The position numbers were made by a program, and so were the translations under genes. Source: Chitinophaga pinensis (lineage in GTDB: Bacteria; Verrucomicrobiota; Verrucomicrobiia; Limisphaerales; JAEYXS01). From it: a stretch of DNA of 64,000 bases. The stretch is from positions 23,264-87,263 of the forward strand of contig CALRJY020000023.1 of assembly GCA_943367715.1 (NCBI GenBank), read 5' to 3'. Every line of letters starts with the position of its first letter. Within the stretch, counting starts at the first letter, position 1. Below, piece after piece: positions 1 to 64,000 of the stretch. The notes under the pieces were generated by a model, which worked only from the letters and a program-made list of their open reading frames with translations, was not told where the DNA came from and searched no databases.

Positions 1-875
1 TGCGGATCGGACAGCAATCCTTTCAACAAAGAAGGCGTGCATTGAAAATGGGTGACACCGTGACGCTTGATCTGCTCAGGAACAGTCGTGCCTTCCGTGG
101 CCGCCAAGGTGCTGCTGCCACCCGGTTGGATGACAACTTTGAAACCACGGGCAAGCGTCCAGAAAAGTTCCAACACCGAGATGTCGAACGAGATGCTGGT
201 CACCGCCAACCACACGCCCGGCTCAGCTCCCAGTTCGCGATCCATCGCCACAAAGAAATTGGCGACATTCCGCTGAGTGAGCATCACACCCTTCGGCTGC
301 CCCGTGGAACCGGAGGTGTAGATGACATAAGCGAGGTGATGCGACGCCAGGTCAGTCATCGGCGCGGCCTCCGAAGCTCCCGTCTGCTCTTCCACACAGA
401 GAACTCGGTGATCGGCAGTCTGCAGCTCAAACCGGTCCACCAAGGCGCGCTGGGTCAGGACGATTCGTGCGCCGGAATCGCTTAACATATATTTGACCCG
501 CTCGCGGGGGTAAGAAGGGTCCAGCGGCACATAGGCTCCACCGGCCTTCCAGATGGCCAGCAAGCCGATCATCATCTCCAGGGAGCGATCCATCAGGACG
601 GCGACACACGCATCTGGTCCGATTCCGAGTTGCCGCAATTGGAGCGCCAGGGCATTAGCCCGTCCGTGCAATTCTGCATACGTCAACGTCCGGTCACCGA
701 AGACCAACGCACAACTATCTGGAGTTTTGCGCAACTGTTCGTCGAGGATTTCCGGAAGGCATTGATGGGAGAGAAAGGGGACTTCAGTCTGGTTCGCCGC
801 AAGCACCTCAGGGGTAGGCAAGGACCCCTGCGCTCCCGGAGCCTCTGGCGGCATCAGCAATGTCGAATCGTTCAT
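1..875 (-). CDS. NRPS-type adenylation (AMP-binding) domain protein, N-terminal part; continues past the window start
   Basis: Hand translation of the minus strand from the ATG (revcomp of 873-875) gives MNDSTLLMPPEAP...TLTYAELHGRANALA...AIWKAGGAYVPLDPSYPRER...LAYVIYTSGSTGQPKGVMLTQRNV...SISFDISVLELF. These are adenylation core motifs A1-A4. The frame stays open to position 1, so it is absent from the ORF track. Confidence 0.8.
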   Translation of the reverse strand, partial: MNDSTLLMPPEAPGAQGSLPTPEVLAANQTEVPFLSHQCLPEILDEQLRKTPDSCALVFGDRTLTYAELHGRANALALQLRQLGIGPDACVAVLMDRSLEMMIGLLAIWKAGGAYVPLDPSYPRERVKYMLSDSGARIVLTQRALVDRFELQTADHRVLCVEEQTGASEAAPMTDLASHHLAYVIYTSGSTGQPKGVMLTQRNVANFFVAMDRELGAEPGVWLAVTSISFDISVLELFWTLARGFKVVIQPGGSSTLAATEGTTVPEQIKRHGVTHFQCTPSLLKGLLSDP

Positions 876-1060
876 GGTCGTGACTGTCGTGGTATCCCCA
901 CCAAACTGCGTAAGAGTTAAACCAGTAAACGCTTAGCGTCATAGTAGGTGTAAACCTCACTGTCGGGGCGTTTCTCCACCACGATACAGGTCCATTCGGC
1001 GCGAACCCTGTTCAGGACGGGCACAAGGCCCCATTTCCGCAAACCAAGACTTGTCCCATC

Positions 1061-2281
1061 TTGTGCCCGTATGGATCACACACAACCGCCCGAAATACTT
1101 GGGCGGCTAGCATCCAGAAATTTATGGCCACATTTCCTTTTGTCATCTGCGGGGTTCCCTTTGATCAAGTAACAATGGACGAGTCGGTGGCGATCGTGCA
1201 GAAAATGATCGCTTCGAAACGTTCTCACCACATCGTCACGGCGAACGTAGATTTCCTCGTTCAATCACTCCACGACGAAGATCTCCATCGGATTTTTCTC
1301 GATGCCAACCTGTTGCTTTGCGACGGCACCCCGCTCGTATGGGCCTCACGCCTGCTGGGCAATCCGCTTCCTGAACGCGTGGCCGGCTCAGACCTCGTGC
1401 CGCGCCTCATCCAACTGGCCGAGAAAAAGAAATACCGCATCTTCCTGCTGGGCGGCAGCAGCGAAGCGAACAGCGCCGCCGTGGAGAATCTGAAGCAGCA
1501 GCATCCGAAGCTGATCATCGCCGGACATTACGCGCCTCCCTTTGCCCCTCTGCTCGAGATGAATCACAAGGAAATCTGCGACCGCATTCGTGAGGCAAAA
1601 CCCGATCTGCTGCTCGTTTCCTTCGGCTGTCCGAAGCAGGAAAAATGGATCGCCATGCATTACCAGTCACTGGGGGTGCCGGTGGTGATCGGCGTGGGTG
1701 CCGTGATCGACTTTGTGGCCCAGCGGGTGAAACGCGCGCCAGTGTGGATGCAACGCTCGGGAACCGAATGGGTCTTCCGGCTGGCGCAGGAACCGCGCCG
1801 CCTGTTCCGCCGTTATGCCGTGGACCTCTATTGCTTCGGCTTCGCGATGCTGCTGGAGCAATGGCATAACCTGACAAAAGCCACGCCCCAAAGACTCCAA
1901 ATGCACGGCCCCGTAGCGGAAACTCACAAGCAATGGCAGACGATCCATCTACCCAGCCGGCTGGATTCCAATGCCATCCTCGATAATGCAGCCTTTTGGC
2001 ACAAGCTGGGCGAAAGTCACTACCTGCTGAACCTGGAAGATGTCGAATTCATTGACGGAGTGGGCTTGGGTCTGCTGGTCCGGCTGCATCAGCGCCTCAA
2101 GCAGCAAGGCCACATGTTGATGCTTTACCGTCCTTCAGAAGCCGTCGCCGTTTCCCTAAGGCGGAGACGGTTGTTCGGACATTTCGTCGTCGTGAACAAC
2201 GAGCAAGAGGCCGGTGACATGGTTAGCAAGCATCAACACTCACACAACCTTCCAGCTTCTGTATCACCAGAACTGAACTAG
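1061..2281 (+). CDS. WecG/TagA/CpsF-family (GT26) glycosyltransferase fused to a C-terminal STAS-like domain
   Basis: The N-terminal ~250 aa carry family hallmarks: IVTANVDFLV, LLLCDGTPLVWASRLLG, RVAGSDL, IFLLGG, SFGCPKQEKWI, IGVGAVIDFVAQRVKRAP, GTEWVFRLAQEPRRLFRRY. The last ~110 aa (HYLLNLEDVEFIDGVGLGLLVRLHQRLKQQGHMLMLY) look like an anti-sigma-antagonist/STAS fold. The likely true start is the Met at 1124 (MATFPFVICG). Confidence 0.85.
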   Translation: MCPYGSHTTARNTWAASIQKFMATFPFVICGVPFDQVTMDESVAIVQKMIASKRSHHIVTANVDFLVQSLHDEDLHRIFLDANLLLCDGTPLVWASRLLGNPLPERVAGSDLVPRLIQLAEKKKYRIFLLGGSSEANSAAVENLKQQHPKLIIAGHYAPPFAPLLEMNHKEICDRIREAKPDLLLVSFGCPKQEKWIAMHYQSLGVPVVIGVGAVIDFVAQRVKRAPVWMQRSGTEWVFRLAQEPRRLFRRYAVDLYCFGFAMLLEQWHNLTKATPQRLQMHGPVAETHKQWQTIHLPSRLDSNAILDNAAFWHKLGESHYLLNLEDVEFIDGVGLGLLVRLHQRLKQQGHMLMLYRPSEAVAVSLRRRRLFGHFVVVNNEQEAGDMVSKHQHSHNLPASVSPELN

Positions 2282-2286
2282 AAGAC

Positions 2287-3453
2287 ATGAATATCGGGAT
2301 CTCCACATCAGTCGTTCAACGGGGGAAAACAGGCGTCGGCCAGTATCTGCTGGCCTTGACGAAAGCATTCATCGAAGCGGATACCGGTCATCAATTCACT
2401 CTCTTCGTATTGGAGGAGGATCTGCCGCTCTTCGAATTCGCGCGGGACAGTGTGACCCTGATCCCAGTGGCGGAACGCTTCCGCCCGCCGGTGACTAATA
2501 TCCTTTGGCATCAGTTCGAACTGCCACGTTTGGTCAGGAAGCACCAGATTGACGTCCTTCACATCCCCAGTTACCGGCGCATGGTATGGCAGCATCCCTG
2601 CCCGATGGTGGCGACCATCCACGATCTGGCCCCGCTCCGGGTGCAGGGCAAGTACGACTGGAAACGCACCTTCTACGCCGGCTGGGCCGTCAAGCATCTG
2701 GCGCGGCGGCAAGACCACATCATCGCCGTCAGCAACAGCACGGCTCAGGATATCCAACATTTTTTTGAGATCCCGGAGAGCCAGCTCACCGTGGTGCACA
2801 ATGGCGTGGACCATCAGCGCTACTCGGCCGAACGCATCCCCCAGGCCAAGGCCCAGATAGCCCAGCGTTATGGGTTAAAGAACCCATTCTTTCTGTACGT
2901 CTCCCGGCTGGAGCACCCGGCCAAAAACCACCTGCGGTTGATCCAGGCTTTTGAGCTGTTTCAGGAACGCAACTCGCCCTGGCAGCTCGTCTTCGCCGGC
3001 AGTGACTGGACGGGGGCCGAAGTCATTCACAAGGCCATCGAGAAATCCCGATGCAAGAACGTCATCCATAACTTGGGCTTTGTGCCGGACGAAGTGGTCC
3101 CCGATCTCATGCGGGCCGCGGATGTCTTCGTGTATCCCTCCCTCTACGAAGGCTTCGGGCTGCCTATCGCCGAGGCCATGGCCTGCGGTTGCCCGGTGAT
3201 CTGCTCCAACAGCAGCAGCATGCTGGAAGTGGCCGGGGACGCTGCGGCCACCGCTGATCCCAAAAATGTGATGGCGCTGAAATGGCAACTGCTGCGTCTG
3301 GCAGGCAGCCCTAAACTGCGCGAACAGCTTTCGCAAGCAGGGTTGCGCCAGGCAAAGATCTTTGACTGGAAACGGACGGCCGAGGCTTCCCTCAAAGTGT
3401 ATGAGCAAGCCGCCCGTCAATCTCCTGTGCTTACCGCGGAGAAACTGGCGTGA
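2287..3453 (+). CDS. Glycosyltransferase family 4 (GT-B, RfaG-like)
   Basis: 388-aa ORF 6 nt after the previous gene. The C-terminal motif YPSLYEGFGLPIAEAMACGCPVICSNSSSMLEVAGDAA is typical of GT4 enzymes. Confidence 0.85.
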   Translation: MNIGISTSVVQRGKTGVGQYLLALTKAFIEADTGHQFTLFVLEEDLPLFEFARDSVTLIPVAERFRPPVTNILWHQFELPRLVRKHQIDVLHIPSYRRMVWQHPCPMVATIHDLAPLRVQGKYDWKRTFYAGWAVKHLARRQDHIIAVSNSTAQDIQHFFEIPESQLTVVHNGVDHQRYSAERIPQAKAQIAQRYGLKNPFFLYVSRLEHPAKNHLRLIQAFELFQERNSPWQLVFAGSDWTGAEVIHKAIEKSRCKNVIHNLGFVPDEVVPDLMRAADVFVYPSLYEGFGLPIAEAMACGCPVICSNSSSMLEVAGDAAATADPKNVMALKWQLLRLAGSPKLREQLSQAGLRQAKIFDWKRTAEASLKVYEQAARQSPVLTAEKLA

Positions 3454-3814
3454 GCTACCACAGCAGAATGGACGGTTTTGCGCTTTGGGGTGTTCACCCC
3501 AAACACGAATGGGAGAATACCATAGCCGGGCCTGAAACAGCCTCCAATATTCGCCAAAAGCTGCCATTTTACAGCCATTTCACCAATATTTCACCTGTCC
3601 CACCCACTCAGGACAGAGAGGTTTGACAGTGGATGATACGAGTACATAAGTGACATCATGCAAAGTTCCCTAATGAAACTTCGGACAGCCCTAAGTGCGG
3701 TTCGCAAGTGGCTGAAACTGGTGATTTTCAGGGGCTTCAGCGCACCACAACGAGTTCCTGTCCATCATCAACCGGAAAGATTTTGACCTGCCATTTCATT
3801 TTTAAAACATAGCC

Positions 3815-5815
3815 ATGAAAAACAAAACACACACACTCCTGCTGGCCCTCACGATGCTGCTCGGCCAGCTTCCGGCATGGAGCCAGACCGCCGATGCACT
3901 GGTTACCCAAGGAAGGGCCGCCCTTGCCGCCCACGACATGCCCACAGCGACACTACGCTTCAGTGAAGCGGTTCAGAACAGCCCCAACCATGAATCCGCA
4001 AATTTCTTCTACGGCATCACCCGCCTGCTGAACTCCGCGCAAACGACCGCGGGCACAACGTTCCTGAACCAACTCGGCGTCAGCGCTGGCGGACGGAGTC
4101 CCTATGATTGGACCGCAACCGTGCCGGAGGACGGCGCGGGCGATCCTTTGGCTCCCGCTGGCGTTTCGGCTTCCGCATTCGCGGGCCATTTGCGAAACCA
4201 GATCCTGCCTGAAGTCACCGCCGCCGAAGGCAATCTCGCCAAGGTCGTGACCACCACCTTCCGAGTATCACTGACCGCCAATGAAACAGGTGGCAGTGCA
4301 GTGGACATGGACTACGCGGATGTGCAGATGCTGAAAGCGTTGCTGAAAGCCTTTAAATACTGGATCTACACTGTGAATTCATGGAATGCCAACATCCAAT
4401 TGACCGCCCTGAAAACACTGGCCGTGAATCACGACTTGAATGCCCAGGCTTTGATTGCCGCCAATCCCTCCCTGTTCACGTTGACCACGACGACTGACCA
4501 GGCAGCAGCCCGCACCGCCTTTGAAGAATTCGTGACGTTCTATCAGAACGCCTCCGCCGCCATCCGCGGCCGCGCTTCCCAGACAGACCTCCTGTTCCAG
4601 TATGATGCCGAAATGAGCATCCGCGAAGAAAACTTCCGGCAGGCGCTGACGGAATTGAAAACCTCTCTGACGGCACCGGGCACGGGGCTCACGATGGCTC
4701 CGGGCGTTACCTTCAGTCTCGCCAATCATTTTTCCGCCAGCAGTTCACCGCGGAATTTCCTGCCCAAATTCTCCGGTGATTCATTCCTGCGCGGCACGCT
4801 CCAAGACGTCACTTTCGGTGGCATTGTCGTAGGCTTGAAGCGCTCTGACATCGAGGATTTTCTGGGCGATGTGACCAAGTCAGCTCCGAATATCCTGAGC
4901 AATTCTTTCACCGGCGATGCCGTGAGCGGCTTCACCGTTTCGCTCATCTCCGATATCGCCTACAACGAAACCTTCACATTCCTGACCGACACTGCGGTGC
5001 CGTTCACATCCCCGGCGACCATTCCCGCGGAAGCCAGCATTATCGGCCAGGATGCGCAAGGAAATCGGCGGGTGGAAACCCTCTTCGCGACAACGCCCGG
5101 CGATACGGCGAACTTCATTGCCATAAAAACCGAGGACACGGTCACAATCCAAGGGCATCTCTATGATAGCTTCGGATTCCCCGTATCCGGGGCGCTGGTC
5201 CGGATGAAAGGGAAAGAGGATTCCATCTACACGTTTACTTCCCTGGACGGTTTCTACTCCATGACACCGGACAAAGAAGCACGCCTGCCCATCACTGCCT
5301 ACCGGCTCGAAGCAGTGGATGAATTCTTGGGCACGGTCAGCACCGGCTACCGTTTCCGCAATGAAATCACCGACATCCAGTTCCCGCCCCCTGCGGTCAC
5401 GCCGCCAGCTCCGGCCAACGACAATTTTGCCAATGCCATCACGTTGACCGGTTTCCCGACCGCGACGACCGGTAGCAACACGGGAGCGACCCGGCAACCG
5501 GGTGAACCGCAGCATACGGACATCGCCGACCCGTTCGCCGGCCGTCAATCGGTGTGGTGGAACTGGACTGCTGCGAGCACCGGCCAGGTACAGATCACTA
5601 CCGCAGGCAGCAATTACGATACGCTCCTGGGTGTCTATACCGGAACGAGTGTCAGCAGCCTTACCAAAATCGCGGCAAATGACGGTCATCCGGAAGATGA
5701 CTATCAGATCAGCAAAGTAACCTTCACCGCGATCGTTGGCACGACCTACCGCATCGCGGTGGATGGCTGGCGCACGGCCAATGGTAACATCACGCTTACC
5801 ATTCAGACGCCTTAA
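3815..5815 (+). CDS. Secreted protein with a carboxypeptidase-regulatory-like beta-sandwich and a C-terminal pre-peptidase-like domain
   Basis: N-terminal signal peptide MKNKTHTLLLALTMLLGQLPAWSQ. TIQGHLYDSFGFPVSGALVRMKG...TSLDGFYSM resembles CarboxypepD_reg. The C-terminal NDNFANAITL...GVYTG...YRIAVDG pattern is also present. A strong terminator follows. Confidence 0.65.
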   Translation: MKNKTHTLLLALTMLLGQLPAWSQTADALVTQGRAALAAHDMPTATLRFSEAVQNSPNHESANFFYGITRLLNSAQTTAGTTFLNQLGVSAGGRSPYDWTATVPEDGAGDPLAPAGVSASAFAGHLRNQILPEVTAAEGNLAKVVTTTFRVSLTANETGGSAVDMDYADVQMLKALLKAFKYWIYTVNSWNANIQLTALKTLAVNHDLNAQALIAANPSLFTLTTTTDQAAARTAFEEFVTFYQNASAAIRGRASQTDLLFQYDAEMSIREENFRQALTELKTSLTAPGTGLTMAPGVTFSLANHFSASSSPRNFLPKFSGDSFLRGTLQDVTFGGIVVGLKRSDIEDFLGDVTKSAPNILSNSFTGDAVSGFTVSLISDIAYNETFTFLTDTAVPFTSPATIPAEASIIGQDAQGNRRVETLFATTPGDTANFIAIKTEDTVTIQGHLYDSFGFPVSGALVRMKGKEDSIYTFTSLDGFYSMTPDKEARLPITAYRLEAVDEFLGTVSTGYRFRNEITDIQFPPPAVTPPAPANDNFANAITLTGFPTATTGSNTGATRQPGEPQHTDIADPFAGRQSVWWNWTAASTGQVQITTAGSNYDTLLGVYTGTSVSSLTKIAANDGHPEDDYQISKVTFTAIVGTTYRIAVDGWRTANGNITLTIQTP

Positions 5816-5840
5816 CGTTATTCTTATCAACGCAGATCTC

Positions 5841-5871
5841 GAGGCCGGGCAAATGCCCGGCCTCATTTTTT
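5841..5871 (+). terminator. Rho-independent terminator
   Basis: Perfect 10-bp GC-rich stem GAGGCCGGGC / GCCCGGCCTC (5841-5850 / 5855-5864) with a 4-nt loop, followed by ATTTTTT. It lies 26 nt after the stop at 5815. Confidence 0.75.
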
Positions 5872-6204
5872 GTGGGCCAGAGAAAATGCAATGGAACGCT
5901 CTCTTGAAAAACGATTCTGCAACAATCTCAGGATCTTTTTAGGAATCATTATTCCAGCACAATGAACCTAAGTCGTTGTTCCACAAGCGCCTGACTAACC
6001 GCCCTATTCTCAGGGAATACTGGCACGTTTGAAGCTTATATATAACTTGCAAGGTAAGACGAAGGAACGCGGAAGCGGTATGCTGATTACTGCTCGGGAG
6101 CCCCCCGACACGAAGCAACCAAACCCGAGTTCACACCTCTTACCTTGTATTTTTTGTTCGTTCAAAACGAAGGTGCGAGGCGCAGGCAGAAAAGTATTGG
6201 CATT

Positions 6205-6753
6205 TCACTCTCCACCTAAGGCGCTCACGCGGATCAATTTGAGCGGCATCATGCAAGGATCGGTCACCAGCGTGTAACCGGAAATGCCCAAGGCCATGCC
6301 GTAAGGGCTGGGGGCAATGAGCGCCCAAGGCGAGAAAGCTTCCGTGGTAAGGCCCAGCTGGTGCAAAAGCAGATGGCAATTACGCCATTTCTCCGAAGGA
6401 GTCCCACCAGACACGAAAAACTCCCTCTGCAGATCCAAGGGAAAGGCACCCACATCGAAGGCAGGAAAGGAGCCGGTAGCCTGCCAGCATTCATAGGTGC
6501 ATTCGCCGATCTCGCCCTCGGCTGAACCCACCAGTTCCGCCAGACACAGGGCGGTGCTATCGGCAAAATACTTCGCCGGCTTGCCTTCCAGATTCCAACG
6601 GCCTGCACTTGTCGGTATCACCCCAGCAGCCAATTGCGCTTTCGCGACCGGAGTGACGCTGCCCAGAAAAGTGCCGACGGCAATTGTAGTCATCAACGGT
6701 GGCTGGTTCTTCAAAAAGGAGTGAAGACGTTTTGCAAAGGCGGCGGTATCCAT
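6205..6753 (-). CDS. Hypothetical protein (182 aa)
   Basis: Longest ORF in this interval. I recognised no motif. Overlapping ORFs in other frames are shorter. Confidence 0.4.
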   Translation of the reverse strand: MDTAAFAKRLHSFLKNQPPLMTTIAVGTFLGSVTPVAKAQLAAGVIPTSAGRWNLEGKPAKYFADSTALCLAELVGSAEGEIGECTYECWQATGSFPAFDVGAFPLDLQREFFVSGGTPSEKWRNCHLLLHQLGLTTEAFSPWALIAPSPYGMALGISGYTLVTDPCMMPLKLIRVSALGGE

Positions 6754-6960
6754 AAGTCATTGTCATCAAGGGCAAAATGGGGCGAGAAGTAGCCAGCAGA
6801 AAGAGTGCCGCCCTCTTGCCTCCGACCTGCTCCAGAAAAAAGACCTCCAGCCCGCAAACCAGGCTGGAGGTCCCTCAACACTAACACCGACATTGGTTTA
6901 GCGCCACGCCGTGACTCTGCCCCACACGGGCAACGGACGTGGCTAAAAAATCGCCACAAA

Positions 6961-7827
6961 TCAATCCGAATGAGAGTGCCGGACCCATTCATCATGCGCG
7001 GCCTTGGATTCAAGTTCGCCGCGTTCCCGTTTGCATTCAGAAGGATCCACTTCCTCGTAGAATTGCTGGTTGAGCTTGGCTTGGGCGCTTTCGGTCATCA
7101 CCCGACGCGCAAAAACAAGGGTCTTGTTCACCGTGCCACTTACGGTCACGCGTTCCCCTCTCATCACTGCTTCGTAACCATCCTTGGCGACGTCTTGAGG
7201 AGCCATGAGGTTGGCTTTCTGGAAAGCGCGGGTAGCCATCATATCCGCCTTGGGGAAGAAATCGGTATCAGTCGGCCCCGGGCAGAGTGCGGTAACGCTG
7301 ATGCTGGTCTGCTCCAGTTCCGTGGCCAAAGCTTCGCTGAAGGAGAGCACGAACGCTTTGGTGGCATGATACACCGCCAACAAAGGCCCCGGCTCAAAAC
7401 CGGCTACAGAGGCCGTATTCAGGATGCGTCCATGCCCGCGGGCGAGCATGGAGGGCAAAAAGCACTTGGTCATGCGAATCACCGCTTCAATGTTCAAGCG
7501 CATCATGCTGATATCCTTCTCCAAAGGAATCTCCCAGAAACGGCCCCGCTGCCCCAAGCCGGCATTGTTCACCAGGATCTCCACCTGGACACCGGCCCGA
7601 TAGAGTTCATCAAATATCTCATCCGCAGAATCGGACCGTTCCAGATCTTTGCCGATGGAATAAATCTCGACCCCATAAGTCTGACGAATGTCTTCGGCCA
7701 CCTTTTGAACTTCACTGAAATCTGGAGCCACCAGAACGAGATCATGACCATGCTTGGCAAACTCCCGGGCCAGGCTAAGACCTATGCCGCTGGAAGCGCC
7801 GGTTATCAGAGTCGTTTGCGCATTCAT
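6961..7827 (-). CDS. Short-chain dehydrogenase/reductase (SDR)
   Basis: TTLITGASSGIGLSLAREFAKHG (TGxxxGxG Rossmann motif), NNAG, and YHATKAF (YxxxK catalytic motif). Confidence 0.9.
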   Translation of the reverse strand: MNAQTTLITGASSGIGLSLAREFAKHGHDLVLVAPDFSEVQKVAEDIRQTYGVEIYSIGKDLERSDSADEIFDELYRAGVQVEILVNNAGLGQRGRFWEIPLEKDISMMRLNIEAVIRMTKCFLPSMLARGHGRILNTASVAGFEPGPLLAVYHATKAFVLSFSEALATELEQTSISVTALCPGPTDTDFFPKADMMATRAFQKANLMAPQDVAKDGYEAVMRGERVTVSGTVNKTLVFARRVMTESAQAKLNQQFYEEVDPSECKRERGELESKAAHDEWVRHSHSD

Positions 7828-7973
7828 ACCGGTAAACCTCCCGCCAGAAGGACCTATAAACCACGGGGTGTGAACCCCATGTGTCTGCGGAAAAGCCCTC
7901 CCTAGCGGTTTTGGTGAAATGAGCGATTAGTAAGCAGCAATTCTGAGGTAAGCACCGAAGAACAGATAAAAGA

Positions 7974-8993
7974 GTGAAATCCACCAACCGCGCCAGCCTT
8001 CAGCACGACCCCAAAAGTAAACGAGGCATCAGGCGTCAACGGAAAGGCCATGGATTCACTTATGTGGATGCGCGAGGGCGGGCAATCACTAAAACGGACA
8101 CGTTGGAACGTATCAAGTCACTTGCCATTCCACCTGCCTGGGAGGAGGTGTGGATCAGCCCTTCCTCAAACAGCCCCTTGCAGGCGACCGGCCGTGACGC
8201 CCGCCAGCGCAAACAGTATCTCTATCATCCGGCACAACGGGCCCGGCAGGAACGCGGCAAATACCGGCGCATCCTTAAATTCGCACAGGTACTGCCGCGT
8301 GTCCGGCGACGCCTGCGGAGAGACCTCCAAAAACCGGGACTAGCATTGGAGAAAGTGCTGGCGACGGTGGTTGGCCTGCTTGATTGCAGCCTGATCCGCG
8401 TGGGCAACCGCGAGTATGCCAAACAGAACGGCTCTTTCGGTCTGACCACACTGCAAGACCAGCATGTCAGTGTGACCTCCGGGGATCTGGAATTTCGTTT
8501 TCGCGGAAAGAGCAAAAAGTTCCACACCATCCAAGTGCATGACTGGAAACTGGCTGAAGTAGTAAGGCAGTGCCGCAATATCAAAGGACGGCATCTCTTC
8601 CAATATCTCGACGAAAAGAAACGCGCACACAAAATCACTTCCACCGACGTGAATGATTACCTGCGCCGGATCAGCCAGGTAGAATTCAGTGCCAAGGATT
8701 TTCGCACCTGGTCAGCCACGGTATTGATGTGCACCGCATTGCTGAAGATGACCAAGTGCACTTCGACGGCTCAAGCGAAACGGAACTTGAAGGAAGGACT
8801 GGCCACGGTCTCCGAACGTCTGGGCAACACACCGGCAATCTGCCGCAAATCCTATATTCACCCGATCATTCTGCAGACCTATCTGTCCCGTCTGAACTTG
8901 CCCAAAATCCATCCTGTGAAAGCCGCACCACGTGGCTTGTTCAAACAGGAATTGATTGCCTACGGCTTGCTGCAAAGGCTGTTAAGCCGATGA
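7974..8993 (+). CDS. DNA topoisomerase IB (poxvirus-like bacterial type)
   Basis: GFTYVDARGRAITKTDTLERIKSLAIPPAWEEVWIS, FRFRGKSKK, SAKDFRTWSATV and ICRKSYIHP (catalytic Tyr region) match the bacterial TopIB pattern. Confidence 0.85.
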   Translation: MKSTNRASLQHDPKSKRGIRRQRKGHGFTYVDARGRAITKTDTLERIKSLAIPPAWEEVWISPSSNSPLQATGRDARQRKQYLYHPAQRARQERGKYRRILKFAQVLPRVRRRLRRDLQKPGLALEKVLATVVGLLDCSLIRVGNREYAKQNGSFGLTTLQDQHVSVTSGDLEFRFRGKSKKFHTIQVHDWKLAEVVRQCRNIKGRHLFQYLDEKKRAHKITSTDVNDYLRRISQVEFSAKDFRTWSATVLMCTALLKMTKCTSTAQAKRNLKEGLATVSERLGNTPAICRKSYIHPIILQTYLSRLNLPKIHPVKAAPRGLFKQELIAYGLLQRLLSR

Positions 8994-9126
8994 ACCTGGG
9001 GCTTGGACAAGGTTAAGCTTCAACTCGAGAGGATATCCCTCACCCGAAAGTGTTAGTGGCGGCTCCCACCAATGCGTCCGTGACGGCACCCTGTATTGCG
9101 CTACACTGCGGAAGTCACCGAAGCAC

Positions 9127-12075
9127 ATGGAATGCCTTAACATCAGCAAGATGCCTGTTTTGAATGTCTTAACCCAGACATCCCGCCCCATTAACGGGCG
9201 TTTGATAGCGTTCATCTTCTGTCTGCTCTTCACGATAGTGACAGCAGCAGAGCCAGTTCGTGTCGAGGTGCTCGCAAAGGACGTTCCAGAAAATCGAGCA
9301 TGGCCGACAAACCAGGTGACGCAGGTGGCAGACAGTTATACAGAGCCAGCGTTCGCTTTCTTTCATCTGCCCTGGCAATACACGTCCACGGGTGTGCGGG
9401 CGGAACGCAGCGGCCCCTTGCTCGTGCGGGCAACATCGACATTCAAACTGCCGGCGGGTAATTATGAGCTGCTGCTGCGGGCGCGGAGTGGTGCGCGTCT
9501 GAGTGTGGATGGCAAAGAACTAGCAGCACTCCCCTTCCCCAAACCGATTGAGGATGGCCATGACGCGGTGCGGACGAATTTCCTGAGCCTTGGTGCTTTC
9601 ACGCGTCAGCGCGCGCCGGGTGATTACGAGATTCTCGTGGAGTTCAGAGCGACGGGCAAGGCGCAGAGGTTTTCATTCGAGACGTTACTGGGCGGCAAAC
9701 GCGGCAAGGATCTCTTACGCGTGGAGCCGGGTGAGACGTTGATCGCGGTGTCGCGAGCCGGGGCGAATGAATTTCATCTGCTCGCGCCGAAGCTGGAGGT
9801 GCCGTTAACAGATGTGGGCTGGGTGAAGTATCGGGCGACACGCGAGGCGGTGTATGATCACATGGAATCGGTGCGACGGGCAGAAGCGCGGGCGGAGCAT
9901 GCGGATTACTGGAACATGCGGCATGAAGTGGCAAGTGCGTTTGTGAAATCGAATCCGGCACCGCAACCGCCAGTCACTTCTCTCGCGAAAAACAATGTGC
10001 TGGACCAGTTCATTTATGCACGCATCGAGCGCGCACAGGCGAACGCGAAAACGCAAACTGGCACAGTGCAGTTTCATCGCGATGTGCTGCCCATTTTGGA
10101 GAAGAATTGTCTCTCGTGCCATGGTGCGAAACCGAAAGGTGGTTTGCGGTTGGACAGCCTGAGCGCAGCTCTTAAGGGCGGTGATTCAGAGGACGCGGGC
10201 ATCGTGGCAGGGCATCCGGAGAAGAGTCCATTCATCCAACGGCTGAATCCAAAGAATGCAGAAGACGTCATGCCACCGAAGGGCGACCGGCTCACTTCGG
10301 CGCAGATCGAAACGCTGTCTCGCTGGGTGAAGGAAGGTGCGGTGTGGCCGGAGGAAGCGCCGATCGCGAATCTGGCGGCGGCTCCACTCACAAGCGATGG
10401 AGAATTCATCCGACGGGTGACATTGGAAACGATCGGGCTCTTCCCCACGGCGGATGAGGTGCGCGAATTCTTAGCTGACAAGCGTAAGGACAAGCGGGCG
10501 CGGTTGATCGAGCGGCTAATGGCAGACCCACGTTGGGCAGATCATTGGGTGGGCTTCTGGCAAGATCTGCTGGCGGAGAACCCCAACCTCGTGAACGCGA
10601 CGCTGAATAACACGGGGCCGTTCCGTTGGTGGATCTACGAATCTTTTCGTGACAATAAGCCGATGGACATGTTCATCACAGAACTCGTCCGCATGGAGGG
10701 TGGTGCGTATGATGGCGGTCCGGCGGGATTCTCGCTCGCGGCTTTGAATGATTCGCCGATGGTCGCAAAGGCGGGCATCATCAGCTCCGCCCTGCTCGCC
10801 ACGGAGATGAAGTGCGCGCGATGCCACGATGCGCCGTATCATCGCAGCACGCAGGCAGATCTGTTTCATCTGGGCGCGATGCTCGCCCAGCAGTCGGTTG
10901 AGGTTCCCAAGACGAGCACGGTGGCATTGGGCAAATTACCGACGGACCGCAAACCGCTCATCCAGGTGACCTTGAAGCCGGGTGACAAGCTGACGCCGGA
11001 ATGGACGTTAAAGAATTTGATGCGGGATGAATTGCCGCCCGGCTTTGTGGAAGCGAATGCAGATTCGCGCACGCGGCTGGCGGCCCTCATCACCGCGCCG
11101 CAGAACGAGCGTTTCGCCGAGGTGATGGTGAATCGCGTGTGGCATCGCTATTTCGGGCGCGGGATCGTGGAGCCGCTGCATGATTGGGAGAACGCGAAGG
11201 CGTCGCATCCGGAAATGCTGAAGTGGCTGGCGCGCGAGTTTGTGAGCCATGATTACGACCTGAAGCATGTAGCGCGACTCATCCTGAATTCGCAGGCGTA
11301 TCAACGGCAGGCGCGCACGGATACGGATGCGAACCGGCTCTTCGCCGCACCGGTAAAACGCCGTCTGAGCGCGGAGCAATTGGTGGATGCGCTCTTCGCG
11401 GCGTATGGGAAAGATTTTGATACAGGGCTGGTGTGCATCGACGTGGATAGTGGCCGCACGCCGCGTCTCGCGCTGAACTTCGGCGAGCCGAATCGGGCGT
11501 GGCAGTTCGTCTATACGGCGAATGACCGTGACCGGCCCAGCTTGAACCTGCCGCGCGCGCAGGTGATCACGGAACTGATGACGGCGTTTGGCTGGGAAGG
11601 CAACCGGCAAGAGCCGATCTCGGTGCGCAAGAACGAAGCGAATCCGCTGCAGCCCGCCCTGCTCGCAAACGGCACGGCGAGCCTATGGATCACGCGACTC
11701 TCGGAAGATTCCGGCATGACGGAACTGGCGCTGAAGAAACAGCCTGTGGAGAAACTGGTGGAAGAAGTTTTCCTGCGCGTGCTGGGGCGGATGCCGAAGG
11801 ATGCTGAACGGGAGAAGTTTGTGGCGCTTTTAAAACCGGGCTATGAACAACGGGTATCAGGGAAGAAAGCGCCGGTCATCGCCGTATCACCTAAGCCTTA
11901 TGTAAGCTGGGCCAATCATGTGGTCGCCGAGGCCAACGTGCTCCGCCAAGTGGAAGAGGTGGAAGCGCGCCAGGGCCCAACACCCACCGTAAGGCTGCAA
12001 GCCGAATGGCGGATGCGCATGGAAGATTTCCTGTGGGCCTTGCTGAATGCGCCGGAAACGATCTATATTCCTTAA
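9127..12075 (+). CDS. PSCyt1/PSCyt2(DUF1549)/PSD1(DUF1553) domain protein
   Basis: Planctomycete-cytochrome-C-like motif LEKNCLSCHGAKPKGGLRLDS. Also RRVTLETIGLFPT..EV..F and MKCARCHDAPYH (DUF1549/DUF1553 hallmarks). It is immediately followed by a DUF1501 gene, which is the usual pairing. Confidence 0.9.
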   Translation: MECLNISKMPVLNVLTQTSRPINGRLIAFIFCLLFTIVTAAEPVRVEVLAKDVPENRAWPTNQVTQVADSYTEPAFAFFHLPWQYTSTGVRAERSGPLLVRATSTFKLPAGNYELLLRARSGARLSVDGKELAALPFPKPIEDGHDAVRTNFLSLGAFTRQRAPGDYEILVEFRATGKAQRFSFETLLGGKRGKDLLRVEPGETLIAVSRAGANEFHLLAPKLEVPLTDVGWVKYRATREAVYDHMESVRRAEARAEHADYWNMRHEVASAFVKSNPAPQPPVTSLAKNNVLDQFIYARIERAQANAKTQTGTVQFHRDVLPILEKNCLSCHGAKPKGGLRLDSLSAALKGGDSEDAGIVAGHPEKSPFIQRLNPKNAEDVMPPKGDRLTSAQIETLSRWVKEGAVWPEEAPIANLAAAPLTSDGEFIRRVTLETIGLFPTADEVREFLADKRKDKRARLIERLMADPRWADHWVGFWQDLLAENPNLVNATLNNTGPFRWWIYESFRDNKPMDMFITELVRMEGGAYDGGPAGFSLAALNDSPMVAKAGIISSALLATEMKCARCHDAPYHRSTQADLFHLGAMLAQQSVEVPKTSTVALGKLPTDRKPLIQVTLKPGDKLTPEWTLKNLMRDELPPGFVEANADSRTRLAALITAPQNERFAEVMVNRVWHRYFGRGIVEPLHDWENAKASHPEMLKWLAREFVSHDYDLKHVARLILNSQAYQRQARTDTDANRLFAAPVKRRLSAEQLVDALFAAYGKDFDTGLVCIDVDSGRTPRLALNFGEPNRAWQFVYTANDRDRPSLNLPRAQVITELMTAFGWEGNRQEPISVRKNEANPLQPALLANGTASLWITRLSEDSGMTELALKKQPVEKLVEEVFLRVLGRMPKDAEREKFVALLKPGYEQRVSGKKAPVIAVSPKPYVSWANHVVAEANVLRQVEEVEARQGPTPTVRLQAEWRMRMEDFLWALLNAPETIYIP

Positions 12076-12081
12076 CGAGCC

Positions 12082-13383
12082 ATGATGTCTGGATTGAGCA
12101 ATAATTTGTCACGGCGCGAGTTCCTCAAGTGGGGCGGGCGCTCAGCAGCGGCGGCGGCGATGAATTTGCTACCGAGCGTGATGGGGTCTGCGGCGGCGAA
12201 TTTCCCGAAGGGCAAAGCGGAGCACTGCATCTTCATGTGGCTCGGCGGCGGGATGTCACAGATCGACACATTTGACCCAAAGAAGCGCGGGAATCCAAAG
12301 ACCAAGCAGGCGGGCACGGATTACGACGTGATCTCCACCACTGTGCCCGGTGTGAAGGTGACGGAGCATTTGCCAAACGCGGCGAAGGTGATGGACCGGC
12401 TCACGCTCTTGCGCACCTGCACGCATTCCACGGTGGATGAACACGCGACGGCCACGCACTTCGTGCACACGGCGCGGCAGTTCAGCGAGACGATCCGCTA
12501 TCCCAGTATAGGAAGCATCGTGGCGCATGAGCTGGGGCAGACTTCACCAACGGCTCCGGCGTATGTGGTCATTGGATATCCGAGCACGTCACGTGATCCA
12601 GGCTTCCTCGGACCGAAGCATGGTTACCTGTATCTGACGGATACAGAAGCGGGACCGAATGGTTTCGTGCGGCACTCGGGCGTGGATAATATACGGCAGG
12701 CGAGGCGCGAACAGTTACTTGCGGAAGTGCGTCAATCGACGCCGGATGATTCGGCCACGCGGCAATACAACGAAGTCATCGAACAAAGCCTGAAACTGGC
12801 GGGGCCGGATTTCATGCGCCTCTTTCAATTGAAGGAAGAGCGGGCGGAGTTGCGCAACCAATATGGCGGGGAATTCGGCCAGCGTTGTCTATTGGCACGG
12901 CGTCTGGTGGAGAACGGCGTGCGGTTTGTGGAGGTCTCGCACAACCTGAATTTCATCAACGGCACCGGCTGGGATACGCACAATGAAGGGCAGCTCAAGC
13001 AATACATGCTGATCCAGGAACTGGACCATGCGCTGGCAACGCTCGTGACGGATCTGGAGCAGCGTAAACTACTCGACAAGACGCTCGTGGTCGTAGGAAC
13101 GGAATTCGGGCGTCCGCCGGAGTTCGATGCGGGTGGCGGGCGCGGCCATCAGTCCAAGTGCTTCACACTAGTGATGGCAGGAGGCGGATTAAAACATGGA
13201 CGTGCGCATGGGGAATCCGATGAGTTATCCAAAAAGATCCTGACGAATCCAGTGACGATGCCCGATTTCCACGCAACGATTTGCGCTGCGCTGGGAATCA
13301 ATCCAGGCAAGGAACTCTACGACAGCACCCGTCCGGTGCCCATCACGGATGGCGGAAAGCCGGTTGCCGAGTTGTTCGGCTGA
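12082..13383 (+). CDS. DUF1501 (sulfatase-like) protein with a Tat signal
   Basis: Twin-arginine-like N-terminus SRREFLKWGGRSAAAAA. Also WLGGGMSQIDTFDPK, GTEFGR and GRGH motifs. Confidence 0.9.
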   Translation: MMSGLSNNLSRREFLKWGGRSAAAAAMNLLPSVMGSAAANFPKGKAEHCIFMWLGGGMSQIDTFDPKKRGNPKTKQAGTDYDVISTTVPGVKVTEHLPNAAKVMDRLTLLRTCTHSTVDEHATATHFVHTARQFSETIRYPSIGSIVAHELGQTSPTAPAYVVIGYPSTSRDPGFLGPKHGYLYLTDTEAGPNGFVRHSGVDNIRQARREQLLAEVRQSTPDDSATRQYNEVIEQSLKLAGPDFMRLFQLKEERAELRNQYGGEFGQRCLLARRLVENGVRFVEVSHNLNFINGTGWDTHNEGQLKQYMLIQELDHALATLVTDLEQRKLLDKTLVVVGTEFGRPPEFDAGGGRGHQSKCFTLVMAGGGLKHGRAHGESDELSKKILTNPVTMPDFHATICAALGINPGKELYDSTRPVPITDGGKPVAELFG

Positions 13384-13585
13384 AGAAGGCAACCTCTCAG
13401 CGTTGCTTGAGCTCCCTGACAAGCTCTCTAATGAGCTTGCCCCCTGCCCTCAGCCTCGCATAAAACGTTCCCGATAGAATGAACGGCTGCGTTGCTTAGT
13501 TCGTGAAATAGCATTGATGGAGGAGTATATCCCTCAAGGATCTCCCTCCTGAAATTCGCCGCAGGATGTTCTTCATCAATCGGTT

Positions 13586-13625
13586 GCGCCCGTAGCTCAG
13601 TTGGATAGAGCATCTGCCTTCTAAG
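13586..13625 (+). pseudogene. tRNA-Arg(UCU) 5' half, truncated after the anticodon loop
   Basis: GCGCCCGTAGCTCAGTTGGATAGAGCATCTGCCTTCTAAG comprises the acceptor 5' strand, D-arm, anticodon-stem 5' strand TCTGC and loop CTTCTAA. The next bases are GTCGA rather than the GCAGA needed to close the stem. I found no T-arm or acceptor 3' strand in the following 400 nt. Confidence 0.7.
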
Positions 13626-13795
13626 TCGAAAATGGCATTTTCCGCCATTATCCCCCATGTGCCGCCATCCAGACAAAACCGCTCGATAACAACAACTTAG
13701 ACAAGCCTGCACTGCTTTTTCCTGAGACTCACAGAGACGCAAAAGGGCGCAAAAAACAACAACTAGTATCAGATTGCGGTATCAGATTTGGGTTT

Positions 13796-13812
13796 AGGCA
13801 GATGCTCTATCC
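13796..13812 (-). repeat. 17-nt inverted copy of tRNA positions 13603-13619
   Basis: AGGCAGATGCTCTATCC is the exact reverse complement of GGATAGAGCATCTGCCT. It is preceded by two direct copies of GTATCAGATT (13766-13775 and 13779-13788). Confidence 0.8.
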
Positions 13813-14004
13813 CGAGGCTGCTCTCAATTTCTTCTTGGCTTCTAAACGCACGCAATTCACCCGAACATTTTTCAAAAAAAGAGGGTGCCAGTCCTGCGAC
13901 CAGCACCCTCCTGCCTTTCAGCAGAGAACCAGCGGACACCTTTGAGTGCCCGCCGCTACCATGGGACCAGTGCGGTTCTTCAGGACTGATTTATTGCTTA
14001 ACGG

Positions 14005-14292
14005 TCATTTGACCGTCTTCGCAACAAACTCATCCACCGAGGCGCGTAGAATCATCCGATGCCGCAGGGCACTAGATGACTTCAGCAACCCCCGATCCAG
14101 CAACCGGTAAACGGTCTTAGTGCTGGTCCCAAAGAGCTGGGCGACCTCCTGCACGGACAAAAAGATCCGGGCAGAAGGCGGATTGGCTTGAGATGACATT
14201 TGCATGTCTCCTCCCAGGTTGGAAGCGGTTCGGATAACCTCGCCGCCGTAGGCCCGGGCAACCGCTTGTCCGAAGACAGGCGATTGAACCAT
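14005..14292 (-). CDS. Excisionase-family / MerR-like helix-turn-helix protein
   Basis: LSVQEVAQLFGTSTKTVYRLLDRGLLKS is the typical excisionase-family HTH. The true start may be the internal Met (MQMSSQ...). It is the first gene to the right of the broken tRNA. Confidence 0.65.
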   Translation of the reverse strand: MVQSPVFGQAVARAYGGEVIRTASNLGGDMQMSSQANPPSARIFLSVQEVAQLFGTSTKTVYRLLDRGLLKSSSALRHRMILRASVDEFVAKTVK

Positions 14293-14670
14293 TCACTGCC
14301 GCGACCACCATTGATCACGGAGGAAGACGCTACCACAGGCAGTCGTCGATCCCGGTGTTCAAGGCCGGTGATCTTGGTCAGGCTGCTCCTAGGTCGGCCG
14401 GATGGCAACCCGATTCACAGCATTCAACAATCAGGCAGACTCTCGACTGGTATCGAATCAATCAGGTTTAGCTCTTTCTGGCTGGGGCTTGACGGACCAA
14501 TCGGTACGCAGTTCTGGTTTAGTTTTGAAGGCTTAAAGCGCTTCGAGACTCACGAGAATACCAAAGGCGCTCCTCCGAACAGAATCTCGGACACGAAAAC
14601 AGCTTAGACCTGTTCTGCTTGCCAAAGTTGCTGGCTTGAAAACCGAGACTGAGATGACCAATACTCACAC

Positions 14671-15645
14671 GTGCCTCCGAAGAAAATCGCAACTGCTGAC
14701 CAAGTGCCGACACAAAAAGCAGAGCTGGCCCCAGAGGCAGAAAATCTGGCTAGGCAAACTGTCTCGATCCGCATAACGGAACAGCTGAGAACCCAGGCAG
14801 ACGCAGCGTGGAAAGCAATCTATAGTCTTGATCCCGATGACTTGGCAGCGGCGGATATCCAATCGGTGCGTATCAAGTACGATGATTATGCGATTGCAAA
14901 GCGCGTAGGCAGCAAAGTGGAGGAAATACTCAACACCCTGAAACCCACATACTGGCGGTTAGAGAAAGAACGGGTGGTAGTCGAACAGGATGGGCGTTTT
15001 GGATACGTGGTGATGCATTGGGATTTAGCGGTTCCACCCTACTTCAATGATCTGATGGCTGATTTGGTCAAATCGCAGATGGATCTGCTTGAAATCGAGG
15101 CTTCGATTGCAACACTAGCGAACCTCTACGATGGCGCCCTTCAGGTCGGCAAGGCAATCTGGTTGGGAATCGATCCAAAAGGAGTGAGCGGCCAAACAGA
15201 AGCCTGCAAAGTATGCGAAGCGAATTTGCTACAGACCACACAGCCATTATCTGCCTTCCTCAATATCCTCGTTTCCTCACGAATCACAGAACCACACCAC
15301 TTGATCACAATCGAAGGCTCGGATTACTCCGAGCTTATCGTGAAGGATCGCGAGATGACCCTGGAATTTGGCAAAGAGCGAGCTGCCCTTCGCGCCTTGA
15401 TCAGTATTGCGCTATTGCGAGGACAGCAATGGTTCACGCTTGAGCAATTCGACGAACTCTATTACCGGGACGGCTCCAAAGATCTAGGCAAGACCTTCAA
15501 CAACGCCATGGAGTATCTGAGAGGCTTTCTACCCCAGCTTGGTTACGACAAAAACAATGCTCAGCGAAGAATCAAAGGGCTCTACTTCAAACAAGTCCCT
15601 CCCCAGGAAAATCTGAATAGATTGCTGGCTGCAATTACCCCGTAA
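14671..15645 (+). CDS. Hypothetical protein (324 aa)
   Basis: Long ORF with a GTG start and no competing frame. No motif recognised. Confidence 0.5.
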   Translation: MPPKKIATADQVPTQKAELAPEAENLARQTVSIRITEQLRTQADAAWKAIYSLDPDDLAAADIQSVRIKYDDYAIAKRVGSKVEEILNTLKPTYWRLEKERVVVEQDGRFGYVVMHWDLAVPPYFNDLMADLVKSQMDLLEIEASIATLANLYDGALQVGKAIWLGIDPKGVSGQTEACKVCEANLLQTTQPLSAFLNILVSSRITEPHHLITIEGSDYSELIVKDREMTLEFGKERAALRALISIALLRGQQWFTLEQFDELYYRDGSKDLGKTFNNAMEYLRGFLPQLGYDKNNAQRRIKGLYFKQVPPQENLNRLLAAITP

Positions 15646-15707
15646 CTACAACTACGGAAGTCCTGCCTGTTATTGTCACAATCTCACTACCCCTTCGCAG
15701 ACTGGTA

Positions 15708-15755
15708 TTCTCCTTCAAAGTCGCGCGTTCTCCTTGGCTGGCACTTTTTCTCCTT
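15708..15755 (+). repeat. Three iteron-like direct repeats TTCTCCTT at exact 20-bp spacing
   Basis: Copies lie at 15708-15715, 15728-15735 and 15748-15755, in the 279-bp intergenic region upstream of the primase-like gene. Confidence 0.6.
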
Positions 15756-15817
15756 CAGGCCTCCCGCGAATTTCCCCAACCGCAGTTAGTGTGAGAAATT
15801 GCTCTTAGCCAGCAGTA

Positions 15818-15869
15818 GGTTTCTTCGTGGTCGAGTGATTTGGCCAGCAGCGAATGCAACGAAGAAACC
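15818..15869. repeat. Perfect 11-bp inverted repeat GGTTTCTTCGT / ACGAAGAAACC with a 30-nt spacer
   Basis: Arms at 15818-15828 and 15859-15869. Two GCCAGCAG direct repeats flank or overlap it. Confidence 0.6.
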
Positions 15870-15924
15870 GGCTTGAAATTGCCACACCGCCTGCTGCGGC
15901 TGTGATGGCCGGAAAACCATTAGT

Positions 15925-16866
15925 ATGGATGAATTGAATAAAGTACCAGCACCCTGCACGGAACGCGCAGAGGCGTTGCTAGGGCCGATTGAATGGATCG
16001 ACGCAACCAGAGGCTATTTGCCATGCCCAGGCCAGCACCTTCATACGAGCCGAAACGGCCGTCGTGATTGCGTGGTCTATCTGGACCATGCCCCTACACT
16101 CCATTGTCTGCATGGAAGTTGTCATAACGAGTTAGAGGAGAAGAATACGGAATTGCGTCGAATCCTGGCTCAAAGCGGTGAGCTGAAGCCACAGCGAATG
16201 ACCGCTGAGCAGAAGAAGCAGATGGAAGAGAACCGGCGACGCAACGGAATACGCAAGCGAGCTGCGGAATCACGCGAACGGATACTTGCCAGTCATCGTT
16301 GGCCGGTGGCGGAGATTGTTAAGGCATCTGCCGTAGATCTGCCAACCGATGCCAGCAGGCATGCTCACCTGATGTTGCAGAGGTTTCACCCAGATGATGT
16401 AGTGTGGATAGGCGACAAGTATGATTCAGGCAAACCCGAGCACACCAAGCACTTCAAGACGAGTCGTGAGTGGCTTGACAACGAACAGATTGACGGCCCC
16501 CTGCTCTGCCCGTCCACGTTCAAACCAGGGTCCTATCAACGTGCGAACGAGCAAATTGCTGCCCGCCGATTTCTCGTGGTCGAATCCGACACCCTCGGCA
16601 AGGACGCAGTGGGAGCAGTCTTTCGCTGGTTAACAGACGAGGTTAAGCTAAACCTAGCCGCTATTGTCGATACAGCCGGAAAAAGCCTCCACGCTTGGTT
16701 CTACCAGCCGGCAACAGAGGTGGTCGAAGATCTAAAGCTGGTTTTGCCAGAGATTGGATGTGATCCGAAACTCTTCACTCCGTCTCAGCCGGTACGCCTT
16801 CCGGGCGCTTTAAGAGACGGTCGATGGCAGAAACTGGTTTATCTAGGAAAGGAGAACACGATATGA
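15925..16866 (+). CDS. Primase-like protein (Cys/His zinc motif plus AEP/Prim-Pol-like motifs)
   Basis: CPGQHLHTS...CLHGSCHNE looks like a zinc-binding cluster. FLVVESD and DTAGKSLHAWF resemble the acidic and sGxxxH motifs of archaeo-eukaryotic-type primases. The stop overlaps the start of the helicase gene (ATGA). The family assignment is tentative. Confidence 0.5.
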   Translation: MDELNKVPAPCTERAEALLGPIEWIDATRGYLPCPGQHLHTSRNGRRDCVVYLDHAPTLHCLHGSCHNELEEKNTELRRILAQSGELKPQRMTAEQKKQMEENRRRNGIRKRAAESRERILASHRWPVAEIVKASAVDLPTDASRHAHLMLQRFHPDDVVWIGDKYDSGKPEHTKHFKTSREWLDNEQIDGPLLCPSTFKPGSYQRANEQIAARRFLVVESDTLGKDAVGAVFRWLTDEVKLNLAAIVDTAGKSLHAWFYQPATEVVEDLKLVLPEIGCDPKLFTPSQPVRLPGALRDGRWQKLVYLGKENTI

Positions 16867-18284
16867 GCACCGTAACAAACGCATTGCCGTTGCCAGAACT
16901 CTACTACCACTCGATTGACGGTTCCTATTGGGCAATCGACGACAGTGGCAAGTGGATTAAGATCAACGAAAGATCTGCGATGTTGGCCATCCGCGATGCC
17001 GGATACGATCAGAAGGGTGGAGGTAACATATCGGATGCGGAACGCTGCTTGAGATCCATTCAGCGCCAGCAAAACGTCGGATATGCCGGTCCACTTGCTG
17101 GGTATCAGGCCGGACACTACCGAATCGAGGAAAATGATGTGTTGGTAACCGAGAGTCCAAAGTTGATTGAACCCAAATCAGGTGACTGGCCCACACTAAA
17201 GAGCCTGTTTGAAGCCATGTTCGCTGACCCTGAGCATGATCAGTTGCCTTATTTCTACGGTTGGCTCAAGCGGTCGATGGAAACGATGCGCGATGGCCGT
17301 TGGACTCCCGGTCAAGTTCTGGCAATGGCAGGTCCCGTAGGCTCAGGCAAGTCGCTTACCCAACAGTTGATCACCAAGCTGCTCGGTGGACGTAGCGCGA
17401 AACCATATCAGTACATGATCGGGAGCACTCCATTCAACGGCGACCTATTCAGAGCCGAACACCTCATGGTGGAGGACGAAGCAGAGTCCTCGGATATCAG
17501 GGCGCGGAGGCATTTCGCAGCGAACATTAAAGCCACAGCAGTGAATAAAACACACCATTGCCATGGGAAACACAAACAAGCACTCACACTGACCCCGATC
17601 TGGCGCATGACTGTCAGCCTGAACGATGATCCTGATCGCCTGGATGTATTGCCACCACTGGATGACGACGTCGCAGACAAAATCATCCTGCTGAGGGTTA
17701 CCCCCTGCACCATGCCGATGCCAACCAACACGCCAGAAGAACAAGACGCGTTCTGGCAGAAGCTGATCGAGGAGCTGCCTGCTTTTGCGGCATTCCTAGC
17801 CGAATGGAAGATACCGGAAAATCTCCGTAGCCCCCGGTTCGGGATCACCCACTTCCATCACCCAACCTTCGTGGAGGTTTTGCGGTCGTCCACGCCTGAA
17901 CAACGCCTGCTGGAGTTGATTGATGCAGCCAACATATTTGAGGTCCGCACTGGCTTGGCAACGTCGTCACGTGAAATTGCTGTTTGGGAAGGGACCGCAC
18001 TGCGCTTGGAACAGACGCTAACTCGAGAGTCTAGTCCCGTGAAGGCACAAGCCGCCAAGTTGCTGACAAACCTGAATAGGTGCGGCACTTACCTTGGTCG
18101 GTTGGCACACCTCCCCGCCGAAGCTGGAGGGCGGGTTAACAGCAGATTGGTGAATGGGCAACGAATCTGGGTAATCCAGCCGCCGCCCCAACAAAATCGA
18201 TTACCAGCCGAACCAACGATTATTGCAACTGAGGCAGAAGGCAGGCCACCTATGCCACCAGCCAGCCTAGCTCTGGCTGCATAA
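16824..18284 (+). CDS. SF3-type (P4/D5-like) P-loop helicase
   Basis: Walker A MAGPVGSGKS and Walker B HLMVEDE. The protein is about 470 aa and sits directly after a primase-like gene. The likely start is the ATG at 16863 (MSTVTNALP), which overlaps the upstream stop. Confidence 0.7.
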   Translation: MAETGLSRKGEHDMSTVTNALPLPELYYHSIDGSYWAIDDSGKWIKINERSAMLAIRDAGYDQKGGGNISDAERCLRSIQRQQNVGYAGPLAGYQAGHYRIEENDVLVTESPKLIEPKSGDWPTLKSLFEAMFADPEHDQLPYFYGWLKRSMETMRDGRWTPGQVLAMAGPVGSGKSLTQQLITKLLGGRSAKPYQYMIGSTPFNGDLFRAEHLMVEDEAESSDIRARRHFAANIKATAVNKTHHCHGKHKQALTLTPIWRMTVSLNDDPDRLDVLPPLDDDVADKIILLRVTPCTMPMPTNTPEEQDAFWQKLIEELPAFAAFLAEWKIPENLRSPRFGITHFHHPTFVEVLRSSTPEQRLLELIDAANIFEVRTGLATSSREIAVWEGTALRLEQTLTRESSPVKAQAAKLLTNLNRCGTYLGRLAHLPAEAGGRVNSRLVNGQRIWVIQPPPQQNRLPAEPTIIATEAEGRPPMPPASLALAA

Positions 18285-18558
18285 CCGGTCTGGAGGTGGT
18301 CGGACTCACCATCCGGCCACCTCTACTCGGTCACTGGCGCCAGAGTGGTGATTTCGGGTGGGGCAGTGAGGCAAGTTTCTCAGTTTCATGAGATAAAAAT
18401 GTATGGAAATACAATCAAATGGCCAAAAACCAAGAACTAGCCCCACTGCCCCACTGCTTGTCACGCCTTTTGACCACTCGTCACTTTCGACTTGTACTGC
18501 CATGGGTAAATGAGATAATGGTGAGTGTCAGAGGAACGATCCCCTGGCCGAACTGAAC

Positions 18559-19326
18559 ATGAGTATGGCATTGATCACACCACCGCCCTGTCCGCCAATG
18601 GAGCCCTACCCTACTGCTGCCTCGGTCAGGTGGATTGAGGAAGTCCACAACATCAACGAGGTGGCTACCCTGAACTGGCTTGCTGAGTTAGGTAAGGTGC
18701 TGTTTCGTGACCGCAACCACACTGATTGGCTCACGCCTGAGGAAGTCATGCGATTGGCTGAGAGCAACAATGTCGAATTCAAAGGCACCAAGCCGATGTT
18801 CCTCAACTGGCTGGTCTGGACACTGATGGAGTGGGCACGCCGTCGAACGTCACTGCGCGTCGAGTCAACCATCGTCTTGGTACAGCGTGATCTCCAACCG
18901 GAAGGTTACCAAGTCAGTTGCCGCTTAATCCAACTCCAGCCCGAACACATCGAAATAACCTTCACGACGCCATTAAAAACACTAACCAGCAACCAGTCTG
19001 CTTCGACACAACTCGTTGAAAAACAGCAATCAGCTGCAAAAAGCGATGCCTCCGATTCCTTCAGGGCGAAGGAGTCTAATTTTCACAACTCGTTCATTCC
19101 GAGTACATTGCAAAAACCACCCGTGTCAAATAAGCACACAAATGGCAACATGCTACCCCCACCACATTTTTGGCCAGATCAATACGCAGCCACCCATCTA
19201 AACCACGGGAAGCTGAGTTGCCTTGTCGAGCCAACCGTTTCGCAGGGGATTGATTCGTTCAGCTTGTCCAGCAGCCCAAGCCAGCCAACGTTCAGTCGAT
19301 TCCTGTCCCTTACCCCCAACCAATGA
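18559..19326 (+). CDS. Hypothetical protein (255 aa); low-complexity C-terminal half
   Basis: ORF only. Its last 129 nt overlap the convergent gene 19198-20355, so its 3' extent is doubtful. Confidence 0.35.
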   Translation: MSMALITPPPCPPMEPYPTAASVRWIEEVHNINEVATLNWLAELGKVLFRDRNHTDWLTPEEVMRLAESNNVEFKGTKPMFLNWLVWTLMEWARRRTSLRVESTIVLVQRDLQPEGYQVSCRLIQLQPEHIEITFTTPLKTLTSNQSASTQLVEKQQSAAKSDASDSFRAKESNFHNSFIPSTLQKPPVSNKHTNGNMLPPPHFWPDQYAATHLNHGKLSCLVEPTVSQGIDSFSLSSSPSQPTFSRFLSLTPNQ

Positions 19327-20355
19327 CAACCGGCATGCCTCCACAAACCGTTCAATCTCCTCAGCCTTGTGCCAGTTGGTTGATTGATGGCACAGATCCT
19401 CCACACGGCGCTGTTCCTCTTCTCTTCGTTGCTGAGCCAGTCTGTGCAATCGCTCCTGTTCCTCCCATTGCCGGTGCCACTCTTCTCGTTCCAATCGCGC
19501 CAATCTCACTGCCTCACCGGTCGCAACAATCGTTTCAACAATCTCAATGAGGAAATCGTCCAATCGCTGGAACTTGCCATCACTCCAGCTCTTTCGACCG
19601 CCTCTGGGTTCGTATTCATCGATTCGAAACGTCAACCGGCCGTTGGGATGCTCGGTAAACTCTTGTCGACCAAACCGAAATTTCAGCTCTTCAGCAGTCA
19701 GCTCACGTTTCCGTCTTTCCACACCTTCGCTCAACATAATCCGCACTCGATCCACTCCAACCATCACATAGGTCCCCTGTTTATCCCCGTCAGGACCCAT
19801 AGTTTTGTAGCCACGTCGTTCCAATTCGTTGATCAAAGCGTCCATGATTAGCAACGCCCGTCGCAGCATCGGTTTGCTTGTCAGGACAGCCAAACAGTCT
19901 GCTTGATAGTCTGGATAGATGATACCGCTTTCCCGCGTGTCACCTCGTTCCAAGATGTTTCGGGCAGATCTGACCAGTGGATGAGCCTTACGAAAATCAG
20001 CAGCCAGTTTCAATGTGTTGGCAGCTACTACAGGTTGATCGTCCTTGCTGGCAGTATCCGACTCACTGGCCGGTGCTTTAAGCTGCTGCGTTTCCGGTTT
20101 ACTTCGCTTCTCGACAGGTCGGATAACAATGGGCTCCACGAATCCTTGAGGTGGAGGTGGCAGCGGCGTTCGTTCGACTTCAACCTTCAACCGGCGAAAC
20201 GACCAGTAGTCATTGCCAGGTCTAGGTATCTCACATTCATCACACGCTCGGATAAGGCGATAGCCACTGACGCCTAGCTTCGTGGAGAGATGAGAGATCG
20301 GCGTGGTCCAAACAGCCTCGTACAACTCCTGTCGGGTCATAGTTATTGCTTCCAT
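19198..20355 (-). CDS. Hypothetical protein with an N-terminal HTH-like segment and a charged coiled-coil C-terminus
   Basis: TRQELYEAVWTTPISHLSTKLGVSGYRLIRACDECEIPRPGNDYW is a recurring N-terminal module of uncharacterised bacterial proteins. The C-terminus is rich in RLEREEWHRQWEEQERL. Confidence 0.6.
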   Translation of the reverse strand: MEAITMTRQELYEAVWTTPISHLSTKLGVSGYRLIRACDECEIPRPGNDYWSFRRLKVEVERTPLPPPPQGFVEPIVIRPVEKRSKPETQQLKAPASESDTASKDDQPVVAANTLKLAADFRKAHPLVRSARNILERGDTRESGIIYPDYQADCLAVLTSKPMLRRALLIMDALINELERRGYKTMGPDGDKQGTYVMVGVDRVRIMLSEGVERRKRELTAEELKFRFGRQEFTEHPNGRLTFRIDEYEPRGGRKSWSDGKFQRLDDFLIEIVETIVATGEAVRLARLEREEWHRQWEEQERLHRLAQQRREEEQRRVEDLCHQSTNWHKAEEIERFVEACRLSLVGGKGQESTERWLAWAAGQAERINPLRNGWLDKATQLPVV

Positions 20356-20419
20356 GACCTCATTTCAGCAACGGAACGCCAGCGCAGCAATCTCTTGAAT
20401 CAGCCAGGATTGAATCACT

Positions 20420-20740
20420 TTACCACCACCTGCCATAAGCGACGACGACATCCTCAGCGTCAATTTCCACCTTCTGGAGCACTGCATCATGAAGTGTCGA
20501 TCCTGCTTCGCCCGCTTTCAGCACGTCCGCACATAGGTATTGCCAGAAGGTCACTAGCCGAAGGAAGAAGCATTGCAAGTCATCGACCACCTGGCTGTGT
20601 GCGGTTTCAGCAAAGTTACTTTCGTTGGCGCGCCACTCAGCCCGCCAATTCTTCAGATAGGCATTGAGGCTGCACTGGGTCACGTTACGGTTTCTGTTGA
20701 CCGTTTTGAGGAGCGAGTAGGCCGATACGAATGGTGACAA
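20420..20740 (-). CDS. Hypothetical protein (106 aa)
   Basis: ORF upstream of and co-oriented with 19198-20355, divergent from the RT gene. Confidence 0.4.
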   Translation of the reverse strand: MSPFVSAYSLLKTVNRNRNVTQCSLNAYLKNWRAEWRANESNFAETAHSQVVDDLQCFFLRLVTFWQYLCADVLKAGEAGSTLHDAVLQKVEIDAEDVVVAYGRWW

Positions 20741-20757
20741 TCAGTATCCTTAGCGAG

Positions 20758-20786
20758 TTGACAATGGCCCCGTATCTCCTGAAAAT
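20758..20786 (+). promoter_or_regulatory. Sigma70-like promoter for the RT locus
   Basis: TTGACA (20758-20763), a 17-nt spacer, then GAAAAT (20781-20786). Confidence 0.4.
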
Positions 20787-20792
20787 TTCTCT

Positions 20793-20923
20793 GCCTGGTC
20801 GCGTGAATCGTTGCCCCTTAAAAAGGCAGTCGGTTTTTCAATGCAGGACACAAGTGCACCGAATGCCCCTGCTTAAGGTATCCATTGCGTTCCGAGATTA
20901 CCATCCGCAACCAGGCGTTTTTT
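20793..20923 (+). ncRNA. Candidate structured leader/ncRNA upstream of the RT
   Basis: Long-range stem GCCTGGTCGCG (20793-20803) pairs with CGCAACCAGGC (20906-20916) at 10 of 11 bp, enclosing about 100 nt that contain internal palindromes. T6 (20918-20923) follows directly, 3 nt before the ATG at 20927. Confidence 0.35.
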
Positions 20924-22759
20924 CCAATGTCCTTGGCTGACTATTTTTCTGATGAAGCGTTGATAGCAGCTTTGTGCCGTATACGTATCAAGGAGGCGGA
21001 CAAGGCAGAGAAGGTGGCCAATGGCTTTCATGCACAGCCCGGTCAGCAATTTGAATACATTACGGCTCACTTTCTGCCTCCTCGCCGATTGTGGAATCGA
21101 TACCGCCCGCGTGAGAGAAGCAAATTAGGGTCAACAAAGGTCTCAGAGAAAAGCCTCAAGAGAGCCACTATTCAACTCCGTGCTGGCAATGCTCCATGGG
21201 TCTCGGAATTAAACTGTCTATTGCTACGAGTTCGTCAAAAGGCGCTAGTGTCTGAAAACTTTGCTTTTACAACACCTCATCTGTCACCAGTCCTTAAAAA
21301 AGGTAACGTCTATCGCCCATTGGCCTCCTTTGATCTGGAAGACAAACTCATCGACGGAGCTCTCGCCAAATACTGGAAAGATCAGTTGGATGAATTGTTC
21401 GATCCCGCATCCATGGCTTTTCGCGCCCGTCCAACAGACGGTTCCCCCATGCCCTCTGCTCATATGGCGTTGGACCTCATCTGTGAAAGGCGAGACAGGA
21501 GCCCGAGCGGATCTCTTTACGCGGCCGAATGTGACATTAAAGGGTTCTTCGATTGCGTGGATCATGATGTCGCACGTACGCAACTTCGAAGGCTACTCGA
21601 AGTCAAACAATCCATGAACCCTGCGTTCGTCGTTGAGCCAAGAGCCATACTGCTCTTCGAAGCCTTCTTGGATTGCTATTCGTTTCGGGAGCATGTCCTC
21701 GGAAATTTGCTTCCACGACTCAGACGGTGGAAACCTAAGGCTGAAATTAACTGGCCGGAACCGGATCTTCGTAAGTTGCATGAGGATTTTGATCACGCTC
21801 GCATTGGAGTTCCCCAAGGTGGTGCTCTATCAGGTATCATCGCCAACATCGTCCTCGATTTGGCTGATAAGCGGGTGAGAGAACTCGCCTCAAGCGCACA
21901 GAGTTCTATCAGCTACCTCCGTTATTGTGATGACATGATCATTTTGGCTCAAAGCCGGAAGCAATGCTCTTCAGTCTTTCAGGCCTATCTGGCTACGCTC
22001 AGCCAGTTGAGACTTCCCTACCACGAACCGGTTGCAATCAAGTTCTACGACCGAGCTTTCTGGGAGTTCAAATCCCGTCTCCCTTACCGATGGACAGGGA
22101 AGAAGTGGTTCAACTGCGTGCCGTGGATACAGTTTGTTGGCTATCAGATCCGCTACGATGGATTAGTGCGCATCAGGAAAGAGAGTGAAGCCAAACACAT
22201 TGGACGGGTCATTGAGAAGACTGGCTGGTTCATTAATGCGTTCCTGCCCGGCGAAGCACGTAACAGAGTCGTGGCTCCAATAGCTCCTGATACCCCTTAT
22301 CCGCAAAGAACGGTAGTTGCAGGTCTGTACGGAAGACTCTCATCCATGGCAGTTGGTCGCGCTAACAGCCACCAGGATGTAGAGGGACCTAGACAGATGT
22401 GCTGGGCGGCCGGTTTCAAGGGTTTACACGGAAAGCCATTCGTCGATGGAGTTCTTAGGCGTCTGGACCGCATCAGAGGAAAACAAATCAGTCGTTTCAT
22501 CCACAAACCAATCAGATTTGGCGGTCAACAAAGTGAGTTCCGGCTTTCTGCTAGAGAAGCTAACGAAGATAGCTACCACGCGCAGTTCAGCAACAATGGC
22601 GGTGATGAATTGATCAAGAATCCGTACCAGCCATCTTGGATCGAACAGAAGTTTTTTGAACGGCTGTATCTTTGGCGATTAGCAATCCATTTGAAGAAAA
22701 AAACAGCGGTTGGGAACACACAACACCTCCCGCCTGAAACGCCTGCCGCTCATCAATAA
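20885..22759 (+). CDS. Stand-alone reverse transcriptase (UG/Abi-like candidate)
   Basis: RT motifs: YRPLASFDLEDKLIDGALAKY, ECDIKGFFDCVDH (A), GVPQGGALSGIIANIVL (B), YLRYCDDMIIL (C, YxDD), FVGYQI. The likely start is the ATG at 20927 (MSLADYF). Confidence 0.85.
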   Translation: MRSEITIRNQAFFPMSLADYFSDEALIAALCRIRIKEADKAEKVANGFHAQPGQQFEYITAHFLPPRRLWNRYRPRERSKLGSTKVSEKSLKRATIQLRAGNAPWVSELNCLLLRVRQKALVSENFAFTTPHLSPVLKKGNVYRPLASFDLEDKLIDGALAKYWKDQLDELFDPASMAFRARPTDGSPMPSAHMALDLICERRDRSPSGSLYAAECDIKGFFDCVDHDVARTQLRRLLEVKQSMNPAFVVEPRAILLFEAFLDCYSFREHVLGNLLPRLRRWKPKAEINWPEPDLRKLHEDFDHARIGVPQGGALSGIIANIVLDLADKRVRELASSAQSSISYLRYCDDMIILAQSRKQCSSVFQAYLATLSQLRLPYHEPVAIKFYDRAFWEFKSRLPYRWTGKKWFNCVPWIQFVGYQIRYDGLVRIRKESEAKHIGRVIEKTGWFINAFLPGEARNRVVAPIAPDTPYPQRTVVAGLYGRLSSMAVGRANSHQDVEGPRQMCWAAGFKGLHGKPFVDGVLRRLDRIRGKQISRFIHKPIRFGGQQSEFRLSAREANEDSYHAQFSNNGGDELIKNPYQPSWIEQKFFERLYLWRLAIHLKKKTAVGNTQHLPPETPAAHQ

Positions 22760-22919
22760 TTGGTCGTCGGTCATTGCTGGTTGCGTGGCGAATCCACAAA
22801 CATTGCAGTGGAACGGAAAAGTCCAGACAACCGACGCCAAGGAGGTGGACCTGTGGAAGGTCGCTGAAGAAACGTCCGGCTGCCTGAACGACTTAACGCT
22901 ACGCCGACCTCACAGCCTG

Positions 22920-23246
22920 TCAACCCTTGCTGGTCTCTGTCAAGAACACCTCAGAAACGGGGCATCTCAGCTTGCTCAAGATCGAGTCTAGCCGGTCCAA
23001 CGTCACACTCTCCTCCCCCTGCTCCAACCGGTAGAGACTCGAACGGCTGATACCGATCTTCTTGGCAAAGGCAACATGGGTCATCTCTCCACGTTTGCGA
23101 CGTAGAAATCCTGCGAACTGTTTGTCCAGAGAGCTTGCCACTCCTCCGAAGCTATCCGGCCAAGTGTCCCGTTTGCGGGACATTCTGCTTGCCAGCAATT
23201 TCACGCAGGGCGACAGTGGCGACGAAGCTGGTAGCGGATGGAACAA
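22920..23246 (-). CDS. XRE-family HTH transcriptional regulator
   Basis: FLRRKRGEMTHVAFAKKIGISRSSLYRLEQGEESVTLDRLDSILSKL. The true start is probably the internal Met (MSRKRD). Confidence 0.75.
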   Translation of the reverse strand: MFHPLPASSPLSPCVKLLASRMSRKRDTWPDSFGGVASSLDKQFAGFLRRKRGEMTHVAFAKKIGISRSSLYRLEQGEESVTLDRLDSILSKLRCPVSEVFLTETSKG

Positions 23247-23298
23247 CCAAAGCGCTAGGAGAACGCCACCCTCTCGCTACCGGTCGAAGTGACGTCGT

Positions 23299-23958
23299 AT
23301 GAAACAGGCAAAACTTTGGGCCACTACAGTGTTCGCCTTCTTTGCGGTGATATTTATCTGCGGATTTTTTCAAGGGGAACGAAACAATTACCTGCGCTTG
23401 GTGGACATTGTGAACCGGCTAGACACCCCCTATCCAATACTCATCAACGAATGCCGCTCTATTGCAGCCAGGACCAGCGATCCTGATCTCAAATTCGTGG
23501 CAGAGTATCACTACAAGTTTGCAGAAATGTTTTCCTCGACTGGTTATCAAAGCCATCAGGACGCAATCAGTAAGGGTAAGCTAGACCATTTTGTCAGAGG
23601 GTTGGCCATTCCGTTCATCAATCCCGCTGCTGGATGGGACATGCTTTTCAAGGGTGCCGGTTTGTGGATGGACGAAAGCCGGTTCAAAGAATGTGGAGAA
23701 AGAGTGATGAACCGGTATGATCATCGACCGATTTGGATTTACGTGGTGGCACTTTGCGCCGCCTATTTCGTCCACCTACAAGTGGAATACTCCACACGGT
23801 CCTCAGTAAGCGCCGTTCCCAACACAGCTCCAGTCACAACAACAGAAAGCCTGACTGTCTGTCCGAAATGCGGAGCCAAGAACCGCAACAAAGTCCTGGC
23901 AGCGGGTCAAAAACTCGTCTGCGGCCAGTGCAAAACCGTTCTGCACAGCGTTTCCTAA
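23299..23958 (+). CDS. Membrane protein with a C-terminal zinc ribbon
   Basis: Two hydrophobic helices (LWATTVFAFFAVIFICGFF and IWIYVVALCAAYFVHL) and a C-terminal CPKCGAKN...CGQCKTVL. Confidence 0.6.
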   Translation: MKQAKLWATTVFAFFAVIFICGFFQGERNNYLRLVDIVNRLDTPYPILINECRSIAARTSDPDLKFVAEYHYKFAEMFSSTGYQSHQDAISKGKLDHFVRGLAIPFINPAAGWDMLFKGAGLWMDESRFKECGERVMNRYDHRPIWIYVVALCAAYFVHLQVEYSTRSSVSAVPNTAPVTTTESLTVCPKCGAKNRNKVLAAGQKLVCGQCKTVLHSVS

Positions 23959-23960
23959 CT

Positions 23961-24590
23961 ATGTCTTTCACCACCGAGCAAGCATTCAACATCCTCGAAC
24001 TGCCTTCGACCGCCACATGGGAGGAAGTCCGTCAGGCATACCGGGAAATGGTAAAAGTGTGGCATCCCGACCGCTTTCCCAATGACGAGAAATTCAAGCA
24101 AAGGGCGACCAGAAAGATTCAGGATATCAATACCGCCTACAAGCTACTTGAGGTTCATCTCAAGCATCAGAGTGCGGCGAAGCACTCTCCACCGCCTAAC
24201 CCACAGGAACAGCATTCGTACGCAAATCAGCCACCATCTTCCGCTTCGACCGCCAAGGAACAACCAGCCTCAGATGACGGGCCGCCTTCCTTCCTAGAAC
24301 ACTGCCAAGATTACGCTGTTTCGTTGCTGCTCGTGTGCTACATCGGCTGGGGCTCGGGTGGATTTATTGGACGAATCATCATAGGCATGGGAATATTCTA
24401 TGTGACTTGCGAAACCATAGGCCCAAAATACTTGATGCGGCTATGTGTGACGACTGCGGCTTTGCTGGGAGTAGCATTTTTCACCGACCACAGCGATTCG
24501 ACAGCCACCATCGCTGCTTGGGGAGTTTTGATTACTATTGTCCTGGGTGGCATCAAAATCGTCGCCAAACTCATCCGAATATCCAATTAG
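23961..24590 (+). CDS. J-domain (DnaJ-like) membrane protein
   Basis: Starts at the ATG at 23961, 2 nt after the previous stop. AFNILELPSTATWEEVRQAYREMVKVWHPDRFPNDEKFKQRATRKIQDINTAYKLL contains the HPD motif. The C-terminus has 3 hydrophobic helices. The track ORF 23733-24590 is this frame extended upstream. Confidence 0.8.
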   Translation: MSFTTEQAFNILELPSTATWEEVRQAYREMVKVWHPDRFPNDEKFKQRATRKIQDINTAYKLLEVHLKHQSAAKHSPPPNPQEQHSYANQPPSSASTAKEQPASDDGPPSFLEHCQDYAVSLLLVCYIGWGSGGFIGRIIIGMGIFYVTCETIGPKYLMRLCVTTAALLGVAFFTDHSDSTATIAAWGVLITIVLGGIKIVAKLIRISN

Positions 24591-24734
24591 ATGCTATGGA
24601 CAGCAGCACCGTTAACAGAGCGGATTGCGACAACCCTCCCTCCCCCACTGCCGAAAGCTCCTTCTCGCTGGTATCATAGATTGAAACCAATATCGGCCTA
24701 GCTTCATCGCTGGGCTGATTTTTCAATCACCACC

Positions 24735-24791
24735 CGGCAGCAAACACCTGGTCTTCTCCTTAACGGGAGGGGGCCGGGTGTTTTGCTGCCG
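24735..24791 (+). repeat. Long imperfect inverted repeat (14/15-nt arms)
   Basis: CGGCAGCAAACACC (24735-24748) pairs with GGTGTTTTGCTGCCG (24777-24791) with one bulged base. The loop contains a nested CTCC...GGAG hairpin. The 3' arm ends 25 nt before the ATG at 24816. Confidence 0.6.
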
Positions 24792-24815
24792 ATATCCCTG
24801 AAAGGTACCCCCTCT

Positions 24816-25292
24816 ATGGCTATCAAACTCGAAGCCAACTACTCCAAGAAGATCGGATTGGCCGGATTCAGTTCCCACCAGTTCAGTCTTACGCTGGTCA
24901 CTGAAATCACCGACCTCAGCAAAGTGCCTGAGGAAAGTGAACGACTGCATGGTCTGCTCCAGCAATCCGTCGATCATTCCATCCAGCAAGTCGGTTATCT
25001 GCCTGACCAACAAGGCACCAAGAATGGTAACGGTAAGACCAACGGCAATGGTCATCCTAAGCCGCCTCAACGCATCAACACTCCGGTTCATGACTGGAAA
25101 TGCACCGTCGCTCAAAAGGAACTCATCCTGAGAGTTGTGGAAGAGAACAAACTCGATAAGAACGAGATCGAAGACTTGGCCCAGAAGCGTTTCCGCAAAG
25201 GAGTCAAGGAGTTGAGCAAATTGGAGGCAACCGGCTTCATCACCGAACTGCTCGATCAGTATCCGGGCAAGAACCAGCCGAGGTCCCGATGA
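24816..25292 (+). CDS. Hypothetical protein (158 aa)
   Basis: ATG at 24816 (MAIKLEANYSKK). The stop overlaps the next start (ATGA). No motif recognised. Confidence 0.55.
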   Translation: MAIKLEANYSKKIGLAGFSSHQFSLTLVTEITDLSKVPEESERLHGLLQQSVDHSIQQVGYLPDQQGTKNGNGKTNGNGHPKPPQRINTPVHDWKCTVAQKELILRVVEENKLDKNEIEDLAQKRFRKGVKELSKLEATGFITELLDQYPGKNQPRSR

Positions 25293-26104
25293 TTGCACCG
25301 TTAGAAAAACCACTGCCCCCAGTCGACCCCATCCCAGAGCTAACCAGAACTGTATCAGCCAGTCGCATAGGTTGCTGGCTGACATGCCGGTTGAAGTTCT
25401 TCTTCCGGTATGTCCTGAAGCTGAAGAAAGGCAACACCGCAGCTCAATACGTCGGTTCCCGTGTCCATGGCGTCTTGCAACAGTGGAATCTGGCGAGGTG
25501 GCGGCAGCAGGCACATGACGTTGAGACTCTGAAAACCGTGTATGAACGTCACTGGAAAGAGGAACAGGTCAAAGATCCGGTGAGATGGGAACCAGATGAA
25601 GAACCGGCCGAGAAAGCTACAGGCTGGTCGTTGGTGTATCTCTACCTCAAAGAAACACCCATACCCAAAGATGAGCTGCCTATGGGTGTGGAGTTGAGGC
25701 TGGAGGCAGATCTATCACATCACGGCCTACCCACACTCATCGGCATCATCGATCTAGTTCGTCAACATGGGCGTATCGTGGACTTCAAGACAGCAGGCCA
25801 AACACCCAATGCCGAGAAGTCCGCTCACCTCCATGAAATCCAGCTCACCGGGTATTCAGTGCTGTACCGGGCGAATGCTGAAGCACGGGAAACCGGACTG
25901 GAACTGCATACTCTGGTGAAAACCAAGCAACCCAAGCTTATCGTTCATACAATGCCTCCTGCCAGTGAGCACATGAAGACTCGGTTATTTCGGATCATGG
26001 ACTCGTATCAGAACGGGGTGGAACGGGAAGACTTCGTACCATCACCCAGCCCGATGTCCTGTGCTTGCTGTGAATACTTCAATGAGTGCAAACGCTGGAG
26101 CTAG
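25289..26104 (+). CDS. PD-(D/E)XK nuclease, Cas4/RecB-like, with a Cys cluster
   Basis: IGIIDLV...GRIVDFKTAG (D...D/E-x-K core), an N-terminal Cys (RIGCWLTC) and a C-terminal CACCEYFNEC, typical of the Cas4-like 4Fe-4S arrangement. Confidence 0.75.
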   Translation: MIAPLEKPLPPVDPIPELTRTVSASRIGCWLTCRLKFFFRYVLKLKKGNTAAQYVGSRVHGVLQQWNLARWRQQAHDVETLKTVYERHWKEEQVKDPVRWEPDEEPAEKATGWSLVYLYLKETPIPKDELPMGVELRLEADLSHHGLPTLIGIIDLVRQHGRIVDFKTAGQTPNAEKSAHLHEIQLTGYSVLYRANAEARETGLELHTLVKTKQPKLIVHTMPPASEHMKTRLFRIMDSYQNGVEREDFVPSPSPMSCACCEYFNECKRWS

Positions 26105-26105
26105 C

Positions 26106-26450
26106 ATGAAAGAGCCTCATCTATCCGGTTTGTTGCACGCATTACAGCCAGCCTTGAAGAGTCAGAAACGGGCCAAGGAGTTGCTGGAACGCTTCTGGCA
26201 GGACAAACAGGCCATCATCTGGACCACCACGCAAGTTCACCGGGCAGCCAATGAGAACAAGACGGTGCTGACTGAAGTGGATGCTCAAACCATCCTCGGT
26301 GACTTCATCAGCAACCATCATCATCAGTACGGGTTGTGTTTCAGCGACTTGGTGAAAGCCATCGAGGAAAGTGGGTTGGGCCGTAAAATCCTGGCTGAGG
26401 AAACGCGCAACCTGGTTCTCCGTAGCATCCTCACCGTTGATCCACCATGA
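26106..26450 (+). CDS. Hypothetical protein (114 aa)
   Basis: ATG at 26106, directly after the upstream stop at 26104. The stop overlaps the next start. Confidence 0.5.
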   Translation: MKEPHLSGLLHALQPALKSQKRAKELLERFWQDKQAIIWTTTQVHRAANENKTVLTEVDAQTILGDFISNHHHQYGLCFSDLVKAIEESGLGRKILAEETRNLVLRSILTVDPP

Positions 26451-26707
26451 AACCACCGGCTGAGTTCAAAGTGATGCCAGTGCGGGAATGTGCTGGCCTG
26501 CAATCTACCGATCCTCTTACCGGGATCGAGTCACCCACGCCTGATCGCATGTTAAAGATCGAGGAAACGGGTGACTCATGGAAAGGAGTCATCAAACCGA
26601 AGATCCGTTTGATGGGGCGCTGGCTGGATAAAGCTGGATTCAAACCCGGCTCACGCGTGCAAGTCGTTTGCGTAGGTCCGGGAGTGATTCAGTTGCGGTC
26701 CGTCTGA
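26447..26707 (+). CDS. SymE-like / AbrB-fold (SpoVT-AbrB) protein
   Basis: KPKIRLMGRWLDKAGFKPGSRVQVVCVGPGVIQL matches the SymE-toxin pattern P.I.L.G.WL..AGF..G..V.V....G.i.L. Confidence 0.6.
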   Translation: MKPPAEFKVMPVRECAGLQSTDPLTGIESPTPDRMLKIEETGDSWKGVIKPKIRLMGRWLDKAGFKPGSRVQVVCVGPGVIQLRSV

Positions 26708-26728
26708 CATCCGTTCCCTCATCCTCAC

Positions 26729-26766
26729 AACCGCTGATCTCTCATGGTCAGCGGTTTTCATTTTCC
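26729..26766 (+). terminator. Rho-independent terminator
   Basis: Stem AACCGCTGA / TCAGCGGTT (26729-26737 / 26748-26756) followed by TTCATTTT. Confidence 0.5.
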
Positions 26767-26835
26767 ACCCCCTTTCTCTGCTCGCCTAGGAATTGAGCAG
26801 GGTTATTCGCGAACAACCCTTAACCATCATCAACA

Positions 26836-27924
26836 ATGAACGCAGTCTCTGAACTGAAATCCGTCAGTCTCTATTACCGTGAAGGCAGCAGTGACAAGGA
26901 ATACCACGTCCGCATCGAAGAATCTGGCGCTGGCTTCCTCGTCAACTTCGCTTATGGCCGTCGAGGTTCTACCCTCTCCACCGGCACCAAGACTTCCTCA
27001 CCGGTCACTCTTGAAGAAGCTGAGCGCCTCTTCGACAAGCTGGTGAAGGAGAAGAAGGCCAAAGGGTACCGGGAAGGTGAATCCGGCACGCCCTACCACC
27101 AACCCGATGAGGAGGAGAACAAAGAATCCGATATCCACCCGCAATTGCTCAACAGTGTGGATGAAGCGGAAGTCGAACGGCTCCTTGATGATCCGAACTG
27201 GTTCATGCAGGAGAAGCTCGATGGACGCCGGATGCTGCTCGAAAAGACAGGGCGCATGATCATTCCCATCAACAAGAAGGGTTTTGCCATCAGTGCAGCC
27301 GTCACCATCCTGCAATCGGCCGAGAACCTGAAACATGACTGCGTGCTCGATGGAGAGTGCATCGGTGACTACTACTACGCCTTCGATCTCTTGGAGCTGA
27401 AAGGTGAAGACCTCCGTCCCCAGCCATTCGAGAAGCGTTATATCGCCCTGCTCAACCTGTTTGGCGCTTCCCAAATGCGTCATATCCGGCTGGTTGGCTG
27501 TGAAATATCCCGCAAACGTCCCGTGTTCAACGAGCTGAAGGCCAAACGAGCCGAAGGCGTCGTGTTCAAGGACAAGCGTGCGCCCTACGTTGCCGGTCGT
27601 CCAAACAGTGGTGGTACGCAGTTGAAGCACAAGTTCGTAGCTTCCCTGTCTGCCGTCGTCACCACCATCAATGCCCAGCGCAGCGTCACTGTTAGCCTCC
27701 TGGACACCAATACTGGCTGGCATGAAGCTGGCAATGTCACTATCCCGGCCAACCACAAGGTTCCGGCATGTGGCACGGTGGTGGAAGTCCGCTATCTCTA
27801 CGCCTTCACCCAATCCCGCAAGGTGTTCCAGCCGGTCTATCTGGGTGAGCGCAAGGACGTGGATCAGATCGAATGCACCGTGACCCAGCTCAAGTTCAAG
27901 CCTGAGGAGGATGAACGTGAGTAG
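26836..27924 (+). CDS. WGR domain fused to an ATP-dependent DNA ligase
   Basis: The N-terminal ~80 aa (YYREGSSDKEYHVRIEESGAGFLVNFAYGRRGSTL...KLVKEKKAKGYRE) are WGR-like. They are followed by the ligase adenylation motif I EKLDGRRMLL, then GVVFKDKRAPYVAGRP and LKHK. Confidence 0.8.
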   Translation: MNAVSELKSVSLYYREGSSDKEYHVRIEESGAGFLVNFAYGRRGSTLSTGTKTSSPVTLEEAERLFDKLVKEKKAKGYREGESGTPYHQPDEEENKESDIHPQLLNSVDEAEVERLLDDPNWFMQEKLDGRRMLLEKTGRMIIPINKKGFAISAAVTILQSAENLKHDCVLDGECIGDYYYAFDLLELKGEDLRPQPFEKRYIALLNLFGASQMRHIRLVGCEISRKRPVFNELKAKRAEGVVFKDKRAPYVAGRPNSGGTQLKHKFVASLSAVVTTINAQRSVTVSLLDTNTGWHEAGNVTIPANHKVPACGTVVEVRYLYAFTQSRKVFQPVYLGERKDVDQIECTVTQLKFKPEEDERE

Positions 27925-28096
27925 TCTGCTTAACAAACGTCAGGTCAAACAGTTCACCTTGGATATGGCGAAGAAACGGGCTCACCGCTTTACACGTGTG
28001 GGTTCGGACTTCTACCTGAAATGTGAAGCCAACCTGAAAGAGTTCATCCGTCAGTCCGTACAACGTCTGCCATCCAAGGGCAAGACGATCCAGTAG
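27911..28096 (+). CDS. Small hypothetical protein (61 aa)
   Basis: ORF with a GTG start that overlaps the ligase stop. No other support. Confidence 0.3.
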   Translation: MNVSSLLNKRQVKQFTLDMAKKRAHRFTRVGSDFYLKCEANLKEFIRQSVQRLPSKGKTIQ

Positions 28097-28218
28097 TTCT
28101 TCCGCTGTCTCCAACTGGAGACATTCATCCCCCATAACCTCAAACCCATTCCCGCTGGCCTGGCTCTCCATCACGGAGGGCTGGGCTGGCGGTCTTTCGT
28201 TTTAACCCCATCACAATC

Positions 28219-29634
28219 ATGAAAACCATATCCCTATCCGCTTCCGAATTGAAACACGCACTCCTAGGTCTGTCCAAGGTGGTGCCACGCATCTCTCCCT
28301 TACCCGCCTTGCAATCCATCCGCGTCATCCGTGACAAGACGGGTATCGTTTGCTTGCAGGCCACTGATCTCGATGGCTTTGTCACCTACCAGACCGAACA
28401 GCGTCAACCGGGTCCGGAACTCGACTTTCTGGTGCCCTTCGAGCCGCTCAACAAAGAAGCCAAGTCTTCCAAAGAGAGGCTTGAGCTGATCCCCGACAAG
28501 GATCAGGTCATCATCCGGCGTCATCTGGGTGGATCGTATATCGACAAATCCCATGAAAGCCTGCCGGTCAACAAGTTCCCGGCGTTCCCCAGCGTCACCA
28601 CGGAAGGCATTCCTTTCACCCAGGAACTGAATGCAGCCATCAAACAGGCCTTGTCTTGCAGTAGTACAGATAGCAGCCGCCCGGCCTTGAACGGTGCGTG
28701 TCTGGATACGGCGGATGAGAAAGGCCATTATGTGGTGGCTACGGATGCCAAGTCCATCTTCTCGGCGAACTCCTTCAAGTTCGATCTGTCCCGCCCGCTC
28801 ATCATACCCAACGACAAGTTCCTGCTCTGGCCGGGTCTTGATCACAAGGAAGGCACACTGTCCATGGTACCGGCAGGTGAGAAGGACAATCATCCTTCGT
28901 GGATCAAGTTCGAGCTGCGCCCGTGGACCTACATCGCCAAGGAATGCACGGGCACCTATCCCAACTGGAAGCAGTGTGTGCCGGGTGAGCATCTGACCAC
29001 GGTGGATTTCAGTCCTGATACCGTGGCTACCATTCTGCTCACGCTGCCGCATCTGCCGGACAATGATAAGTCGGAGAAGCCCGTGGAGTTGAAGCTGGGC
29101 AAACGTGGGTGCTCGTTGCTGGCTAAGGATACGAACATTCCTCTCACTGGCATCACCATCGACGGTCCCGACCAGCACATCAAACTGAACCGCAACTATC
29201 TGGCCCAGGCCTTGCGCTTCGGCCTGCATCATCTGGGACTCACCGACAATGTTACGCCCGTCACCTTCTCCAAGGAAGGCAAACGGCTGGTGGTGATGGT
29301 GCTGCGCCCGGATAACTACCAGGCTCCGGCTGACCAAGCGCCGGAACCGGTCACCCCTCAACCCTCGCCGGCTAATGAAACTCCGGCACAAACCCAAGAA
29401 ACCGAAAAACCCATGGCCTCTGAAACCAAATCCACGACCACAGCCCCGACTCCCATCATAGAAGACGTGCTTACCCGCGTCTCCACATTGAAGGATAACC
29501 TGAAAGACTTCCTGCGTGATCTTCAGGAGATCCATTCGCTCCTGAAGCAAGTGGAGAAGGAGAAGAAGGCCACTGACAAGGAGGTCGAAACTGTGCGGGC
29601 CAAGCTTCGCGAGATCCAATCCGTGAAGATCTAA
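28219..29634 (+). CDS. DNA polymerase III beta sliding-clamp homolog with a ~100-aa disordered/coiled C-terminal extension
   Basis: The N-terminus LSASELKHALLGLSKVVPRISPLPALQSIRVIRDKTGIVCLQATDLDGFV mirrors the DnaN pattern L..L..v....r...P.L..i......g.l.l.aTDl. The total length of 471 aa exceeds the ~370 aa typical of DnaN. Confidence 0.65.
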   Translation: MKTISLSASELKHALLGLSKVVPRISPLPALQSIRVIRDKTGIVCLQATDLDGFVTYQTEQRQPGPELDFLVPFEPLNKEAKSSKERLELIPDKDQVIIRRHLGGSYIDKSHESLPVNKFPAFPSVTTEGIPFTQELNAAIKQALSCSSTDSSRPALNGACLDTADEKGHYVVATDAKSIFSANSFKFDLSRPLIIPNDKFLLWPGLDHKEGTLSMVPAGEKDNHPSWIKFELRPWTYIAKECTGTYPNWKQCVPGEHLTTVDFSPDTVATILLTLPHLPDNDKSEKPVELKLGKRGCSLLAKDTNIPLTGITIDGPDQHIKLNRNYLAQALRFGLHHLGLTDNVTPVTFSKEGKRLVVMVLRPDNYQAPADQAPEPVTPQPSPANETPAQTQETEKPMASETKSTTTAPTPIIEDVLTRVSTLKDNLKDFLRDLQEIHSLLKQVEKEKKATDKEVETVRAKLREIQSVKI

Positions 29635-29650
29635 CCATCCACCACCATGG

Positions 29651-29690
29651 AGAGTCTGTCAGCTAATCACTGGCAGGCTCTTCTCATTTT
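29651..29690 (+). terminator. Probable terminator hairpin
   Basis: 12-bp stem (29651-29662 / 29670-29681, including 2 G-U pairs), a 7-nt loop, then TCTCATTTT. Confidence 0.45.
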
Positions 29691-29708
29691 CATCCGAAAG
29701 GAATCTGT

Positions 29709-29876
29709 ATGCATAAAAACAACGGCGAGCTGATCTGGACATTAGTTGCCCTGACCATCATCGCCGCCATCCTCACCCAAATCTGGACCTATGTGGTGGG
29801 GGGCCTTGCGTTACTGGGAGCCTACTACGCTTTCCAACGCTGGCATCCACCCGGTCCACCCAACCGAAGAAACTAA
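29709..29876 (+). CDS. Small membrane protein (55 aa, below the track cutoff)
   Basis: Hand translation gives MHKNNGELIWTLVALTIIAAILTQIWTYVVGGLALLGAYYAFQRWHPPGPPNRRN. The stop TAA overlaps the next ATG (TAATG). Confidence 0.4.
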   Translation: MHKNNGELIWTLVALTIIAAILTQIWTYVVGGLALLGAYYAFQRWHPPGPPNRRN

Positions 29877-30877
29877 TGAACCAACTATTACCCCTGCTCA
29901 CCCGCGAAGGCATGCTCATCAAGGCATCCATATCGTTCTGGCGTGGGCACAAGAAACTCAAAGCCGAAGATCTGGGACTCAAAAGCCAGGATGTTTCTGA
30001 CCGTCTCATCAGTCTTGGCCACAAACGTCTGCTGCCCAAGGAATCGTTATCCGCGTTGTCCCTTGTTGAATCCCGCACTCATGCCTTGATCGAACACAAT
30101 ACCTTCCCGTTCCTGCATGGGTTGGGTCATTTCCTGCCTAATGCCAAGATGCCGGAGATCCTGGAACAACTCCATGAACTCGAAGCTCAGTTCTGGTCAG
30201 CTAAAGAGGAGTTTTTGCACAGTTACGCAGAACTCCGCCAACGGGCTGCTGGTGAATGGGCTGCTATGGCTGGGAAACTGGTGGAAGATCCTGACCGGTT
30301 AGTGGCAAGCATTGAAGCTTCGTTCCCGTATCCGCAACACATGGACCGTTACTATGGCTTCAACACCCACCTGTTCCAGATCCAGCTCCCAGAATCATTG
30401 GAGGCAGAGTTGTTGACCACGGCGGAACAACAAGCAGTCATCCAATCACGGCAACACGCTGCCCGTGAAGCTGGACTGAAGATCCGGCGGGAGGTGGAGC
30501 AGTTCGTCGGTGAGTGTGTGGCTTCATTGCGCGAGCAGACCGCCCAACTCTGTGACGACATGTTGCACAGTATCCGCAACAGTGAAACCGGCGTGCATCA
30601 GAAAACCCTTAACCGCCTGATCCGTTTCATCGACCAGTTCAAACAGATGAACTTCGCTGATGATACTGTTATGGAACGGCAGTTGGAATCTGTGCGGCAA
30701 GAGTTGCTTGGTCGGACTGCTGAAGAGTATCGCGACAGCAAGTATGCCCGACAGAAGCTCGTCAGTGGCCTCACCCAGCTATCCCAACAAGCCCGAGAAC
30801 TGGCCAAACAGGATGCTGGTGAGCTTGTGCAACGGTTCGGACAGATGGGTAACCGCAAGTTCCATCTTGCCGCTTAA
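29876..30877 (+). CDS. Hypothetical protein (333 aa), largely alpha-helical
   Basis: Long ORF that is translationally coupled upstream and followed by a strong terminator. I cannot assign a family with confidence. Confidence 0.6.
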   Translation: MNQLLPLLTREGMLIKASISFWRGHKKLKAEDLGLKSQDVSDRLISLGHKRLLPKESLSALSLVESRTHALIEHNTFPFLHGLGHFLPNAKMPEILEQLHELEAQFWSAKEEFLHSYAELRQRAAGEWAAMAGKLVEDPDRLVASIEASFPYPQHMDRYYGFNTHLFQIQLPESLEAELLTTAEQQAVIQSRQHAAREAGLKIRREVEQFVGECVASLREQTAQLCDDMLHSIRNSETGVHQKTLNRLIRFIDQFKQMNFADDTVMERQLESVRQELLGRTAEEYRDSKYARQKLVSGLTQLSQQARELAKQDAGELVQRFGQMGNRKFHLAA

Positions 30878-30881
30878 TCAG

Positions 30882-30922
30882 GACACAGGGCTATCGAATC
30901 CCTCCATGGCCCTGTGTCTTTT
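30882..30922 (+). terminator. Rho-independent terminator
   Basis: Perfect 10-bp stem GACACAGGGC / GCCCTGTGTC (30882-30891 / 30909-30918) followed by TTTT. Confidence 0.6.
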
Positions 30923-30964
30923 CCTGCAACCCAGCAGCACTATTTCAGGCATTGCCCGCCTGAA

Positions 30965-31210
30965 TTACTTGGTCCCCTTCTTTCCCGTATAAGGATTCAC
31001 ATTTCCTTTGGTGGACCAGTTGTTCTTCGGATTGGAATCCGGCGTTGAACGCTGGTGAGGAGACACGTAGGTGCCATTCTTGGTGGTATAGCCTCCCACG
31101 CTCGTTGACCCAGACTTAGACCCCGTGCCAGTCGCAGGTTTGTATCCGTCAGCAGCAAAAGCAGAAAATGCGAGGCTGAGACTGAGGCAGAGGAGCAAGA
31201 GGATCTTCAT
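30965..31210 (-). CDS. Small secreted protein (81 aa)
   Basis: Signal peptide MKILLLLCLSLSLAFSAFA followed by a Gly/Ser/Thr/Lys-rich mature part. It is the only minus-strand gene in this block. Confidence 0.55.
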   Translation of the reverse strand: MKILLLLCLSLSLAFSAFAADGYKPATGTGSKSGSTSVGGYTTKNGTYVSPHQRSTPDSNPKNNWSTKGNVNPYTGKKGTK

Positions 31211-31321
31211 TGGTCGACGCTAGACCTATCCCAAGGCGGGTCAACGTAAATTTCCTAAAATTGAAATCAATTTCAGGCAAAGCTCCGCCTTTCAAGGAGC
31301 ACCACCCAAAAACTCAATCTT

Positions 31322-31759
31322 ATGGCCGACTCCTACACCAAGTTCAGTCTCATTCTTAAATTGCCTGATATCGCTTCACAACAATATGCCTTGGCTCTCA
31401 ACGCCAAAGCCCATTCGCTCACCACTGGAGAAGACGTTCCCGGAGAGATCCCGGAATCTCTCCATCATTGGCTTGAGGAATGGATCTTCACCACCCGGCC
31501 CAGCGGCAATGAACTGGAGCCGGCCATCTGGATCTACTCGGAAGATGGTGGCGTAGATGCTGCCTGTGAATTCATCCACCACCTCCTTAAGAAGTTCAAC
31601 CTTGAAGGCTATGTCGCTTTCGAGTGGTCACACGATTGCAGCAAACCACTCGTAGACGCCTACGGTGGTGGTGCTGCCTTCATCACCGCAGATGACATCC
31701 ATACCATGAGCACTTGGGAATGGATCATCGAGAAATCACGTCAGTGCTCTCAACCCTAA
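31322..31759 (+). CDS. Hypothetical protein (145 aa), first gene of an 8-gene operon
   Basis: ORF followed by the next gene after a 9-nt gap. No motif recognised. Confidence 0.55.
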   Translation: MADSYTKFSLILKLPDIASQQYALALNAKAHSLTTGEDVPGEIPESLHHWLEEWIFTTRPSGNELEPAIWIYSEDGGVDAACEFIHHLLKKFNLEGYVAFEWSHDCSKPLVDAYGGGAAFITADDIHTMSTWEWIIEKSRQCSQP

Positions 31760-31768
31760 TAACCCACT

Positions 31769-32152
31769 ATGTCTGATAGATGTTTCATGGAACTCACCTG
31801 CCGTCGCGAAGACCTCGACCGTTTCACGGAGCTTGGCTTTCACACATGGGGCGAGGATGACGGTGCCCCTATCGTCGAACTCACTGATGAAGAAGCCAAC
31901 TTCGGACACTCAGATACCCTGCCCTCTGATGTTCCGTTCTTTGCTTCTCACGGATCGGGCGACAACTACGGCCCTCACCTGATCGCATGTGACGGCAAGC
32001 GGTTCATCGACATCCCCGGCGACAATCACAACTTCGAGATCGACTGGGACTATCAAACCAACAGTCCCACCTCTGAAAGCATCGCCCAAATCCGGGAATA
32101 CCTCGCAGTCAAAGTTACTGCTGAAGCCATCCTGACAGGTCAACTCGTCTGA
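31769..32152 (+). CDS. Hypothetical protein (127 aa)
   Basis: ORF with 9-nt and 24-nt gaps to its neighbours. Confidence 0.55.
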   Translation: MSDRCFMELTCRREDLDRFTELGFHTWGEDDGAPIVELTDEEANFGHSDTLPSDVPFFASHGSGDNYGPHLIACDGKRFIDIPGDNHNFEIDWDYQTNSPTSESIAQIREYLAVKVTAEAILTGQLV

Positions 32153-32176
32153 CACTCAACCAACAACCCTAAACAC

Positions 32177-32554
32177 ATGTCCCACTTCACCACCATCAAT
32201 ACCCAGATCAAAGACGTCACAGCTTTGCGTGCCGCCGTGAATGAGATTGGTCTCGAACTTCTCTCCGACACCGAGGCTCGCGGGTTCTCCACCATGAAAA
32301 CCCGTGGCGCTTATGTCATCCGGCTTAAAGGTCCGTATGACATCGCCGTGAACAAGCAACCTGACGGCACCTTCGGTCTCACCACCGATTGGTTTGCCGG
32401 TTATGTGGAGAAGGAGGTAGGCCCTAACTATGGCCGTCTCCTGCAATTGTACGCTGTCCACAAGACCACCCAGGAAGCCCGGAAGAAAGGTTTCCTGGTC
32501 CAACGTAAACAGCAACCCAACGGCTCCATCAAACTCGTGATCGAAACCGTATGA
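32177..32554 (+). CDS. DUF1257 (Ycf35-like) protein
   Basis: MSHFTTINTQIKDVTALRAAVNEIGLEL... matches my memory of the DUF1257 N-terminal signature (MSHFs.i.T.i.d...L..AL.dLG). The stop overlaps the next start. Confidence 0.7.
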   Translation: MSHFTTINTQIKDVTALRAAVNEIGLELLSDTEARGFSTMKTRGAYVIRLKGPYDIAVNKQPDGTFGLTTDWFAGYVEKEVGPNYGRLLQLYAVHKTTQEARKKGFLVQRKQQPNGSIKLVIETV

Positions 32555-32739
32555 AACCCTCCATCACCGTAGAAGTGTCTCCCACTGGAGAGATTCAAAT
32601 CGAAGGCCACGGTTTCAAAGGTCCGGAGTGTGAAACAGCTACCCGGTTCCTCGAAGAAGCCTTGGGTATCGTCCGCGCCAAACAAAAGAAGCCGGAGTAC
32701 AACCAAACCGCCACCACTAAACTGAAACAACCCACTTGA
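32551..32739 (+). CDS. DUF2997 protein
   Basis: 62 aa. ITVEVSPTGEIQIEGHGFKGPECETATRFLEEALG is the pattern I associate with DUF2997. Overlaps both neighbours by 4 nt. Confidence 0.65.
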   Translation: MKPSITVEVSPTGEIQIEGHGFKGPECETATRFLEEALGIVRAKQKKPEYNQTATTKLKQPT

Positions 32740-33449
32740 ACGAACCAGAACTCGCCCTGACCAACCCAGCCAAGCCACCCGTCGCCTTCTTTAAGCACGG
32801 GTGGCTTGTTCCTTATCTGCTCTCCGTCGATGAAGACACCTGGAGGCGCTGGAAGCATTGGTATGACATGATGCTCGCCGAAGATCTCATCGGTCCTATC
32901 CCCCAGATCCAATGGCAGAAGCATCCCTCCGCCCGTAAGATGCTCGAACAATCCCTGGCAGCAATTACCCGCAATGGTGACTGGACTGGCTGGGGATCAT
33001 GGCGCTGCATCGATTACCTGTTCGACTGGCTGCTCTTTGGCTTCGGTCATAGCAGCCAGACTGAACTGCCCCAGGAACCCGAGGAAGGTGCCTGCGAACG
33101 TCTCTACCAGGCATTCAATCTCGGCTACCTGCTCACCTATCCTCATGACTACTTCGGCGACATCCTGGCTGATAACCGTCATGGCCGTCAGTTGGGTTTC
33201 TTCCCGACACCCATGGATATCGTACAGTTGATGATCGAGATGAACTTGGGTGGGGAGGATTGCCGAAAGAAGAGTGTCTATGATCCAGCCGTAGGAACCG
33301 GTCGCATGCTTCTGTGTGCTTCCAACCATTCCTACCGGCTCTATGGCAATGATGTGAACCTGACTGTCATCAAGGCCACCCTCATCAACGGGTATCTCTA
33401 TGCTCCCTGGCTGGTGAAACCCTTCCCCTTCTTATGCAAATCACCCTGA
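32736..33449 (+). CDS. N6-adenine-methyltransferase-like SAM-binding protein lacking catalytic motif IV
   Basis: GFFPTPMDIVQLMIEM (motif X-like), VYDPAVGTGRMLL (motif I) and LYGNDVN. The ORF ends about 40 aa later with no (N/D)PP(Y/F/W) motif. TTG start overlaps the upstream stop. Confidence 0.6.
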   Translation: MNEPELALTNPAKPPVAFFKHGWLVPYLLSVDEDTWRRWKHWYDMMLAEDLIGPIPQIQWQKHPSARKMLEQSLAAITRNGDWTGWGSWRCIDYLFDWLLFGFGHSSQTELPQEPEEGACERLYQAFNLGYLLTYPHDYFGDILADNRHGRQLGFFPTPMDIVQLMIEMNLGGEDCRKKSVYDPAVGTGRMLLCASNHSYRLYGNDVNLTVIKATLINGYLYAPWLVKPFPFLCKSP

Positions 33450-33661
33450 CGTTTAACGAACAAGGCATCGGCCACGGCCTCTACACTGAGGCGATTCCCC
33501 TTCACACAATAGGCACGCTCCAGATGGCTCGTGCTTCATCAATCGAGTTCAACCCCACCAGCCAGCAATGGGAGGTTCGGGATACTGAAGACAACCTTCT
33601 GTATGCCGATCCTTCCCGTCAGCTGTGCCTTCAATGGGAATCCGATCACTTCAACCGATGA
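33434..33661 (+). CDS. Hypothetical protein (75 aa)
   Basis: ORF that overlaps the upstream gene by 16 nt and the downstream gene by 4 nt (ATGA). Confidence 0.45.
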   Translation: MQITLTFNEQGIGHGLYTEAIPLHTIGTLQMARASSIEFNPTSQQWEVRDTEDNLLYADPSRQLCLQWESDHFNR

Positions 33662-33945
33662 AACCAATAACACGGGTTTGGACGTTCCCCTCAGACTCCA
33701 ACCCCTCAACCGAATACCAGACTTTGCAGTACAGCGATGGGTCCACCTCCTGTAACTGCAAAGGCTGGACCCGTCGCACTGCCCTAGACGGTTCACGCTC
33801 CTGCAAACATACCCGGCTGGTGGATATGAACCGGGCAGACAGTCAATGTTCTGCCTCCCGTTACTACCGACCACAACCCCCTAAACCGAATGCCCAAACC
33901 AAAATCAAAACCGTCAGACTCGGTCAACGCCGTATTGTTGTCTGA
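33658..33945 (+). CDS. SWIM-type zinc-finger protein
   Basis: ATG at 33658 (MKPITRVW). CNCKGWTRRTALDGSRSCKHTRL fits CxCx(n)CxH. The track ORF 33625-33945 is this frame extended upstream. Confidence 0.6.
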   Translation: MKPITRVWTFPSDSNPSTEYQTLQYSDGSTSCNCKGWTRRTALDGSRSCKHTRLVDMNRADSQCSASRYYRPQPPKPNAQTKIKTVRLGQRRIVV

Positions 33946-35440
33946 TACAGCTCAACAAATCATCTCCTACCTCCGTGCTGGTTATCCTGGACTGTATATC
34001 GTCTCCCCGGAAGAACAGCGGGTGGAGGCGGAGTTTCAATCGATCGCCCAACATCTCAAGTTCAGTTTGTCAGCCTGGTCGATAGTGTCCGGGTTGGTGG
34101 ATGTCGAAACAGGCCAATCCCGTAACTGTGCTGATCCCATGGAGGTGCTGGAGGCGGTTCCGGAACTGAAGGAGCAATCAATCGTGCTGCTGAAAGACTT
34201 CCACCTGTTCCTGACTGACCCGAATCCCCTGCTCCTTAGAAAGTTCAAAGACTGCTTGTTGGTAGCGAAAACCAGACAGACACCCTTAATCATATTGGGT
34301 TGTCGCTTGTGTCTGCCACCTGAACTGGAACGCGAACTCACTGTCATCGAGTTCCATCTGCCGGATAAAGAAGCGCTGAAAACAGTTTACCATGGTGTAA
34401 TGGATTCGGCTGGCATCACCTCAGTAACGGTGGATGAACGCGAGAAGGCCGTGGAAGCTGCTTGTGGATTGACTACCATGGAAGCTGAGAACGCCTTTGC
34501 CTTGTCGGTGGTGAAGACGAAAACGATCTGCCCTACCGTAGTTGCCCGTGAAAAAGCTCAAGCGGTGAAACGGAATGGCTTGCTGGAAATCGTTGAATCA
34601 AAGGAATCACTGGAAAGCATCGGCGGGTTGGATTGCCTGAAAACTTGGCTGATCCAACGACGCCAAGCCTTCAGCCCCAAAGCATCAGCCTATCGTCTGC
34701 CTACGCCCAAGGGATTACTTATCATCGGAATTCCCGGCACTGGCAAATCCCTGACAGCCAAAGCAACAGCTCAAGTGTTTGGCGTTCCCTTGCTGAAACT
34801 GGATGCTGGCCGAATCTTTGGTGGTTTGGTTGGTCAATCCGAAGCCAATCTGAGAACTGTCATTCAGACAGCCGAAGCGATAGCGCCCTGTTGCCTGTGG
34901 ATCGATGAGTTGGAGAAAGCGTTTAGTGGCGTCAAATCTGGCTCTACTGACGGAGGCACTTCATCAAGGGTGTTCGGTTCACTCATCAACTGGTTGCAGG
35001 AGAAGACCAAGCCGGTGTTTGTCGTCGCCACTGCCAATGACATCAGCCAGCTACCCCCTGAACTGTTGAGGAAAGGCAGGTTCGACGAGATCTTCTTCGT
35101 CGATCTGCCCAACCATCAGGAACGTGCAGCTATCTGGCAGATCGTGGTTGAGAGGTTTGGCCGGAAGGCTGCTGAATATGACATCGACCAACTCAGCAGG
35201 GCCACTGAAGGTTTTACCGGCAGTGAGATCGAGGCGGTGTTTGTGGAGTCGTTGTTTGTGGCGTTTGAGTTGTCCAGGGAACCCTCTGACCTAGATATTG
35301 CTGGGGTTATCAACGGGATGGTACCGCTGTCGCAGACCATGGCAGAATCGATCAAATCTCTGAAGCAATGGTCTAGTGGTCGGGCTCGGTCTGCTACCTC
35401 ACCTGTCAGTTCCTCATCAACAAGGAAGCTGGCGGTGTGA
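33890..35440 (+). CDS. AAA+ ATPase (classic AAA clade, Ycf46/CDC48-like single module) with a ~250-aa N-terminal domain
   Basis: Walker A GIPGTGKSLTAKA, Walker B CCLWIDELEKAF, and the second region of homology VVATANDISQLPPELLRKGRFDEIFFVDLP. Confidence 0.9.
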   Translation: MPKPKSKPSDSVNAVLLSDTAQQIISYLRAGYPGLYIVSPEEQRVEAEFQSIAQHLKFSLSAWSIVSGLVDVETGQSRNCADPMEVLEAVPELKEQSIVLLKDFHLFLTDPNPLLLRKFKDCLLVAKTRQTPLIILGCRLCLPPELERELTVIEFHLPDKEALKTVYHGVMDSAGITSVTVDEREKAVEAACGLTTMEAENAFALSVVKTKTICPTVVAREKAQAVKRNGLLEIVESKESLESIGGLDCLKTWLIQRRQAFSPKASAYRLPTPKGLLIIGIPGTGKSLTAKATAQVFGVPLLKLDAGRIFGGLVGQSEANLRTVIQTAEAIAPCCLWIDELEKAFSGVKSGSTDGGTSSRVFGSLINWLQEKTKPVFVVATANDISQLPPELLRKGRFDEIFFVDLPNHQERAAIWQIVVERFGRKAAEYDIDQLSRATEGFTGSEIEAVFVESLFVAFELSREPSDLDIAGVINGMVPLSQTMAESIKSLKQWSSGRARSATSPVSSSSTRKLAV

Positions 35441-35544
35441 GGGGCAAGGAAAGGGGTTCACTCGGTGGATTCCTTTTCTTTAGGTATGACCCAGCCGTAT
35501 CCATGTAAGACTGTTCTGGCTGCTTGAGCACCTTCTGCACCGCT

Positions 35545-36507
35545 TCATCCTGCAAGTCCGGCGGATAGCTGCGTCTTAGCTTCGCGAACAAGTTCACTGG
35601 CTTTGTGCACCATCTGGTCCTCCTTCGTCTGCCGGAGAATACGGTACACCCAGTCGAAGATAAGTGGGTTACGGGAACGCGCATCGAAAAGCGCATCCTG
35701 AATCAAGAGGCATTGCTGAAAATCTTCTGGATCTCCGTGCGGGTTCAGCAGGGACTGATTCCAGAGGGATTCCACTGCCTCCAGTCCTCGCTGTCCGGCC
35801 TTGATGGCATCCGATTGGGCGAGGATTTCACGCAGCAGCCAAATGACAGCCGGGGCTAGTGGTGCATAAACAGTCAGTATCATTTGTTGCACCGTGTCAC
35901 CACGAATTAGTGCGATACCGAAAACAGTGACAGAAAGTGCAACCAGAATGACGGTCAACCAGAAGCGCACTCGTGCACGTTGATTCAAGTCCCACCAAAA
36001 ACTGGCTCGCTGGCAGATCAACCTCGCCAAAGGTAGAGGTATCTCGCCAGCGACAGACGGGTACCAGTTGTAAATCTGAGCGCGGTCGCCTGCATTGGCA
36101 TTATGTCGTCGGCTGGAGTCAAGGATGTCTTCAGAATCGACTTTTCGACCACACCTGAGAGGACGCCATGGCAGCTCAAAAAGGGCGCAATCGAACATCT
36201 GCTGGATGAGTGCACCCTCACGCTTGAGTTGGTTGAGCGCACGGGAAAGCCAGAGTGCGTCCAGAAGGGTCACTGAGATGGAAAAGCAAGTAAGCCAGAT
36301 TTTCAGGTCAGGCTTCCAGCTCATCAATATGGAACTCACAAGAGCGGCGGGCACCGTGATGATGAGTTGGAATGCCATGAGCCGCTTAGCGGTTCCATAA
36401 ACGTGGCTGGCTGCAGCGAGTAAGTTGACTTGCGGCTCGGCGTTCTGCTTTGAAGCAATATCACATCCCTCTACCATGGAAAGTTCCCCCTGAAAACAAT
36501 GTCCCAC
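35545..36507 (-). CDS. SMODS-associated 4-TM effector (S-4TM-like)
   Basis: Four hydrophobic helices (LIITVPAALVSSILMSW, IWLTCFSISVTLLDALWL, FWLTVILVALSVTVFGIALI, ILTVYAPLAPAVIWLL). The start overlaps the end of the upstream nucleotidyltransferase gene by 37 nt. Confidence 0.6.
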   Translation of the reverse strand: MGHCFQGELSMVEGCDIASKQNAEPQVNLLAAASHVYGTAKRLMAFQLIITVPAALVSSILMSWKPDLKIWLTCFSISVTLLDALWLSRALNQLKREGALIQQMFDCALFELPWRPLRCGRKVDSEDILDSSRRHNANAGDRAQIYNWYPSVAGEIPLPLARLICQRASFWWDLNQRARVRFWLTVILVALSVTVFGIALIRGDTVQQMILTVYAPLAPAVIWLLREILAQSDAIKAGQRGLEAVESLWNQSLLNPHGDPEDFQQCLLIQDALFDARSRNPLIFDWVYRILRQTKEDQMVHKASELVREAKTQLSAGLAG

Positions 36508-37343
36508 TGGCGACGTGCTTCATTAATATCCCCGCGATTTTCTGCCATGACCGCCCTTTCTGCATGGTTTCGAGAATCCACCACTGAGGCTAATGCTCGT
36601 TCGCGCTGCGCAAGCGTTTTTACGGCAGGGATGTTGCCAGCGATCTTGTATGGATCACGGATTGCACGGCACTCTCGGCGGGCTAGGCTGCGAAATATTT
36701 CCAACATGCAAGTGGTGTAAGATTTCACCCCTTTGCACACGCCCTCATACGCCAGAGCGATCTCGATATGGAATGAGGAGAGTGGAATGCGTACTTCTCG
36801 GCACTCGCGCCAAAATTTCATAAGCTGTGCCACATACACAAGCTTGCCTCCGCTCTGTGTGTTCGCATCAGCGAGGTAAGCATCATGCGCGCCCGGCCAT
36901 GTCAGCATCCACCGTCCATCGCCATCAGGAATCCAATAGACGGGCCACTTCTGCTCGATCCGATCAAACATTCCAGGCACTACCTCGACATGTCGGCCAT
37001 CTGAGAAAGACACGGCTATGGCGATCCCGTCCTTGTAAACACTGCTGCTCGGGTAGCGCTCTACCAATGCGATCCGGACTTTTTCCAAGGCTGTGTCGGA
37101 GCGGATGATTTGATCGCCCCGGGTAAAGACAGGTTTGCGAAAAACGGCAAGTAGATCCGTGTCACTGAATCCACGGATGGATGTCTCGCGAACGAAGCTG
37201 CCTATGGGCAGACATTTCGACACCTCAAACTCGGTTTCAAGCCGTGTTCGGATAGCGGTAAGATGCCGACGAGCCGCCAGAAGCTCACTTTCAAGCGGTT
37301 GAATCCTGCATATGAGCTCCTGAAATGATTCGCTAATCGTCAT
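36471..37343 (-). CDS. SMODS-family nucleotidyltransferase (CD-NTase-like), CBASS synthase
   Basis: IGSFVRETSIRGFSDTDLLAVF (GS...DxD pol-beta motif) and a third acidic residue in GRHVEVVPG. About 290 aa. Confidence 0.7.
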   Translation of the reverse strand: MTISESFQELICRIQPLESELLAARRHLTAIRTRLETEFEVSKCLPIGSFVRETSIRGFSDTDLLAVFRKPVFTRGDQIIRSDTALEKVRIALVERYPSSSVYKDGIAIAVSFSDGRHVEVVPGMFDRIEQKWPVYWIPDGDGRWMLTWPGAHDAYLADANTQSGGKLVYVAQLMKFWRECREVRIPLSSFHIEIALAYEGVCKGVKSYTTCMLEIFRSLARRECRAIRDPYKIAGNIPAVKTLAQRERALASVVDSRNHAERAVMAENRGDINEARRQWDIVFRGNFPW

Positions 37344-37569
37344 TCGTGCTCACGAGTTAAAGATTCAGTCGAGTAGTGATGGGAGGCGTGTGATCTATTC
37401 AGCGACGTGGCAAGGCAACGTGGCAGGCATCTGCACGACTTATTGGCTAAGGGCGCCCCGCTTTCGCTGTCCTTTTGGTATCGCCTCATAATCGTATCCT
37501 CAGTCCGCTATTCCGGCCTGTCCGCTTTCGGCCGCTTCAAAGCCCCATAGACCCCGTGCAGCAGCAAGT

Positions 37570-40500
37570 TCATACGGGCTCAGCAGAATTTCCAACTTCA
37601 AAGCCGCCTTCCAGGATGAATTTTGTCAGCAGATTCGACGCTCTGATGTTTACCTTGTGTGGCGGGAGCCTTTCACCCGCTAGCGCTTCAAAGTAAGCTT
37701 TGGCTTTATCCTTGTCGATGGTGGCCTTGAGGTCATCAAAGCGTCCGTAGTCGTTCAAGTTTGCTGCGGTCACGTTCGCGTTTATCAACGCAGTCAGCTT
37801 CTCTTCGTCGATGCCGAGGCATTTGACGATGGCCGCCACCTCCTTGTTTTTGGCCTGAGTCTTGTAGTCGTTCAGGTAGTCTCGGAAAGTGCGGTCAGGG
37901 TCGATCTTCACCTCCCCACGCTGGATGTCGTGGAGAAAGATTCCGGCCAGCTTTTGCTCTTCCTGGGAGAGCGAGGCAAACGAGCGGTGCAGGTCAGCCA
38001 GCGTCGTCTCCTTTGCGGCTTGGTCCCCGCTTTGCAGGACTTTGAGATACTTCTGAAAGCGCGAATTCATGTAGTCGGCATCGATCTTGCCGGTATCGCT
38101 CTCGGTGATGTGGCTGTCGATGTCGAAGGGGATGTCGTCGCCGCCACCGCCGCCACCACCGCCGCCGCCGCCGAGTTCTTTGTAGCGCTGGAGGAGCGTC
38201 AGATATTGAAGGTGGGTGATGGTGAGCTGGATTTGCTTCTTCGGCTCTTCACCAAACTCATAAACCGGTTGCTCCCATGTGAACCCCTGGATCTTCGCTG
38301 CTTCCAGGACGGCATTGAACTGGTTGAACTGCTTGGCGAAAGCCGCACACTCGGTAGGATCATCCGGCAGCTTCATGAAATCCGTGATTCCCGCCGCGTT
38401 GAAGATGGCGCTGATCTCGGCAAAAATTGCATTCAGCCGCTCCAGGTTCATCGGCAGACGATCCGCGAAGAGGCCAATTGGTTTGTCGCCAGAATACAGT
38501 TTTACCGCAGCCTCGACGTTCCGTTTCATCGTGTGCGGCTTGCGGTAGTAGCGGATGGTGCCAAAGGGCTTTTCGAGCGGGTGGAACAGACGGTTGGTCC
38601 GGGAAAAAGCCTGGATGATGTTTTCATACTCCAGCAGCTTGTCGAGGTAGAGGGTGTTCACCCATTTCGAATCAAAGCCTGTGAGCATCTGATTGACCAC
38701 AATCAGCAGGTCGAGCCGCTTTTCCGGCTCGGCCTCGATACGGATATACGGCGCTTTATGCGCGAGTCGGGCCGCAAGGTCCTTTTTGAAATGGGCGTGC
38801 GTTCCAAAATCGAACTTCTGCCCGTAGGCGGCGTTATAGTCGGTCAGTATTTCGATCAGCCCGTCCGTCTTGAAGGCAGGATCGCCGCCGCCATCTTCAT
38901 CGCTGATGTTTGGGTCGAAAAGCGCAGTAATTTTGAGCGTGGGGCACTGCGCCTTTATCAGGCGGTAATAGATGATCGCTTCTGGAATGCTGCTGGTGGC
39001 AAAGATAGCATGGAATTTACTGGCTTGGCTCAAAGTTACCCAGTTGTCGGTGATGTCCTGCACGACGGCGTTCCGGTGTTCATCTCGCTCATATTGGGCA
39101 GTAGGCAAGAGGTCCTCAATGCCGGATTGATAGACACCGGCACTATCTCGCTGACCCGCCATCGGCACCTCATTCATGTAGCGGTTGAAGACCTTCTTTT
39201 TCTTCGGGTCGGCCATGGCTTCCGCCACCGTGTCGGCTTTGCACTTCTCAAGGGCAATAGCCTCCCGCAGATCGCGGTCCTTGTAGGTCATCACCTGGTA
39301 GGGATCAAAGCCGAGGACGTTCTTGTCGCGGATGCCGTCGGCGATGCTGTAACGGTGCAACTCATCACCAAAGACATCCGTGGTGGTATTGTCCTTGCGG
39401 ACATTCTCCCTGTGGATGGGCGTGCCGCTGAAGCCGAAGAAGACCGCGCCGGCAAAGCTCTCTTTGATATCGACGAGCATTTCGCCGAAAGTGGAGCGAT
39501 GGCATTCGTCGATGATGAAGACGATGCGCTTGGCCCGCATGGTTTCCAAGTCGTGCGCTTTCAGCCCATCCGCGTCATCCGTGAGTCGGCTCATTTTCTG
39601 GATGGAGGTCACGATCAGCGTATCGGCCGGGTCGGTGCTCTTGAGTTTCTTTACCAGCACGCCGGTGTGTTCCGTGGCCTGCACCTCGTTGCCGTCACCG
39701 GCGAAGTTGCGATACTGTTCCAGTGTCTGCGTGCCCAACTCGATGCGGTCGAGCAGGAAGACCACTTTGTCCGCATCCTTCGAGTTGGCGATGAGTTGCG
39801 CGGACTTGAAGCTCGTCATCGTCTTGCCCGATCCCGTCGTGTGCCAAATGTAGCCGCCGAGGCGGTTCGGATTCTGCCAATCCGTCTTCGCCACCTTGTC
39901 GGAAATGGCGTGCGCGGCGTAGTATTGGTAGCTGCGCATCACCTTCAGCACCCCGTCCGCCTCATCCGCCACGGTGTAGAAACCGATGAGTTGATGCGCC
40001 ATGGGGATGGAGAGGAGATCTTTTGTAAACCTCTTCCAGTCGTTAATCGGTTCGTTGTTAAAGTCCGCCCAGTGAAAGGCGTAGTCCTTATTGAATTTCC
40101 CGTCTGGCCCGGGATTGGCAAAGTAAAGCGCCTCGGCTGGCTCCATCGCCACGAAGATTTGGAGGAGGGAAAAGAGGCCGGTGAAGATGCCCTCGTGAGA
40201 ATACTTCTGGATCTGATTGTAGGCCACCATCACCGGCACACCGCTGCGCTTCAGCTCGAGGTGGATCACCGGCATTCCGTTGATGAGCAGCACCAGATCG
40301 CCTCGCCGGTCATTCTGCAAGGGAGAGCCACGTGCATAGCGCGGTTGCTGCGCGATCTGGTAGCGGCTCTGGCCAGCGGCGATCTCGTGCCGGTCATAGA
40401 TTTTTAGGCTCACTTCCTTGCCGAAGTGTAACGCGTCGACTGGATTGTCGCGGGTAATGGAAACCGTCTTGCCGTTGATGAAGCCATTGAGCCGCAGCGG

Positions 40501-40731
40501 CGTGCGCAGCGCGGTGATTTGCTCCAGTATCTGCTGCATCTCGCCGTCAGTGAGGGGCACTTCATTGAGGCGATCCTTGCCGCGATTGTTTTCAAAGAGG
40601 ATTTGCTTCCAGTTCGCCAGCAGGTCCGCTTCGGTCGGGTTCTTGATGACGGGCAGGTCGCCCCAACCGCGCTGGCGCAGCTCGTGGATCACGGCGCCTT
40701 CAAAATCGGCTTCTTTGGCAAAGGTGTTCAT
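37570..40731 (-). CDS. hsdR: Type I restriction enzyme R subunit
   Basis: WHTTGSGKTMTSF (motif I), FIIDECHRS (DEAH-type motif II), GFSGTPI (motif III), a FSRTNR-type C-terminus, and 1053 aa length. Confidence 0.95.
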   Translation of the reverse strand: MNTFAKEADFEGAVIHELRQRGWGDLPVIKNPTEADLLANWKQILFENNRGKDRLNEVPLTDGEMQQILEQITALRTPLRLNGFINGKTVSITRDNPVDALHFGKEVSLKIYDRHEIAAGQSRYQIAQQPRYARGSPLQNDRRGDLVLLINGMPVIHLELKRSGVPVMVAYNQIQKYSHEGIFTGLFSLLQIFVAMEPAEALYFANPGPDGKFNKDYAFHWADFNNEPINDWKRFTKDLLSIPMAHQLIGFYTVADEADGVLKVMRSYQYYAAHAISDKVAKTDWQNPNRLGGYIWHTTGSGKTMTSFKSAQLIANSKDADKVVFLLDRIELGTQTLEQYRNFAGDGNEVQATEHTGVLVKKLKSTDPADTLIVTSIQKMSRLTDDADGLKAHDLETMRAKRIVFIIDECHRSTFGEMLVDIKESFAGAVFFGFSGTPIHRENVRKDNTTTDVFGDELHRYSIADGIRDKNVLGFDPYQVMTYKDRDLREAIALEKCKADTVAEAMADPKKKKVFNRYMNEVPMAGQRDSAGVYQSGIEDLLPTAQYERDEHRNAVVQDITDNWVTLSQASKFHAIFATSSIPEAIIYYRLIKAQCPTLKITALFDPNISDEDGGGDPAFKTDGLIEILTDYNAAYGQKFDFGTHAHFKKDLAARLAHKAPYIRIEAEPEKRLDLLIVVNQMLTGFDSKWVNTLYLDKLLEYENIIQAFSRTNRLFHPLEKPFGTIRYYRKPHTMKRNVEAAVKLYSGDKPIGLFADRLPMNLERLNAIFAEISAIFNAAGITDFMKLPDDPTECAAFAKQFNQFNAVLEAAKIQGFTWEQPVYEFGEEPKKQIQLTITHLQYLTLLQRYKELGGGGGGGGGGGDDIPFDIDSHITESDTGKIDADYMNSRFQKYLKVLQSGDQAAKETTLADLHRSFASLSQEEQKLAGIFLHDIQRGEVKIDPDRTFRDYLNDYKTQAKNKEVAAIVKCLGIDEEKLTALINANVTAANLNDYGRFDDLKATIDKDKAKAYFEALAGERLPPHKVNIRASNLLTKFILEGGFEVGNSAEPV

Positions 40732-40749
40732 GGGTGAGGCGGGCGACGC

Positions 40750-42021
40750 TTAAACAAACATCTTCTCTAGGCAGGCCGCTTTGACCTGCTTGAGTTTCTG
40801 GAGTTGTAGGGCTTGTTGGAAAATCAACTCGTCCAGCGTGCGGAAGTAGTGGCCGATTTTTTGTTGTTCGGCGATGCCAGTCGGAAAGCAGATGACCGTT
40901 TGCTTGATAGCCGTTTTGGAAATCGAAAGAACTTTCGTGCCCTGCATTATGGGTAGTAACTGAACATGGAAAGCATTCGAGTTAAGGTAGTATCCAAGGT
41001 AGAAGGGCGCGAAACGAGTCAGTGGCCGCAATGCAATCGTGTGAAGGCCTGCGAGCACAATTTGATCGCCCACATTTTGAATCTCTGTGCATTTGCCCAC
41101 GGTTTCATCCTCTGCCGCATCGGCCATCACAATATCTCCATTCTCTAAATTGGAGGACTTCAGTTTCGTCACCACTGCATCCTCCGATATGAATGGCACT
41201 TTATTGCTTTGAACATCCAGCACCTCTCCGTATCGGACCAAAATATCCCCGTAGTGCACGTTCCTCGCCAGGCCGACGCGGTAGTTCAAGTTGGCCCTTG
41301 ATAAGGTGTTATTGGCGATGTTGCTCGTTGAGGCCCCTAGATTCTTCTGCTCCCACGCCCCCCCAAAGCCTTTGAAGCGGATTTCGGGGGTGGTCGTGCC
41401 GGGCTGCGGGAACATCTTTTGGAGCATCGCTTTTTTCAGCGTCACCAGCTTGTCATGATTTCGCTGATGCAGCCCCATCAGCCGATCCACCTCCCTGAAA
41501 TAACCGCAGATTTGGGCTTGTTCGGTGACGCTCGGGATGGTGACACCTCGTTTTTTCCAGTCCTCGACCTCGAAAACCATTTTCTCAATATCCACCCCGT
41601 ATGAACTCAAGAAGAACTTCTTCCGCATGTCTGGAAGAGTCGCGATAAGAGTCATGAACTCAGTCGAAATCCTGCTGTTTCCTACAGCGATGAGGTATTC
41701 ATTGGAGACGATTGCACCATCCAAGTGCGAGGGGATGATTCCAGTGGCACCGTGGATGACTTGCCGCTTGGAAATGACAAAGTCGCCGACCTCAAGCTGA
41801 GAGTAGTTTTTTACCAATATTTCGCGACCCAACAAAGAACCGCGCGGGACAACACCTGCATTCCGCCGCTTCACGGTGATCAGCTCGTAGCGTTGATGAT
41901 CTTTGAGAATGATCGGACGCTTTATCTCAGAAAGGATTTCTCCAATTGGTTTCTCCTCCCAATCCGCTTCAAACCCTTTGAAGCGGATTCTCGGCACCTT
42001 GCTGTTGGTTGGCGGCTTCAT
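40750..42021 (-). CDS. hsdS: Type I restriction-modification S subunit
   Basis: Two target-recognition halves, each introduced by IRFKGFEADWEEKPIGE or IRFKGFGGAWEQKNLG, with conserved helical spacers (LKKAMLQKMF / CLEKMFV). Confidence 0.9.
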   Translation of the reverse strand: MKPPTNSKVPRIRFKGFEADWEEKPIGEILSEIKRPIILKDHQRYELITVKRRNAGVVPRGSLLGREILVKNYSQLEVGDFVISKRQVIHGATGIIPSHLDGAIVSNEYLIAVGNSRISTEFMTLIATLPDMRKKFFLSSYGVDIEKMVFEVEDWKKRGVTIPSVTEQAQICGYFREVDRLMGLHQRNHDKLVTLKKAMLQKMFPQPGTTTPEIRFKGFGGAWEQKNLGASTSNIANNTLSRANLNYRVGLARNVHYGDILVRYGEVLDVQSNKVPFISEDAVVTKLKSSNLENGDIVMADAAEDETVGKCTEIQNVGDQIVLAGLHTIALRPLTRFAPFYLGYYLNSNAFHVQLLPIMQGTKVLSISKTAIKQTVICFPTGIAEQQKIGHYFRTLDELIFQQALQLQKLKQVKAACLEKMFV

Positions 42022-42022
42022 C

Positions 42023-44623
42023 TCAATTCCCGGCGAGTAAGGTTTTCAGTTCCGCGAGCCCCTTGAGATCGAACTCGTTGCCATCCAGTTCATCGATCAT
42101 GTCCGCCAGCGCGGTTTCGGTCTGCTGGATGTCGCGGGCGTTGTCGGCGTAGGTGAGGTGATACTTTTCCGCGAGGGCTTCCAGCTTGCCGATGAGCGTC
42201 TCCATCTGTTGGCCTGGCAGGCGGTGGAGTTCCTCGCTGAAGGGGGTGATCCATTTGCGTTCGAGCAGCTCATGCACTTGCGCGTCGCTCAGGCCCTCGA
42301 TGGTAGCTTTCGTCTTCAGGTGGAGGTCGGCGGCTTCCGCCTTGATAGCGGCTTTCAAAGTCTTCTCCTCGGCCAGCCATGCAGCCACCTGGATGATTTT
42401 AGCCTCGTAAGATTCGGAATCGAACTTGCCGGAGTTTTTCTCCTCCGCGAGCAGCGCCTTCGCTTCCTTGGCGACGGCAGCAGCGACGAACTTCTCGCCT
42501 TCCTCATTAAGCAACTCGCTGGCTATGGCGCTTTCCTTTTCCTCCTCGCTGAAGCCCTCCAGCGTTTCCTCCAGCGAAGCGGTGACTTCACTCAGACGGC
42601 TCTCCTTTTCCCGCAGGGCGGCCAGCTCCGCCTGGTGATGGACGCTCTGCACGAGATCGAAGGGGAGGATGCGCCCTTTCCAGCCGTCCTGCACCTCGGC
42701 CTTTTCCCCCTTGCTGGTCTTCTCCACCATGTTCGGCTCGGCCACACGGGCGGCGGCGAAGCCCTCCGTCTGGAGGATTTCCAGATCAATGGCGACGGGC
42801 TGCCAGTGGTCGTCGAGGATCTGGTAGGCGTGATAGCGGTCGATGAGCGGCAGCGGGGCGAGCCGGGCAAAAAGCGCCTCGCTCAAAACGGCCTCCTGCC
42901 GGGGAATCTGGAGAGTGAGCATCTGCTCCAGCAACTCGCGGCGCAGGTAGGGCGAGAAGTCGGCAAAGGCGGTGCCGAATTTTTCCCCGAATACTTGCAC
43001 CTCGGGATGCTCGCGGATGGCCTTGGCAAGGTCTTCCACCATGGGCTCAGCGTAAGGCTTGCCATCGTCCTTAAAAAGGGCGGAGCGCAAGCTGGGAAAT
43101 GCACGCCAAAAACCAGCCAAGGGGTCGGCATTCAACTCGCTAAGTGGAATACCGCCAAACATAGAGGCGTAAAGATCCCAGCTCTCTGTGGGCTCGGAGG
43201 AATCCACATAACGCGGTATGTTGAGATTGTAGTTGTTCTCCTGGATTTTAGTTTTGGGGACGAGCTTGCTGTAGCGCGGCACAGTAGCGCGGCCAATCAC
43301 GGTATCGGCGATCTTCTTTATGTCGGAGGCGCGTAGCTTGTTGTTCTTCCCCTCCTTGGCGAAGCCCTCGGAGGCATCCACGATTAGGACGTCGCTCGCT
43401 TCCCGCTTCTGCCGGAGGATGAGGATGATGGTGGGGATACCGGTGCCAAAGAAGATATTCGGCGGCAGGCCGATGATGGTCTCCAAGTGGTCGTTCTCGA
43501 TGAGGTTCTTGCGGATCACACCTTCCTCACCCCCCCGGAATAGCACGCCGTGGGGCAGGACGATGGCCATGATGCCGTTCGGCTTCAAGTGATAGAGATC
43601 GTGGAGGAGGAAGGCATAATCGGCCTTGGACTTGGGCGCGAGGCCGAAGCGGGCAAAGCGGGCATCGTTTTCCTTGTGCTGCGGGTCCCACTTCTGCGAG
43701 TAGGGCGGATTGGAAACGACCGCGTCTAGGTAAAGCGGGTTGTAGGTGTTGACGGGGTCCTGATCGTCGAAGAAAGGCCAGTCATCCTCCAGCGTGTCGG
43801 CATTCCGCGTGACTATGTTCGTTGGCAAGATGCCGCGCATGACTAGGTTCATGCGGGTGAGGTTGTAGGTGTTCTCCTTCAGCTCCTGCGCGTAGTAGCG
43901 GATGTTGTCCGGCCTGACCATGTGCCTGGCGATGGACTGGCCGATATTAAGCAGCAGGGAACCCGAGCCGCTGGTGGCGTCATAGATCTGGATAGTCTCA
44001 CGGTCCCGCAGGTGGTGCGCGATGATCTCGGACATGAGCACGGAGACCTCGTGCGGGGTGTAGAACTCGCCCGCCTTCTTCCCCGCATTCGCGGCAAACA
44101 TGCCGATGAGATATTCGTAGATGAAGCCGAGCACATCGTAGCCCTGTCGCCCATCCATGGGGATGTCCTTGATAAGCTGGATGAGCTTGCGGATCGCCTT
44201 AGTCTGATTCGCAGCAGAGTCGCCTAGTTTGCCCAGCCCGGTTTCCAGCGTCTTGAAAATGCCCTCGAACAGGCGCTTGTGATTCGGGTGGATGAGGCGG
44301 CCGAAGGCCGACAGCGCATCCCGGACGTGAGAGACGTCGAAGTCGCCCTTCAGCTCGATCCAAGTGGAGAAGAGATGCGGGTAGGCGATGAAGTAACCGA
44401 TGTTGCTCTTGATGTGGTCCACGGTCTCGGCGTCATCTTCCGACAGGGCACGGAGGTCATCGTCACTAAAGTCCTCGCTCTTGGCGAAACGGACGAGTTT
44501 ATCCGAGAGGTATTTGTAGAAGATGAAGCCCAGGATGTAGTCCTTGTATTCGTTGGCCTCGATCTTCGAGCGCATCTGGTTGGCGGACTCCCAGATTTTA
44601 GCGGCGAGCTGTTGTTTGTTCAC
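42023..44623 (-). CDS. hsdM: Type I restriction-modification M subunit (long form, 866 aa)
   Basis: HsdM N-domain KIWESANQMRSKIEANEYKDYILGFIFYKYLSD. Also GEFYTP, YDATSGSGSLL (motif I) and VVSNPPYSQKW (motif IV). A ~350-aa helical C-terminal extension follows. Confidence 0.95.
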   Translation of the reverse strand: MNKQQLAAKIWESANQMRSKIEANEYKDYILGFIFYKYLSDKLVRFAKSEDFSDDDLRALSEDDAETVDHIKSNIGYFIAYPHLFSTWIELKGDFDVSHVRDALSAFGRLIHPNHKRLFEGIFKTLETGLGKLGDSAANQTKAIRKLIQLIKDIPMDGRQGYDVLGFIYEYLIGMFAANAGKKAGEFYTPHEVSVLMSEIIAHHLRDRETIQIYDATSGSGSLLLNIGQSIARHMVRPDNIRYYAQELKENTYNLTRMNLVMRGILPTNIVTRNADTLEDDWPFFDDQDPVNTYNPLYLDAVVSNPPYSQKWDPQHKENDARFARFGLAPKSKADYAFLLHDLYHLKPNGIMAIVLPHGVLFRGGEEGVIRKNLIENDHLETIIGLPPNIFFGTGIPTIILILRQKREASDVLIVDASEGFAKEGKNNKLRASDIKKIADTVIGRATVPRYSKLVPKTKIQENNYNLNIPRYVDSSEPTESWDLYASMFGGIPLSELNADPLAGFWRAFPSLRSALFKDDGKPYAEPMVEDLAKAIREHPEVQVFGEKFGTAFADFSPYLRRELLEQMLTLQIPRQEAVLSEALFARLAPLPLIDRYHAYQILDDHWQPVAIDLEILQTEGFAAARVAEPNMVEKTSKGEKAEVQDGWKGRILPFDLVQSVHHQAELAALREKESRLSEVTASLEETLEGFSEEEKESAIASELLNEEGEKFVAAAVAKEAKALLAEEKNSGKFDSESYEAKIIQVAAWLAEEKTLKAAIKAEAADLHLKTKATIEGLSDAQVHELLERKWITPFSEELHRLPGQQMETLIGKLEALAEKYHLTYADNARDIQQTETALADMIDELDGNEFDLKGLAELKTLLAGN

Positions 44624-44748
44624 AGTAAAGTTATTGGGAAGATTGTCTTTGGCGTAGGCGTCATTAGGGCGGAATCAATCTAGGGTTTCCAGTCCAAAGC
44701 CTTCCGTCAGCAAGCAACTCGCATTGCTGTCCTTCGGTTTGTCCGCTT

Positions 44749-44924
44749 TGTTCCTGCCGCTCATCATCGGAATATACCTGCATGTAACAGGGGGATTCTC
44801 CTTTCATTGGTCCAGGTACACAGACCTCCCTCGGACTTTCCCCCCAATGAACCCACCGTCTGAGGTAAACGGTGAACTCGTGTCGTGATTTAAGGCAAAC
44901 CACGCCCCGTTGCAACCCTAATGA
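44749..44924 (-). repeat. Copy 1 of the ~175-bp repeat (upstream of hsdM)
   Basis: Aligns by hand to 49135-49307 over its whole length, at roughly 85% identity (my estimate, with a few 1-3 nt gaps). The flanking sequence is unrelated. Confidence 0.85.
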
Positions 44925-44937
44925 AAGCAAACCCCTT

Positions 44938-45020
44938 CTACTCAAGGAAACCACCGGCAAAGCCTCGCTCGCCGAACCAGCTAAGAGCAGCGTTCTCCAA
45001 AGTGGATTTAGTAACGCTAA
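44938..45020 (-). pseudogene. Relic of an hsdR 5' end (about 25 codons)
   Basis: The minus-strand translation ...TKSTLENAALSWFGERGFAGGFLE* resembles the conserved HsdR N-terminus (sE..lE.aal.wf..lGy). It runs straight into repeat copy 1. Confidence 0.45.
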
Positions 45021-45026
45021 TAGGTT

Positions 45027-46940
45027 TTACACTGTGATTCCCATTTCTGTGAGGAAGCGTGATGGAGCCTTCGCATATCCGAAGTATCGGCCAGAAAACG
45101 TAAGTGTCAGTGCCTCTTCGGCTCGGGTTATCGCCACAAAGCAATTCCGACGCTCCTCCCTCATCTCAAAACTTTCGTCACCCTTCTTCGTGGCCGCCCA
45201 ACTCGGAAGCTGGTCCTCAACCAAACCGATGAGATAAACACGTTTGAACTCCAAGCCCTTCGAACTGTGGATGGTCAGGCAGCGAACAGCATCTTTAGGA
45301 GGCGGCGTCTCCTTCGAGCGGAGATCAAACTCTTGAAGCAGAGAGTGAAGGCTTACTTCGCTTTTGCCATACTGCTGAATCACCTCCTGCTGCAACAATT
45401 TCCAGACTTCCTTCTCTTCCTGATACTCGTCAAACGCGGTATCAACAGCAGTGGGGTGGTTCTGGAGTGCATCAATCCACGAGAAAGCGGCTTCGATGAA
45501 TGCCCAGTGGTCAACTCGCTCAAGCAGAGTGCTCTTAGTCTGTTCAAGAAATGCTCGCGTAATATCTGAAATGGTTTCCTGCCCAAGTGCAGCTTCAAGC
45601 CAGCCCCGCAAGTAGTCCCCACTTTGGAATGAAGACGATGCCACCACATCCTCCACCCTGATATTGTTTCCCTCGAGTGAGTAAAAAGCCTTGCAAACCT
45701 TTCGGAGTTGCTCCCGGTCCTGCCGTGCGTTCGCAAGTCGAAGTGCGGCGTGCAGCCAAGAAACTGGCGCACTGATGAACTGACTTTTCCGCACGGCGAT
45801 GTATGCAGGGACGCTTTGCTGCGTGCACTCGGCAATCACAGCGTCCAAAAGTTTCTTACTCCGCCCAAGAACCACACAGTCGTTCCGGCCTTCTGGCGGC
45901 GTCTGCTTCAACTCGGAAACGACCCACGAGACTTCTTGACCGAAATCATCAAAATGAAAAACCCTCAAATGCGAGTCGGTCGTTGAGATTTTATGCGCTT
46001 TGAGGGGCTCCTTACCCACAGAACGGTCAAGGTTATGTCTTATCAAATTGTTGGCCAATTCGATAACTGCGGGCGGGCAGCGGTAGTTCTCTGGTAATTG
46101 AACTGTCGCCATCGAGAAGCGTTTCAGTAGATCCTGAAGGCGTTGGGGGTTTGCACCGTTCCATTGGTAAATCAGCTGATCGTCATCAGCCACGACGAAC
46201 AAATTCGGCCTGTCCGCTGGAACAAGCGAGCAGAGGAGTCGGAATTGTGTTTCGTTGGTATCCTGAAACTCGTCGACACACACGTATCGATAGACACGCT
46301 GGAACTGTTTCGCAATTGCTGGTCGCTCTTCCAGAAGTTGAACGGCCATACCGATGAGCGAAGCAAAATCCAAGTGGTTTCCTTTGATAAGCTCAGCACG
46401 GTAAGAATTGAACAGTTGTGACAGAAATTCTTTCCGCTGATGCCCACCCAACCTCTCGGCCAGTTCTTGCGGGTTGGAACATTCTGCAAGCATCTTGTCA
46501 ATTACCGGCAATGCGTTTGCTGCTCCTGATATTGTATCTGCGACATCCTCACTGAGCATTTTCATCGCTTCGGTGGCGACTGCTTCACGGTCCGCCTGCT
46601 CGACCAAGATCGTAAAGTCTGGCCTCAGTCCAATGTGATGCCCATGCTGCCGCAGGATCTCGGCAGCGAATGAGTGGAAGGTCGTTAACAGCGCCCTGTC
46701 CTTTCCTGAGTTCAAAAGTGCCTCAAGTCGGGTTCGCATTTCCCCTGCGGCCTTGTTGGTGAACGTTACTCCAAGTACTCGGAAACGCTCGCCGTCGGTA
46801 TCGTCGAGAAGCCGTGCGATGCGATAAGTCAGCACGCGGGTCTTTCCCGAACCAGGGCCGGCCAGCACAAGCAATGGTCCCTCGTTCCATCGCACGGCTT
46901 CAAGCTGTTTCTCATTAAGCGTTGTAAGGTCGATACTCAT
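45027..46940 (-). CDS. gajB: UvrD/PcrA-like SF1 helicase, Gabija GajB
   Basis: VLAGPGSGKTRVLTYRIA (Walker A), TFTNKAAGEM and VCVDEFQDTN. The start overlaps the stop of the OLD-family gene by 4 nt. Confidence 0.8.
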   Translation of the reverse strand: MSIDLTTLNEKQLEAVRWNEGPLLVLAGPGSGKTRVLTYRIARLLDDTDGERFRVLGVTFTNKAAGEMRTRLEALLNSGKDRALLTTFHSFAAEILRQHGHHIGLRPDFTILVEQADREAVATEAMKMLSEDVADTISGAANALPVIDKMLAECSNPQELAERLGGHQRKEFLSQLFNSYRAELIKGNHLDFASLIGMAVQLLEERPAIAKQFQRVYRYVCVDEFQDTNETQFRLLCSLVPADRPNLFVVADDDQLIYQWNGANPQRLQDLLKRFSMATVQLPENYRCPPAVIELANNLIRHNLDRSVGKEPLKAHKISTTDSHLRVFHFDDFGQEVSWVVSELKQTPPEGRNDCVVLGRSKKLLDAVIAECTQQSVPAYIAVRKSQFISAPVSWLHAALRLANARQDREQLRKVCKAFYSLEGNNIRVEDVVASSSFQSGDYLRGWLEAALGQETISDITRAFLEQTKSTLLERVDHWAFIEAAFSWIDALQNHPTAVDTAFDEYQEEKEVWKLLQQEVIQQYGKSEVSLHSLLQEFDLRSKETPPPKDAVRCLTIHSSKGLEFKRVYLIGLVEDQLPSWAATKKGDESFEMREERRNCFVAITRAEEALTLTFSGRYFGYAKAPSRFLTEMGITV

Positions 46941-48685
46941 AGTCGCGCGTTATTTACGGCAGTGGAGATCACGGTTTGAATTTCCGGGGGCAAGCCAGGG
47001 GAACCCTGCTGTCCAGCTGCTTCTATGACCGCAACTGCAAGGTGCGGCTTTGAGGTGCGCTTTATTGCTCGCTTTATGGTCTGGGCAATTGGGTCCGGCG
47101 GTGGTGGAGGCGTCTCCCATAGGCAAGGCTGCCCGTTCGCACATTGTTTCGGCGGTGGAGGCGTTTGCTGAGGAGCATTACCGGCAGCAGTAGTGTAAAC
47201 CTGACTGTATCCATGGTGCCAAAAACTGTGCTCAATATCCTTCTGTGGAAGGACTGAGATTCGCCGAGCTTCCAGCACACCACCCAAAAAGGTGCGAGCG
47301 GTCGCCGCATACCCGATTCCTGCTGTGTCGCCGTCTGCAAGAACGTGCCATTCAATGCCAAGGTCTATCGCGAGCTTGATAAGCGTCGGCAGTCCGCACT
47401 GAGCAAACTCAACACAGCACACGCCTTCCAATTCGAAATCCGTGCCAAGTAATCTTGCGGCTTCAGGTAGAATCCAAAACTCACTCTCTCCTTCCACAAG
47501 TAGCCACGATTTGGCGAAGAGGAGATTCCCGCGCTTGGCGCGAACGTGGTATGCAATCTTGCGTTCGTCATCAGCCGTGAGGGTTCCCGTTTTCACTTGG
47601 AACAATTCAACCTTCCCGGCTTTACGAGCGAGGCGGCGAACCGAACTCAGCGGGACAGCGGCGAGTAATTCACCAGAATGTGTCGCGATAATCTTTTGGC
47701 CCTTGATTGAGTTCAACACCCTCCACAAAGAACGCACAGCCGACGGGTGTAGATGCGACTCTGGTTCTTCAATCGCGAGGAGTGGTTCGGAATCCGGGTC
47801 GTATGCTTCGGCCAGCCGCGCATTGAGAAACGCTTGAAAAAGGAATAAGACGGAAAGACTTTGGGTTCCAGCGCCATGCTGGGTGATCGGCAACTTTGCT
47901 CCGCTTTTCGCTGCAAGCTTCACTTGCGTCTTACTGAGCATGTCGAAAATGCGTGCGGGAATGGCCTCAACACTTACGAGGTCAGCCGCAGCCAAAGGAA
48001 CCAGACCACCAGCCTTCGCCACTTGCGTTTTCACCTCGTTAAACGGCGTATGTGAGTCGAGGACAGATTGATTGATTGCTTCAATCTGCTCTTCCAGTTG
48101 GACACGGGTTGCGTCATCGATCTGCGGATTCTTCGTAAACGGCCCCCAAAACGGGGAACGACTTTGGAAATGCTGGCCAGCATCCCTGACCGCCGCCAAA
48201 AAAAACGCGGGATTCAGTTGTTGAAGCTCAGCAACGATTCGCGGGTTCTTTGCCGTAGTAAGTTCGGCGTTATTGAGGTCACGAAACGACCATTCCAAGG
48301 TAAAATCCTTGATCATCGGGTCATATGAGGCAACGACGTGAAACCGTACTTCCTGTCTGTTATCAGCTCGAACCTGCACCGCTCTTTCAAGGCCCTGCAC
48401 GATTGCATCCGGCCATTCGCTTTCAACCGATTCGACAAAGGTAAAGTCTATTTCTATGGGTGGTGCAGAACTCGGGTCTGGCTTGGCTGCCGTAAGGTGG
48501 AAGTCATACTCCCCGAAAGGCACGACCTTGCGTGACAAGTTTCGGCTTAAGCAGGTGTGAACAGCTTCCAAGACACTGGTCTTGCCGGTATTGTTTTCGC
48601 CGATCAGAACGGTGCACTGTTCCAAAGGGATTGTAAGCTCGTCGATTCCTCGAAAGTTCTTGATGGAGAGTTTGGTCAGTAACAT
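46937..48685 (-). CDS. gajA: OLD-family ATPase-TOPRIM nuclease, Gabija GajA
   Basis: ABC-ATPase N-terminus LSIKNFRGIDELTIPLEQCTVLIGENNTGKTSVLEAV, signature/Walker B LLAIEEPESHLHP, and C-terminal TOPRIM LLVEGESEFWIL...WHVLADGDTAG. The OLD + UvrD pairing defines the class-2 OLD/Gabija arrangement. Confidence 0.85.
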   Translation of the reverse strand: MLLTKLSIKNFRGIDELTIPLEQCTVLIGENNTGKTSVLEAVHTCLSRNLSRKVVPFGEYDFHLTAAKPDPSSAPPIEIDFTFVESVESEWPDAIVQGLERAVQVRADNRQEVRFHVVASYDPMIKDFTLEWSFRDLNNAELTTAKNPRIVAELQQLNPAFFLAAVRDAGQHFQSRSPFWGPFTKNPQIDDATRVQLEEQIEAINQSVLDSHTPFNEVKTQVAKAGGLVPLAAADLVSVEAIPARIFDMLSKTQVKLAAKSGAKLPITQHGAGTQSLSVLFLFQAFLNARLAEAYDPDSEPLLAIEEPESHLHPSAVRSLWRVLNSIKGQKIIATHSGELLAAVPLSSVRRLARKAGKVELFQVKTGTLTADDERKIAYHVRAKRGNLLFAKSWLLVEGESEFWILPEAARLLGTDFELEGVCCVEFAQCGLPTLIKLAIDLGIEWHVLADGDTAGIGYAATARTFLGGVLEARRISVLPQKDIEHSFWHHGYSQVYTTAAGNAPQQTPPPPKQCANGQPCLWETPPPPPDPIAQTIKRAIKRTSKPHLAVAVIEAAGQQGSPGLPPEIQTVISTAVNNARL

Positions 48686-48739
48686 GGCGGTTAGGTCTCA
48701 AGTGTTACGCTCCCCGCGCAGCAGGGTGGCGGGGCATTG

Positions 48740-49105
48740 TTAATCAAGGCCAACATACTTTTTGGCGGCGGCTTCGAGCAAGGCATTGATGACTGCCACG
48801 CTGGTTGAAAGGCCCTTTTCCTCAGCTTGGGCCATTACCTTCTTCCACAGCGTATCGTTCTTTGCTTTGGATAAAAACTCCTGCCCCGCCCAAGTCATGC
48901 GGTAGACCACACAGGCCACCGGCTCGTTTCTACTACCAGTCTGGATTAGGCCATCAAGGAAATCGGCATCCAACAGCAGTTGGACATGTTCCAGTATCTC
49001 CACCTGCTCCTTGCCCTCGTATTCAAACCCATCAATAGCTTGGCCCGCCGGCGTCGCTTCCACATCCATTAGGATGTTACGGATGAGATCAAGGTCGCGC
49101 TTCAT
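48740..49105 (-). CDS. DUF2513 (winged-helix-like) protein
   Basis: MKRDLDLIRNILMDVEA... is the typical DUF2513 N-terminus. 121 aa, 54 nt upstream of gajA. Confidence 0.7.
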   Translation of the reverse strand: MKRDLDLIRNILMDVEATPAGQAIDGFEYEGKEQVEILEHVQLLLDADFLDGLIQTGSRNEPVACVVYRMTWAGQEFLSKAKNDTLWKKVMAQAEEKGLSTSVAVINALLEAAAKKYVGLD

Positions 49106-49134
49106 GATTGAGATTACGATAGTCTCTTGAGAGG

Positions 49135-49307
49135 TGTTCCTGTCCGCTCATCATCGGTACATATGTGCATGTGACAGGGGATTCTCCATTCATCGGTGCA
49201 GGTACACAGACCTCCCTCGGTTTCCCCCAAAGAACCCACCGCTTAAGGCCAACGGTGAACTCGTGCCGTGATTTAATCCAAACCTAGCCCCGTTGCAACC
49301 CTAATGA
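49135..49307 (-). repeat. Copy 2 of the ~175-bp repeat (upstream of DUF2513-gajAB)
   Basis: See copy 1. The shared core includes GGTACACAGACCTCCCTCGG and CCCCGTTGCAACCCTAATGA. Confidence 0.85.
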
Positions 49308-49640
49308 GCGGCCGGGTTCTCGGCTCGAAGATGCGGCTATCAGAATAGATCGGCTTCGTCGCCTCATCCGCCACCGTGCGCTGGATGTCGTAGATGGAAA
49401 TGTAATCACCGAAGACCGCCCGCGTGTTCGCGTCCGTCTTCTCGATCGGCGTGCCGGTGAAGCCGATGAACGACGCATTCGGCAAGGCATCGCGCAGGTT
49501 CTGGCGAAGCCGTAGGACATCTCGCCGGTCTTCTCATTCACCTTGCCGCCGAATCCATACTGGCTGCGGTGCGCTTCATACGCGATCACGACAATGTTCT
49601 GCCGCCCGCTCAGCTCGGGCATCGCTCTCAGCGCAATGTT
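49308..49640 (-). pseudogene. Internal fragment of a second hsdR (frameshifted, truncated at both ends)
   Basis: Two overlapping frames read [20 protein letters not shown]... and [47 protein letters not shown], which are HsdR helicase motifs II-III. The reading frame is lost on entering repeat copy 2. Confidence 0.75.
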
Positions 49641-49646
49641 ATGAAT

Positions 49647-52600
49647 TCATAATGCTGTGACAGACCACGCCCGAAGACCTTCATAACTAAATCCAAGGTA
49701 AAAAGAAACGCGCCTGTTCTCATCACGCCCAAGAGCCATGCCAGCGACAGCCGGAGCGAAAAATGCCTTAACACCCCACCTCAGTTCAATTTCTCCTGAT
49801 TGTGGGGCGTGGATTCGACTCACAACCCCTTCGATTCGAAGAAGGGGCTTAGTATCTAGCCAAAATCCCGTCGAGTCATCCCATCCTCCCAGTTGGTCTT
49901 GATGAACAAGCCGGCGTAGTCCTTGCCCGCCTCCGAGCCACTCGAAACTTCGCGTGCGATCGCGTCGGAACCCTGCTTTCGCTTTGCAAATTTCGATGTT
50001 CCGCTGAGCATCATTCGCAGCAATTGCAGAACCGTCGAGCGCCTCAAGCATCTTTAGAACATATAGATAGTAGCTTGCGTCGAGGGAGTCCCCTCGCGTC
50101 CGCCACGTGGCGACCCGATCCGCCGCCAATGCTAGTGTTGGCGGCGGAAAGAGGAATCGAGCTCCTTGCAACCAAAGTCGTATGTTTCGGTCTTCATTCG
50201 GCTCCTGTTGGATATTCTCCTCTAGGAGAGTCAGCGATCGCTGAAGATGCTTCGGTGACAGTTTTTGCCATTGCCGCTCACACCTTGCAAGTTGTAGCCA
50301 GACAATCTGCCGCCGGATGGGTGGCGCATGCACTAGTGACTGGCCATTTGCTCCCTTCCGCTGCAACAACTGGTCCCAAAGTTGCAGAGCCTGATCGTGA
50401 GCACCATAAAGAACATTCAACTCAGCACGGCATTTGTCTTCATGCTCGCTTGGCGGTTCGCCGCGGCGCTGTTCTCGCACGGTTCCAAGTAGGTTTTCGA
50501 TTCTTTCGAAGCCTTCCATTAACCAAGGGTCGGTGTTTTCCTTTGCCAGAACCAATACAGCATCCTGCCCACTTCGGGCATAGTCCAACACACGAAGCAT
50601 AGTCTGCGCCTCTGCGATGTAACCATACTCGTCATCGGGCGCTAAACGTCGTGCTTCGCCAAAGCTCTCGGTCGCACGTTTTGCTGCGGCTACGACTGTG
50701 CTGACGGACTCCTTCTCGCCGATCATCTGGAAAGCGAGGTTTCTAAGCGCCATGCCCTTCATGTGATGGAGCACATGATCATCCTCGCTCAGACTAATTG
50801 CCTGATTGATCGCTTTCTCAGCACTTCCGAAATCCTTTCTCTCTATTGAGTGATAACGACCCAAGTGGGCCCAGAAATGCGGGTTCTCTGGGAAGACCTC
50901 GACCAAATGCTCAAACAGCCTCAATTTCGCATCAGTGGTTGGGAGATCACTGACCAAGCGGGAGAAACGGTTCTCGCCGGCAGCCGCACCACTCAACAAC
51001 TCAGCATCGTTGCGGCGAACGCATACTTGTTCGATGACGCCTTGCAAATCTTCAGGTGGGACAGGCTCATTAGTGCGACAGAAATCCACGAACTGCCGCG
51101 CTAAATCACTAAGTTGCATCTTCCAAAGACGTTTGTCGCTGCTTTCGGTGCTCAATGTCAGCTCAAGAATCTCAGTGCTCACAAGTTGGTGGACTGGCCT
51201 CCAGCAACCGCCGCCTTGTTCTATCAGTAGCCCGCGAGCTTCGTTGCAGAGAACCTTGCCAAAGTCCACTGGCCGAGTCGGCGGCAACTGAAGGTGCTCA
51301 GCAAAATGGGCCGCCGCCAAAGCCTGTTGACCGTAGTCATACGAGAGAGCCAAAAACTGCAGAACCCTGATTTGAGGAGCAGGCAGCTGTGAAAGATGGT
51401 TTTGCACATAAGACGTCAAACCAGTGAATTCGGCAGCAAAAGCCGTAAGTCCAAAGAGGAAAGGAGTCCGTGTAGAAGTCGGGACCGCTGCTAGCAGTGC
51501 GAGTTGATGTTTGCGAGTTGGTGCTTCTCTCTCATAGGAAGCGCGGAACCGTTCGGTCTCCGCAGTGGAGAGCTGTGCTCGCAGAAAGATACTGCGTTTA
51601 CCAGCATTAGGAGGTTGGTAGCGGCGCAAAACTTGGAGCAAAACACAAGGGACATGTTTGCTGGCTAAGAGGTTTGCCAACTGGTCTGCTTCGTTCTCCG
51701 GCACGTCACTGCCTTCTCGGAGAACCAAGACTGCTTGCCCCGTTAGCTGGTAAACAAAAGCAATCCGCTCCACGGTTTCGCGAGCCGAACATCGACGAAG
51801 GACTACGGTTGGATAACGCTGATGCAAAACCCAGAGAATACGGCGCGCAATCGTAGAGCCACCCGCACCAGGTTCGTGATAGAGGTTGATACGAGTTGAT
51901 CCACGTTGTCCAAGGTCTTGCTCAACCATGCGCAGCAGTTCAGCGGTCTTTTCCCGCTCGACATCAGCTTGCAACCCCAGATCAAACCAACTGATTTGAC
52001 CTCCGCGAAGAAAGTCTCGCATTGGATCAATCCCCGCAGGGGCACGTGTCCCAGCACTGATATGGACCAGTTCTAAATCTTCATCAAGGTATGCAAAGTT
52101 CTCTCCTGAAATGTCTTTTGGAACACCGCCAACACCCGGCAACTGAACAACATTCTCAATCCCCATCTGAGCTGCGCGAGCTTGAGCGGCCAGCCCATCA
52201 AGGAAATTGCCAATACTCATCGGGAACAGGGTTGCCAATTCCTGCTGCTCCAGCGTGTTCCATTGGTCTGCCGCCCCCGAAACCGCCACACAAGTGGCAC
52301 GCTCACCGAAATTGGTTACAAGATCTTCAAATAGTTTCCGCACAATCAATACGCGGTTGGGACTTTCGCATAAGGCCAAAATCGAGACTGGGCCATTGCA
52401 CCCACCAGCAAGTTGTTCAATTTTCAGTGCTGTCGGTTTGCCATACTTCGCGACCCAATCCTTAAACTTGAGTTCTGATACCAAGTCAGCGGCAACTTGT
52501 TGCCCATTCGCGAAATACCAAGAGGTTGTCCTGCCGACGTCGCCAAGCATCTTCCCTTCCGGGGTAACGACATGCAACGCCCGCCGCCCGGAAAGGTGTT

Positions 52601-53348
52601 CGCGAAAATGCTTGAGTGCACCAGATATCTGACTAGCTGGGTCTAGATCGATAACCATGCTCCAATCAATAGCTGTCAAGTTCGCTAGATCTGCTTTCTT
52701 GGCAGTTTCATCGAGCGCTAGAATGAGAACGTGGTGGCAGTTGCGGCTAGCCAACTGAGTAAGTTCCACAATCTGAGTCCACGCCTGTTCGGGAGGGAAC
52801 TGTAGAGGTTGGAGCGACTGACCTTGCTGGAACCATTTCCAGATAGCGGACTGCTCGCCTGGGCCGGCCTCTTCGTTGCTCGAATCTCGACGACAATATA
52901 AAGCGTGTTTTCTCAAAAGGGGCTTCACTGTTCCATCCGCTCCGCCCACGTCTTTGCTTGCAAAAAAAGGCCCGATTGATCTGTCGGGAGGAATTACTAT
53001 CACCCCGTATTGCAGGCCGTTAAGTTCTGCCTGGTCATAGTGAAAACGAGGACACGGATGAATTAGCCCGTCAAGTGCTTGGATAAGATATACCCCGTCG
53101 AGGTGCTCTGAAACACCAGGCGCATGTATCTTCCCATCCGGCAAGCGCTGAACCCCGATTACAATGTATCGAGGCTCATCACGCCACAGGTTGGCGAACG
53201 CCAAAATATCCTTCGCAAACTTCGCCCGCTTTCGCTCTTTCGTTTTAGAATCGTCTCCAGGTTCGCCCAAGTCGTAAGGCTGCAATTTGAAATCGAGCAC
53301 ATCAGACTCACAACGCTCAAGCAATTGGGACAGTGTTTCTGGATTCAT
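49647..53348 (-). CDS. 1233-aa AlbA_2/Schlafen-like N-terminal domain - STAND-like NTPase module - C-terminal TPR-like repeats
   Basis: The N-terminus ESDVLDFKLQPYDLG...FAKDILAFANLWRDEPRYIVIGV resembles the AlbA_2 (Schlafen-type) domain. The central RINLYHEPGAGGSTIARRILW is a P-loop-like segment without the Walker A lysine. The C-terminal third has TPR-like helical repeats (FWAHLGRYHSIERKDFGSAEKAINQAISL...). Confidence 0.75.
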   Translation of the reverse strand: MNPETLSQLLERCESDVLDFKLQPYDLGEPGDDSKTKERKRAKFAKDILAFANLWRDEPRYIVIGVQRLPDGKIHAPGVSEHLDGVYLIQALDGLIHPCPRFHYDQAELNGLQYGVIVIPPDRSIGPFFASKDVGGADGTVKPLLRKHALYCRRDSSNEEAGPGEQSAIWKWFQQGQSLQPLQFPPEQAWTQIVELTQLASRNCHHVLILALDETAKKADLANLTAIDWSMVIDLDPASQISGALKHFREHLSGRRALHVVTPEGKMLGDVGRTTSWYFANGQQVAADLVSELKFKDWVAKYGKPTALKIEQLAGGCNGPVSILALCESPNRVLIVRKLFEDLVTNFGERATCVAVSGAADQWNTLEQQELATLFPMSIGNFLDGLAAQARAAQMGIENVVQLPGVGGVPKDISGENFAYLDEDLELVHISAGTRAPAGIDPMRDFLRGGQISWFDLGLQADVEREKTAELLRMVEQDLGQRGSTRINLYHEPGAGGSTIARRILWVLHQRYPTVVLRRCSARETVERIAFVYQLTGQAVLVLREGSDVPENEADQLANLLASKHVPCVLLQVLRRYQPPNAGKRSIFLRAQLSTAETERFRASYEREAPTRKHQLALLAAVPTSTRTPFLFGLTAFAAEFTGLTSYVQNHLSQLPAPQIRVLQFLALSYDYGQQALAAAHFAEHLQLPPTRPVDFGKVLCNEARGLLIEQGGGCWRPVHQLVSTEILELTLSTESSDKRLWKMQLSDLARQFVDFCRTNEPVPPEDLQGVIEQVCVRRNDAELLSGAAAGENRFSRLVSDLPTTDAKLRLFEHLVEVFPENPHFWAHLGRYHSIERKDFGSAEKAINQAISLSEDDHVLHHMKGMALRNLAFQMIGEKESVSTVVAAAKRATESFGEARRLAPDDEYGYIAEAQTMLRVLDYARSGQDAVLVLAKENTDPWLMEGFERIENLLGTVREQRRGEPPSEHEDKCRAELNVLYGAHDQALQLWDQLLQRKGANGQSLVHAPPIRRQIVWLQLARCERQWQKLSPKHLQRSLTLLEENIQQEPNEDRNIRLWLQGARFLFPPPTLALAADRVATWRTRGDSLDASYYLYVLKMLEALDGSAIAANDAQRNIEICKAKAGFRRDRTRSFEWLGGGQGLRRLVHQDQLGGWDDSTGFWLDTKPLLRIEGVVSRIHAPQSGEIELRWGVKAFFAPAVAGMALGRDENRRVSFYLGFSYEGLRAWSVTAL

Positions 53349-53369
53349 AGGGTTTAATTCAAAGTGTGT

Positions 53370-53654
53370 TTATATACGGGGGCGCGGTCAATGAGCGTGC
53401 CAATTTTCCGGGCGTCGATGAAGAGGGTCTGCTGGCGGCGGTCGCGGAAGCCGCGTTTGGCGGCGGCGGCTTTGTTCGTCTTTGCGGAACCAGTTGGAGT
53501 CTTTGAAGGGCGGGTAAGCAAGGAAGTGGTCGGTGTGCTGATCTGGATTAAGGTTGCGCTGCGTGTGCGCCATCAGCCAGTGCTTGGCTTCAAAGCCAAA
53601 ATTGGCGGGTTCAATGCCTGCTGTTTTACGTCCCATAGCGGTAAAGCTTTCCAA
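53370..53654 (-). pseudogene. Relic hsdM (N-terminal ~50 codons joined, out of frame, to a C-terminal piece)
   Basis: One frame reads GIEPANFGFEAKHWLMAHTQRNLNPDQHTDHFL (HsdM_N-like, degenerate). Another frame reads RDRRQQTLFIDARKIGTLIDR, which is the conserved HsdM C-terminal block (vLFIDArk.gt..dR). Confidence 0.55.
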
Positions 53655-53798
53655 GCTAAATAGCTATTTCAGCTTGCAACAACAAGCCTCCATTTTCTAA
53701 AGAGTGGCAAATCCACCCTCATGTCCGTTGTGGTCAACGCGGTTTGCCAGCAAGCAATAGTTTGGCAGACAGATCAAGGCCGGGTTGCTCAATCTGAG

Positions 53799-56700
53799 TC
53801 AAAGCGGTCGCGGCCTCCCCGCCCTCACAACCCTCAAGCTAAATCCCCTGCCATTCTCATACGGCTCAACCCTCGCCACCACCTCCAGCACCGGATATCG
53901 CACCGTCGCCAACCCATAGCTTCGGTAACTGGCGGCATACAGCTCCGTCTCCACCATCCCGGTCCAATCACACAAAGTCATAAACTTCATCGGTTCCCCG
54001 GTGACTTGATGATGGGTCCGTTGTTCGATGATCAGCCCACAGACAACCACTTCTTGGCCAATGAACTGATGCAATCTCGAAACCGGGCAATAGGTGTCCC
54101 AAGCAATGTCACAATACAGCTCCAAAGGATGACCACTCGCCGCAAACCCTAATAAGTCGGTTTCCCATTGCAACTTCTCCAATCGACCCGGCTCCCGCAA
54201 TGTCGTCATGGGAAGCTTGTCCAAGGAAGGTGGAGGTAACAGCCAACCCTGCCCTGGCTCTGCATTCGGGCCAAAGGTCTGATGAAGATACTGCACCTCC
54301 CAAAATTGCTGTGTCCGGGATTGTCCAAAGCAGTCAAACCCACCTACCCGCATCAAGGATTCCAGTTCTTCCATCGAAGGATGCACCCGTAGGTAGAAGT
54401 CTTTCAGGCAAGCGAAGGATTTCCGGTTAGCTTCTTCCAGCAACAGTTCCTTTACCCTTTCGGTCAGACCTTTCACTGCCGTAACAGGAACTCGGATCTG
54501 CCCCTGCTCCACCACAAAGTTAGGTCCAGGATTGTTGATCGTTGGAGGAAGCAAACAGATACCCAAGCGATGGCACTCCAAAACATAGACCAGCGGAGCA
54601 TAAAACCCCTTCCCGTTCGTCAACACACCCGCCATGAATTCCGCCGGATGATACCGTTTCAACCACGCCGCCTGATACGCTTCCACTCCATAGGCCGTCG
54701 AGTGAGCTTTGCAGAAGGCATACCCGTTGAAGCCGGTCACCAACTCCCATACTTCCACGATTTTCTCCTGCCTATGTCCTCTCGATATGGCTCCCGCAGC
54801 AAACTCTTCAGCCATCTCTTCAACCACCTTATGTTTCTGCTTCACCAACGCTCTCCTCAACACATCAGCCCGCCCAGGTGACATTCCGGCAAAGGCTTCA
54901 CAGATCTGGAGAATGTGCTCTTCGTAAATGACCAAGCCGTAGGTGCTCCTCAGGCATGGTTCCAAGGAGGAGTCAGGGTAATAAGGTGGCTCCATTCCCT
55001 GATAACGACGGGTGAACTCCTGCTTTTTGTTCTCGTTCGCTGCACCCGGCCGAATAACGCTCACAATCGCTATCAGACCGTCGATTTCCCGCACATTGGT
55101 CATACGGCAGAGAGATACCATGGCCGGTGATTCAATGTGGTGAACAGCCCGCGCTCCCCCACTGGCAATCACCTCCCACACCTCGGGATCTTCCCAAGGT
55201 TCCAATGCAGCCAGATCCACAACGATTCCTTTGGCCAGGAGAGCTTGAACGGCATCTCGCATCACTGCCAATCCGCCTTGAGCCAACACATCAGTTTTGA
55301 CCAAGCCCACCACTTCCACTGATTCCATGTCCAGCTGCGTAGTCGGCCAGCCTTTATTCGAGATGAAGGTTGGAGTCAGTTGTTGCATGGGTTGCCGGGA
55401 TACAACAACCCCACATGGATGCATTTTAGGATGGCGAGGAAACCCATCCAGAAAGGCAGCAGTCTCTACGGCGGTCTTGAATGGTTCCTGATCCAGTGGC
55501 AGATCCCGGCACTCAGGACTTTGCCTCAGCATTTCCAACAAAGCTGCACCCCTGACATTGTGATGATCCTCAGATACCCACCCTCCGCCAAAGCTCCAGG
55601 GAAAGTGTTCGGTGAAGCGTCTGATTTGATGATCCGATACCCCTAAGACCTTCGCCACATCCGCTACTGCTGACTTAGCTTTGAAAGTAGAGAACCCTCC
55701 TACGACTGCACTATGCTGTGGGCCGTATTTCTCCAGCAACATTTCTACCACGTCATCTTTGCGGTCATGAGGAAAATCCACGTCGATATCAGGCAACTTG
55801 TTCAGCGCCATCCGGTCTTTGTTGAGGAAGCGCCGGAAGTAGAGGCCAAATCGGATCGGGCAGACGTCAGAGATCCCTAGGCTGTAACAAACCAATGAAT
55901 CTGCTGCACTGCCTCGGGTGATCCATTCGATGCCCCGTTTACGACAGTCCTGAAGCAAATCCCAGGTGATCAAGAACAAGTCCTCGTAACCGACGTCCGT
56001 GATGATGGCCAGCTCGGTCTCCAGTTGGGCTCGCACCTGCGTTGTAGACACTGCTGTGCCTGCATCCGAGCGAATGACTTTGCCGTGATATCGTCGGTTC
56101 ATCCCTTCCACCGCCAGCCGGTGGAGGAAAGCGCGCGAGCTAAGTCCATCCGGTGCCCGATACGCCGGGAACTGGGGTTTGCCAAAGGGGAAGTCGAACT
56201 GACAACGCTCGGCCAATTCCATGGTAAGTGGTATCCCTTTGGTTGAGCATTCCTGTGCTGATCGAAAGTGATAGTGGCCACCTGTGCGTTTCTGAGGATG
56301 CTGCTGGTTGAGGAGTGTCAGGGTTCGGATGCTTTGAACGATATCGTAGCATCGCCGGTCTTCTGGCCTCGCGTAATGAACCGAGGGACAGAAGATTGCA
56401 CCCGGCTTCCCTGCCTCATAGAATCGATCTCCAAACACATCCCTTAGCGTCGTATCGGAACTGACAGCCAAAAGACCTCGATGATGAACTGATAGCAGGC
56501 TGAGGGGTATGGGTGCCTGTTGTTTGGCAGCCACACTCTCATCGTCAGCTCGCACAGCCTGTTTTGAGAGCAATCGGCACAGGTTCTCGTAGCCCTCAGC
56601 ATTCTGCACATAGAGAAGCAGTGGATGGTTGCCGAATCTCAACTCCACACCGATAACTGGTTTGATCCCTGTCTTTTGAGCTGCCTGAACGAACTCAACC

Positions 56701-58076
56701 ACCCCATGAAGGTTGCCGGTATCAGTCATGGCCACCGCAGGGCATTGATTCTTTACCGCCAAATCAACGATCTGCTGTGGTGAGATGATGCTGTCCAGAA
56801 AGGAGTAGTAGCTATGCATCCTTAGAGGCACATACGTTGATGCCTTCTGGACGATATGCTTTCTGGTGGGAACGATGCTTGTAGGCTTGGAAGCATCGAC
56901 TGGAGGTTTACGCAGTCGAAAGTCATGGCCTCGAACGATAACCAGTCTGCCTTTCGTCTCCCGTAGCTCATCGATAGCACGAGCCAGCTTTGAGCGAGCA
57001 TCACTTTGTTCTGCCCTTCGATCCAAGGCCAGTTCTGTTCGCTGATGCCCGGTGTAGAGATTGGAGAGCTTGAGGGACACGAGCCTGATACTGATGCGAC
57101 GTTTCCAAGCTGCCTTGAGCATCATCGTTAACCTGTTGTAGACATCGGTTTCCAGTTCCGTGGGTTCCAACAGGCTTTCACTCACCTGATCCTCGGCCAT
57201 GTCGTTGTATCTCACTTTCACGGTCAGGGTGCGGATACTTCGACTCTCAGCCCTTACTTTGGCGAACAAGTCATCAGCCATCCTTCGGAGAACAGCCGCC
57301 AGATACTCCTCATCGGTGACATCCTGGCCAAAGGTTTCCTGCTGGCCGAAGGTCTTTTGTGGTTCACTAACTGGAATGAGTGGCCGTTCATCAATCCCAT
57401 GAGCGTGCTGTCGAACGATTACAGCCTGCTTGCCTAGCACCAACTCAAGCAGATCCACGGGCGTCTCTGCTATCTGGCGGATGTAAGCGAGTCCAGCGGA
57501 GTTCAAACGGATGGCGGTTTTAGGACCAATGCCCGGTAGCCATTTGTTTTCCAATGGGGCCAGGAACGCCGCCTCTTCACCTAGGGGTATATGGTGTAGT
57601 GCAGCCGGCTTGTTGAGTTTGCTGGCTATCTGGCTGATCAACTTATTGCTCGCCACTCCTTCACTCACCGAGATCTTCAGCTTCTGCCTGATGGCCTTCC
57701 TGACGATCTGGGCCACCTCCTCAGCGGGTTTGGGACTGGCAGTGAGCTCGTAGTAGCCTTCATCGATGGAGGTTTGCTCAACGTCAGGGGTGAAGTCGTA
57801 CGGATAACTGAACATCCACCGGGAGAACTCTTCATACCGCTCATAGTTTCCGGGCAAGACGATGAGTTTGGGACACAGCTTTCTGGCTTGAGCAGTAGGC
57901 ATTGGTGTGCGGACTCCAAACCTGCGTGCTTCATAGCTGGCACTAGCGACAATACCCCGCTTTTCACCACCCACGGCAATCGGCTTACCACGCAGATGAA
58001 CGTCCGCTGCCTGCTCTACGGAGGCAAAGAAGGCGTCGGCGTCCAGATGAACGATGATACGGGGTCTTTCTGACAT
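53799..58076 (-). CDS. Fusion of a Y-family DNA polymerase (DinB/Pol IV-like, catalytic residues intact) with error-prone Pol III alpha (DnaE2-like)
   Basis: aa 1-~400: IIVHLDADAFFASVEQ, GIVASASYEARRFGVRTPMP, TSIDEGY, SEGVASNKLISQIASKLNKP, WLPGIGPKT. From about aa 415: the PHP domain YVPLRMHSYYSFLDSIISPQQIVDLAV..AVAMTDTGNLHGVVEFV, then Pol III alpha core motifs (PDIDVDF, FCKAHSTAY). It is one uninterrupted 1425-codon ORF. Confidence 0.9.
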   Translation of the reverse strand: MSERPRIIVHLDADAFFASVEQAADVHLRGKPIAVGGEKRGIVASASYEARRFGVRTPMPTAQARKLCPKLIVLPGNYERYEEFSRWMFSYPYDFTPDVEQTSIDEGYYELTASPKPAEEVAQIVRKAIRQKLKISVSEGVASNKLISQIASKLNKPAALHHIPLGEEAAFLAPLENKWLPGIGPKTAIRLNSAGLAYIRQIAETPVDLLELVLGKQAVIVRQHAHGIDERPLIPVSEPQKTFGQQETFGQDVTDEEYLAAVLRRMADDLFAKVRAESRSIRTLTVKVRYNDMAEDQVSESLLEPTELETDVYNRLTMMLKAAWKRRISIRLVSLKLSNLYTGHQRTELALDRRAEQSDARSKLARAIDELRETKGRLVIVRGHDFRLRKPPVDASKPTSIVPTRKHIVQKASTYVPLRMHSYYSFLDSIISPQQIVDLAVKNQCPAVAMTDTGNLHGVVEFVQAAQKTGIKPVIGVELRFGNHPLLLYVQNAEGYENLCRLLSKQAVRADDESVAAKQQAPIPLSLLSVHHRGLLAVSSDTTLRDVFGDRFYEAGKPGAIFCPSVHYARPEDRRCYDIVQSIRTLTLLNQQHPQKRTGGHYHFRSAQECSTKGIPLTMELAERCQFDFPFGKPQFPAYRAPDGLSSRAFLHRLAVEGMNRRYHGKVIRSDAGTAVSTTQVRAQLETELAIITDVGYEDLFLITWDLLQDCRKRGIEWITRGSAADSLVCYSLGISDVCPIRFGLYFRRFLNKDRMALNKLPDIDVDFPHDRKDDVVEMLLEKYGPQHSAVVGGFSTFKAKSAVADVAKVLGVSDHQIRRFTEHFPWSFGGGWVSEDHHNVRGAALLEMLRQSPECRDLPLDQEPFKTAVETAAFLDGFPRHPKMHPCGVVVSRQPMQQLTPTFISNKGWPTTQLDMESVEVVGLVKTDVLAQGGLAVMRDAVQALLAKGIVVDLAALEPWEDPEVWEVIASGGARAVHHIESPAMVSLCRMTNVREIDGLIAIVSVIRPGAANENKKQEFTRRYQGMEPPYYPDSSLEPCLRSTYGLVIYEEHILQICEAFAGMSPGRADVLRRALVKQKHKVVEEMAEEFAAGAISRGHRQEKIVEVWELVTGFNGYAFCKAHSTAYGVEAYQAAWLKRYHPAEFMAGVLTNGKGFYAPLVYVLECHRLGICLLPPTINNPGPNFVVEQGQIRVPVTAVKGLTERVKELLLEEANRKSFACLKDFYLRVHPSMEELESLMRVGGFDCFGQSRTQQFWEVQYLHQTFGPNAEPGQGWLLPPPSLDKLPMTTLREPGRLEKLQWETDLLGFAASGHPLELYCDIAWDTYCPVSRLHQFIGQEVVVCGLIIEQRTHHQVTGEPMKFMTLCDWTGMVETELYAASYRSYGLATVRYPVLEVVARVEPYENGRGFSLRVVRAGRPRPL

Positions 58077-58100
58077 ACGCCGGCCATCGTAGACAGGTCA

Positions 58101-58121
58101 CTAGGACATCCGCTGTCCTAG
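58101..58121. promoter_or_regulatory. Perfect palindrome CTAGGACA-N5-TGTCCTAG between lexA and the polymerase gene
   Basis: 8-bp arms at 58101-58108 and 58114-58121, inside the 50-nt lexA-polymerase intergenic gap. Confidence 0.35.
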
Positions 58122-58126
58122 GTCCC

Positions 58127-58768
58127 TTAATCTTTGGATTTTCTGATTAGTGCCCGGAATACTCCCTGGATCATCAGTTCTTCGGCAGGAACCAGATCAG
58201 GGTATTTGGGATTCTCGGCCTTGAGGTAGGGCTTACGGTTGCGCAGCAGGAAGGTCTTCAAGGTTGATTTCCCATCAATCAAAGCGGCAACTACCTGACC
58301 ATTACGGGGTTCAGGGCCGTGCTTCATCACCACAATGTCCCCATCGATGATGAACTTACCGATCATGGAATCACCTGTGACCCGGAGGGCAAAGGTGTTC
58401 CGGTTGGGCTTGAAGCCGATAGATTCCACATCCACAGAGACACAGCCCTCGGCATCTTGGACCCGATCTTCTGATAAACCAGCCGGGATTGAACCGTAGA
58501 TGGGGATATCGACAATCCGTTGCCTAAACCTTTGCAGTGGAGAGATTACCTGCAATGAACGTGCCCTGCCATTCGACTCACCTAGGTAACCCTTCTGTCG
58601 GATAAGCCGGAGATGGTCGGTCACTGTGCTACTGGTAGTGAACCCGAAATGCCGTGCTATCTCTCGGACAGATGGTGTCGAGCCTCGGTTCTCCTGCTCG
58701 CGCAGGACGAAATCGACAATCTGCTGCTGACGTTTGGTTAAGGATTCAGACATACCGCACAAATGCAC
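58127..58768 (-). CDS. lexA: LexA repressor (S24 peptidase)
   Basis: N-terminal winged HTH LTKRQQQIVDFVLREQENRGSTPSVREIARHFGF, then FALRVTGDSMIGKFIIDGDIVVM (catalytic Ser) and VAALIDGKSTLKTF (catalytic Lys). The likely start is the ATG at 58753 (MSESLTK). Confidence 0.9.
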   Translation of the reverse strand: MHLCGMSESLTKRQQQIVDFVLREQENRGSTPSVREIARHFGFTTSSTVTDHLRLIRQKGYLGESNGRARSLQVISPLQRFRQRIVDIPIYGSIPAGLSEDRVQDAEGCVSVDVESIGFKPNRNTFALRVTGDSMIGKFIIDGDIVVMKHGPEPRNGQVVAALIDGKSTLKTFLLRNRKPYLKAENPKYPDLVPAEELMIQGVFRALIRKSKD

Positions 58769-58815
58769 GGTATCCTGGTTTTCAGCAGGGTCAACGGAGA
58801 GTTATTCACAGGTGG

Positions 58816-60339
58816 CTACTTCTTCTTAGGAGAAACGAGTTGAAGCATTATTGTCACGTAGTCGAATGGGAGCTGTTTAAACAAGCCCTCATCGAAAATC
58901 CACTCACAGGAATACTTCAACATAGGGTCGTGGTCTTTTTGATTGAGCAATATACGTATCGCCTGCAGCTCAGGGTTTGCAAACTGCCCTGCTTGGTTGT
59001 GCAAACGAACCAGAAAACAATACACCCGTTCATACCATCGAACGAGTTCTGCTGCGCCAACGTCCCCGAATTCTTCCTTGGCTTTCGCATAGGCGCGCTG
59101 AAATGCTGATGCAACGATTAACCTCGCCCTGAGTTGATCATTGGATGGTTTTGCATAACGTTCAGCAACCCTGTTGATGAACTCTTCCACTGGTAAACCT
59201 TGCGCAAGCGGGTCGGATGATTTGAAGAATGCCGTGAAAGCAGTTTCCTTAAACGGCAGGATTTCCAGCTCAAGCAACTCACCTCGATACTGTTCCTTCA
59301 TTTCTGCCTTCTGATCTTCGCTTAGCCCATCAAGCCAGTCAGATTGATGCTTATCGAGCCCCTTCCTTTTCAGAAAAGCACGACATTTTTCCCATCTTGC
59401 ACTTAGGTCCAGCGTCGCGTCGTCTTCAAAGGCACCTTCGTAATCCCAGGCTTGCGAACACCAGTGGTCGATGGTTTTCAGGTTCGGCGGGCGATACTCT
59501 TTAAGCAGTTCTCGAACCTGTCGATGCTCATCGTCAAACCCACCACGCCCAGCCTGTTTATCCGATAAACCATGCGGATCATCAGGGTGAAATAATCTAT
59601 GCGCTACCGATTCCAACTTCACACCTAGCAGGTCCTGCCACCACTCCAAAAGGGAATTAATCGGATACTTGTCTCCAAGACCCTTCGCAATTCTGGATGG
59701 GGCATTGATGATTGGCAGATACCAAAATCGCCCAGCAGGCAAACCTCGCTCAAAATTGGAATCAGCGCGAACATACTCGAAAAGGTTCATCGCCAAGAAT
59801 GGGATCACAAAGGTTCTCAACCAATAAGCTAAAGCTGGCTTTTGCGGAGATTTCGATTGCCCTACTTTTTGAAGAAAATAGTCATGCCGCAGCAAGAACT
59901 CCAAACCGTCGTGCATAACCAACTCAGCCAGATTCGCAATACTGCCATCCGGGTTTTTCTTCCAGTTCACAGATTGCTGAGGAGGGAAATGTTCTGGGAC
60001 AGGGACCAGCAATCCATGATACTCCACCCAGTGTATCTTTTTGACAGGTCCTGAGCTCTTTTGGGCTACCACTGACTTCAACAATTCTCGCGCTTCCTTG
60101 ATTCCGATGAATGCACCTGCAACACCTTCGATTACACCCAACAAAACCTTTTCGTATCTCTTATGGGTTAATGTGCCTTTTCTAAGCTGTTTTAAATCAT
60201 CGTAGTCAAGCCCGTCGGCATTCTTAGGAACACCAAGAAAATCCACCATGCACCCTAAGACCGCACCCGTTGTCGGAAAACCGTTCGTAGTGAATGACTT
60301 TATTTTCATGTGATGAAGACCCCGGTTTGGACAGGCCAA
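58816..60339 (-). CDS. Hypothetical protein (507 aa)
   Basis: Long ORF ending 47-62 nt upstream of lexA on the same strand. No motif recognised. The likely start is MKIKSFTT (60309). Confidence 0.6.
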   Translation of the reverse strand: MACPNRGLHHMKIKSFTTNGFPTTGAVLGCMVDFLGVPKNADGLDYDDLKQLRKGTLTHKRYEKVLLGVIEGVAGAFIGIKEARELLKSVVAQKSSGPVKKIHWVEYHGLLVPVPEHFPPQQSVNWKKNPDGSIANLAELVMHDGLEFLLRHDYFLQKVGQSKSPQKPALAYWLRTFVIPFLAMNLFEYVRADSNFERGLPAGRFWYLPIINAPSRIAKGLGDKYPINSLLEWWQDLLGVKLESVAHRLFHPDDPHGLSDKQAGRGGFDDEHRQVRELLKEYRPPNLKTIDHWCSQAWDYEGAFEDDATLDLSARWEKCRAFLKRKGLDKHQSDWLDGLSEDQKAEMKEQYRGELLELEILPFKETAFTAFFKSSDPLAQGLPVEEFINRVAERYAKPSNDQLRARLIVASAFQRAYAKAKEEFGDVGAAELVRWYERVYCFLVRLHNQAGQFANPELQAIRILLNQKDHDPMLKYSCEWIFDEGLFKQLPFDYVTIMLQLVSPKKK

Positions 60340-60359
60340 ACCGGGGTATTTGTTTGGTT

Positions 60360-60554
60360 CTACTGACCACCGACTTTACCACCTGAACTTCCAGATGAAC
60401 CTGTGTTATGGGCAGCAGCTGACTGTGCTCTTGCTGCGAAGCTACCACTTGAAACCACACCTCCGTTTGCTTTAGCCGCATTGGATTGGATTCTTGACGC
60501 AGCAGATGATGTCATTTTACCACTTCCGCCTTTACCTGATCCTGACTTGCTCAT
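60360..60554 (-). CDS. Small Gly/Ser/Ala-rich protein (64 aa)
   Basis: ORF only. MSKSGSGKGGSGK... is low complexity. It ends 20 nt upstream of the 507-aa gene. Confidence 0.35.
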   Translation of the reverse strand: MSKSGSGKGGSGKMTSSAASRIQSNAAKANGGVVSSGSFAARAQSAAAHNTGSSGSSGGKVGGQ

Positions 60555-60664
60555 GTTGTTTGCCTTTCTTTTTCAGACTTCATGCCTGATGAGGAAGCAT
60601 TTATCACGATCCGCCCCACTCTGTTTAGGAGTCCAATTAGAAATTTCGCAAGAATTCGGCCACA

Positions 60665-61588
60665 TCAATCCTGGGTAATTGCCCTAATCGTCTTCAAAGC
60701 ATTCCCCTCGAACCTATTGTTGACGTAGATGAACGCCTTCTTGGACCGCTCCCTTGCTTTCTTCATCATCAGGAGAGCCGCGTTCCTGCCTTCCACGTAA
60801 ACCTCTTTGGTGTCTTGGTATGGGCTGAACTGCTTCACCGCCTCCTCATAGCTCCGGCCTGGCTTCAACAGCATCCTCGACACAACAAACTCATCACTGG
60901 TCTCTGAACCATCCATCGATATCTGCTCGTTTAGCTCAGGCATACCGGACCAACTGTTGAACACATGCGCTACCCGGTGCTTCCTCAAGACAGCGAAATA
61001 GTCAGGATGCAGGAAGGCTTTGTTACGGATCTCCACCCCATACCGCCACCCATCAGGCAACCGTCCTAGGAAACGATCCAGATCTTCAACAAAGTCCCTG
61101 CCATGCTCATAGTCTACAGGATAGAACCGGGAGAACTCGAACATCAGCACTCCTACGTTGTCTTTAACAGGCTCCAGTGGCCTCAGGAACGCGTTGATGA
61201 ACAAATCCGCGTCAAGGTACTGCTCGTTGGGTTTGCCAGCCTTGGAGCCAAACCGTGGAAGATTGGCGTACCGTTTGATCGTGATGTGGTCAGTTACCTT
61301 GAACGTGAACAGGAAATCAGCAGGAACATCTTTGATCAGGCCATCCAAATACTTGTCTGTGGGGAACTGGTAGTAGGCAGCATCGACGCACACGGTCTTA
61401 AACGTCTCCGCATATTCAGCCAGACACAACCGCTCAAACCTCGTCTCCGCAAACTTCCCTCGATAGACGTAACGGGCTTCATCGTAGAGCTGCCCGGTCC
61501 AGCCAGTGTATTTCCACGACGACGTACCAAGATAGATTCCATTGCTGGCCAGATCGTTTAACTGAGGTTTGAGGTCCAAGGAATCCAT
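60665..61588 (-). CDS. DUF72 (YecE-like) protein
   Basis: IYLGTSSWKYTGWTGQLY is the DUF72 N-terminal signature. 307 aa. Confidence 0.8.
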   Translation of the reverse strand: MDSLDLKPQLNDLASNGIYLGTSSWKYTGWTGQLYDEARYVYRGKFAETRFERLCLAEYAETFKTVCVDAAYYQFPTDKYLDGLIKDVPADFLFTFKVTDHITIKRYANLPRFGSKAGKPNEQYLDADLFINAFLRPLEPVKDNVGVLMFEFSRFYPVDYEHGRDFVEDLDRFLGRLPDGWRYGVEIRNKAFLHPDYFAVLRKHRVAHVFNSWSGMPELNEQISMDGSETSDEFVVSRMLLKPGRSYEEAVKQFSPYQDTKEVYVEGRNAALLMMKKARERSKKAFIYVNNRFEGNALKTIRAITQD

Positions 61589-61778
61589 AGGCTGTCTGGA
61601 TGCAGGTTAGCTAGCTGGACAGAGGCAGAAAATCAAAATCCTAACCTACAGCATCCGGCTCAAGCAACCTAGTGTACAAACTGGTGTACGGGAAAATGTT
61701 AAACTGATTTTGATGTCTAAAAGGGAGTAATTAGGCAAGAGCCGGTTCACGGGTTAGCGTACAGCAGGTTAACCGCTG

Positions 61779-62447
61779 CTAGCCCCCACAAACCTTGCAA
61801 GCCACTCCATCGTTTGGACCGCATGAACGCCCCTTACTGTTCTTGAAGTAACGGCAACCCGAGTTGTGGCGCTTACTGCTGGATAGCGTCAGCCAATGTG
61901 ACAGCGCCTGTTCCTGTTGCACCTTGGGCTTTTCAGTGACGTTAGCCTTACCGCCGCCATCTTTCCTGAAATCCCATGGCGGTATCGGATTGGCATCAGC
62001 CCACAACCCTCGTTTTGCTGTCTTGGCTTCAGCTTCGGCTGATTCGTAAGCTTTCTCTTTCTTGGCAAAATCTTTGTACCACCAAGCCATCCCGGTTTGT
62101 ACGATAGCGAGATTCAGGTTAGTTCCTGAGGACAGCGTAACCACACCCACCGTTCTGCCATACCGGTCCTTGTCCTTCTCCTCCACAGTCACCATTTTGC
62201 TGAAGCATTGGCTGCTCGTGAACTCCTTGGCTTTGCTTCCAAATGCCTGATGTGACTCAGGGGCATCAATGCCGTACAGACGCACCTTGATTGATTGCTT
62301 CTCGGCGGTCAGGACAGTGATCGTATCGCCGTCTGACACTCCCACTACCTTGCCGGTGAACTGGGCAGCCTGAATCACCCATGAGGCCAACAGGATGCCA
62401 ATGCCCAATGCGACTCTTCCCAATCTCATAAAACTACCTTTGTCCAT
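61779..62447 (-). CDS. Secreted thermonuclease (staphylococcal-nuclease fold) with a Cys-rich C-terminal tail
   Basis: Signal peptide LGRVALGIGILLASWVIQA. Also VVGVSDGDTITV, VRLYGIDAPESHQAFG, DRYGRTVGVV and RGLWAD. The tail is CRYFKNSKGRSCGPNDGVACKVCGG. Confidence 0.85.
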   Translation of the reverse strand: MDKGSFMRLGRVALGIGILLASWVIQAAQFTGKVVGVSDGDTITVLTAEKQSIKVRLYGIDAPESHQAFGSKAKEFTSSQCFSKMVTVEEKDKDRYGRTVGVVTLSSGTNLNLAIVQTGMAWWYKDFAKKEKAYESAEAEAKTAKRGLWADANPIPPWDFRKDGGGKANVTEKPKVQQEQALSHWLTLSSSKRHNSGCRYFKNSKGRSCGPNDGVACKVCGG

Positions 62448-62451
62448 ATCG

Positions 62452-63495
62452 TCAGCTCGATTGATTCTCCAAGACCCGCTCCCACCCTTCAGGCAAAGCG
62501 ATCAATACATCAGCTTTCACCCAGGTCTTCCCACCGGCATTGAAATTCTGGCGATAGGCCCATTCGGTGACCCGTAACGACACAGCCAGATCATTGACCA
62601 CTTCGTATCGATCCAACTCCTCCTTCAGCGATGGAACCCACGCTGTCTCCGACCACTTGGCGAGGTGATCGGCTGCTGCTAACCGGTCTGATTTGTTCGA
62701 ATTGCAGCTATCATGGGCCAGCACGAAGTTGTGGCCCAAATCAACTGGATATCTCGACCATGGGACGAAGTGATCAACATGGGCAACCCCCTGTCTTAAA
62801 GGCCCCTCACAGTAGAAGCACCGACCGGATTGGAAGTCGTTCAGGATTGGAGCCACAAGACCCAGATCTGCTCGGTCGCTGCCAAAGAGGAATTCCTGCA
62901 AATCAACCACACTGCCGAGCATCTCCTGGTTGAACTGCCGGATGTATCTCAGCCAGGCACCTTTGACCAGTTCTGACACCAACCCGTAGAACTTCCTGAA
63001 ACAAGCAGCTATTCCAGGCTTCAATGTGATGGAGGTCCCGGAGTCCAGATTGTCATACAGGAAATTTAATCGTTCGGTCCCCACAGTCTGCAACTTCCAC
63101 AAGGGCATATTACGGACGATTGAATCGACTTCCTTGACCAAAGTGTTCCATCTACTTGAATCCCTGGTAAGACCCAGCAGGGAGCCTTGGAACTCTTCCT
63201 GCGCTTCCCGTACCAATCTGATCATCCCGGCCTGCGTGCCAGTATTCTGCCGAAACACCTTCAACTCGCCGACCGGGTAAGGAGTGCATTGACGCCAGTA
63301 GTAACGGATCATTTTGACGGCAAGCTCTCTAGTAACGAGCTTCAGTTCCGAATCGTCATCCCTGCCCTTCTCCACCGACAAGTCAGCCAGAGCCATCAAC
63401 AGAGCGAACTTGTAGGTGGCAACGAACTGGCCCTCTGTAAGCAGCCGTTGAAGCTGAACCAAGAACTGAACTTCCTGCTGTGGGGTCAGATTCAT
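62452..63495 (-). CDS. HNH endonuclease with a ~220-aa uncharacterised N-terminal domain
   Basis: C-terminal CFYCEGPL...HVDHFVPWSRYPVDLGHNFVLAHDSCNSNKSDRL (CxxC...HxDH...N...CNxxK). The N-terminus is LTEGQFVATYKFALLMALADLSVEKG. The start overlaps the HIT gene stop (ATGA). Confidence 0.8.
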   Translation of the reverse strand: MNLTPQQEVQFLVQLQRLLTEGQFVATYKFALLMALADLSVEKGRDDDSELKLVTRELAVKMIRYYWRQCTPYPVGELKVFRQNTGTQAGMIRLVREAQEEFQGSLLGLTRDSSRWNTLVKEVDSIVRNMPLWKLQTVGTERLNFLYDNLDSGTSITLKPGIAACFRKFYGLVSELVKGAWLRYIRQFNQEMLGSVVDLQEFLFGSDRADLGLVAPILNDFQSGRCFYCEGPLRQGVAHVDHFVPWSRYPVDLGHNFVLAHDSCNSNKSDRLAAADHLAKWSETAWVPSLKEELDRYEVVNDLAVSLRVTEWAYRQNFNAGGKTWVKADVLIALPEGWERVLENQSS

Positions 63496-63881
63496 CGTTT
63501 AGTCCAGTAATCGGCTTTTTCTGGCACCACCCATCTGACTCCACCCCGAGGATCTGGAACATCTCCATTGCGCCTAGGTATGACGTGGATGTGGGCATGA
63601 GCAACTGTTTGTCCAGCTGCTTCACCGTCATTGATACCCACATTGAATCCATCTGGCTGGAACTCTTTTGCCAACTCAGCTCTCACCTTGGCCACCATCC
63701 GCCAAAGATCTGCATACTCCCTATCATCCAAATCAAACACACTGGCCACATGACGGCGAGGGATGATGAGAGTGTGCCCTTCAGCAACTGGGTATCCATC
63801 ACGGAAAGCAACTCCAGCACCTGACACGAGCCAGATACGTTCCTTGGGCAGGCAACAGAACGGACAACCCTCTGTGGACAT
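63492..63881 (-). CDS. HIT (histidine triad) family protein
   Basis: GQTVAHAHIHVIPR is the histidine-triad motif. An N-terminal CPFCC zinc-like motif is present. 129 aa. Confidence 0.9.
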   Translation of the reverse strand: MSTEGCPFCCLPKERIWLVSGAGVAFRDGYPVAEGHTLIIPRRHVASVFDLDDREYADLWRMVAKVRAELAKEFQPDGFNVGINDGEAAGQTVAHAHIHVIPRRNGDVPDPRGGVRWVVPEKADYWTKR

Positions 63882-63893
63882 GACTGTTGATAC

Positions 63894-64000
63894 TTAATTC
63901 GCTTCAGATGTGCCAGCCTGTTTCTCTGGCAGACTACCTATGCCGCCCCACAAACCTTTTAAATCCGGATCTTCCAATGATTTCAGCTTGGCCTCATTGC
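63894..64000 (-). CDS. 3' end of an unidentified gene entering from the right edge
   Basis: Hand translation of the minus strand gives ...NEAKLKSLEDPDLKGLWGGIGSLPEKQAGTSEAN* with no internal stop. The stop lies 12 nt upstream of the HIT start. Confidence 0.3.
   Translation of the reverse strand, partial: NEAKLKSLEDPDLKGLWGGIGSLPEKQAGTSEAN

What the first reader, a model, noticed from the sequence alone, without database searches (positions are those of the whole stretch)
20758..22759. Stand-alone ~610-aa reverse transcriptase preceded by a promoter and a ~130-nt structured, U-tract-terminated leader
All catalytic RT motifs are intact, including YCDD. I could not see a maturase X or endonuclease domain, or group II intron RNA features. 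The protein is about twice the size of retron RTs. Its size and single-gene layout resemble UG/Abi-class defence RTs (AbiA/AbiK/DRT types). The leader is closed by a 10/11-bp long-range helix (20793-20803 with 20906-20916) and followed by T6 immediately before the ATG. Several defence RTs (retrons, DRT2, DRT9) template cDNA from an adjacent ncRNA, so this leader is a candidate template or regulatory RNA. Neighbouring genes are unknowns (20420-20740 and 19198-20355, divergent) and an XRE regulator (convergent).
Basis: partly seen in the sequence, partly recalled or inferred. Interest (0 to 1): 0.65.

Follow-up and report, generated by a model that had tools for sequence, protein, structure and literature searches.

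The report
UG39 reverse transcriptase with conserved ncRNA
The gene is a member of the named but unstudied UG39 group of bacterial reverse transcriptases. The 124-base leader in front of it is a conserved, structured RNA not described in the Rfam release or the papers I could search, found upstream of this enzyme family in several phyla and most likely its RNA partner.

Summary
A 610-aa RT (20927-22759, YCDD at 21923-21934) follows a sigma-70-like promoter (20758-20786) and a 124-nt RNA closed by the reported 10/11-bp helix (20793-20916).

The RT is a full-length match to PADLOC RT_UG39 (E = 6.5e-129). UG39 is a Class 2 UG/Abi group that was split from UG28/DRT9, and its defence role and RNA partner are unknown. 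Its AlphaFold model is closest to the DRT9 RT structures.

The leader is conserved from the -35 box to the ATG in all six close homologues, whose sequence further upstream differs in most of them. It has one architecture: P1, P2, P3 with an AnnnAAGU loop and a likely pseudoknot, a variable P4, and an AUUAnnU linker. Compensatory changes support this in two clades: 84-89% of cells paired against 30-49% for slid controls.

Two covariance models hit only the strand and position just upstream of UG39 RT genes. The 5'-half model gave 49 hits in 99 loci and none elsewhere. Rfam has no match.

Best reading: an RT-ncRNA particle of the DRT9/DRT10 type, with an invariant C-terminal Ser-Tyr as the candidate protein primer. 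It sits on a mobile element next to CBASS, type I R-M and Gabija. The template, product and defence function are inferred, not shown.

The parts
20758..20786 (+). Sigma-70-like promoter: -35 TTGACA 20758-20763, 17-nt spacer, -10 GAAAAT 20781-20786. The predicted start is about 20793, the first base of P1.
   Evidence: The -35 box is invariant in 7 close loci and present in L001, L049 and L127. In most of the close loci, similarity to the window ends just upstream of it (L041 shares about 70 nt more).
20793..20916 (+). Conserved structured ncRNA (124 nt) bounded by helix P1.
   Evidence: Conservation and covariation. Covariance-model hits only upstream of UG39 RTs. z = -2.1. No Rfam match. No conserved reading frame.
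20793..20803 (+). P1 5' strand: P1a GCCUGGU 20793-20799, C20800 (opposite A20909), P1b GCG 20801-20803. Part of the family-wide anchor GGUCGCG.
   Evidence: P1a shows many compensatory changes: CG 14 / AU 10 / GC 2 at one pair, and CG 17 / UA 10 at the next.
20805..20836 (+). P2 hairpin, variable in sequence and length.
   Evidence: The stem changes completely in L044 and L046 while staying paired. In the Verrucomicrobia-type clade, 4 of 6 pairs have changes on both sides.
20843..20872 (+). P3 hairpin: GCAGG 20843-20847 pairs with CCUGC 20868-20872. The conserved 5' loop motif ACACAAGUG is at 20848-20856 (family consensus A-nnn-AAGU).
   Evidence: The motif with its stem is found in 43 of 99 upstream regions against 4.6% of control windows. 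A.GU and the 3' CC are invariant in 31 diverse sequences.
20858..20879 (+). Probable pseudoknot: ACC 20858-20860 (P3 loop) pairs with GGU 20877-20879.
   Evidence: The pairing is kept in 7 of 7 close homologues. It extends to GUACC/GGUAC in L044 and changes to GCGCC/GGCGU in L046. One Verrucomicrobia-type subtype has an analogous CCCGAAC/GUUCGGG pairing (helix 4). No RNA-level test was done.
20896..20904 (+). J4/1 linker GAUUACCAU (family consensus (G)AUUAnnU, directly before CCGC). Candidate template.
   Evidence: Its position matches the DRT10 template loop. This is inference only.
20906..20916 (+). P1 3' strand: CGC 20906-20908, A20909, ACCAGGC 20910-20916. Part of the anchor CCGCAACC.
20918..20923 (+). 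T6 tract between P1 and the start codon.
   Evidence: Only loosely conserved, and not flagged as terminator-like.
20927..22759 (+). UG39 reverse transcriptase, 610 aa. YCDD is at 21923-21934. The invariant C-terminal-tail motif S549-Y550-x-x-Q-F is at 22571-22588.
15925..18284 (+). Primase-like gene (15925-16866) and DUF5906 P-loop gene (16824-18284). This is the replication module of the surrounding mobile-element-like block and a possible counterpart of the VirE+PriCT-2 partner reported for UG39.
   Evidence: The same pair lies 4-6 kb upstream of the RT in L040, L041 and L046. Membership of the RT system itself is unproven.

Best explanation
The locus encodes a two-part RT-ncRNA system of the Class 2 UG/Abi type.

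**Proposed mechanism**
- Transcription from the promoter at 20758-20786 starts at or near the first base of P1. It yields a 124-nt RNA that folds into a P1-closed multi-helix structure directly in front of the RT start codon.
- The UG39 RT binds this RNA as a scaffold.
- By analogy with its nearest characterised relatives, DRT9 (UG28) and DRT10 (UG17), the RT copies a short single-stranded segment of the RNA repeatedly into DNA.
- Synthesis is primed from a hydroxyl of the RT's own C-terminal tail; the candidate residue is Tyr550 of the invariant Ser-Tyr.
- The most likely template is the AU-rich linker J4/1 (GAUUACCAU, 20896-20904). It lies between P4 and the 3' strand of P1, the same topological position as the DRT10 template loop.
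- The product accumulates on phage infection and causes abortive infection or blocks the phage.

**What is shown and what is inferred**
- Shown here: RT family membership, RNA conservation, structure and covariation, the exclusive linkage of the RNA to UG39 RT genes, the invariant C-terminal motif, and the defence-island and mobile-element context.
- Inferred: RT-RNA binding, templating, the identity of the template, protein priming, and the defence function.
For: **RT**
- RT_UG39 at E = 6.5e-129 over the full length. Ten diverse homologues score E = 1e-130 to 1e-164.
- RVT_1 is the only Pfam domain.
- The AF2 model has pLDDT 89.4. Six of the seven best Foldseek PDB matches, including the top five, are DRT9 RT-ncRNA complexes (E = 6.6e-15, TM 0.56).

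**RNA**
- It is conserved from the -35 box to the ATG in 6 of 6 close homologues; further upstream most of them differ from the window.
- MAFFT-only alignments give 89% paired against 32-45% for slid controls (7 sequences), and 84% against 30-49% (21 sequences). 8 and 16 pairs have changes on both sides, and 0 of 500 shuffles reach the covariation score.
- The same architecture appears in 8 of 8 single-sequence folds, with z from -1.8 to -4.6.
- Model R1 gave 32 non-redundant hits and model R2 gave 49 hits in 99 loci (1.04 Mb). All R2 hits and all 32 non-redundant R1 hits are on the RT strand, and no hit lies anywhere other than just upstream of an RT. The weak exceptions are reverse-strand echoes of three true R1 sites and one E = 0.75 R1 hit inside the L077 RT gene.
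- A long-range closing helix of at least 9 bp ends within 45 nt of the start codon in 65% of 96 upstream regions, against 13% of controls.
- G-U pairs place the RNA on the RT strand.
- No frame of the leader stays open across the homologues.

**Priming**
- S549-Y550-x-x-Q-F is invariant in 35 of 35 sequences. It sits in the C-terminal tail, and the shortest proteins end just after it.
- DRT9 and DRT10 prime from C-terminal Tyr or Ser.

**Context**
- A CBASS cyclase with a 4TM effector, type I R-M, and GajA/GajB (E = 1e-238 and 1e-281) lie 13-26 kb downstream.

**Literature**
- Class 2 UG RTs studied so far (DRT2, DRT9, DRT10, Drt3a) all use ncRNA templates.
Against: - There are no expression, binding or cDNA data.
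- Mestre et al. 2022 rated defence enrichment for UG39 as inconclusive.
- PADLOC scans of 134 neighbour ORFs from 37 loci show no recurrent partner and only scattered defence genes.
- There is no universally conserved homopolymer tract like that of DRT9. The U5 in J2/3 and the T6 after P1 are not conserved.
- The template cannot be read from the sequence. The repeat signal in J4/1 (46 against 31.6 +/- 4.2; 2 of 2000 shuffles) rests on related sequences and a repeat-like consensus.
- The start codon lies only 10 nt after P1 in the window (about 5-16 nt after the CCGCAACC anchor's P1 strand across the family). This fits a purely cis-regulatory leader equally well.
- About half of the family members are not reached by the sequence-based models.
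Confidence: 0.55

Rival explanations
1. The leader is only a cis-acting 5' UTR. It controls RT translation or transcript stability, for example by autoregulation when the RT binds it, or by occluding the ribosome site next to P1. It is neither a template nor a scaffold.
For: The start codon lies 10 nt after the 3' strand of P1 in the window. The CCGCAACC anchor ends 13-21 nt before the start in 43 of the 45 anchor-positive loci; the two with weaker anchors lie 4 and 40 nt away. No Shine-Dalgarno sequence is evident. The RNA and the RT share one promoter.
Against: Its sequence and structure are conserved across phyla and down to about 30% RT identity, with invariant single-stranded motifs (AAGU, AUUAnnU, and the C.A mismatch in P1). 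That is more than a simple occlusion hairpin needs. All characterised Class 2 UG relatives use their upstream RNA as a template. The two roles are not exclusive.
Confidence: 0.2
2. The RT and its RNA serve the mobile element that carries them rather than host defence. Examples would be priming or copying element DNA together with the primase/helicase module, or element maintenance.
For: Mestre et al. report a specific association of UG39 with a VirE+PriCT-2 (PrimPol-type) protein and an inconclusive defence score. In the window, a primase-like gene and a DUF5906 P-loop gene lie 2.6-5 kb upstream. The same pair is present in L040, L041 and L046. An AAA_25 helicase lies upstream in 15 distant loci.
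Against: The helicase family is much larger than the RT family among close relatives (738 or more hits), and it occurs without the RT. The genes between helicase and RT differ between loci, as expected for a cargo slot. No UG39 RT was found in IMG/VR or GenBank phages. Defence systems are adjacent in the window.
Confidence: 0.12
3. A retron-like system: P1 plays the role of the a1/a2 inverted repeats. The RT would prime from the 2'-OH of a conserved G next to P1 and copy part of the RNA into multicopy single-stranded DNA.
For: A closing inverted repeat flanks a structured RNA directly upstream of the RT. Conserved G residues lie at the 5' junction, in GGUCGCGUG.
Against: Retron RT models score far below their cutoffs (NF038233 39 bits against 235; PADLOC retron RT E = 5e-8, against 6.5e-129 for UG39). 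The closest structures are DRT9, not retron RTs. No retron-type effector gene is adjacent. No long msd-like hairpin precedes the 3' strand of P1.
Confidence: 0.06
4. A DRT2-like system: rolling-circle reverse transcription around the P1-closed loop builds a concatemeric gene for an effector protein.
For: Drt2 is the second-best PADLOC match (E = 9e-21) and the best PDB sequence match. The RNA is a closed loop.
Against: A stop-free circular reading frame through the P1-enclosed region exists in only 3 of 35 sequences on either strand. Loop length modulo 3 is not conserved. NCBIfam Drt2 scores 66 bits against a cutoff of 390.
Confidence: 0.03

Closest known systems
UG39 group of UG/Abi reverse transcriptases (Class 2; formerly 'UG28b'; Mestre et al. 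2022, PMC9226505)
   Same: The RT matches the RT_UG39 profile over its full length, has no extra domain, and carries an intact YxDD motif. A primase/helicase-type module is nearby.
   Different: The published description gives no ncRNA, no mechanism and an inconclusive defence score. It was built around 15 sequences moved from UG28. Here the family has 577 clusters at 50% identity with E <= 1e-30, and a conserved upstream RNA is defined.
DRT9 (UG28) RT-ncRNA system
   Same: It is the nearest structural relative of the RT. It has an upstream structured ncRNA on the same strand and conserved Tyr in the C-terminal tail. UG39 was originally clustered inside UG28.
   Different: The Drt9 profile scores only E = 1.8e-15. 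The UG39 RNA has 3-4 helices inside P1 plus a probable pseudoknot, whereas the DRT9 RNA is described with stem-loops up to SL6. It lacks the universally conserved poly-U template, so poly-dA is not the expected product.
DRT10 (UG17) RT-ncRNA-SLATT system
   Same: Both are Class 2 RTs. In both, the ncRNA's first helix is formed by pairing of its 5' and 3' ends. In DRT10 the template loop has its 5' boundary at a stem-loop (SL5), and SL1 (the 5'/3'-end helix) helps define its 3' boundary, which matches the position of J4/1 here. DRT10 primes from a C-terminal Ser or Tyr.
   Different: RT_UG17 scores only E = 6.7e-16. No SLATT gene or other fixed effector gene is next to UG39. The UG39 linker is shorter (about 8 nt against 19 nt). 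UG39 proteins are about 150 aa longer.
DRT2 (UG2) RT-ncRNA system
   Same: It is the best sequence match among solved structures over the RT core. It has an upstream ncRNA and is a single-gene system.
   Different: No conserved stop-free concatemer frame exists. The Drt2 family model scores far below its cutoff.

Membership tests
UG39 (Class 2 UG/Abi RT) | Full-length match to the RT_UG39 profile, better than to any other RT group | tested here: met
   E = 6.5e-129, covering residues 3-554 of the protein and positions 2-531 of the 541-position profile. The next best is Drt2 at 9e-21.
UG39 (Class 2 UG/Abi RT) | RT domain with intact catalytic YxDD and no additional known domain (the Class 2 criterion) | tested here: met
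   YCDD at aa 333-336. RVT_1 is the only Pfam family.
UG39 (Class 2 UG/Abi RT) | [quoted passage not shown] | tested here: inconclusive
   A primase-like ORF and a DUF5906 P-loop ORF lie 2.6-5 kb upstream (PHROG 'DNA primase' E = 3e-7 and 6e-4; DUF5906 25.9 bits, below the 27.6 cutoff). There is no VirE or PriCT-2 hit, and homologues carry DUF5906 only. The pair is seen only in the close clade.
DRT9 (UG28) | Membership of the Drt9 RT family by profile | tested here: not met
   PADLOC Drt9 scores E = 1.8e-15, against 6.5e-129 for UG39. The structural similarity is real but distant (TM 0.47-0.56, 12-14% identity).
DRT9 (UG28) | ncRNA with a universally conserved uridine tract that templates poly-dA | tested here: not met
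   The U5 in J2/3 is present in the window, L040 and L041 but is replaced in L043-L046. No U tract is conserved across clades.
DRT9 / DRT10 (Class 2 protein-primed RTs) | Conserved Tyr or Ser in the C-terminal tail that primes DNA synthesis | tested here: inconclusive
   S549-Y550 is invariant in 35 of 35 sequences and lies in the tail. Its priming role and its position relative to the active site were not testable with these tools.
DRT2 (UG2) | Drt2 family model, and an ncRNA whose concatenated cDNA carries a stop-free reading frame | tested here: not met
   NF041746 scores 66 bits against a cutoff of 390. Open circular frames occur in 3 of 35 sequences on each strand.
Retron | Retron-type RT, msr/msd RNA and an adjacent effector | tested here: not met
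   NF038233 scores 39 bits against 235, and NF038237 scores 26 against 450. No effector gene is adjacent. The branching G cannot be tested in silico.
Group II intron RT/maturase | RT/maturase family model plus intron RNA domains | tested here: not met
   TIGR04416 scores 81 bits against a cutoff of 300. There is no group II intron hit or any other Rfam hit in the window.
Any Rfam RNA family | Match at the gathering score | tested here: not met
   There are 0 matches in the window at gathering scores. At E <= 10 in 20600-21100 there are only chance-level hits.

The most novel reading that the evidence does not exclude
The UG39 RT and its RNA form a telomerase-like particle that makes a new kind of short tandem-repeat DNA. 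The repeat would be templated by the conserved AU-rich J4/1 linker, giving (GGTAAT)n or a permutation of it in this organism. Synthesis would be primed on Tyr550 of the RT tail. A pseudoknot next to the conserved AAGU loop would form part of the catalytic core. This would add a fourth distinct product class to Class 2 UG RTs and a second bacterial analogue of the telomerase template/pseudoknot domain.
Probability: 0.2. Interest if true: 0.8.

Novelty: new variant of a known kind. Interest (0 to 1): 0.6.

Why it matters
UG39 is one of the UG/Abi groups for which neither a function nor an RNA partner is known. Every Class 2 relative studied so far (DRT2, DRT9, DRT10, DRT3) has shown a different and unexpected way of making DNA from a small RNA.

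This work defines the UG39 RNA:
- its boundaries, helices and invariant single-stranded motifs;
- a candidate template;
- a candidate priming residue.

It also shows that the RT-RNA pair is widespread in Planctomycetota, Verrucomicrobiota, Acidobacteriota, Proteobacteria, Myxococcota and cyanobacteria. The family holds 577 clusters at 50% identity. The open question "what does UG39 synthesise, and is it a defence system?" becomes directly testable with a 2-kb construct.

The result is not very surprising to a specialist, because workers in the field have predicted that other Class 2 groups carry ncRNAs.

Tried and rejected
- **Group II intron or retron classification.** Rejected by the family-model cutoffs and the absence of any Rfam hit.
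- **DRT2/Neo-type concatemer gene.** No conserved stop-free circular frame.
- **Protein-coding explanation for leader conservation.** No frame stays open across the seven close homologues.
- **P1 plus T6 as an intrinsic terminator.** The scan does not flag it, and the T run is not conserved.
- **Alternative P4 pairing GGUA/UACC.** Fully present only in the window and L041 (3 of 4 pairs in L040), whereas the competing pseudoknot is kept in 7 of 7.
- **Primase/helicase pair as a fixed partner.** tblastn and iterated HMM searches find it only in the close clade.
- **A recurrent neighbour or defence gene.** Clustering of neighbour ORFs and a PADLOC scan of 134 of them gave no universal partner.
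- **nhmmer profile of the 5' half.** Specific (0 off-target hits) but insensitive: 38-40 hits.
- **Viral contigs and phage GenBank.** No UG39 RT found.
- **Distance of Tyr550 from the active site.** Could not be measured, because model coordinates are not exposed.
Full report
**1. Observation**

The + strand ORF listed from the TTG at 20885 to 22759 has its real start at the ATG at 20927.
- All close homologues begin there (MSLADYFSDE / MALADYFSDE).
- The in-frame upstream part lies inside a conserved non-coding element that carries stop codons in the homologues.
- The protein is 610 aa, with YCDD at residues 333-336 (nt 21923-21934).
- The only Pfam domain is RVT_1.

The promoter is TTGACA-17-GAAAAT at 20758-20786.

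The long-range helix is GCCUGGU-C-GCG (20793-20803) pairing with CGC-A-ACCAGGC (20906-20916). It pairs 10 of 11 as reported. The T6 run is at 20918-20923.

Cut exactly at the helix it gives z = -2.1, and seven homologues give -1.8 to -4.6.

**2. What the RT is**

PADLOC gives RT_UG39 at E = 6.5e-129 over essentially the whole protein and profile. Drt2 (9e-21), RT_UG17 (6.7e-16) and Drt9 (1.8e-15) follow far behind.

NCBIfam models for group II intron RT, Drt2, retron RTs and Drt3a all score far below their cutoffs.

Mestre et al. 2022 (PMC9226505) define UG39 as follows:
- It is a Class 2 UG/Abi group that includes 15 sequences previously placed in UG28 ('UG28b').
- It is associated with a VirE+PriCT-2 protein cluster.
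- Its defence prediction is inconclusive.
- No ncRNA is described for it.

The term UG39 occurs in no other relevant paper of the searchable library.

The family is now large:
- 444 proteins at E < 1e-10 in the 90% clusters.
- 577 clusters at 50% identity with E <= 1e-30.
- Nearly all are 560-630 aa.
- Ten diverse members all classify as UG39.

Genome hits come from Verrucomicrobiota, Acidobacteriota, Planctomycetota, Alpha-, Beta- and Gammaproteobacteria (including Methylobacter), Myxococcota (Enhygromyxa), Oligoflexia, cyanobacteria (Dolichospermum, Nostocaceae), Kiritimatiellia and others.

An AlphaFold2 model is confident (pLDDT 89.4, pTM 0.88). Six of its seven best PDB neighbours, including the top five, are DRT9 RT-ncRNA complexes (E = 6.6e-15, TM 0.47 normalised by the query and 0.56 by the target). 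G2L4, GsI-IIC and DRT2 follow. By sequence profile, the best solved relative is DRT2, over the RT core only.

**3. What the leader is**

In six loci encoding RTs 51-86% identical to the window's, the roughly 170 nt before the start codon align from the -35 box to the ATG. Further upstream, most of them are unrelated to the window; L041 shares about 70 nt more.

Compensatory changes are visible by eye:
- The closing helix changes from GCCUGG/CCAGGC to GCCCGG/CCGGGC in L046.
- The P2 stem is entirely replaced in L044 and L046.
- P3 changes from GCAGG/CCUGC to GCGGG/CCCGC.

RNAalifold recovers P1, P2 and P3, with 10 of 28 pairs compensated.

A covariance model built from these seven sequences (R1) then found matches in loci whose RTs are only 35-43% identical.
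- All 32 non-redundant matches are on the RT strand.
- Each ends just before the RT start.

The anchors GGUCGCG ... CCGCAACC occur upstream of the RT in 45 of 113 loci with enough flank. In 43 of these the 3' anchor ends 13-21 nt before the start codon; the two with weaker anchor matches lie at 4 and 40 nt.

Single-sequence MFE folds of 19 representatives, with no comparative input, mostly give the same architecture. Eight folds at exact P1 boundaries all give it. In order, it is:
- P1a (7-12 bp);
- a conserved C.A mismatch;
- P1b (GCG/CGC);
- the P2 hairpin;
- a short J2/3;
- P3, with an asymmetric 5' loop carrying A-nnn-AAGU;
- a variable P4;
- the AU-rich linker (G)AUUAnnU;
- the 3' strands of P1.

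On MAFFT-only alignments, which are not fitted to any structure:

| Alignment | Cells paired | Slid controls | Pairs changed on both sides | Shuffles reaching the covariation score |
|---|---|---|---|---|
| Window clade, 7 sequences | 89% | 32-45% | 8 | 0 of 500 |
| Verrucomicrobia-type clade, 21 sequences | 84% | 30-49% | 16 | 0 of 500 |

Across 32 sequences, P1a alone shows CG 14 / AU 10 / GC 2 at one pair and CG 17 / UA 10 at the next.

A pseudoknot between the P3 loop and the segment after P3 is likely.
- In the window clade, ACC/GGU is kept in 7 of 7. It extends to GUACC/GGUAC in L044 and switches to GCGCC/GGCGU in L046.
- The competing local pairing GGUA/UACC is fully present only in the window and L041, with 3 of its 4 pairs in L040.
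- One Verrucomicrobia-type subtype has a 7-bp CCCGAAC/GUUCGGG equivalent with compensatory variants.
- Another subtype instead closes the loop locally with a UACG tetraloop.

Further evidence that this is an RNA on the RT strand:
- G-U pairs fix the strand as that of the RT.
- No frame of the leader stays open across the homologues.
- Rfam 15 has no match.

**4. How general the RNA is**

A second model of the 5' half (anchor, P2 and P3; 31 sequences from several clades) gave 49 hits at E <= 1 in 99 non-redundant loci (1.04 Mb, both strands). All are on the RT strand and directly upstream of the RT. None lies elsewhere. nhmmer behaved the same way, with lower sensitivity.

The P3 stem plus AAGU motif is in 43 of 99 upstream regions, against 4.6% of control windows.

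A test independent of any sequence motif looked for a long-range closing helix ending within 45 nt of the start codon:

| Contiguous helix length | 96 upstream regions | 636 control windows |
|---|---|---|
| At least 9 bp | 65% | 13% |
| At least 8 bp | 86% | 33% |

This includes the most divergent members, with RTs 28-35% identical.

By eye, the acidobacterial, methylotroph and planctomycete variants keep the same order: GUCGUGUG-type anchor, P2, then GGCGG-A-nnn-AAGUG...CCCGCC. The subtypes not reached by the models were not resolved.

**5. Mechanism**

The literature on the characterised Class 2 relatives gives these points:
- DRT2, DRT9, DRT10 and Drt3a all use an adjacent ncRNA as scaffold and template for repetitive cDNA synthesis.
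- DRT9 and DRT10 prime on Tyr or Ser of the RT's C-terminal tail.
- In DRT10, the first helix is formed by the RNA's 5' and 3' ends. The template loop has a stem-loop (SL5) as its 5' boundary, and the first helix (SL1) helps define its 3' boundary.

UG39 has the matching elements:
- P1 is formed by the two ends of the RNA.
- A conserved single-stranded linker lies between P4 and the 3' strand of P1. In the window it is GAUUACCAU, which reads as AU-UACC-AU.
- A motif S549-Y550-x-x-Q-F is invariant in 35 of 35 sequences. It sits in the tail after a variable basic linker, and the shortest proteins end just after it.

Terminal direct repeats in the linker exceed shuffles (46 against 31.6 +/- 4.2; 2 of 2000). 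The sequences are related and the consensus itself is repeat-like, so this is only a lead.

I therefore propose an RT-ncRNA particle that makes protein-primed, probably repetitive, DNA from J4/1. The conserved P3 loop is the alternative template.

- Tested and rejected: the DRT2/Neo mechanism (a stop-free circular frame in only 3 of 35), and the DRT9 poly-U template (no conserved U tract).
- Not excluded: a purely cis-regulatory role, since the ATG is 10 nt from P1.

**6. Context**

Genes at 9127-13383 are typical planctomycete genes (PSCyt1/2, PSD1, DUF1501).

From about 14 to 31 kb lies a mobile-element-like block:
- a primase-like gene and a DUF5906 P-loop gene (15925-18284);
- the RT;
- an XRE repressor;
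- a J-domain protein;
- a PD-(D/E)XK nuclease;
- a WGR-ATP ligase;
- a DUF3150 protein.

This block is shared in order with L041, and in part with L040 and L046, but with different genes between the helicase and the RT. That pattern suggests a cargo slot.

The helicase family is far larger than the RT family and carries only DUF5906 annotation. The published VirE+PriCT-2 association is therefore neither confirmed nor refuted.

Downstream are the following:
- an IetA-like AAA protein;
- a CBASS cyclase with a 4TM effector;
- a type I R-M system;
- Gabija (GajA E = 4.8e-238, GajB E = 9e-281).

In distant loci, the recurrent neighbours are mobile-element genes such as an AAA_25 helicase in 15 loci. 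Defence genes are scattered and there is no fixed partner.

No UG39 RT occurs in IMG/VR or GenBank phages, and only one occurs in PLSDB.

**7. Verdict**

- The RT is a new member of a known but uncharacterised group.
- The RNA is a real, conserved, structured element specific to that group. As far as Rfam and the searchable literature show, it is undescribed.
- Its existence fits what the field expects of Class 2 UG RTs.
- Its architecture differs from the DRT2, DRT9 and DRT10 RNAs.
- The function remains inferred.

Noticed in passing
window 35545-37343 (-): A two-gene CBASS: a SMODS oligonucleotide cyclase (36471-37343) and an S_4TM effector (35545-36507). Pfam gives E = 1e-85 for the effector, and PADLOC 'Cyclase' and 'Effector 4TM' give up to E = 1e-90.
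   Followed up: partly
window 37570-44623 (-): A complete type I restriction-modification operon: HsdR 37570-40731, HsdS 40750-42021, HsdM 42023-44623.
   Followed up: partly
window 45027-48685 (-): A Gabija system: GajB UvrD-type helicase (45027-46940, E = 9e-281) and GajA ATPase/OLD-TOPRIM (46937-48685, E = 4.8e-238).
   Followed up: partly
window 33890-35440 (+): An AAA+ ATPase with PADLOC IetA-like matches (E = 4e-24). No IetS partner was looked for.
   Followed up: no
window 49647-58076 (-): Two very large ORFs (1233 and 1425 aa) at the edge of the defence island. They have essentially no family match; the only one is a weak PDC-S50 hit at the N-terminus of the first.
   Followed up: no
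window 19198-20355 (-): A 385-aa protein with a coiled-coil C-terminal half and no family match, transcribed divergently from the RT promoter. Homologues occupy the same position in L044 (90%) and L040 (48%). L043 has a similar-sized (389-aa) gene there that did not register as a homologue. L041 and L046 have different genes at that position; the L045 contig has no gene called there. A possible accessory gene for part of the clade.
   Followed up: partly
window 26447-26707 (+) and L041 15066-15278: A small ORF whose L041 homologue carries a weak SymE_toxin (AbrB-fold) hit. It lies between the PD-(D/E)XK nuclease and the WGR-ligase genes of the element.
   Followed up: no
window 26836-27924 (+): A WGR domain fused to an ATP-dependent DNA/RNA ligase, an unusual combination. 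It is conserved in L041 (83% identity).
   Followed up: no
window 20800 and 20909; same positions in 34 homologous RNAs: A C.A mismatch inside P1 is conserved almost without exception (GGU-C-GCG / CGC-A-ACC). The variants are A.A (L057, L063, L114, L125) and a U-A pair (L004). It is probably a recognition feature.
   Followed up: partly
L078 2290-3276; L062 4130-5191; L078 4699-6138: Recurrent genes near distant UG39 loci include a radical-SAM protein (6 loci), a NYN/Zc3h12a-type RNase (8 loci) and an AAA_25 helicase (15 loci, upstream on the same strand).
   Followed up: partly
window 20573-20737 (+) / 20420-20740 (-): The DNA just upstream of the RT promoter is conserved with L041. There it is the 3' end of a called + strand gene (7461-7808).
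   Followed up: partly

What the first reader, a model, noticed from the sequence alone, without database searches (positions are those of the whole stretch)
31322..35440. Eight translationally coupled genes: 2 unknowns, DUF1257, DUF2997, MTase-like, unknown, SWIM, AAA+; candidate undescribed system next to the defence island
These eight plus-strand genes have almost no spacing. The gaps are 9 and 24 nt, followed by four start/stop overlaps (32551-32554 ATGA, 32736-32739, 33434-33449, 33658-33661 ATGA). The AAA+ gene starts inside or at the end of the SWIM gene. Such coupling usually means stoichiometric complex formation. The parts are a classic-clade AAA+ unfoldase/remodeller with an extra N-domain, a SWIM zinc finger (nucleic-acid or protein binding), a SAM-binding methyltransferase-like protein without a catalytic motif IV, two small DUFs (DUF1257/Ycf35-like and DUF2997) and three orphans. 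I know of no named defence, modification or mobility system with this composition. The operon ends 105 bp from a CBASS operon and about 2 kb from Type I R-M, within an accessory region. It could be a defence or counter-defence system, or a maintenance module of the mobile element.
Basis: partly seen in the sequence, partly recalled or inferred. Interest (0 to 1): 0.72.

Follow-up and report, generated by a model that had tools for sequence, protein, structure and literature searches.

The report
Mobile-element copy of Ycf46 chaperone-like module
The eight tightly packed genes are real, but only four form a conserved unit: a diverged copy of the widespread, uncharacterised Ycf46 ATPase set, which is fixed backbone of a Verrucomicrobial mobile element next to the slot where defence genes are swapped.

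Summary
All eight plus-strand ORFs exist with the stated junctions. DUF1257, DUF2997, a truncated N6-methylase-like protein and an AAA+ ATPase are confirmed. SWIM rests only on an invariant CxCx14CxH motif.

They are not one eight-gene system. In 42 related Verrucomicrobiota loci the conserved unit is DUF1257–DUF2997–O6 (75-aa orphan)–AAA+ (35-37/42). SWIM (18/42), the MTase-like gene (4/42), O1 (5/30) and O2 (2/30) are variable inserts.

The core always closes a syntenic block: PD-(D/E)XK nuclease, ligase, clamp-like protein, DUF3150. Downstream nothing is conserved, but 7 of 10 sampled flanking genes carry defence-type domains. The module is therefore the conserved anchor of a defence-gene hotspot, not cargo.

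The ATPase is 40% identical to cyanobacterial Ycf46. In the Synechocystis chromosome, Ycf46 is likewise preceded by DUF1257 and DUF2997. The same trio occurs on plasmids of five further phyla and on two viral contigs.

The "extra N-domain" is a degenerate AAA+ domain. No PADLOC defence model fits.

Best reading: an ATP-driven protein remodeller with two or three small partners that serves the element, biochemical role unknown. It is a new variant of a catalogued but uncharacterised kind. Interest is moderate.

The parts
31322..31759 (+). O1, 145-aa orphan; variable accessory gene
   Evidence: No Pfam/PHROGs/PADLOC/NCBIfam/PDB hit. Homologues in 5 of 30 related loci with enough upstream sequence; 65-69% identity in L004/L005.
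31769..32152 (+). O2, 127-aa orphan; variable accessory gene
   Evidence: No family or PDB hit. Found in 2 of 30 loci.
32177..32554 (+). DUF1257 (Ycf35-like) protein; core gene 1
   Evidence: Pfam PF06868 2e-11; phrog_20456. Present in 35/42 loci. 31% identical to the DUF1257 gene beside Synechocystis Ycf46. AF2 model has pLDDT 88. No PDB fold match, best E 0.14. Two unnamed viral proteins share the fold.
32551..32739 (+). DUF2997 protein with invariant G..G..C motif; core gene 2
   Evidence: Pfam PF11211 6e-14; phrog_23133. Present in 37/42 loci. The single conserved Cys is seen across phyla.
32736..33449 (+). Truncated HsdM/N6-MTase-like protein (motifs X, I, II only); variable accessory gene
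   Evidence: N6_Mtase hit covers residues 148-210 only. PDB alignments to HsdM chains stop at motif I/II. No NPPF/Y motif in this protein or in its Gloeothece and Paenibacillus plasmid homologues. Present in 4/42 loci, at two different positions relative to O6.
33434..33661 (+). O6, 75-aa conserved orphan; core gene 3 of the Verrucomicrobial variant
   Evidence: Present in 37/42 loci. 343 cluster representatives at E<=1e-3 among 1.84 billion proteins, nearly all standalone and 74-120 aa. No family or PDB hit. Not related to the radical-SAM protein that occupies this slot in canonical clusters.
33658..33945 (+). SWIM-like zinc-finger protein (CxCx14CxH); semi-conserved accessory gene
   Evidence: Invariant C32, C34, C49, H51 in 13 homologues. 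No Pfam SWIM hit. Present in 18/42 loci, only in the clade at least 60% identical to the window's AAA+.
33890..35440 (+). Ycf46-family tandem AAA+ ATPase; core gene 4. Degenerate D1 is about residues 20-235. Active D2 has Walker A 280-287, Walker B 334-343, sensor-1 N383 and Arg fingers 394/397. Pore loop is GLVG.
   Evidence: Pfam AAA 4e-29. phrog_8638 matches full length, 2e-134. 40% identical to Synechocystis PCC 7338 Ycf46 over residues 21-503. D2 is closest to the p97/CDC48 D2 domain. The model of residues 1-250 (pLDDT 80) matches 626 PDB AAA+ chains at E<=1e-3. The D1 nucleotide motifs are degenerate: GYPGLY and LLKDFH.
24783..30877 (+). Conserved backbone block upstream: g24783, PD-(D/E)XK nuclease 25289-26104, g26061, WGR + ATP-dependent ligase 26836-27924, DnaN-like clamp 28219-29634, DUF3150 29876-30877
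   Evidence: Pfam/NCBIfam/PHROGs hits. Syntenic with the core module across loci at 54-86% AAA identity. DUF3150 in 20/30 loci and DnaN-like in 19/28.
30965..31210 (-). Small minus-strand ORF with a signal-peptide-like N-terminus; it interrupts the plus-strand run between DUF3150 and O1
   Evidence: translation (MKILLLLCLSLSLAFSAFA...). No homologue in related loci. It lies in variable slot 1 together with O1 and O2.
35545..53348 (-). Variable defence cargo downstream of the AAA+ gene: CBASS (S-4TM 35545-36507, SMODS 36471-37343), type I R-M 37570-44623, Gabija 45027-48685, STAND NTPase 49647-53348
   Evidence: Pfam. Shared only with L005. Other loci carry other defence-type genes at this position.

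Best explanation
The conserved unit has four genes: DUF1257, DUF2997, O6 and a tandem AAA+ ATPase with a dead D1 ring and a live D2 ring.

It is a diverged, reduced copy of the Ycf46 / Ycf35(DUF1257) / DUF2997 module. That module sits in the chromosomes of cyanobacteria and several other phyla. It also sits on plasmids and on some viral contigs.

Here the module is fixed backbone of a family of multi-copy Verrucomicrobial integrative elements. It is the last gene set of a replication/recombination block: primase-helicase, PD-(D/E)XK nuclease, ligase, clamp-like protein, DUF3150. It lies immediately next to the slot where defence cassettes are exchanged.

Inferred mechanism:
- The ATPase forms a hexameric ATP-driven protein remodeller or unfoldase.
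- The small proteins act as its adaptors or clients.
- The module works for the element, plausibly by remodelling replication or establishment proteins. This would resemble host chaperones and Clp ATPases activating plasmid and phage replication proteins.

O1, O2, the truncated methylase-like protein and the SWIM-like protein are interchangeable accessory inserts, not subunits of a fixed complex.

Shown: the composition, conservation, synteny, homology to Ycf46 sets and domain architecture. Inferred: hexamer formation, partner roles and the biological role.
For: Core versus accessory counts in 42 loci. Minimal loci read DUF3150-DUF1257-DUF2997-O6-AAA.

There are 2-5 diverged copies per MAG, some on contigs over 500 kb. 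Nothing is conserved downstream. 7 of 10 sampled downstream genes carry defence-type domains: ResIII, HerA, RT, STAND-like, GmrSD, OLD. L074 has a Dcm/AIPR/Z1 island at the same position.

The same trio in other contexts:
- Synechocystis chromosome, next to Hsp70/GrpE-like genes.
- Verrucomicrobiota and Gemmataceae, with an NrdG-like radical SAM protein and WD40.
- Nostoc pCC7120alpha, in the same order with a small ORF before the AAA gene.
- Paenibacillus, Bacillus, Paenarthrobacter and Rhodococcus plasmids.
- A Ca. Manganitrophus plasmid, again beside DUF3150.
- Viral contigs L080 (DUF1257, DUF2997) and L081 (DUF1257), and PHROGs families.

Other points:
- DUF3150 lies in the ssb-recT-exo region of an IncC-like conjugative plasmid, beside another AAA+/vWA pair.
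- D1 is a degenerate AAA+ fold. D2 has intact catalytic motifs.
- A J-domain gene is in the same island.
- No PADLOC system fits.
Against: No biochemical or genetic data exist for any member, so the role in the element is inference from position.

The pore-loop-1 aromatic residue is replaced by Leu (GLVG). This is unusual for a threading unfoldase.

The element type is unresolved. No integrase, relaxase, T4SS or capsid gene was recognised between 14 and 53 kb.

The J-domain gene is not conserved in related loci.

Canonical relatives carry WD40, Hsp70 and radical-SAM partners. That mix resembles chaperone-based conflict systems (PMC7159879), so an immune role is not excluded.

Lying next to a defence hotspot is also what a defence gene would show.
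Confidence: 0.55

Rival explanations
1. The core module is itself an immune or abortive-infection system. The AAA+ ATPase and its small partners would sense an invader and trigger growth arrest, as proposed for NTPase/chaperone-centred conflict systems.
For: It lies directly beside defence cassettes in many loci. Canonical relatives associate with WD40 proteins, Hsp70/GrpE and a radical SAM enzyme, a mix reminiscent of the systems in PMC7159879. One relative sits next to a WD40-caspase-like protein. The cyanobacterial ycf46 operon is reported to be induced with growth shutdown under severe stress (bioRxiv 10.1101/2025.07.21.665879).
Against: No PADLOC or NCBIfam defence model fits. It is the constant part while the neighbouring defence genes vary. 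No effector domain (nuclease, protease, pore, NADase) was recognised in the core. Orthologues occur in plastid genomes (PMC5940233), where immunity is unlikely.
Confidence: 0.2
2. The locus is an anti-defence or establishment island. The accessory small proteins (O1, O2, truncated HsdM-like, SWIM-like), and perhaps the ATPase, would neutralise host restriction or other immunity when the element enters a new cell.
For: Several small, fast-evolving, interchangeable ORFs are slotted between conserved genes. One is a catalytically incomplete HsdM-like protein that could act as a decoy for type I R-M assembly. Its homologues lie on plasmid backbones beside partition genes, UDG or a PAPS-reductase-like gene. 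In proteobacterial conjugative plasmids, DUF3150 lies in the ssb-recT-exo region, which also holds an orphan Dam methylase. A RadC gene sits beside the trio in Manganitrophus.
Against: None of the proteins matches a known anti-defence family. No oriT or relaxase was found to define a leading region. The ATPase trio is also chromosomal in cyanobacteria and other phyla.
Confidence: 0.15
3. All eight products assemble into one stoichiometric machine, as the first reader proposed on the basis of translational coupling.
For: Seven tight junctions, five of them overlaps. No internal terminator-like or promoter-like site on the plus strand beyond chance.
Against: Four of the eight genes are absent from most related loci. 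The MTase-like gene changes position. Identity to the closest relative is mosaic across the eight genes. A minus-strand ORF and 444 nt separate O1 from the upstream operon, and minimal loci go directly from DUF3150 to DUF1257.
Confidence: 0.05

Closest known systems
Cyanobacterial/plastid Ycf46 (slr0374, Synpcc7942_0417) with Ycf35 (DUF1257) and DUF2997: the 'ycf46 stress operon'
   Same: Full-length homology of the ATPase, including the degenerate N-terminal AAA domain (40% identity, residues 21-503). DUF1257 and DUF2997 lie directly upstream in the same order. The DUF1257-DUF2997 pair is also linked in the cyanobacterial fed7 cluster (PMC4284462). ycf35 and ycf46 show similar loss patterns in freshwater red algal plastids (PMC5940233).
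   Different: The window's copy belongs to a separate clade. Canonical Ycf46 proteins are 74-80% identical across phyla, against about 40% to this one. It lacks the Hsp70/GrpE, WD40 and NrdG-like radical-SAM neighbours. It has the O6 orphan in the slot before the ATPase. It sits in a mobile-element backbone. The function of the known set is itself unknown: reported links to CO2 uptake, circadian timing and stress are phenotypic only (PMC7496141; bioRxiv 10.1101/2025.07.21.665879). Whether slr0373/slr0376 are the DUF1257/DUF2997 genes was not checked directly. The check was made on the PCC 7338 orthologous locus.
Plasmid- and virus-borne AAA+ / DUF1257 / DUF2997 clusters (Nostoc pCC7120alpha, Paenibacillus pPPM1a, Bacillus, Paenarthrobacter, Rhodococcus, Ca. 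Manganitrophus plasmids; PHROGs 8638/20456/23133)
   Same: The same trio on mobile DNA. The Nostoc plasmid has the same order with a small ORF before the ATPase. The Manganitrophus plasmid also has DUF3150 adjacent. The truncated MTase-like family is on some of the same plasmids.
   Different: Gram-positive versions add an NrdG-like 4Fe-4S/radical SAM protein and a ComEA-like HhH protein. Gene order differs: the ATPase comes first. O6 was not detected there.
CDC48/p97-type tandem AAA+ unfoldases
   Same: Two stacked AAA+ folds per chain. D2 is most similar to p97/CDC48 D2 (6e-51), with Walker A/B, sensor 1 and two Arg fingers.
   Different: D1 has lost its nucleotide-binding motifs. There is no CDC48-type N domain. 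The pore loop 1 aromatic is replaced by Leu. Total length is only 516 aa.
IetAS and CBASS TRIP13/HORMA accessory ATPases (defence-associated AAA+ proteins)
   Same: Classic-clade AAA+ domain. Weak PADLOC hits: IetA 4e-24, TRIP13 2e-4. A CBASS operon is adjacent.
   Different: Only the generic AAA core aligns (residues 267-455). NCBIfam IetA scores 81 bits against a cut-off of 510. No IetS protease and no HORMA gene is present. The ATPase is conserved in loci without CBASS.
SXT/IncC-type ssb-bet-exo-cobS...DUF3150-vWA region of conjugative elements
   Same: DUF3150 sits beside an AAA+ chaperone-type ATPase within a recombination/establishment gene block of a mobile element.
   Different: The ATPase there is a MoxR/CobS-type protein with a vWA partner, not Ycf46-type. 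DUF1257 and DUF2997 are absent. Similarity of the DUF3150 proteins is low (24-32%).

Membership tests
Ycf46-type AAA+ module (Ycf46 + DUF1257 + DUF2997) | Full-length homology to Ycf46, including the region N-terminal to the AAA domain | tested here: met
   40% identity over residues 21-503 to the Synechocystis PCC 7338 protein. That protein is 77% identical to a Geminocystis protein, which in turn is 79% identical to a Stanieria protein named YCF46.
Ycf46-type AAA+ module (Ycf46 + DUF1257 + DUF2997) | DUF1257 and DUF2997 genes adjacent to the ATPase | tested here: met
   Pfam hits in the window. Same adjacency in Synechocystis, Verrucomicrobiota, Gemmataceae, plasmids and viral contig L080.
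Ycf46-type AAA+ module (Ycf46 + DUF1257 + DUF2997) | Accessory partners of the canonical clade: NrdG-like radical SAM protein, WD40 protein, Hsp70/GrpE | tested here: not met
   None is present between 24.7 and 35.5 kb. Only a J-domain gene at 23733-24590 is present. O6 is unrelated to the radical SAM proteins.
IetAS anti-phage system | IetA-family ATPase above the curated score, with an adjacent IetS serine protease | tested here: not met
   NCBIfam IteA 81 bits versus cut-off 510. No protease among the neighbours.
CBASS Cap6 (TRIP13) / Cap7 (HORMA) regulators | TRIP13-like ATPase with a HORMA partner in the CBASS operon | tested here: not met
   TRIP13 E=2e-4 with no full stretch. No HORMA gene. 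The ATPase is on the opposite strand to CBASS and is conserved where CBASS is absent.
N6-adenine DNA methyltransferase (HsdM-like, gamma class) | Motif I (SAM binding) plus catalytic motif IV (D/N/S)PP(F/Y/W) | tested here: not met
   Motifs X, I and II are present. The protein ends about 45 residues after motif I. No NPPF/Y motif in it or in its plasmid homologues.
SWIM zinc finger | CxCxnCxH signature and a match to the SWIM profile | tested here: inconclusive
   The signature is invariant in 13 homologues. No Pfam SWIM hit even at E=10.
Defence-island cargo (generic) | Variable presence among otherwise related elements; flanked by conserved anchor genes | tested here: not met
   The core is present in 35-37 of 42 loci while the downstream genes differ from locus to locus. 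It behaves as the anchor, not the cargo.
Type II (tandem) AAA+ ATPase | Two AAA+ folds in one chain | tested here: met
   Model of residues 1-250 (pLDDT 80) hits 626 AAA+ chains at E<=1e-3. D2 is confirmed by Pfam and PDB sequence search. D1 nucleotide motifs are degenerate.

The most novel reading that the evidence does not exclude
The Ycf46 / DUF1257 / DUF2997 set (with an NrdG-like radical SAM enzyme, WD40 and Hsp70/GrpE in its canonical form, and with O6 in this reduced form) could be a single, ancient, still undescribed multi-protein machine. It would have been repeatedly captured by plasmids, viruses and integrative elements. In the mobile form it could be a new kind of element-encoded chaperone system controlling establishment, replication or immunity at a defence-gene hotspot. 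The invariant Gly/Cys motif of DUF2997 could be the target of the glycyl-radical-activase-like enzyme.
Probability: 0.25. Interest if true: 0.75.

Novelty: new variant of a known kind. Interest (0 to 1): 0.5.

Why it matters
Ycf46 and Ycf35 have been catalogued as conserved plastid and cyanobacterial reading frames of unknown function for decades.

This work shows that the ATPase, DUF1257 and DUF2997 travel together as a unit across at least six bacterial phyla, on chromosomes, plasmids, viral contigs and a multi-copy Verrucomicrobial element. That gives a concrete three- to four-protein set to reconstitute. It also offers tractable plasmid-borne copies to delete.

For mobile-element biology, the module marks a conserved anchor next to a defence-gene hotspot in a poorly studied phylum. 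This could be used to mine new defence cassettes.

For the original claim, the result tempers expectations. This is not an eight-component novel defence system.

Tried and rejected
- Defence assignment. PADLOC and NCBIfam gave only sub-threshold generic AAA hits.
- CBASS accessory role. Rejected: no HORMA gene, and the ATPase is conserved without CBASS.
- Prophage origin. Only two distant IMG/VR hits, and no structural genes.
- RNA elements. No Rfam family anywhere in the window.
- Promoter and terminator scan. Nothing above chance inside the operon.
- PDB sequence searches for O1, O2, O6, DUF1257, DUF2997 and SWIM-like. Nothing meaningful.
- DUF1257 fold search against PDB. No match. Against BFVD, only unnamed viral homologues.
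- O6 as a remnant of the radical SAM gene, or a homologue of the Nostoc 85-aa ORF. No similarity.
- SWIM by Pfam. No hit.
- Kaur et al. conflict-system paper. It does not describe a Ycf46-centred system.
- Literature on DUF1257/DUF2997/DUF3150. Only passing mentions.
- att-like direct repeats bounding the island. None found.
- Greedy gene calling on loci was noisy because of antisense ORFs. Counts were therefore taken from profile searches on stop-to-stop ORFs.
- Mycobacteriophage cluster O and the Streptococcus satellite carry the ATPase without detectable DUF1257/DUF2997.

Full report
**Observation.** The junctions were read base by base: +9, +24, -4 (ATGA), -4 (TTGA), -16, -4 (ATGA) and -56 nt.

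The AAA+ start is the one soft point. TTG codons at 33935/33938 would shorten the overlap to 11 or 8 nt. Residues 1-15 are predicted disordered. Relatives in loci without the SWIM-like gene align only from about residue 20.

Pfam confirms DUF1257 (2e-11), DUF2997 (6e-14) and AAA (4e-29). The N6_Mtase match is partial and restricted to residues 148-210. O1, O2 and O6 have no family in Pfam, PHROGs, PADLOC or NCBIfam. PDB sequence searches found no relative for them.

The SWIM call rests on an invariant CxCx14CxH signature in 13 homologues. Pfam's SWIM model does not match even at E=10.

The methylase-like protein has motifs X, I and II of HsdM-type enzymes and stops before motif IV. That C-terminus is conserved in its homologues, so it is a genuine truncated family rather than a pseudogene. 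No internal terminator or promoter signal exceeds chance. No Rfam family is present anywhere in the window.

**Context.** The window is Verrucomicrobiota, probably Limisphaerales-like, judging by the source of the relatives. PSD1/DUF1501 genes typical of the PVC group (Planctomycetota-Verrucomicrobiota-Chlamydiota) run up to about 13.4 kb.

An island follows, containing:
- primase/helicase-like genes (g15925 and DUF5906);
- a reverse transcriptase and a J-domain protein;
- a PD-(D/E)XK nuclease;
- a WGR + ATP-dependent ligase;
- a DnaN-like clamp and DUF3150;
- the eight genes.

On the opposite strand come a type I CBASS (SMODS + S-4TM), type I R-M, Gabija and a STAND NTPase. No integrase, relaxase, T4SS or capsid gene was recognised, so the element type is unresolved.

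**Comparative genomics.** A scan of one genome per GTDB species found 69 loci encoding relatives of the ATPase. Nearly all are Verrucomicrobiota MAGs. Several MAGs carry 2-5 diverged copies, some on contigs over 500 kb.

Presence was counted with profile searches on stop-to-stop ORFs:

| Gene | Loci with the gene / loci with enough upstream sequence |
|---|---|
| DUF1257 | 35 / 42 |
| DUF2997 | 37 / 42 |
| O6 | 37 / 42 |
| SWIM-like | 18 / 42 |
| MTase-like | 4 / 42 |
| DUF3150 | 20 / 30 |
| O1 | 5 / 30 |
| O2 | 2 / 30 |
| DnaN-like | 19 / 28 |

Minimal loci read DUF3150-DUF1257-DUF2997-O6-AAA with nothing in between. The five loci lacking the small genes have truncated or rearranged ATPase genes.

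The MTase-like gene lies before O6 in the window and L005, but after O6 in L011, L015 and L045. It was therefore inserted independently.

Against the closest relative L005, identity is mosaic:
- O1 and O2: 56-65%.
- DUF1257, DUF2997, MTase-like: 92-96%.
- AAA: 86%.
- CBASS: 99%.

The eight genes therefore do not share one history. Upstream, g24783, the PD-(D/E)XK nuclease, ligase, DnaN-like and DUF3150 genes are syntenic down to 54% ATPase identity.

Downstream, no gene family recurs in more than a few loci. But 7 of 10 sampled flanking genes carry defence-type domains: ResIII, HerA, RT, STAND-like, GmrSD and OLD. L074 has a Dcm/AIPR/DUF4420/Z1/HATPase island at the same place. The ATPase module is thus the constant anchor of a defence-gene hotspot.

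**What the core is.** The ATPase matches phrog_8638 over its full length (2e-134). DUF1257 and DUF2997 match PHROGs 20456 and 23133.

On plasmids the same genes recur together:

| Replicon | Gene order or content |
|---|---|
| Nostoc pCC7120alpha | DUF1257-DUF2997-85-aa ORF-AAA, WGR protein nearby |
| Geminocystis plasmid | DUF1257, DUF2997, AAA |
| Paenibacillus pPPM1a | AAA-DUF1257-DUF2997-4Fe-4S |
| B. licheniformis | AAA, DUF1257, DUF2997, 4Fe-4S |
| B. cereus | 4Fe-4S, HhH, AAA, DUF2997 |
| Paenarthrobacter, Rhodococcus | AAA-141-aa ORF-DUF2997-HhH or hypothetical-4Fe-4S |
| Ca. Manganitrophus | RadC-hyp-AAA-hyp-DUF1257-DUF2997-DUF3150 |

Viral contig L080 has DUF1257 and DUF2997 upstream of the ATPase. 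L081 has DUF1257 downstream of it.

The Geminocystis plasmid ATPase is 74-80% identical to proteins from other cyanobacteria, including one named YCF46. It is equally similar to proteins from Chloroflexota, Nitrospirota, Gemmataceae, Verrucomicrobiota and Bacteroidota. This defines an unusually conserved canonical clade.

Contexts of that canonical clade:
- Synechocystis PCC 7338 chromosome: GrpE-like-Hsp70-DUF1257-DUF2997-Ycf46.
- A Verrucomicrobiota MAG with housekeeping flanks: DUF1257-DUF2997-radical SAM-AAA-WD40.
- Gemmataceae: DUF2997-radical SAM-AAA-DUF1257-WD40.
- Chloroflexota and another MAG: AAA-WD40-WD40-(GrpE)-Hsp70.
- Stanieria: AAA with HEAT, WD40 and GrpE genes.

The radical SAM proteins are NrdG/glycyl-radical-activase-like, with E 1e-26 to 1e-34 and a CX3CX2C motif.

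The window's proteins are 40% (ATPase), 31% (DUF1257) and 43% (DUF2997) identical to the Synechocystis set. The finding is therefore a diverged, reduced variant of the Ycf46 module. It has no radical SAM, WD40 or Hsp70/GrpE gene. O6 sits in the slot before the ATPase.

O6 is a bona fide family. It has 343 representatives among 1.84 billion proteins, nearly all standalone and 74-120 aa. It is unrelated to the radical SAM proteins and to the Nostoc 85-aa ORF.

**Protein features.** D2 of the ATPase has Walker A (280-287), Walker B (334-343), a sensor-1 Asn and the two Arg fingers. Its pore loop reads GLVG rather than aromatic-hydrophobic-Gly. D2 is closest to p97/CDC48 D2.

The "extra N-domain" was modelled at pLDDT 80. 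It is an AAA+ fold, matching 626 PDB chains at E<=1e-3, all AAA+. It has lost the P-loop and Walker B acidic pair. The protein is thus a tandem AAA+ with a dead D1.

DUF1257 gives a confident model (pLDDT 88). It has no solved structural relative (best E 0.14). Only unnamed viral homologues appear in BFVD. DUF2997 carries an invariant G..G..C motif across phyla.

**Mechanism.** Shown: the composition, conservation, synteny, homology and architecture. Inferred: the ATPase acts as an ATP-driven protein remodeller, with DUF1257, DUF2997 and (here) O6 as adaptors or clients.

Three observations support the chaperone theme:
- Hsp70/GrpE genes lie beside canonical copies.
- A J-domain gene lies in this island.
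- DUF3150 lies beside a different AAA+/vWA chaperone pair in the ssb-recT-exo region of an IncC-like conjugative plasmid.

By established knowledge, DnaK/DnaJ/GrpE and Clp ATPases activate plasmid and phage replication proteins. This is my own knowledge, not tested here. Together with the position at the end of a replication/recombination block, it makes a role in element replication or establishment the best guess (confidence 0.55).

Rivals:
- The core is itself an immune system (0.2).
- The variable small ORFs, including the truncated HsdM-like protein, form an anti-defence set (0.15).
- All eight products form one complex (0.05).

**Comparison with what is known.** The closest known entity is the cyanobacterial/plastid Ycf46-Ycf35-DUF2997 gene set. 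Its operon is strongly stress-induced and its biochemical function is unknown (PMC7496141; bioRxiv 10.1101/2025.07.21.665879). The DUF2997-ycf35-fed7 cluster is noted in PMC4284462. Similar loss of ycf35 and ycf46 in red algal plastids is reported in PMC5940233.

The papers I could search do not describe the association of the trio with mobile elements, or its radical-SAM/WD40/Hsp70 partners.

I rate the finding a new variant of a known, uncharacterised kind. It is not a categorically new defence system.

**Verdict.**
- Observation: confirmed.
- Interpretation: partly supported.
- Interest: 0.5.
- Most novel reading still open: the Ycf46 set is an undescribed multi-protein machine repeatedly captured by mobile elements (probability 0.25, interest if true 0.75).

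Noticed in passing
window 44757-44924 and 49144-49307: A direct repeat of about 170 nt (86-93% identical) brackets the Gabija cassette (45027-48685). A 26-nt core occurs only at these two sites in the window (0 expected by chance) and in none of the 93 fetched loci. It could be a cassette boundary or a duplicated regulatory region of the defence hotspot.
   Followed up: partly
L087, L088, L090, L091, L092, L093 (canonical Ycf46 loci): Canonical Ycf46 proteins are 74-80% identical between Cyanobacteria, Chloroflexota, Nitrospirota, Planctomycetota, Verrucomicrobiota and Bacteroidota. They sit with DUF1257, DUF2997, an NrdG-like radical SAM protein, WD40 proteins and Hsp70/GrpE. No glycyl-radical enzyme is nearby, so the activase-like enzyme has an unknown target. 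DUF2997's invariant G..G..C motif is a candidate.
   Followed up: partly
window 32736-33449; L083 6129-6989; L084 9842-11029: The truncated HsdM-like protein defines a family on cyanobacterial, Paenibacillus and Bacillus plasmids (28 PLSDB records), none with motif IV. In Paenibacillus it precedes a PAPS-reductase-family gene. In Gloeothece it overlaps a uracil-DNA glycosylase gene beside parAB. L031 has a second, 303-aa truncated N6_Mtase-like gene elsewhere in the element.
   Followed up: partly
window 53799-58076 (- strand): A single 1425-aa ORF combines a Y-family polymerase/ImuB-like region (IMS, IMS_C) with a DnaE2-like region (PHP, DNA_pol3_alpha, finger, HHH_6). The mutasome components appear to be fused.
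   Followed up: no
window 20885-22759 (+): A 624-aa reverse transcriptase (RVT_1, phrog_1423) lies inside the island. No group II intron, retron or other Rfam RNA was detected anywhere in the window.
   Followed up: partly
window 23733-24590 (+): A J-domain (DnaJ) protein is encoded in the island about 9 kb upstream of the ATPase. It is not conserved in related loci but is thematically linked to the Hsp70/GrpE neighbours of canonical Ycf46.
   Followed up: partly
window 30965-31210 (- strand): An 81-aa ORF with a signal-peptide-like N-terminus lies in the 444-nt gap between DUF3150 and O1, on the opposite strand. It has no homologue in related loci.
   Followed up: no
L061 and L064: A 1.28-Mb contig labelled Synechococcus sp. 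UW140 shares gene families around the ATPase (f118-f122) with a Fimbriimonadaceae contig. This suggests mis-binning or recent transfer. There the ATPase follows a 1354-aa WD40/caspase-like protein and lacks DUF1257/DUF2997.
   Followed up: no
L001 (Treponema succinifaciens pTRESU01): The closest plasmid homologue of the ATPase (43% identity) sits with a 4Fe-4S protein inside a contractile-injection-system-like cluster (VgrG/Pvc8, baseplate V). DUF1257 and DUF2997 were not detected there.
   Followed up: no

Follow-up and report, generated by a model that had tools for sequence, protein, structure and literature searches.

The ~175-nt repeat that occurs twice in a defence island of the window (the whole 64,000-nt stretch of DNA analysed) is probably a rearrangement scar, a partial copy of the leader of the type I gene hsdM2 produced by cassette reshuffling, and not a discrete genetic element. 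The locus is an old type I restriction-modification (R-M) operon that has been invaded by cassettes. Taken alone, the repeat matters little, as a lineage-restricted and roughly neutral duplicate. Three congeners (G000, which carries the window, G004 and G007) provide an unusually readable history of a type I R-M operon, carried by an integrative element, that turned into a landing pad for defence cassettes. Coordinates are window positions unless a contig or locus is named, and the genes, relics, leader segments, repeat copies and hairpins located by them all lie on the minus strand.

Two copies of the repeat

Copy A (44749..44926) and copy B (49135..49309) are identical at 152 of 174 aligned positions (87%), with five gap columns, by repeat search and MAFFT alignment. 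BLASTN over the whole 6.29-Mb genome aligns them at 85.9% over 177 columns (E = 2.6e-51) and returns no copy beyond A and B. A first-pass annotation of the same DNA had reported a ~175-bp repeat at these two places with unrelated flanks. Both statements are borne out: the identity is 86–87%, and sequence comparison finds the flanks unrelated. The longest identical run between the copies is 22 nt, and the differences are evenly spread.

The same annotation placed each copy after an hsdR remnant and before the start of an operon, and this arrangement is confirmed. Copy A follows the hsdR1 5' stub (aa 1–24, 45021–44950), which starts directly after the gajB stop and, together with a spacer of about 22–23 nt, occupies 44927..45021. 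The GTG of hsdM2 (44623) lies 125 nt past copy A. Copy A is the internal 178-nt part of a ~320-nt non-coding leader that extends from the hsdR1 5' stub to hsdM2. Copy B appears to be a secondary, partial copy of this leader. On its 5' side is a mid-gene relic of hsdR1 (49310..49640; aa ~408–505, motifs II–III, frameshifted), in which 49622–49330 matches aa 414–500 of G007 HsdR1 at 79–83% amino acid identity with one frameshift. On its 3' side, the ATG of a DUF2513 gene (49105) follows after 29 nt. The remaining 3' part of the hsdM2 leader (44624..44748) is found only in A and G004 (68% identity, large indels) and is absent from B.

Stop codons had been noted in both copies. This is correct for copy B, in which the frame is broken, but copy A is spanned by an open frame of 98 codons (44664–44960). 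We compared the frames and counted the substitutions by hand on the alignment. The A/B differences before the first indel fall at codon positions 3/3/4, with no third-position excess, and indels shift the frame in G004. A coding relic was rejected because the substitutions are spread over codon positions and the frame is not kept. An old pseudogene piece may be the source of the repeat, though no evidence for it was found.

Distribution of the repeat

Among eight genomes of the genus, the repeat and hsdM2 are present only in G000 and G004. The G004 copy (L004:9875-10044) lies upstream of the same hsdM and is the orthologue of copy A. The repeat is absent from the other six genus genomes, from 400 order-level genomes searched with a covariance model, and from plasmids, phages and viral contigs. 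BLAST searches of plasmids and phages give no match, and G004 alone is recovered when genome, metagenome and viral collections are scanned for the pattern. One extra covariance-model match among the order-level genomes (G299) is an ordinary terminator hairpin that aligns only to the central hairpin of the repeat, and five metagenome pattern matches are chance occurrences inside GC-rich coding regions. In a search of sequencing runs, the locus is found only in the source DNA run of the window; a soil run matches conserved helicase motifs only.

It had been suggested that the repeat is the scar of a small non-autonomous element (a MITE or an IS end), which would have inserted twice. The repeat is indeed a discrete unit of ~175 nt with internal hairpins, and its ends can pair weakly (TCATTAGG with CCGATGATGA). 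However, there are only two copies in 6.3 Mb, no plasmid or phage carries a match, and in relatives the repeat occupies the orthologous site only. No convincing terminal inverted repeat is present, the terminal 18-mer having no other or inverted copy within three mismatches, and no target-site duplication is seen at the edges. Moreover, the homology between A and G004 runs past the 3' edge of the repeat into the leader. Such an element is therefore an extremely improbable source. The far end of the hsdM2–CBASS block has no terminal inverted repeat either.

A type I operon as a landing pad for defence cassettes

The island lies beside imuB/dnaE2 and is carried by a ~53.6-kb element. This is an integrative element at a tRNA gene: a tyrosine integrase (PF00589 match at C23:89267-89695, on the contig of the window) is located by tRNA-Arg(TCT) (C23:90433-90509), and part of the tRNA is repeated at the far end, a 45-bp perfect direct repeat joining C23 36844-36888 and 90428-90472.

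G007 retains the ancestral state, with dnaE2, hsdM1, hsdS1, three genes and hsdR1 intact and in this order. Pieces of hsdM1 and hsdR1 in the variable regions of G000 and G004 are colinear with the G007 operon, and G000 and G004 are colinear with each other from 22817 to 44928 and again from 53553. The site between hsdS1 and hsdR1 is a type I R-M-embedded defence slot, whose content varies between genomes: three genes in G007, DUF2513–Gabija in G000, and Kiwa and another Gabija in G004. The hsdR1 start follows directly after gajB in both G000 and G004, yet the two gajAB pairs are unrelated in DNA. In G004, the Kiwa cassette lies between two ~60-nt copies of the hsdS1 3' end, indicating that short duplicated joints are a general by-product of cassette stacking here.

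In the window, gajA (46937–48685) and gajB (45027–46940) form an ORF-bounded travelling module (45027..48685), with 84% DNA identity to an unrelated contig over 48691–45020. An Avs9-like STAND/Schlafen-like gene (49647..53348) forms another cassette. It occurs in other contigs at 88–90% DNA identity with the same hsdM1 and hsdR1 relic flanks, and the mid-gene relic next to copy B travels with it. The hsdR1 relic that follows Avs9 in L049 and L050 stops at aa 437 and gives way to other sequence, indicating that the copy B junction is a one-off. The hsdM1 relic (53384..53747) is shredded, with pieces matching aa 1–68, 296–341 and 441–462.

The intact type I system (37570..44623) comprises hsdM2 (42023–44623), hsdS2 (40750–42021) and an EcoR124-type hsdR2 (37570–40731); DNA homology of the system to other phyla begins at the GTG. 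The CBASS genes (35545..37343; cyclase, 36471–37343; 4TM effector, 35545–36507) are nearly identical in G000 and G004. After CBASS lies a 57-nt relic of the hsdR1 3' end (35513..35569; aa ~1024–1042 of the G007 gene), which marks the far edge of the material replacing the hsdR1 middle. In general, the cassettes are bounded tightly by their ORFs and are found again in other phyla; the joints they leave are short host-gene stubs (hsdS tail, hsdR start, hsdM and hsdR relics), together with a duplicated leader.

This setting bears on another proposal of the first-pass annotation, that the repeat is a cassette-capture or site-specific recombination site, like attI/attC or the att sites of tandem island accretion. 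The Gabija cassette is bracketed by two direct copies, the three copies share TCATTAGG as the edge where their similarity begins, and the island is carried by an element with a tyrosine recombinase. However, this integrase is the only recombinase on the element, it is located at the tRNA-Arg end, ~17 kb past copy B, and the att of the element is the 45-bp tRNA repeat. The genome encodes no serine recombinase or resolvase, the copies have no long identical core, and other joints in the slot use different sequences (hsdS1 tail and hsdR1 start). Furthermore, the gajAB, hsdM2 and Avs9 modules found in other genomes (82–94% DNA identity, ORF-tight limits) have no repeat beside them, and the repeat is missing from wider collections. 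A repeat travelling with Gabija, DUF2513 or hsdM2 was rejected because it is absent where those occur elsewhere. Nor is the 5' edge a recurrent breakpoint when the G004 stub is aligned colinearly (see below). A cassette-exchange site is very unlikely.

Divergence and order of the copies

Private changes number 11 in A, 9 in B and 24 in G004. A and B are sisters relative to G004, indicating that B was copied after the species split. A and G004 differ at 21.8% of positions, and the four-fold sites of the adjacent hsdM2 differ at 20.2%. Judged from three copies, a weakly powered comparison, the repeat appears to diverge at about the synonymous rate, i.e., by roughly neutral drift. The 125-nt leader segment beside it has diverged by 32% plus indels, versus 22% for the repeat, which hints at mild constraint on the repeat and counts against a scar.

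In G004, the same stub and spacer precede the repeat, and the stub is split by a 1.08-kb insert. Beyond the insert the stub continues where expected, immediately ahead of the repeat; this colinear continuation rests on about 20 nt, and local alignment alone gives p = 0.13. The best test of flank similarity gives p = 0.024 at 40 nt, uncorrected for the four lengths tried. A colinear stub implies that the 5' junctions of A and G004 are one ancestral event and that the 5' edge of B lies inside that leader. To judge from the sequences, A and G004 probably inherited their junction with the hsdR1 5' stub from one ancestral event, and a recurrent breakpoint at TCATTAGG was set aside once the stub was aligned in this way. 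Were the stub homology spurious, breakage at the TCATTAGG edge would have happened two or three times, in favour of a discrete site.

The central hairpin and a possible leader function

A central hairpin is located at 44849..44879 in copy A and at 49232..49262 in copy B. In A its 13 bp include G-U pairs, which make it stronger as RNA of the sense strand, and no U-tract comes after it. In B the stem is kept, and four of the nine private substitutions are in or beside the loop. The folding energies across the three copies are -12.4, -12.3 and -11.1 kcal/mol, and this 31-nt hairpin alone stands out (z = -2.3 to -2.8, three copies). The clustering of the B changes in the loop fits selection on a stem and, like the divergence of the adjacent segment, counts against a scar. 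The earlier observation that differences fall in loops while stems are kept holds for the central hairpin and fails for a second helix, TTCATTGG/CCAATGAA, which has an uncompensated mismatch in B, is lost in G004 and is not picked by RNAalifold.

The structured RNA put forward by the first-pass annotation is not supported. A cmscan of 40000–54000 against Rfam at E <= 1 finds nothing on either copy, its sole match being a chance PYLIS_3 in gajA. Folding of the whole repeat on both strands gives z-scores near 0 (-0.5 to +0.95). The covariation is 0.106 versus 0.086 in shuffles, with 158 of 500 shuffles as high, in a test of three sequences with little power; pairs changed on both sides number two versus 1.4 expected (three copies, low power). 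A structured non-coding RNA class was rejected because neither compensatory changes nor the fold energy of the whole repeat stand out from controls in the three sequences. These results argue against a functional element. The outcome is close to what that annotation had named as speaking against its own proposals, namely a repeat present at only two sites, without covariation, and explained as a duplicated hsdR-proximal segment.

Two other candidates were examined and rejected. An intrinsic terminator is not consistent with the sequence after the hairpin (AUUGGGG, UUUGGGG or UUGGGGG, with no U-tract), and a terminator scan gives a weak flag on copy B only, the number of such sites being equal to that in shuffles. 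The LexA-box-like motif is TGTTC-N4-GAACA, of which a half-site only is seen by eye at the 3' end of the repeat.

Alternatively, the repeat could be a shared regulatory leader under selection, i.e., a promoter and/or a 5'-UTR stem-loop, duplicated to serve a promoterless DUF2513–Gabija. We regard this as possible, though on the unlikely side. The promoter of DUF2513–Gabija would have been lost as hsdM1 and hsdS1 were destroyed, and the PadR-like DUF2513 or another factor would bind the repeat and co-regulate Gabija and the type I system. In accordance, both copies are sense-oriented and located directly before the first gene of an operon (29 and 125 nt), and all three copies keep a 12–13-bp hairpin whose G-U pairs make it specific to RNA and to one strand, with the B changes in the loop. 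Close to their 5' ends, A and B carry the hexamers TTGCAA-16-TTAAAT; with 8 of 12 positions matched in both, these are weakly promoter-like by a consensus not derived from this phylum. The repeat contains two units of the motif GGGTT-N5-GGGG, each of which reads GGATT in G004. The DUF2513 gene (48740..49105) encodes a 121-aa product whose predicted structure (pLDDT 85) resembles PadR-type winged-helix regulators; a PDB sequence search with it returned only a spurious PPR match. There is also a precedent, RptR, a small repressor acting on the promoter repeats of a type I operon that carries defence genes within it (PMC12255303).

Several observations disfavour a shared leader. The divergence of the repeat equals the synonymous rate, and A and B evolve equally fast. 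A promoter scan finds no sense-strand site in either copy at the threshold of the tool. The hexamers are degraded in G004 (TTGCTT, TTACAT) despite an intact hsdM2, the G004 locus has the repeat without DUF2513, and the covariation among the three copies does not exceed controls. It is unlikely that the 175-nt unit is a portable leader (promoter plus sense stem-loop, perhaps read by DUF2513) copied before a newly orphaned cassette so that the stacked Gabija and type I R-M share control; if true, this would offer defence islands a route to rewire the expression of captured cassettes. Copy B, if a scar, could also have been co-opted as leader or promoter of DUF2513–gajAB. If it drives or regulates Gabija, the locus would exemplify promoter capture in the course of cassette stacking.

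Proposed formation of copy B

The comparison of the congeners shows that the original locus was one type I operon, hsdM1–hsdS1–embedded genes–hsdR1, shredded by incoming cassettes (Avs9-like STAND, DUF2513–Gabija, and hsdM2S2R2 with CBASS). Before G000 and G004 diverged, the non-coding leader, hsdM2S2R2 and CBASS took the place of the hsdR1 middle, so that the hsdR1 5' stub now directly precedes the leader and the hsdR1 3' relic follows CBASS. On this background, a scar would have formed as follows. After the G000/G004 split, an Avs9-like allele with hsdM1 and hsdR1 relic flanks would have recombined into the G000 lineage, probably joined by homology at its left end and by an illegitimate join to DUF2513–Gabija at its right end, at about aa 505 of hsdR1. 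The 175-nt patch at this hsdR1/DUF2513–Gabija joint, copy B, would have been copied from the nearby leader. Three routes are conceivable: templated insertion through template switching, a 4.4-kb tandem duplication that left the patch as its joint and was later overwritten on the left, or Campbell-type integration of a circularised segment. After copying, both copies would have drifted at about the neutral rate. We found neither an allele without copy B nor a sequence that could have donated the hsdR1(505)/repeat joint exactly as it stands, and the order of events is inferred rather than observed.

Templated insertions at rearrangement junctions are produced by template switching of the FoSTeS/MMBIR type. 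Similarly, copy B would be a short patch with its template a few kb away, and it is located exactly at the joint between hsdR1 aa ~505 and the sequence upstream of DUF2513. A tandem duplication with overwriting accounts for copy B equally well.

Relation to known systems

The displacement of modules in T6SS clusters reportedly anchors one end by homology, closes the other by an illegitimate join and leaves short stubs behind as repeats. The layout here is similar, with one homologous anchor, an illegitimate far join and short stubs (the repeat, hsdS1 tails and hsdR1 stubs). It differs in its cargo, phage defence, and in what is duplicated, a non-coding leader rather than the end of a gene; the mechanism is inferred from the layout. 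The locus supports the idea that such slots are rebuilt via recombination at short conserved anchors and illegitimate joins, and not by a dedicated recombinase. For Vibrio cholerae T6SS clusters, PMC5361080 describes sequential displacement of effector–immunity modules that builds gene arrays, and invokes homology-facilitated illegitimate recombination (HFIR); HFIR also appears in PMC3240628.

Type I R-M operons that carry defence genes in the hsdS–hsdR interval have been described (Payne et al., bioRxiv 10.1101/2024.01.29.577857; RptR–DarTG2 island, PMC12255303), and the hsdS–hsdR site has been termed a potential recombination hotspot (PMC12255303). The hsdS1–hsdR1 slot is comparable in holding unrelated cassettes in each genome. 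Unlike in those operons, the host operon here has decayed to relics, and a second type I system with CBASS has replaced the hsdR1 middle. Also unlike the described systems, the repeat is probably a by-product of turnover and not a system part.

The region upstream of Gabija resembles RptR operator regions, in that a small gene, with a product that is likely DNA-binding according to its model, is first in the cassette and a repeat-bearing non-coding region is just upstream. It differs in that DUF2513, with its PadR-like model, is unrelated to the 79-aa RptR, and in that the congener has the repeat but not DUF2513. DUF2513 homologues are common in the corresponding hsdS–hsdR slot of other type I loci, e.g., L042 and L043.

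A 175-nt repeat occurs twice in the defence island

Sequence reading, a repeat finder, and MAFFT alignment define one direct repeat of ~175 nt on the minus strand, with copy A at 44749-44926 and copy B at 49135-49309. The copies are identical at 152 of 174 aligned positions, with five gap columns, and their flanks are unrelated to each other, so the duplication and the unrelated flanks described in the first-pass annotation are borne out. In a BLASTN search of the whole 6.29-Mb assembly (76 contigs), either copy retrieves A and B only, and the cross-match (E = 2.6e-51) indicates a similarity far beyond chance. Among relatives, one further copy (79% identity) lies directly 5′ of an orthologous hsdM in G004, an uncultured Verrucomicrobiota MAG of the same genus. 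The repeat was not found in six other genus genomes, in 400 order-level genomes beyond the known copies (covariance model search), in JGI metagenome or viral contigs (pattern search), or in the plasmid and phage collections searched. The sole extra covariance-model match is a plain terminator hairpin, and five metagenome pattern matches are chance matches within coding DNA.

Along the minus strand, lexA is followed in turn by an imuB-dnaE2 fusion, a 1233-aa STAND/Schlafen-like (Avs9-like) gene, an hsdR relic, copy B, DUF2513, gajA, gajB, an hsdR 5′ stub, copy A, hsdM, hsdS, an EcoR124-type hsdR, a CBASS cyclase, and a 4TM effector. Pfam and PADLOC support the gene identities, including those of hsdM, DUF2513, gajA, and gajB named earlier. 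The operon distances hold as well: hsdM starts 125 nt 3′ of copy A and DUF2513 starts 29 nt 3′ of copy B.

The copies lie among relics of a decayed type I operon

In a second congener, G007, the order is dnaE2, hsdM1, hsdS1, three embedded genes, and a 1049-aa hsdR1, with neither hsdM2 nor the repeat. Judging from the sequence comparison, this arrangement must be the ancestral state. G007 proteins mapped onto the variable regions account for every relic, all on the minus strand: a shredded hsdM1 (53747-53384), HsdR1 residues 414-500 before copy B (49622-49330), and a stub of HsdR1 residues 1-24 directly after the gajB stop and before copy A (45021-44950). The hsdR pieces reported 5′ of both copies are thus confirmed. 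HsdR1 residues 1-19 also directly follow gajB in G004, and the gajB genes of the two genomes are unrelated at the DNA level. In both genomes the CBASS effector is closely followed by 57 nt from the hsdR1 3′ end, at 93% identity. Together with the relic mapping, this piece shows that hsdM2S2R2 (the intact second type I system) and CBASS, with a non-coding leader in front, fill the place of the hsdR1 middle. We regard the ancestral operon with its relics, and the local origin of the repeat, as established.

The source genome and G004 are colinear over 22817-44928 and again from 53553. Between these blocks, the source genome has 8.6 kb and G004 has 6.75 kb with another set of defence genes (KwaA/KwaB, a Gabija distinct from that of the source genome, and a GT2-like ORF). 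Among the closest described parallels to this setting is the slot that holds embedded genes in type I systems (bioRxiv 10.1101/2024.01.29.577857; PMC12255303), whose hsdS-hsdR site has been termed a potential recombination hotspot (PMC12255303).

At the G004 locus (L004), the hsdS1 3′ end is present in two ~60-nt copies (about 16484-16555 and 14866-14934; 88-94% identical to the G007 hsdS1 tail) that bracket KwaA/KwaB (Kiwa). These flanks read as the same kind of scar, a second cassette in the slot with a short duplicated joint. A 1.08-kb segment (L004 10086-11165), with a 364-codon ORF and a weak GT2 match over residues 43-111 only, seems to have entered the G004 hsdR1 5′ stub and to split it at about codon 19.

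The defence cassettes recur without the repeat

By sequence comparison, the repeat belongs to none of the travelling modules. GajA-gajB (48691-45020) recur in unrelated contigs at 82-84% DNA identity, with homology that starts and stops only a few bases from the ORF ends, and those contigs contain neither DUF2513 nor the repeat. DUF2513 homologues lie between hsdS and hsdR in other type I loci, again with the repeat absent. At the protein level, HsdM2 (860-866 aa) shows 80-86% identity among Verrucomicrobia, Gammaproteobacteria, and Betaproteobacteria (L044, L045, L046); over its first ~125 nt (44502-44627) DNA identity is 87-94%, homology begins exactly at the GTG start codon, and the regions 5′ of it are unrelated between those loci. 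This type I system is unusually conserved and widely transferred. Three other contigs (L048, L049, L050) carry the Avs9-like cassette (49639-53493) at 88-90% DNA identity, each with the same hsdM1 relic, ending near residue 463, 5′ of it. The two contigs that reach past the Avs9-like gene (L049 and L050) have an hsdR1 relic downstream (from about residue 393), which ends at residue 437 and is followed by other sequence; the repeat is absent there. The cassette seems to spread as an allele of a decayed type I locus. That gajAB, DUF2513, hsdM2, and Avs9-like cassettes recur without the repeat argues against the proposed exchange site for defence modules, and for three cassettes independence from the repeat is clear.

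Copy B arose after the species split and both copies drift roughly neutrally

Polarised with G004 as outgroup, private changes number 11 in A, 9 in B, and 24 in G004. This makes A and B sisters with equal rates of change and places the copying of B after the two species had separated. A and G004 differ by 21.8%, close to the 20.2% at four-fold sites of the adjacent hsdM2; this suggests roughly neutral drift, with no sign of strong constraint at the low power of three copies. Divergence is higher still in the adjoining 3′ part of the leader (32% plus indels). Four-fold divergence between the source genome and G004 (35545-44623 versus L004 715-9765) is 20% in hsdM2, 12.6% in hsdR2, 0% in the cyclase, and 2.4% in the 4TM effector. 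Such uneven divergence points to a recombination mosaic, and the steep gradient implies a probable recent exchange of the CBASS end between lineages.

One hairpin is conserved, and copy B may serve as a leader

The repeat is, by its sequence, non-coding. A 98-codon frame crosses copy A; it is broken in copy B, indels shift it in the G004 copy, and A/B substitutions are evenly spread over codon positions (hand count on the alignment). The suggestion of a structured RNA fared poorly: the repeat has no Rfam match, on neither strand does it fold as a whole better than shuffled sequences, and over the three copies RNAalifold yields no compensated sense-strand pair and pair counts stay at shuffle level. 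The only structure that stands up is a 31-nt hairpin kept in all three copies (A 44849-44879, B 49232-49262; -12.4, -12.3, and -11.1 kcal/mol; z = -2.3 to -2.8). It contains several G-U pairs and would thus be stronger in the sense RNA; no U-tract follows. The reported pattern of loop changes with stems kept survives for this hairpin, with 4 of 9 B-private substitutions in or beside its loop.

Copy B may have been co-opted as a putative leader or promoter for DUF2513-gajAB, in line with where both copies lie and how they are oriented, with the conserved hairpin, and with weak TTGCAA-16-TTAAAT hexamers. In addition, the AlphaFold model of DUF2513 (48740-49105; pLDDT 85) is similar to winged-helix regulators of the PadR type (Foldseek E = 7e-3, TM about 0.45-0.5). 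However, the repeat diverges at a neutral rate, the hexamers are decayed and DUF2513 is absent in G004, and a promoter scan made no sense-strand call in the repeat. On DUF2513 function we found no literature beyond one incidental mention; the gene is often first in cassettes embedded between hsdS and hsdR.

The motif GGGTT-N5-GGGG occurs twice in the repeat, ~65 nt apart (copy A 44907-44918 and about 44842-44856), and at the same places in copy B and G004. Both G004 units read GGATT, a concerted change that chance would produce with an estimated probability of roughly 0.1. The pair could be a candidate protein-binding direct repeat.

A duplicated leader fragment is the likeliest reading of the repeat

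The three copies each seem to start at TCATTAGG, beside three different neighbours, but colinear alignment of the G004 hsdR1 stub undercuts a discrete site. Split by the GT2-like insert, the stub resumes about 25 nt before the repeat, TGCCAATGGCCAC versus TGCCATTGGACAC in G007, exactly at the expected position. Stub, ~22-nt spacer, and repeat are hence most simply one ancestral junction common to A and G004, and the B edge most simply a one-off joint about 22 nt inside the leader. Support for the single junction is modest (40-nt flank test, p = 0.024, uncorrected for four lengths tried; local match of the G004 stub alone, p = 0.13), and the argument is weakest at this point.

On the favoured reading, the repeat is a piece of leader that was duplicated and left behind by cassette turnover in a defence slot embedded in a type I R-M locus; the more exciting alternatives lack support. 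An Avs9 allele with hsdM1 and hsdR1 relics on its flanks would have entered by recombination, and its right end (hsdR1 about residue 505) would have been joined illegitimately to DUF2513-Gabija, with a 175-nt patch at the joint copied from the leader 4.2 kb downstream. The patch could be a templated insertion, a tandem-duplication joint later overwritten, or the product of a circularised piece that integrated by a Campbell-type event. Another of the closest described parallels is sequential displacement by homology-facilitated illegitimate recombination (PMC5361080, PMC3240628). The comparative history of the slot is a more useful product than the repeat itself.

The whole island and the SOS polymerase genes lie inside a ~53.6-kb integrative element, whose two ends are marked by a perfect 45-bp direct repeat matching the 5′ part of tRNA-Arg(TCT) (contig 36844-36888 and 90428-90472; the near copy at window about 13581-13625, the other past the window end). 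A tyrosine integrase lies at the tRNA end (contig about 89.3-90.4 kb). On another contig of the source genome (C7:120170-176431), a further tyrosine integrase lies ~55 kb from a further imuB-dnaE2 fusion (73% aa identity); this contig may hold a second element of the same family.
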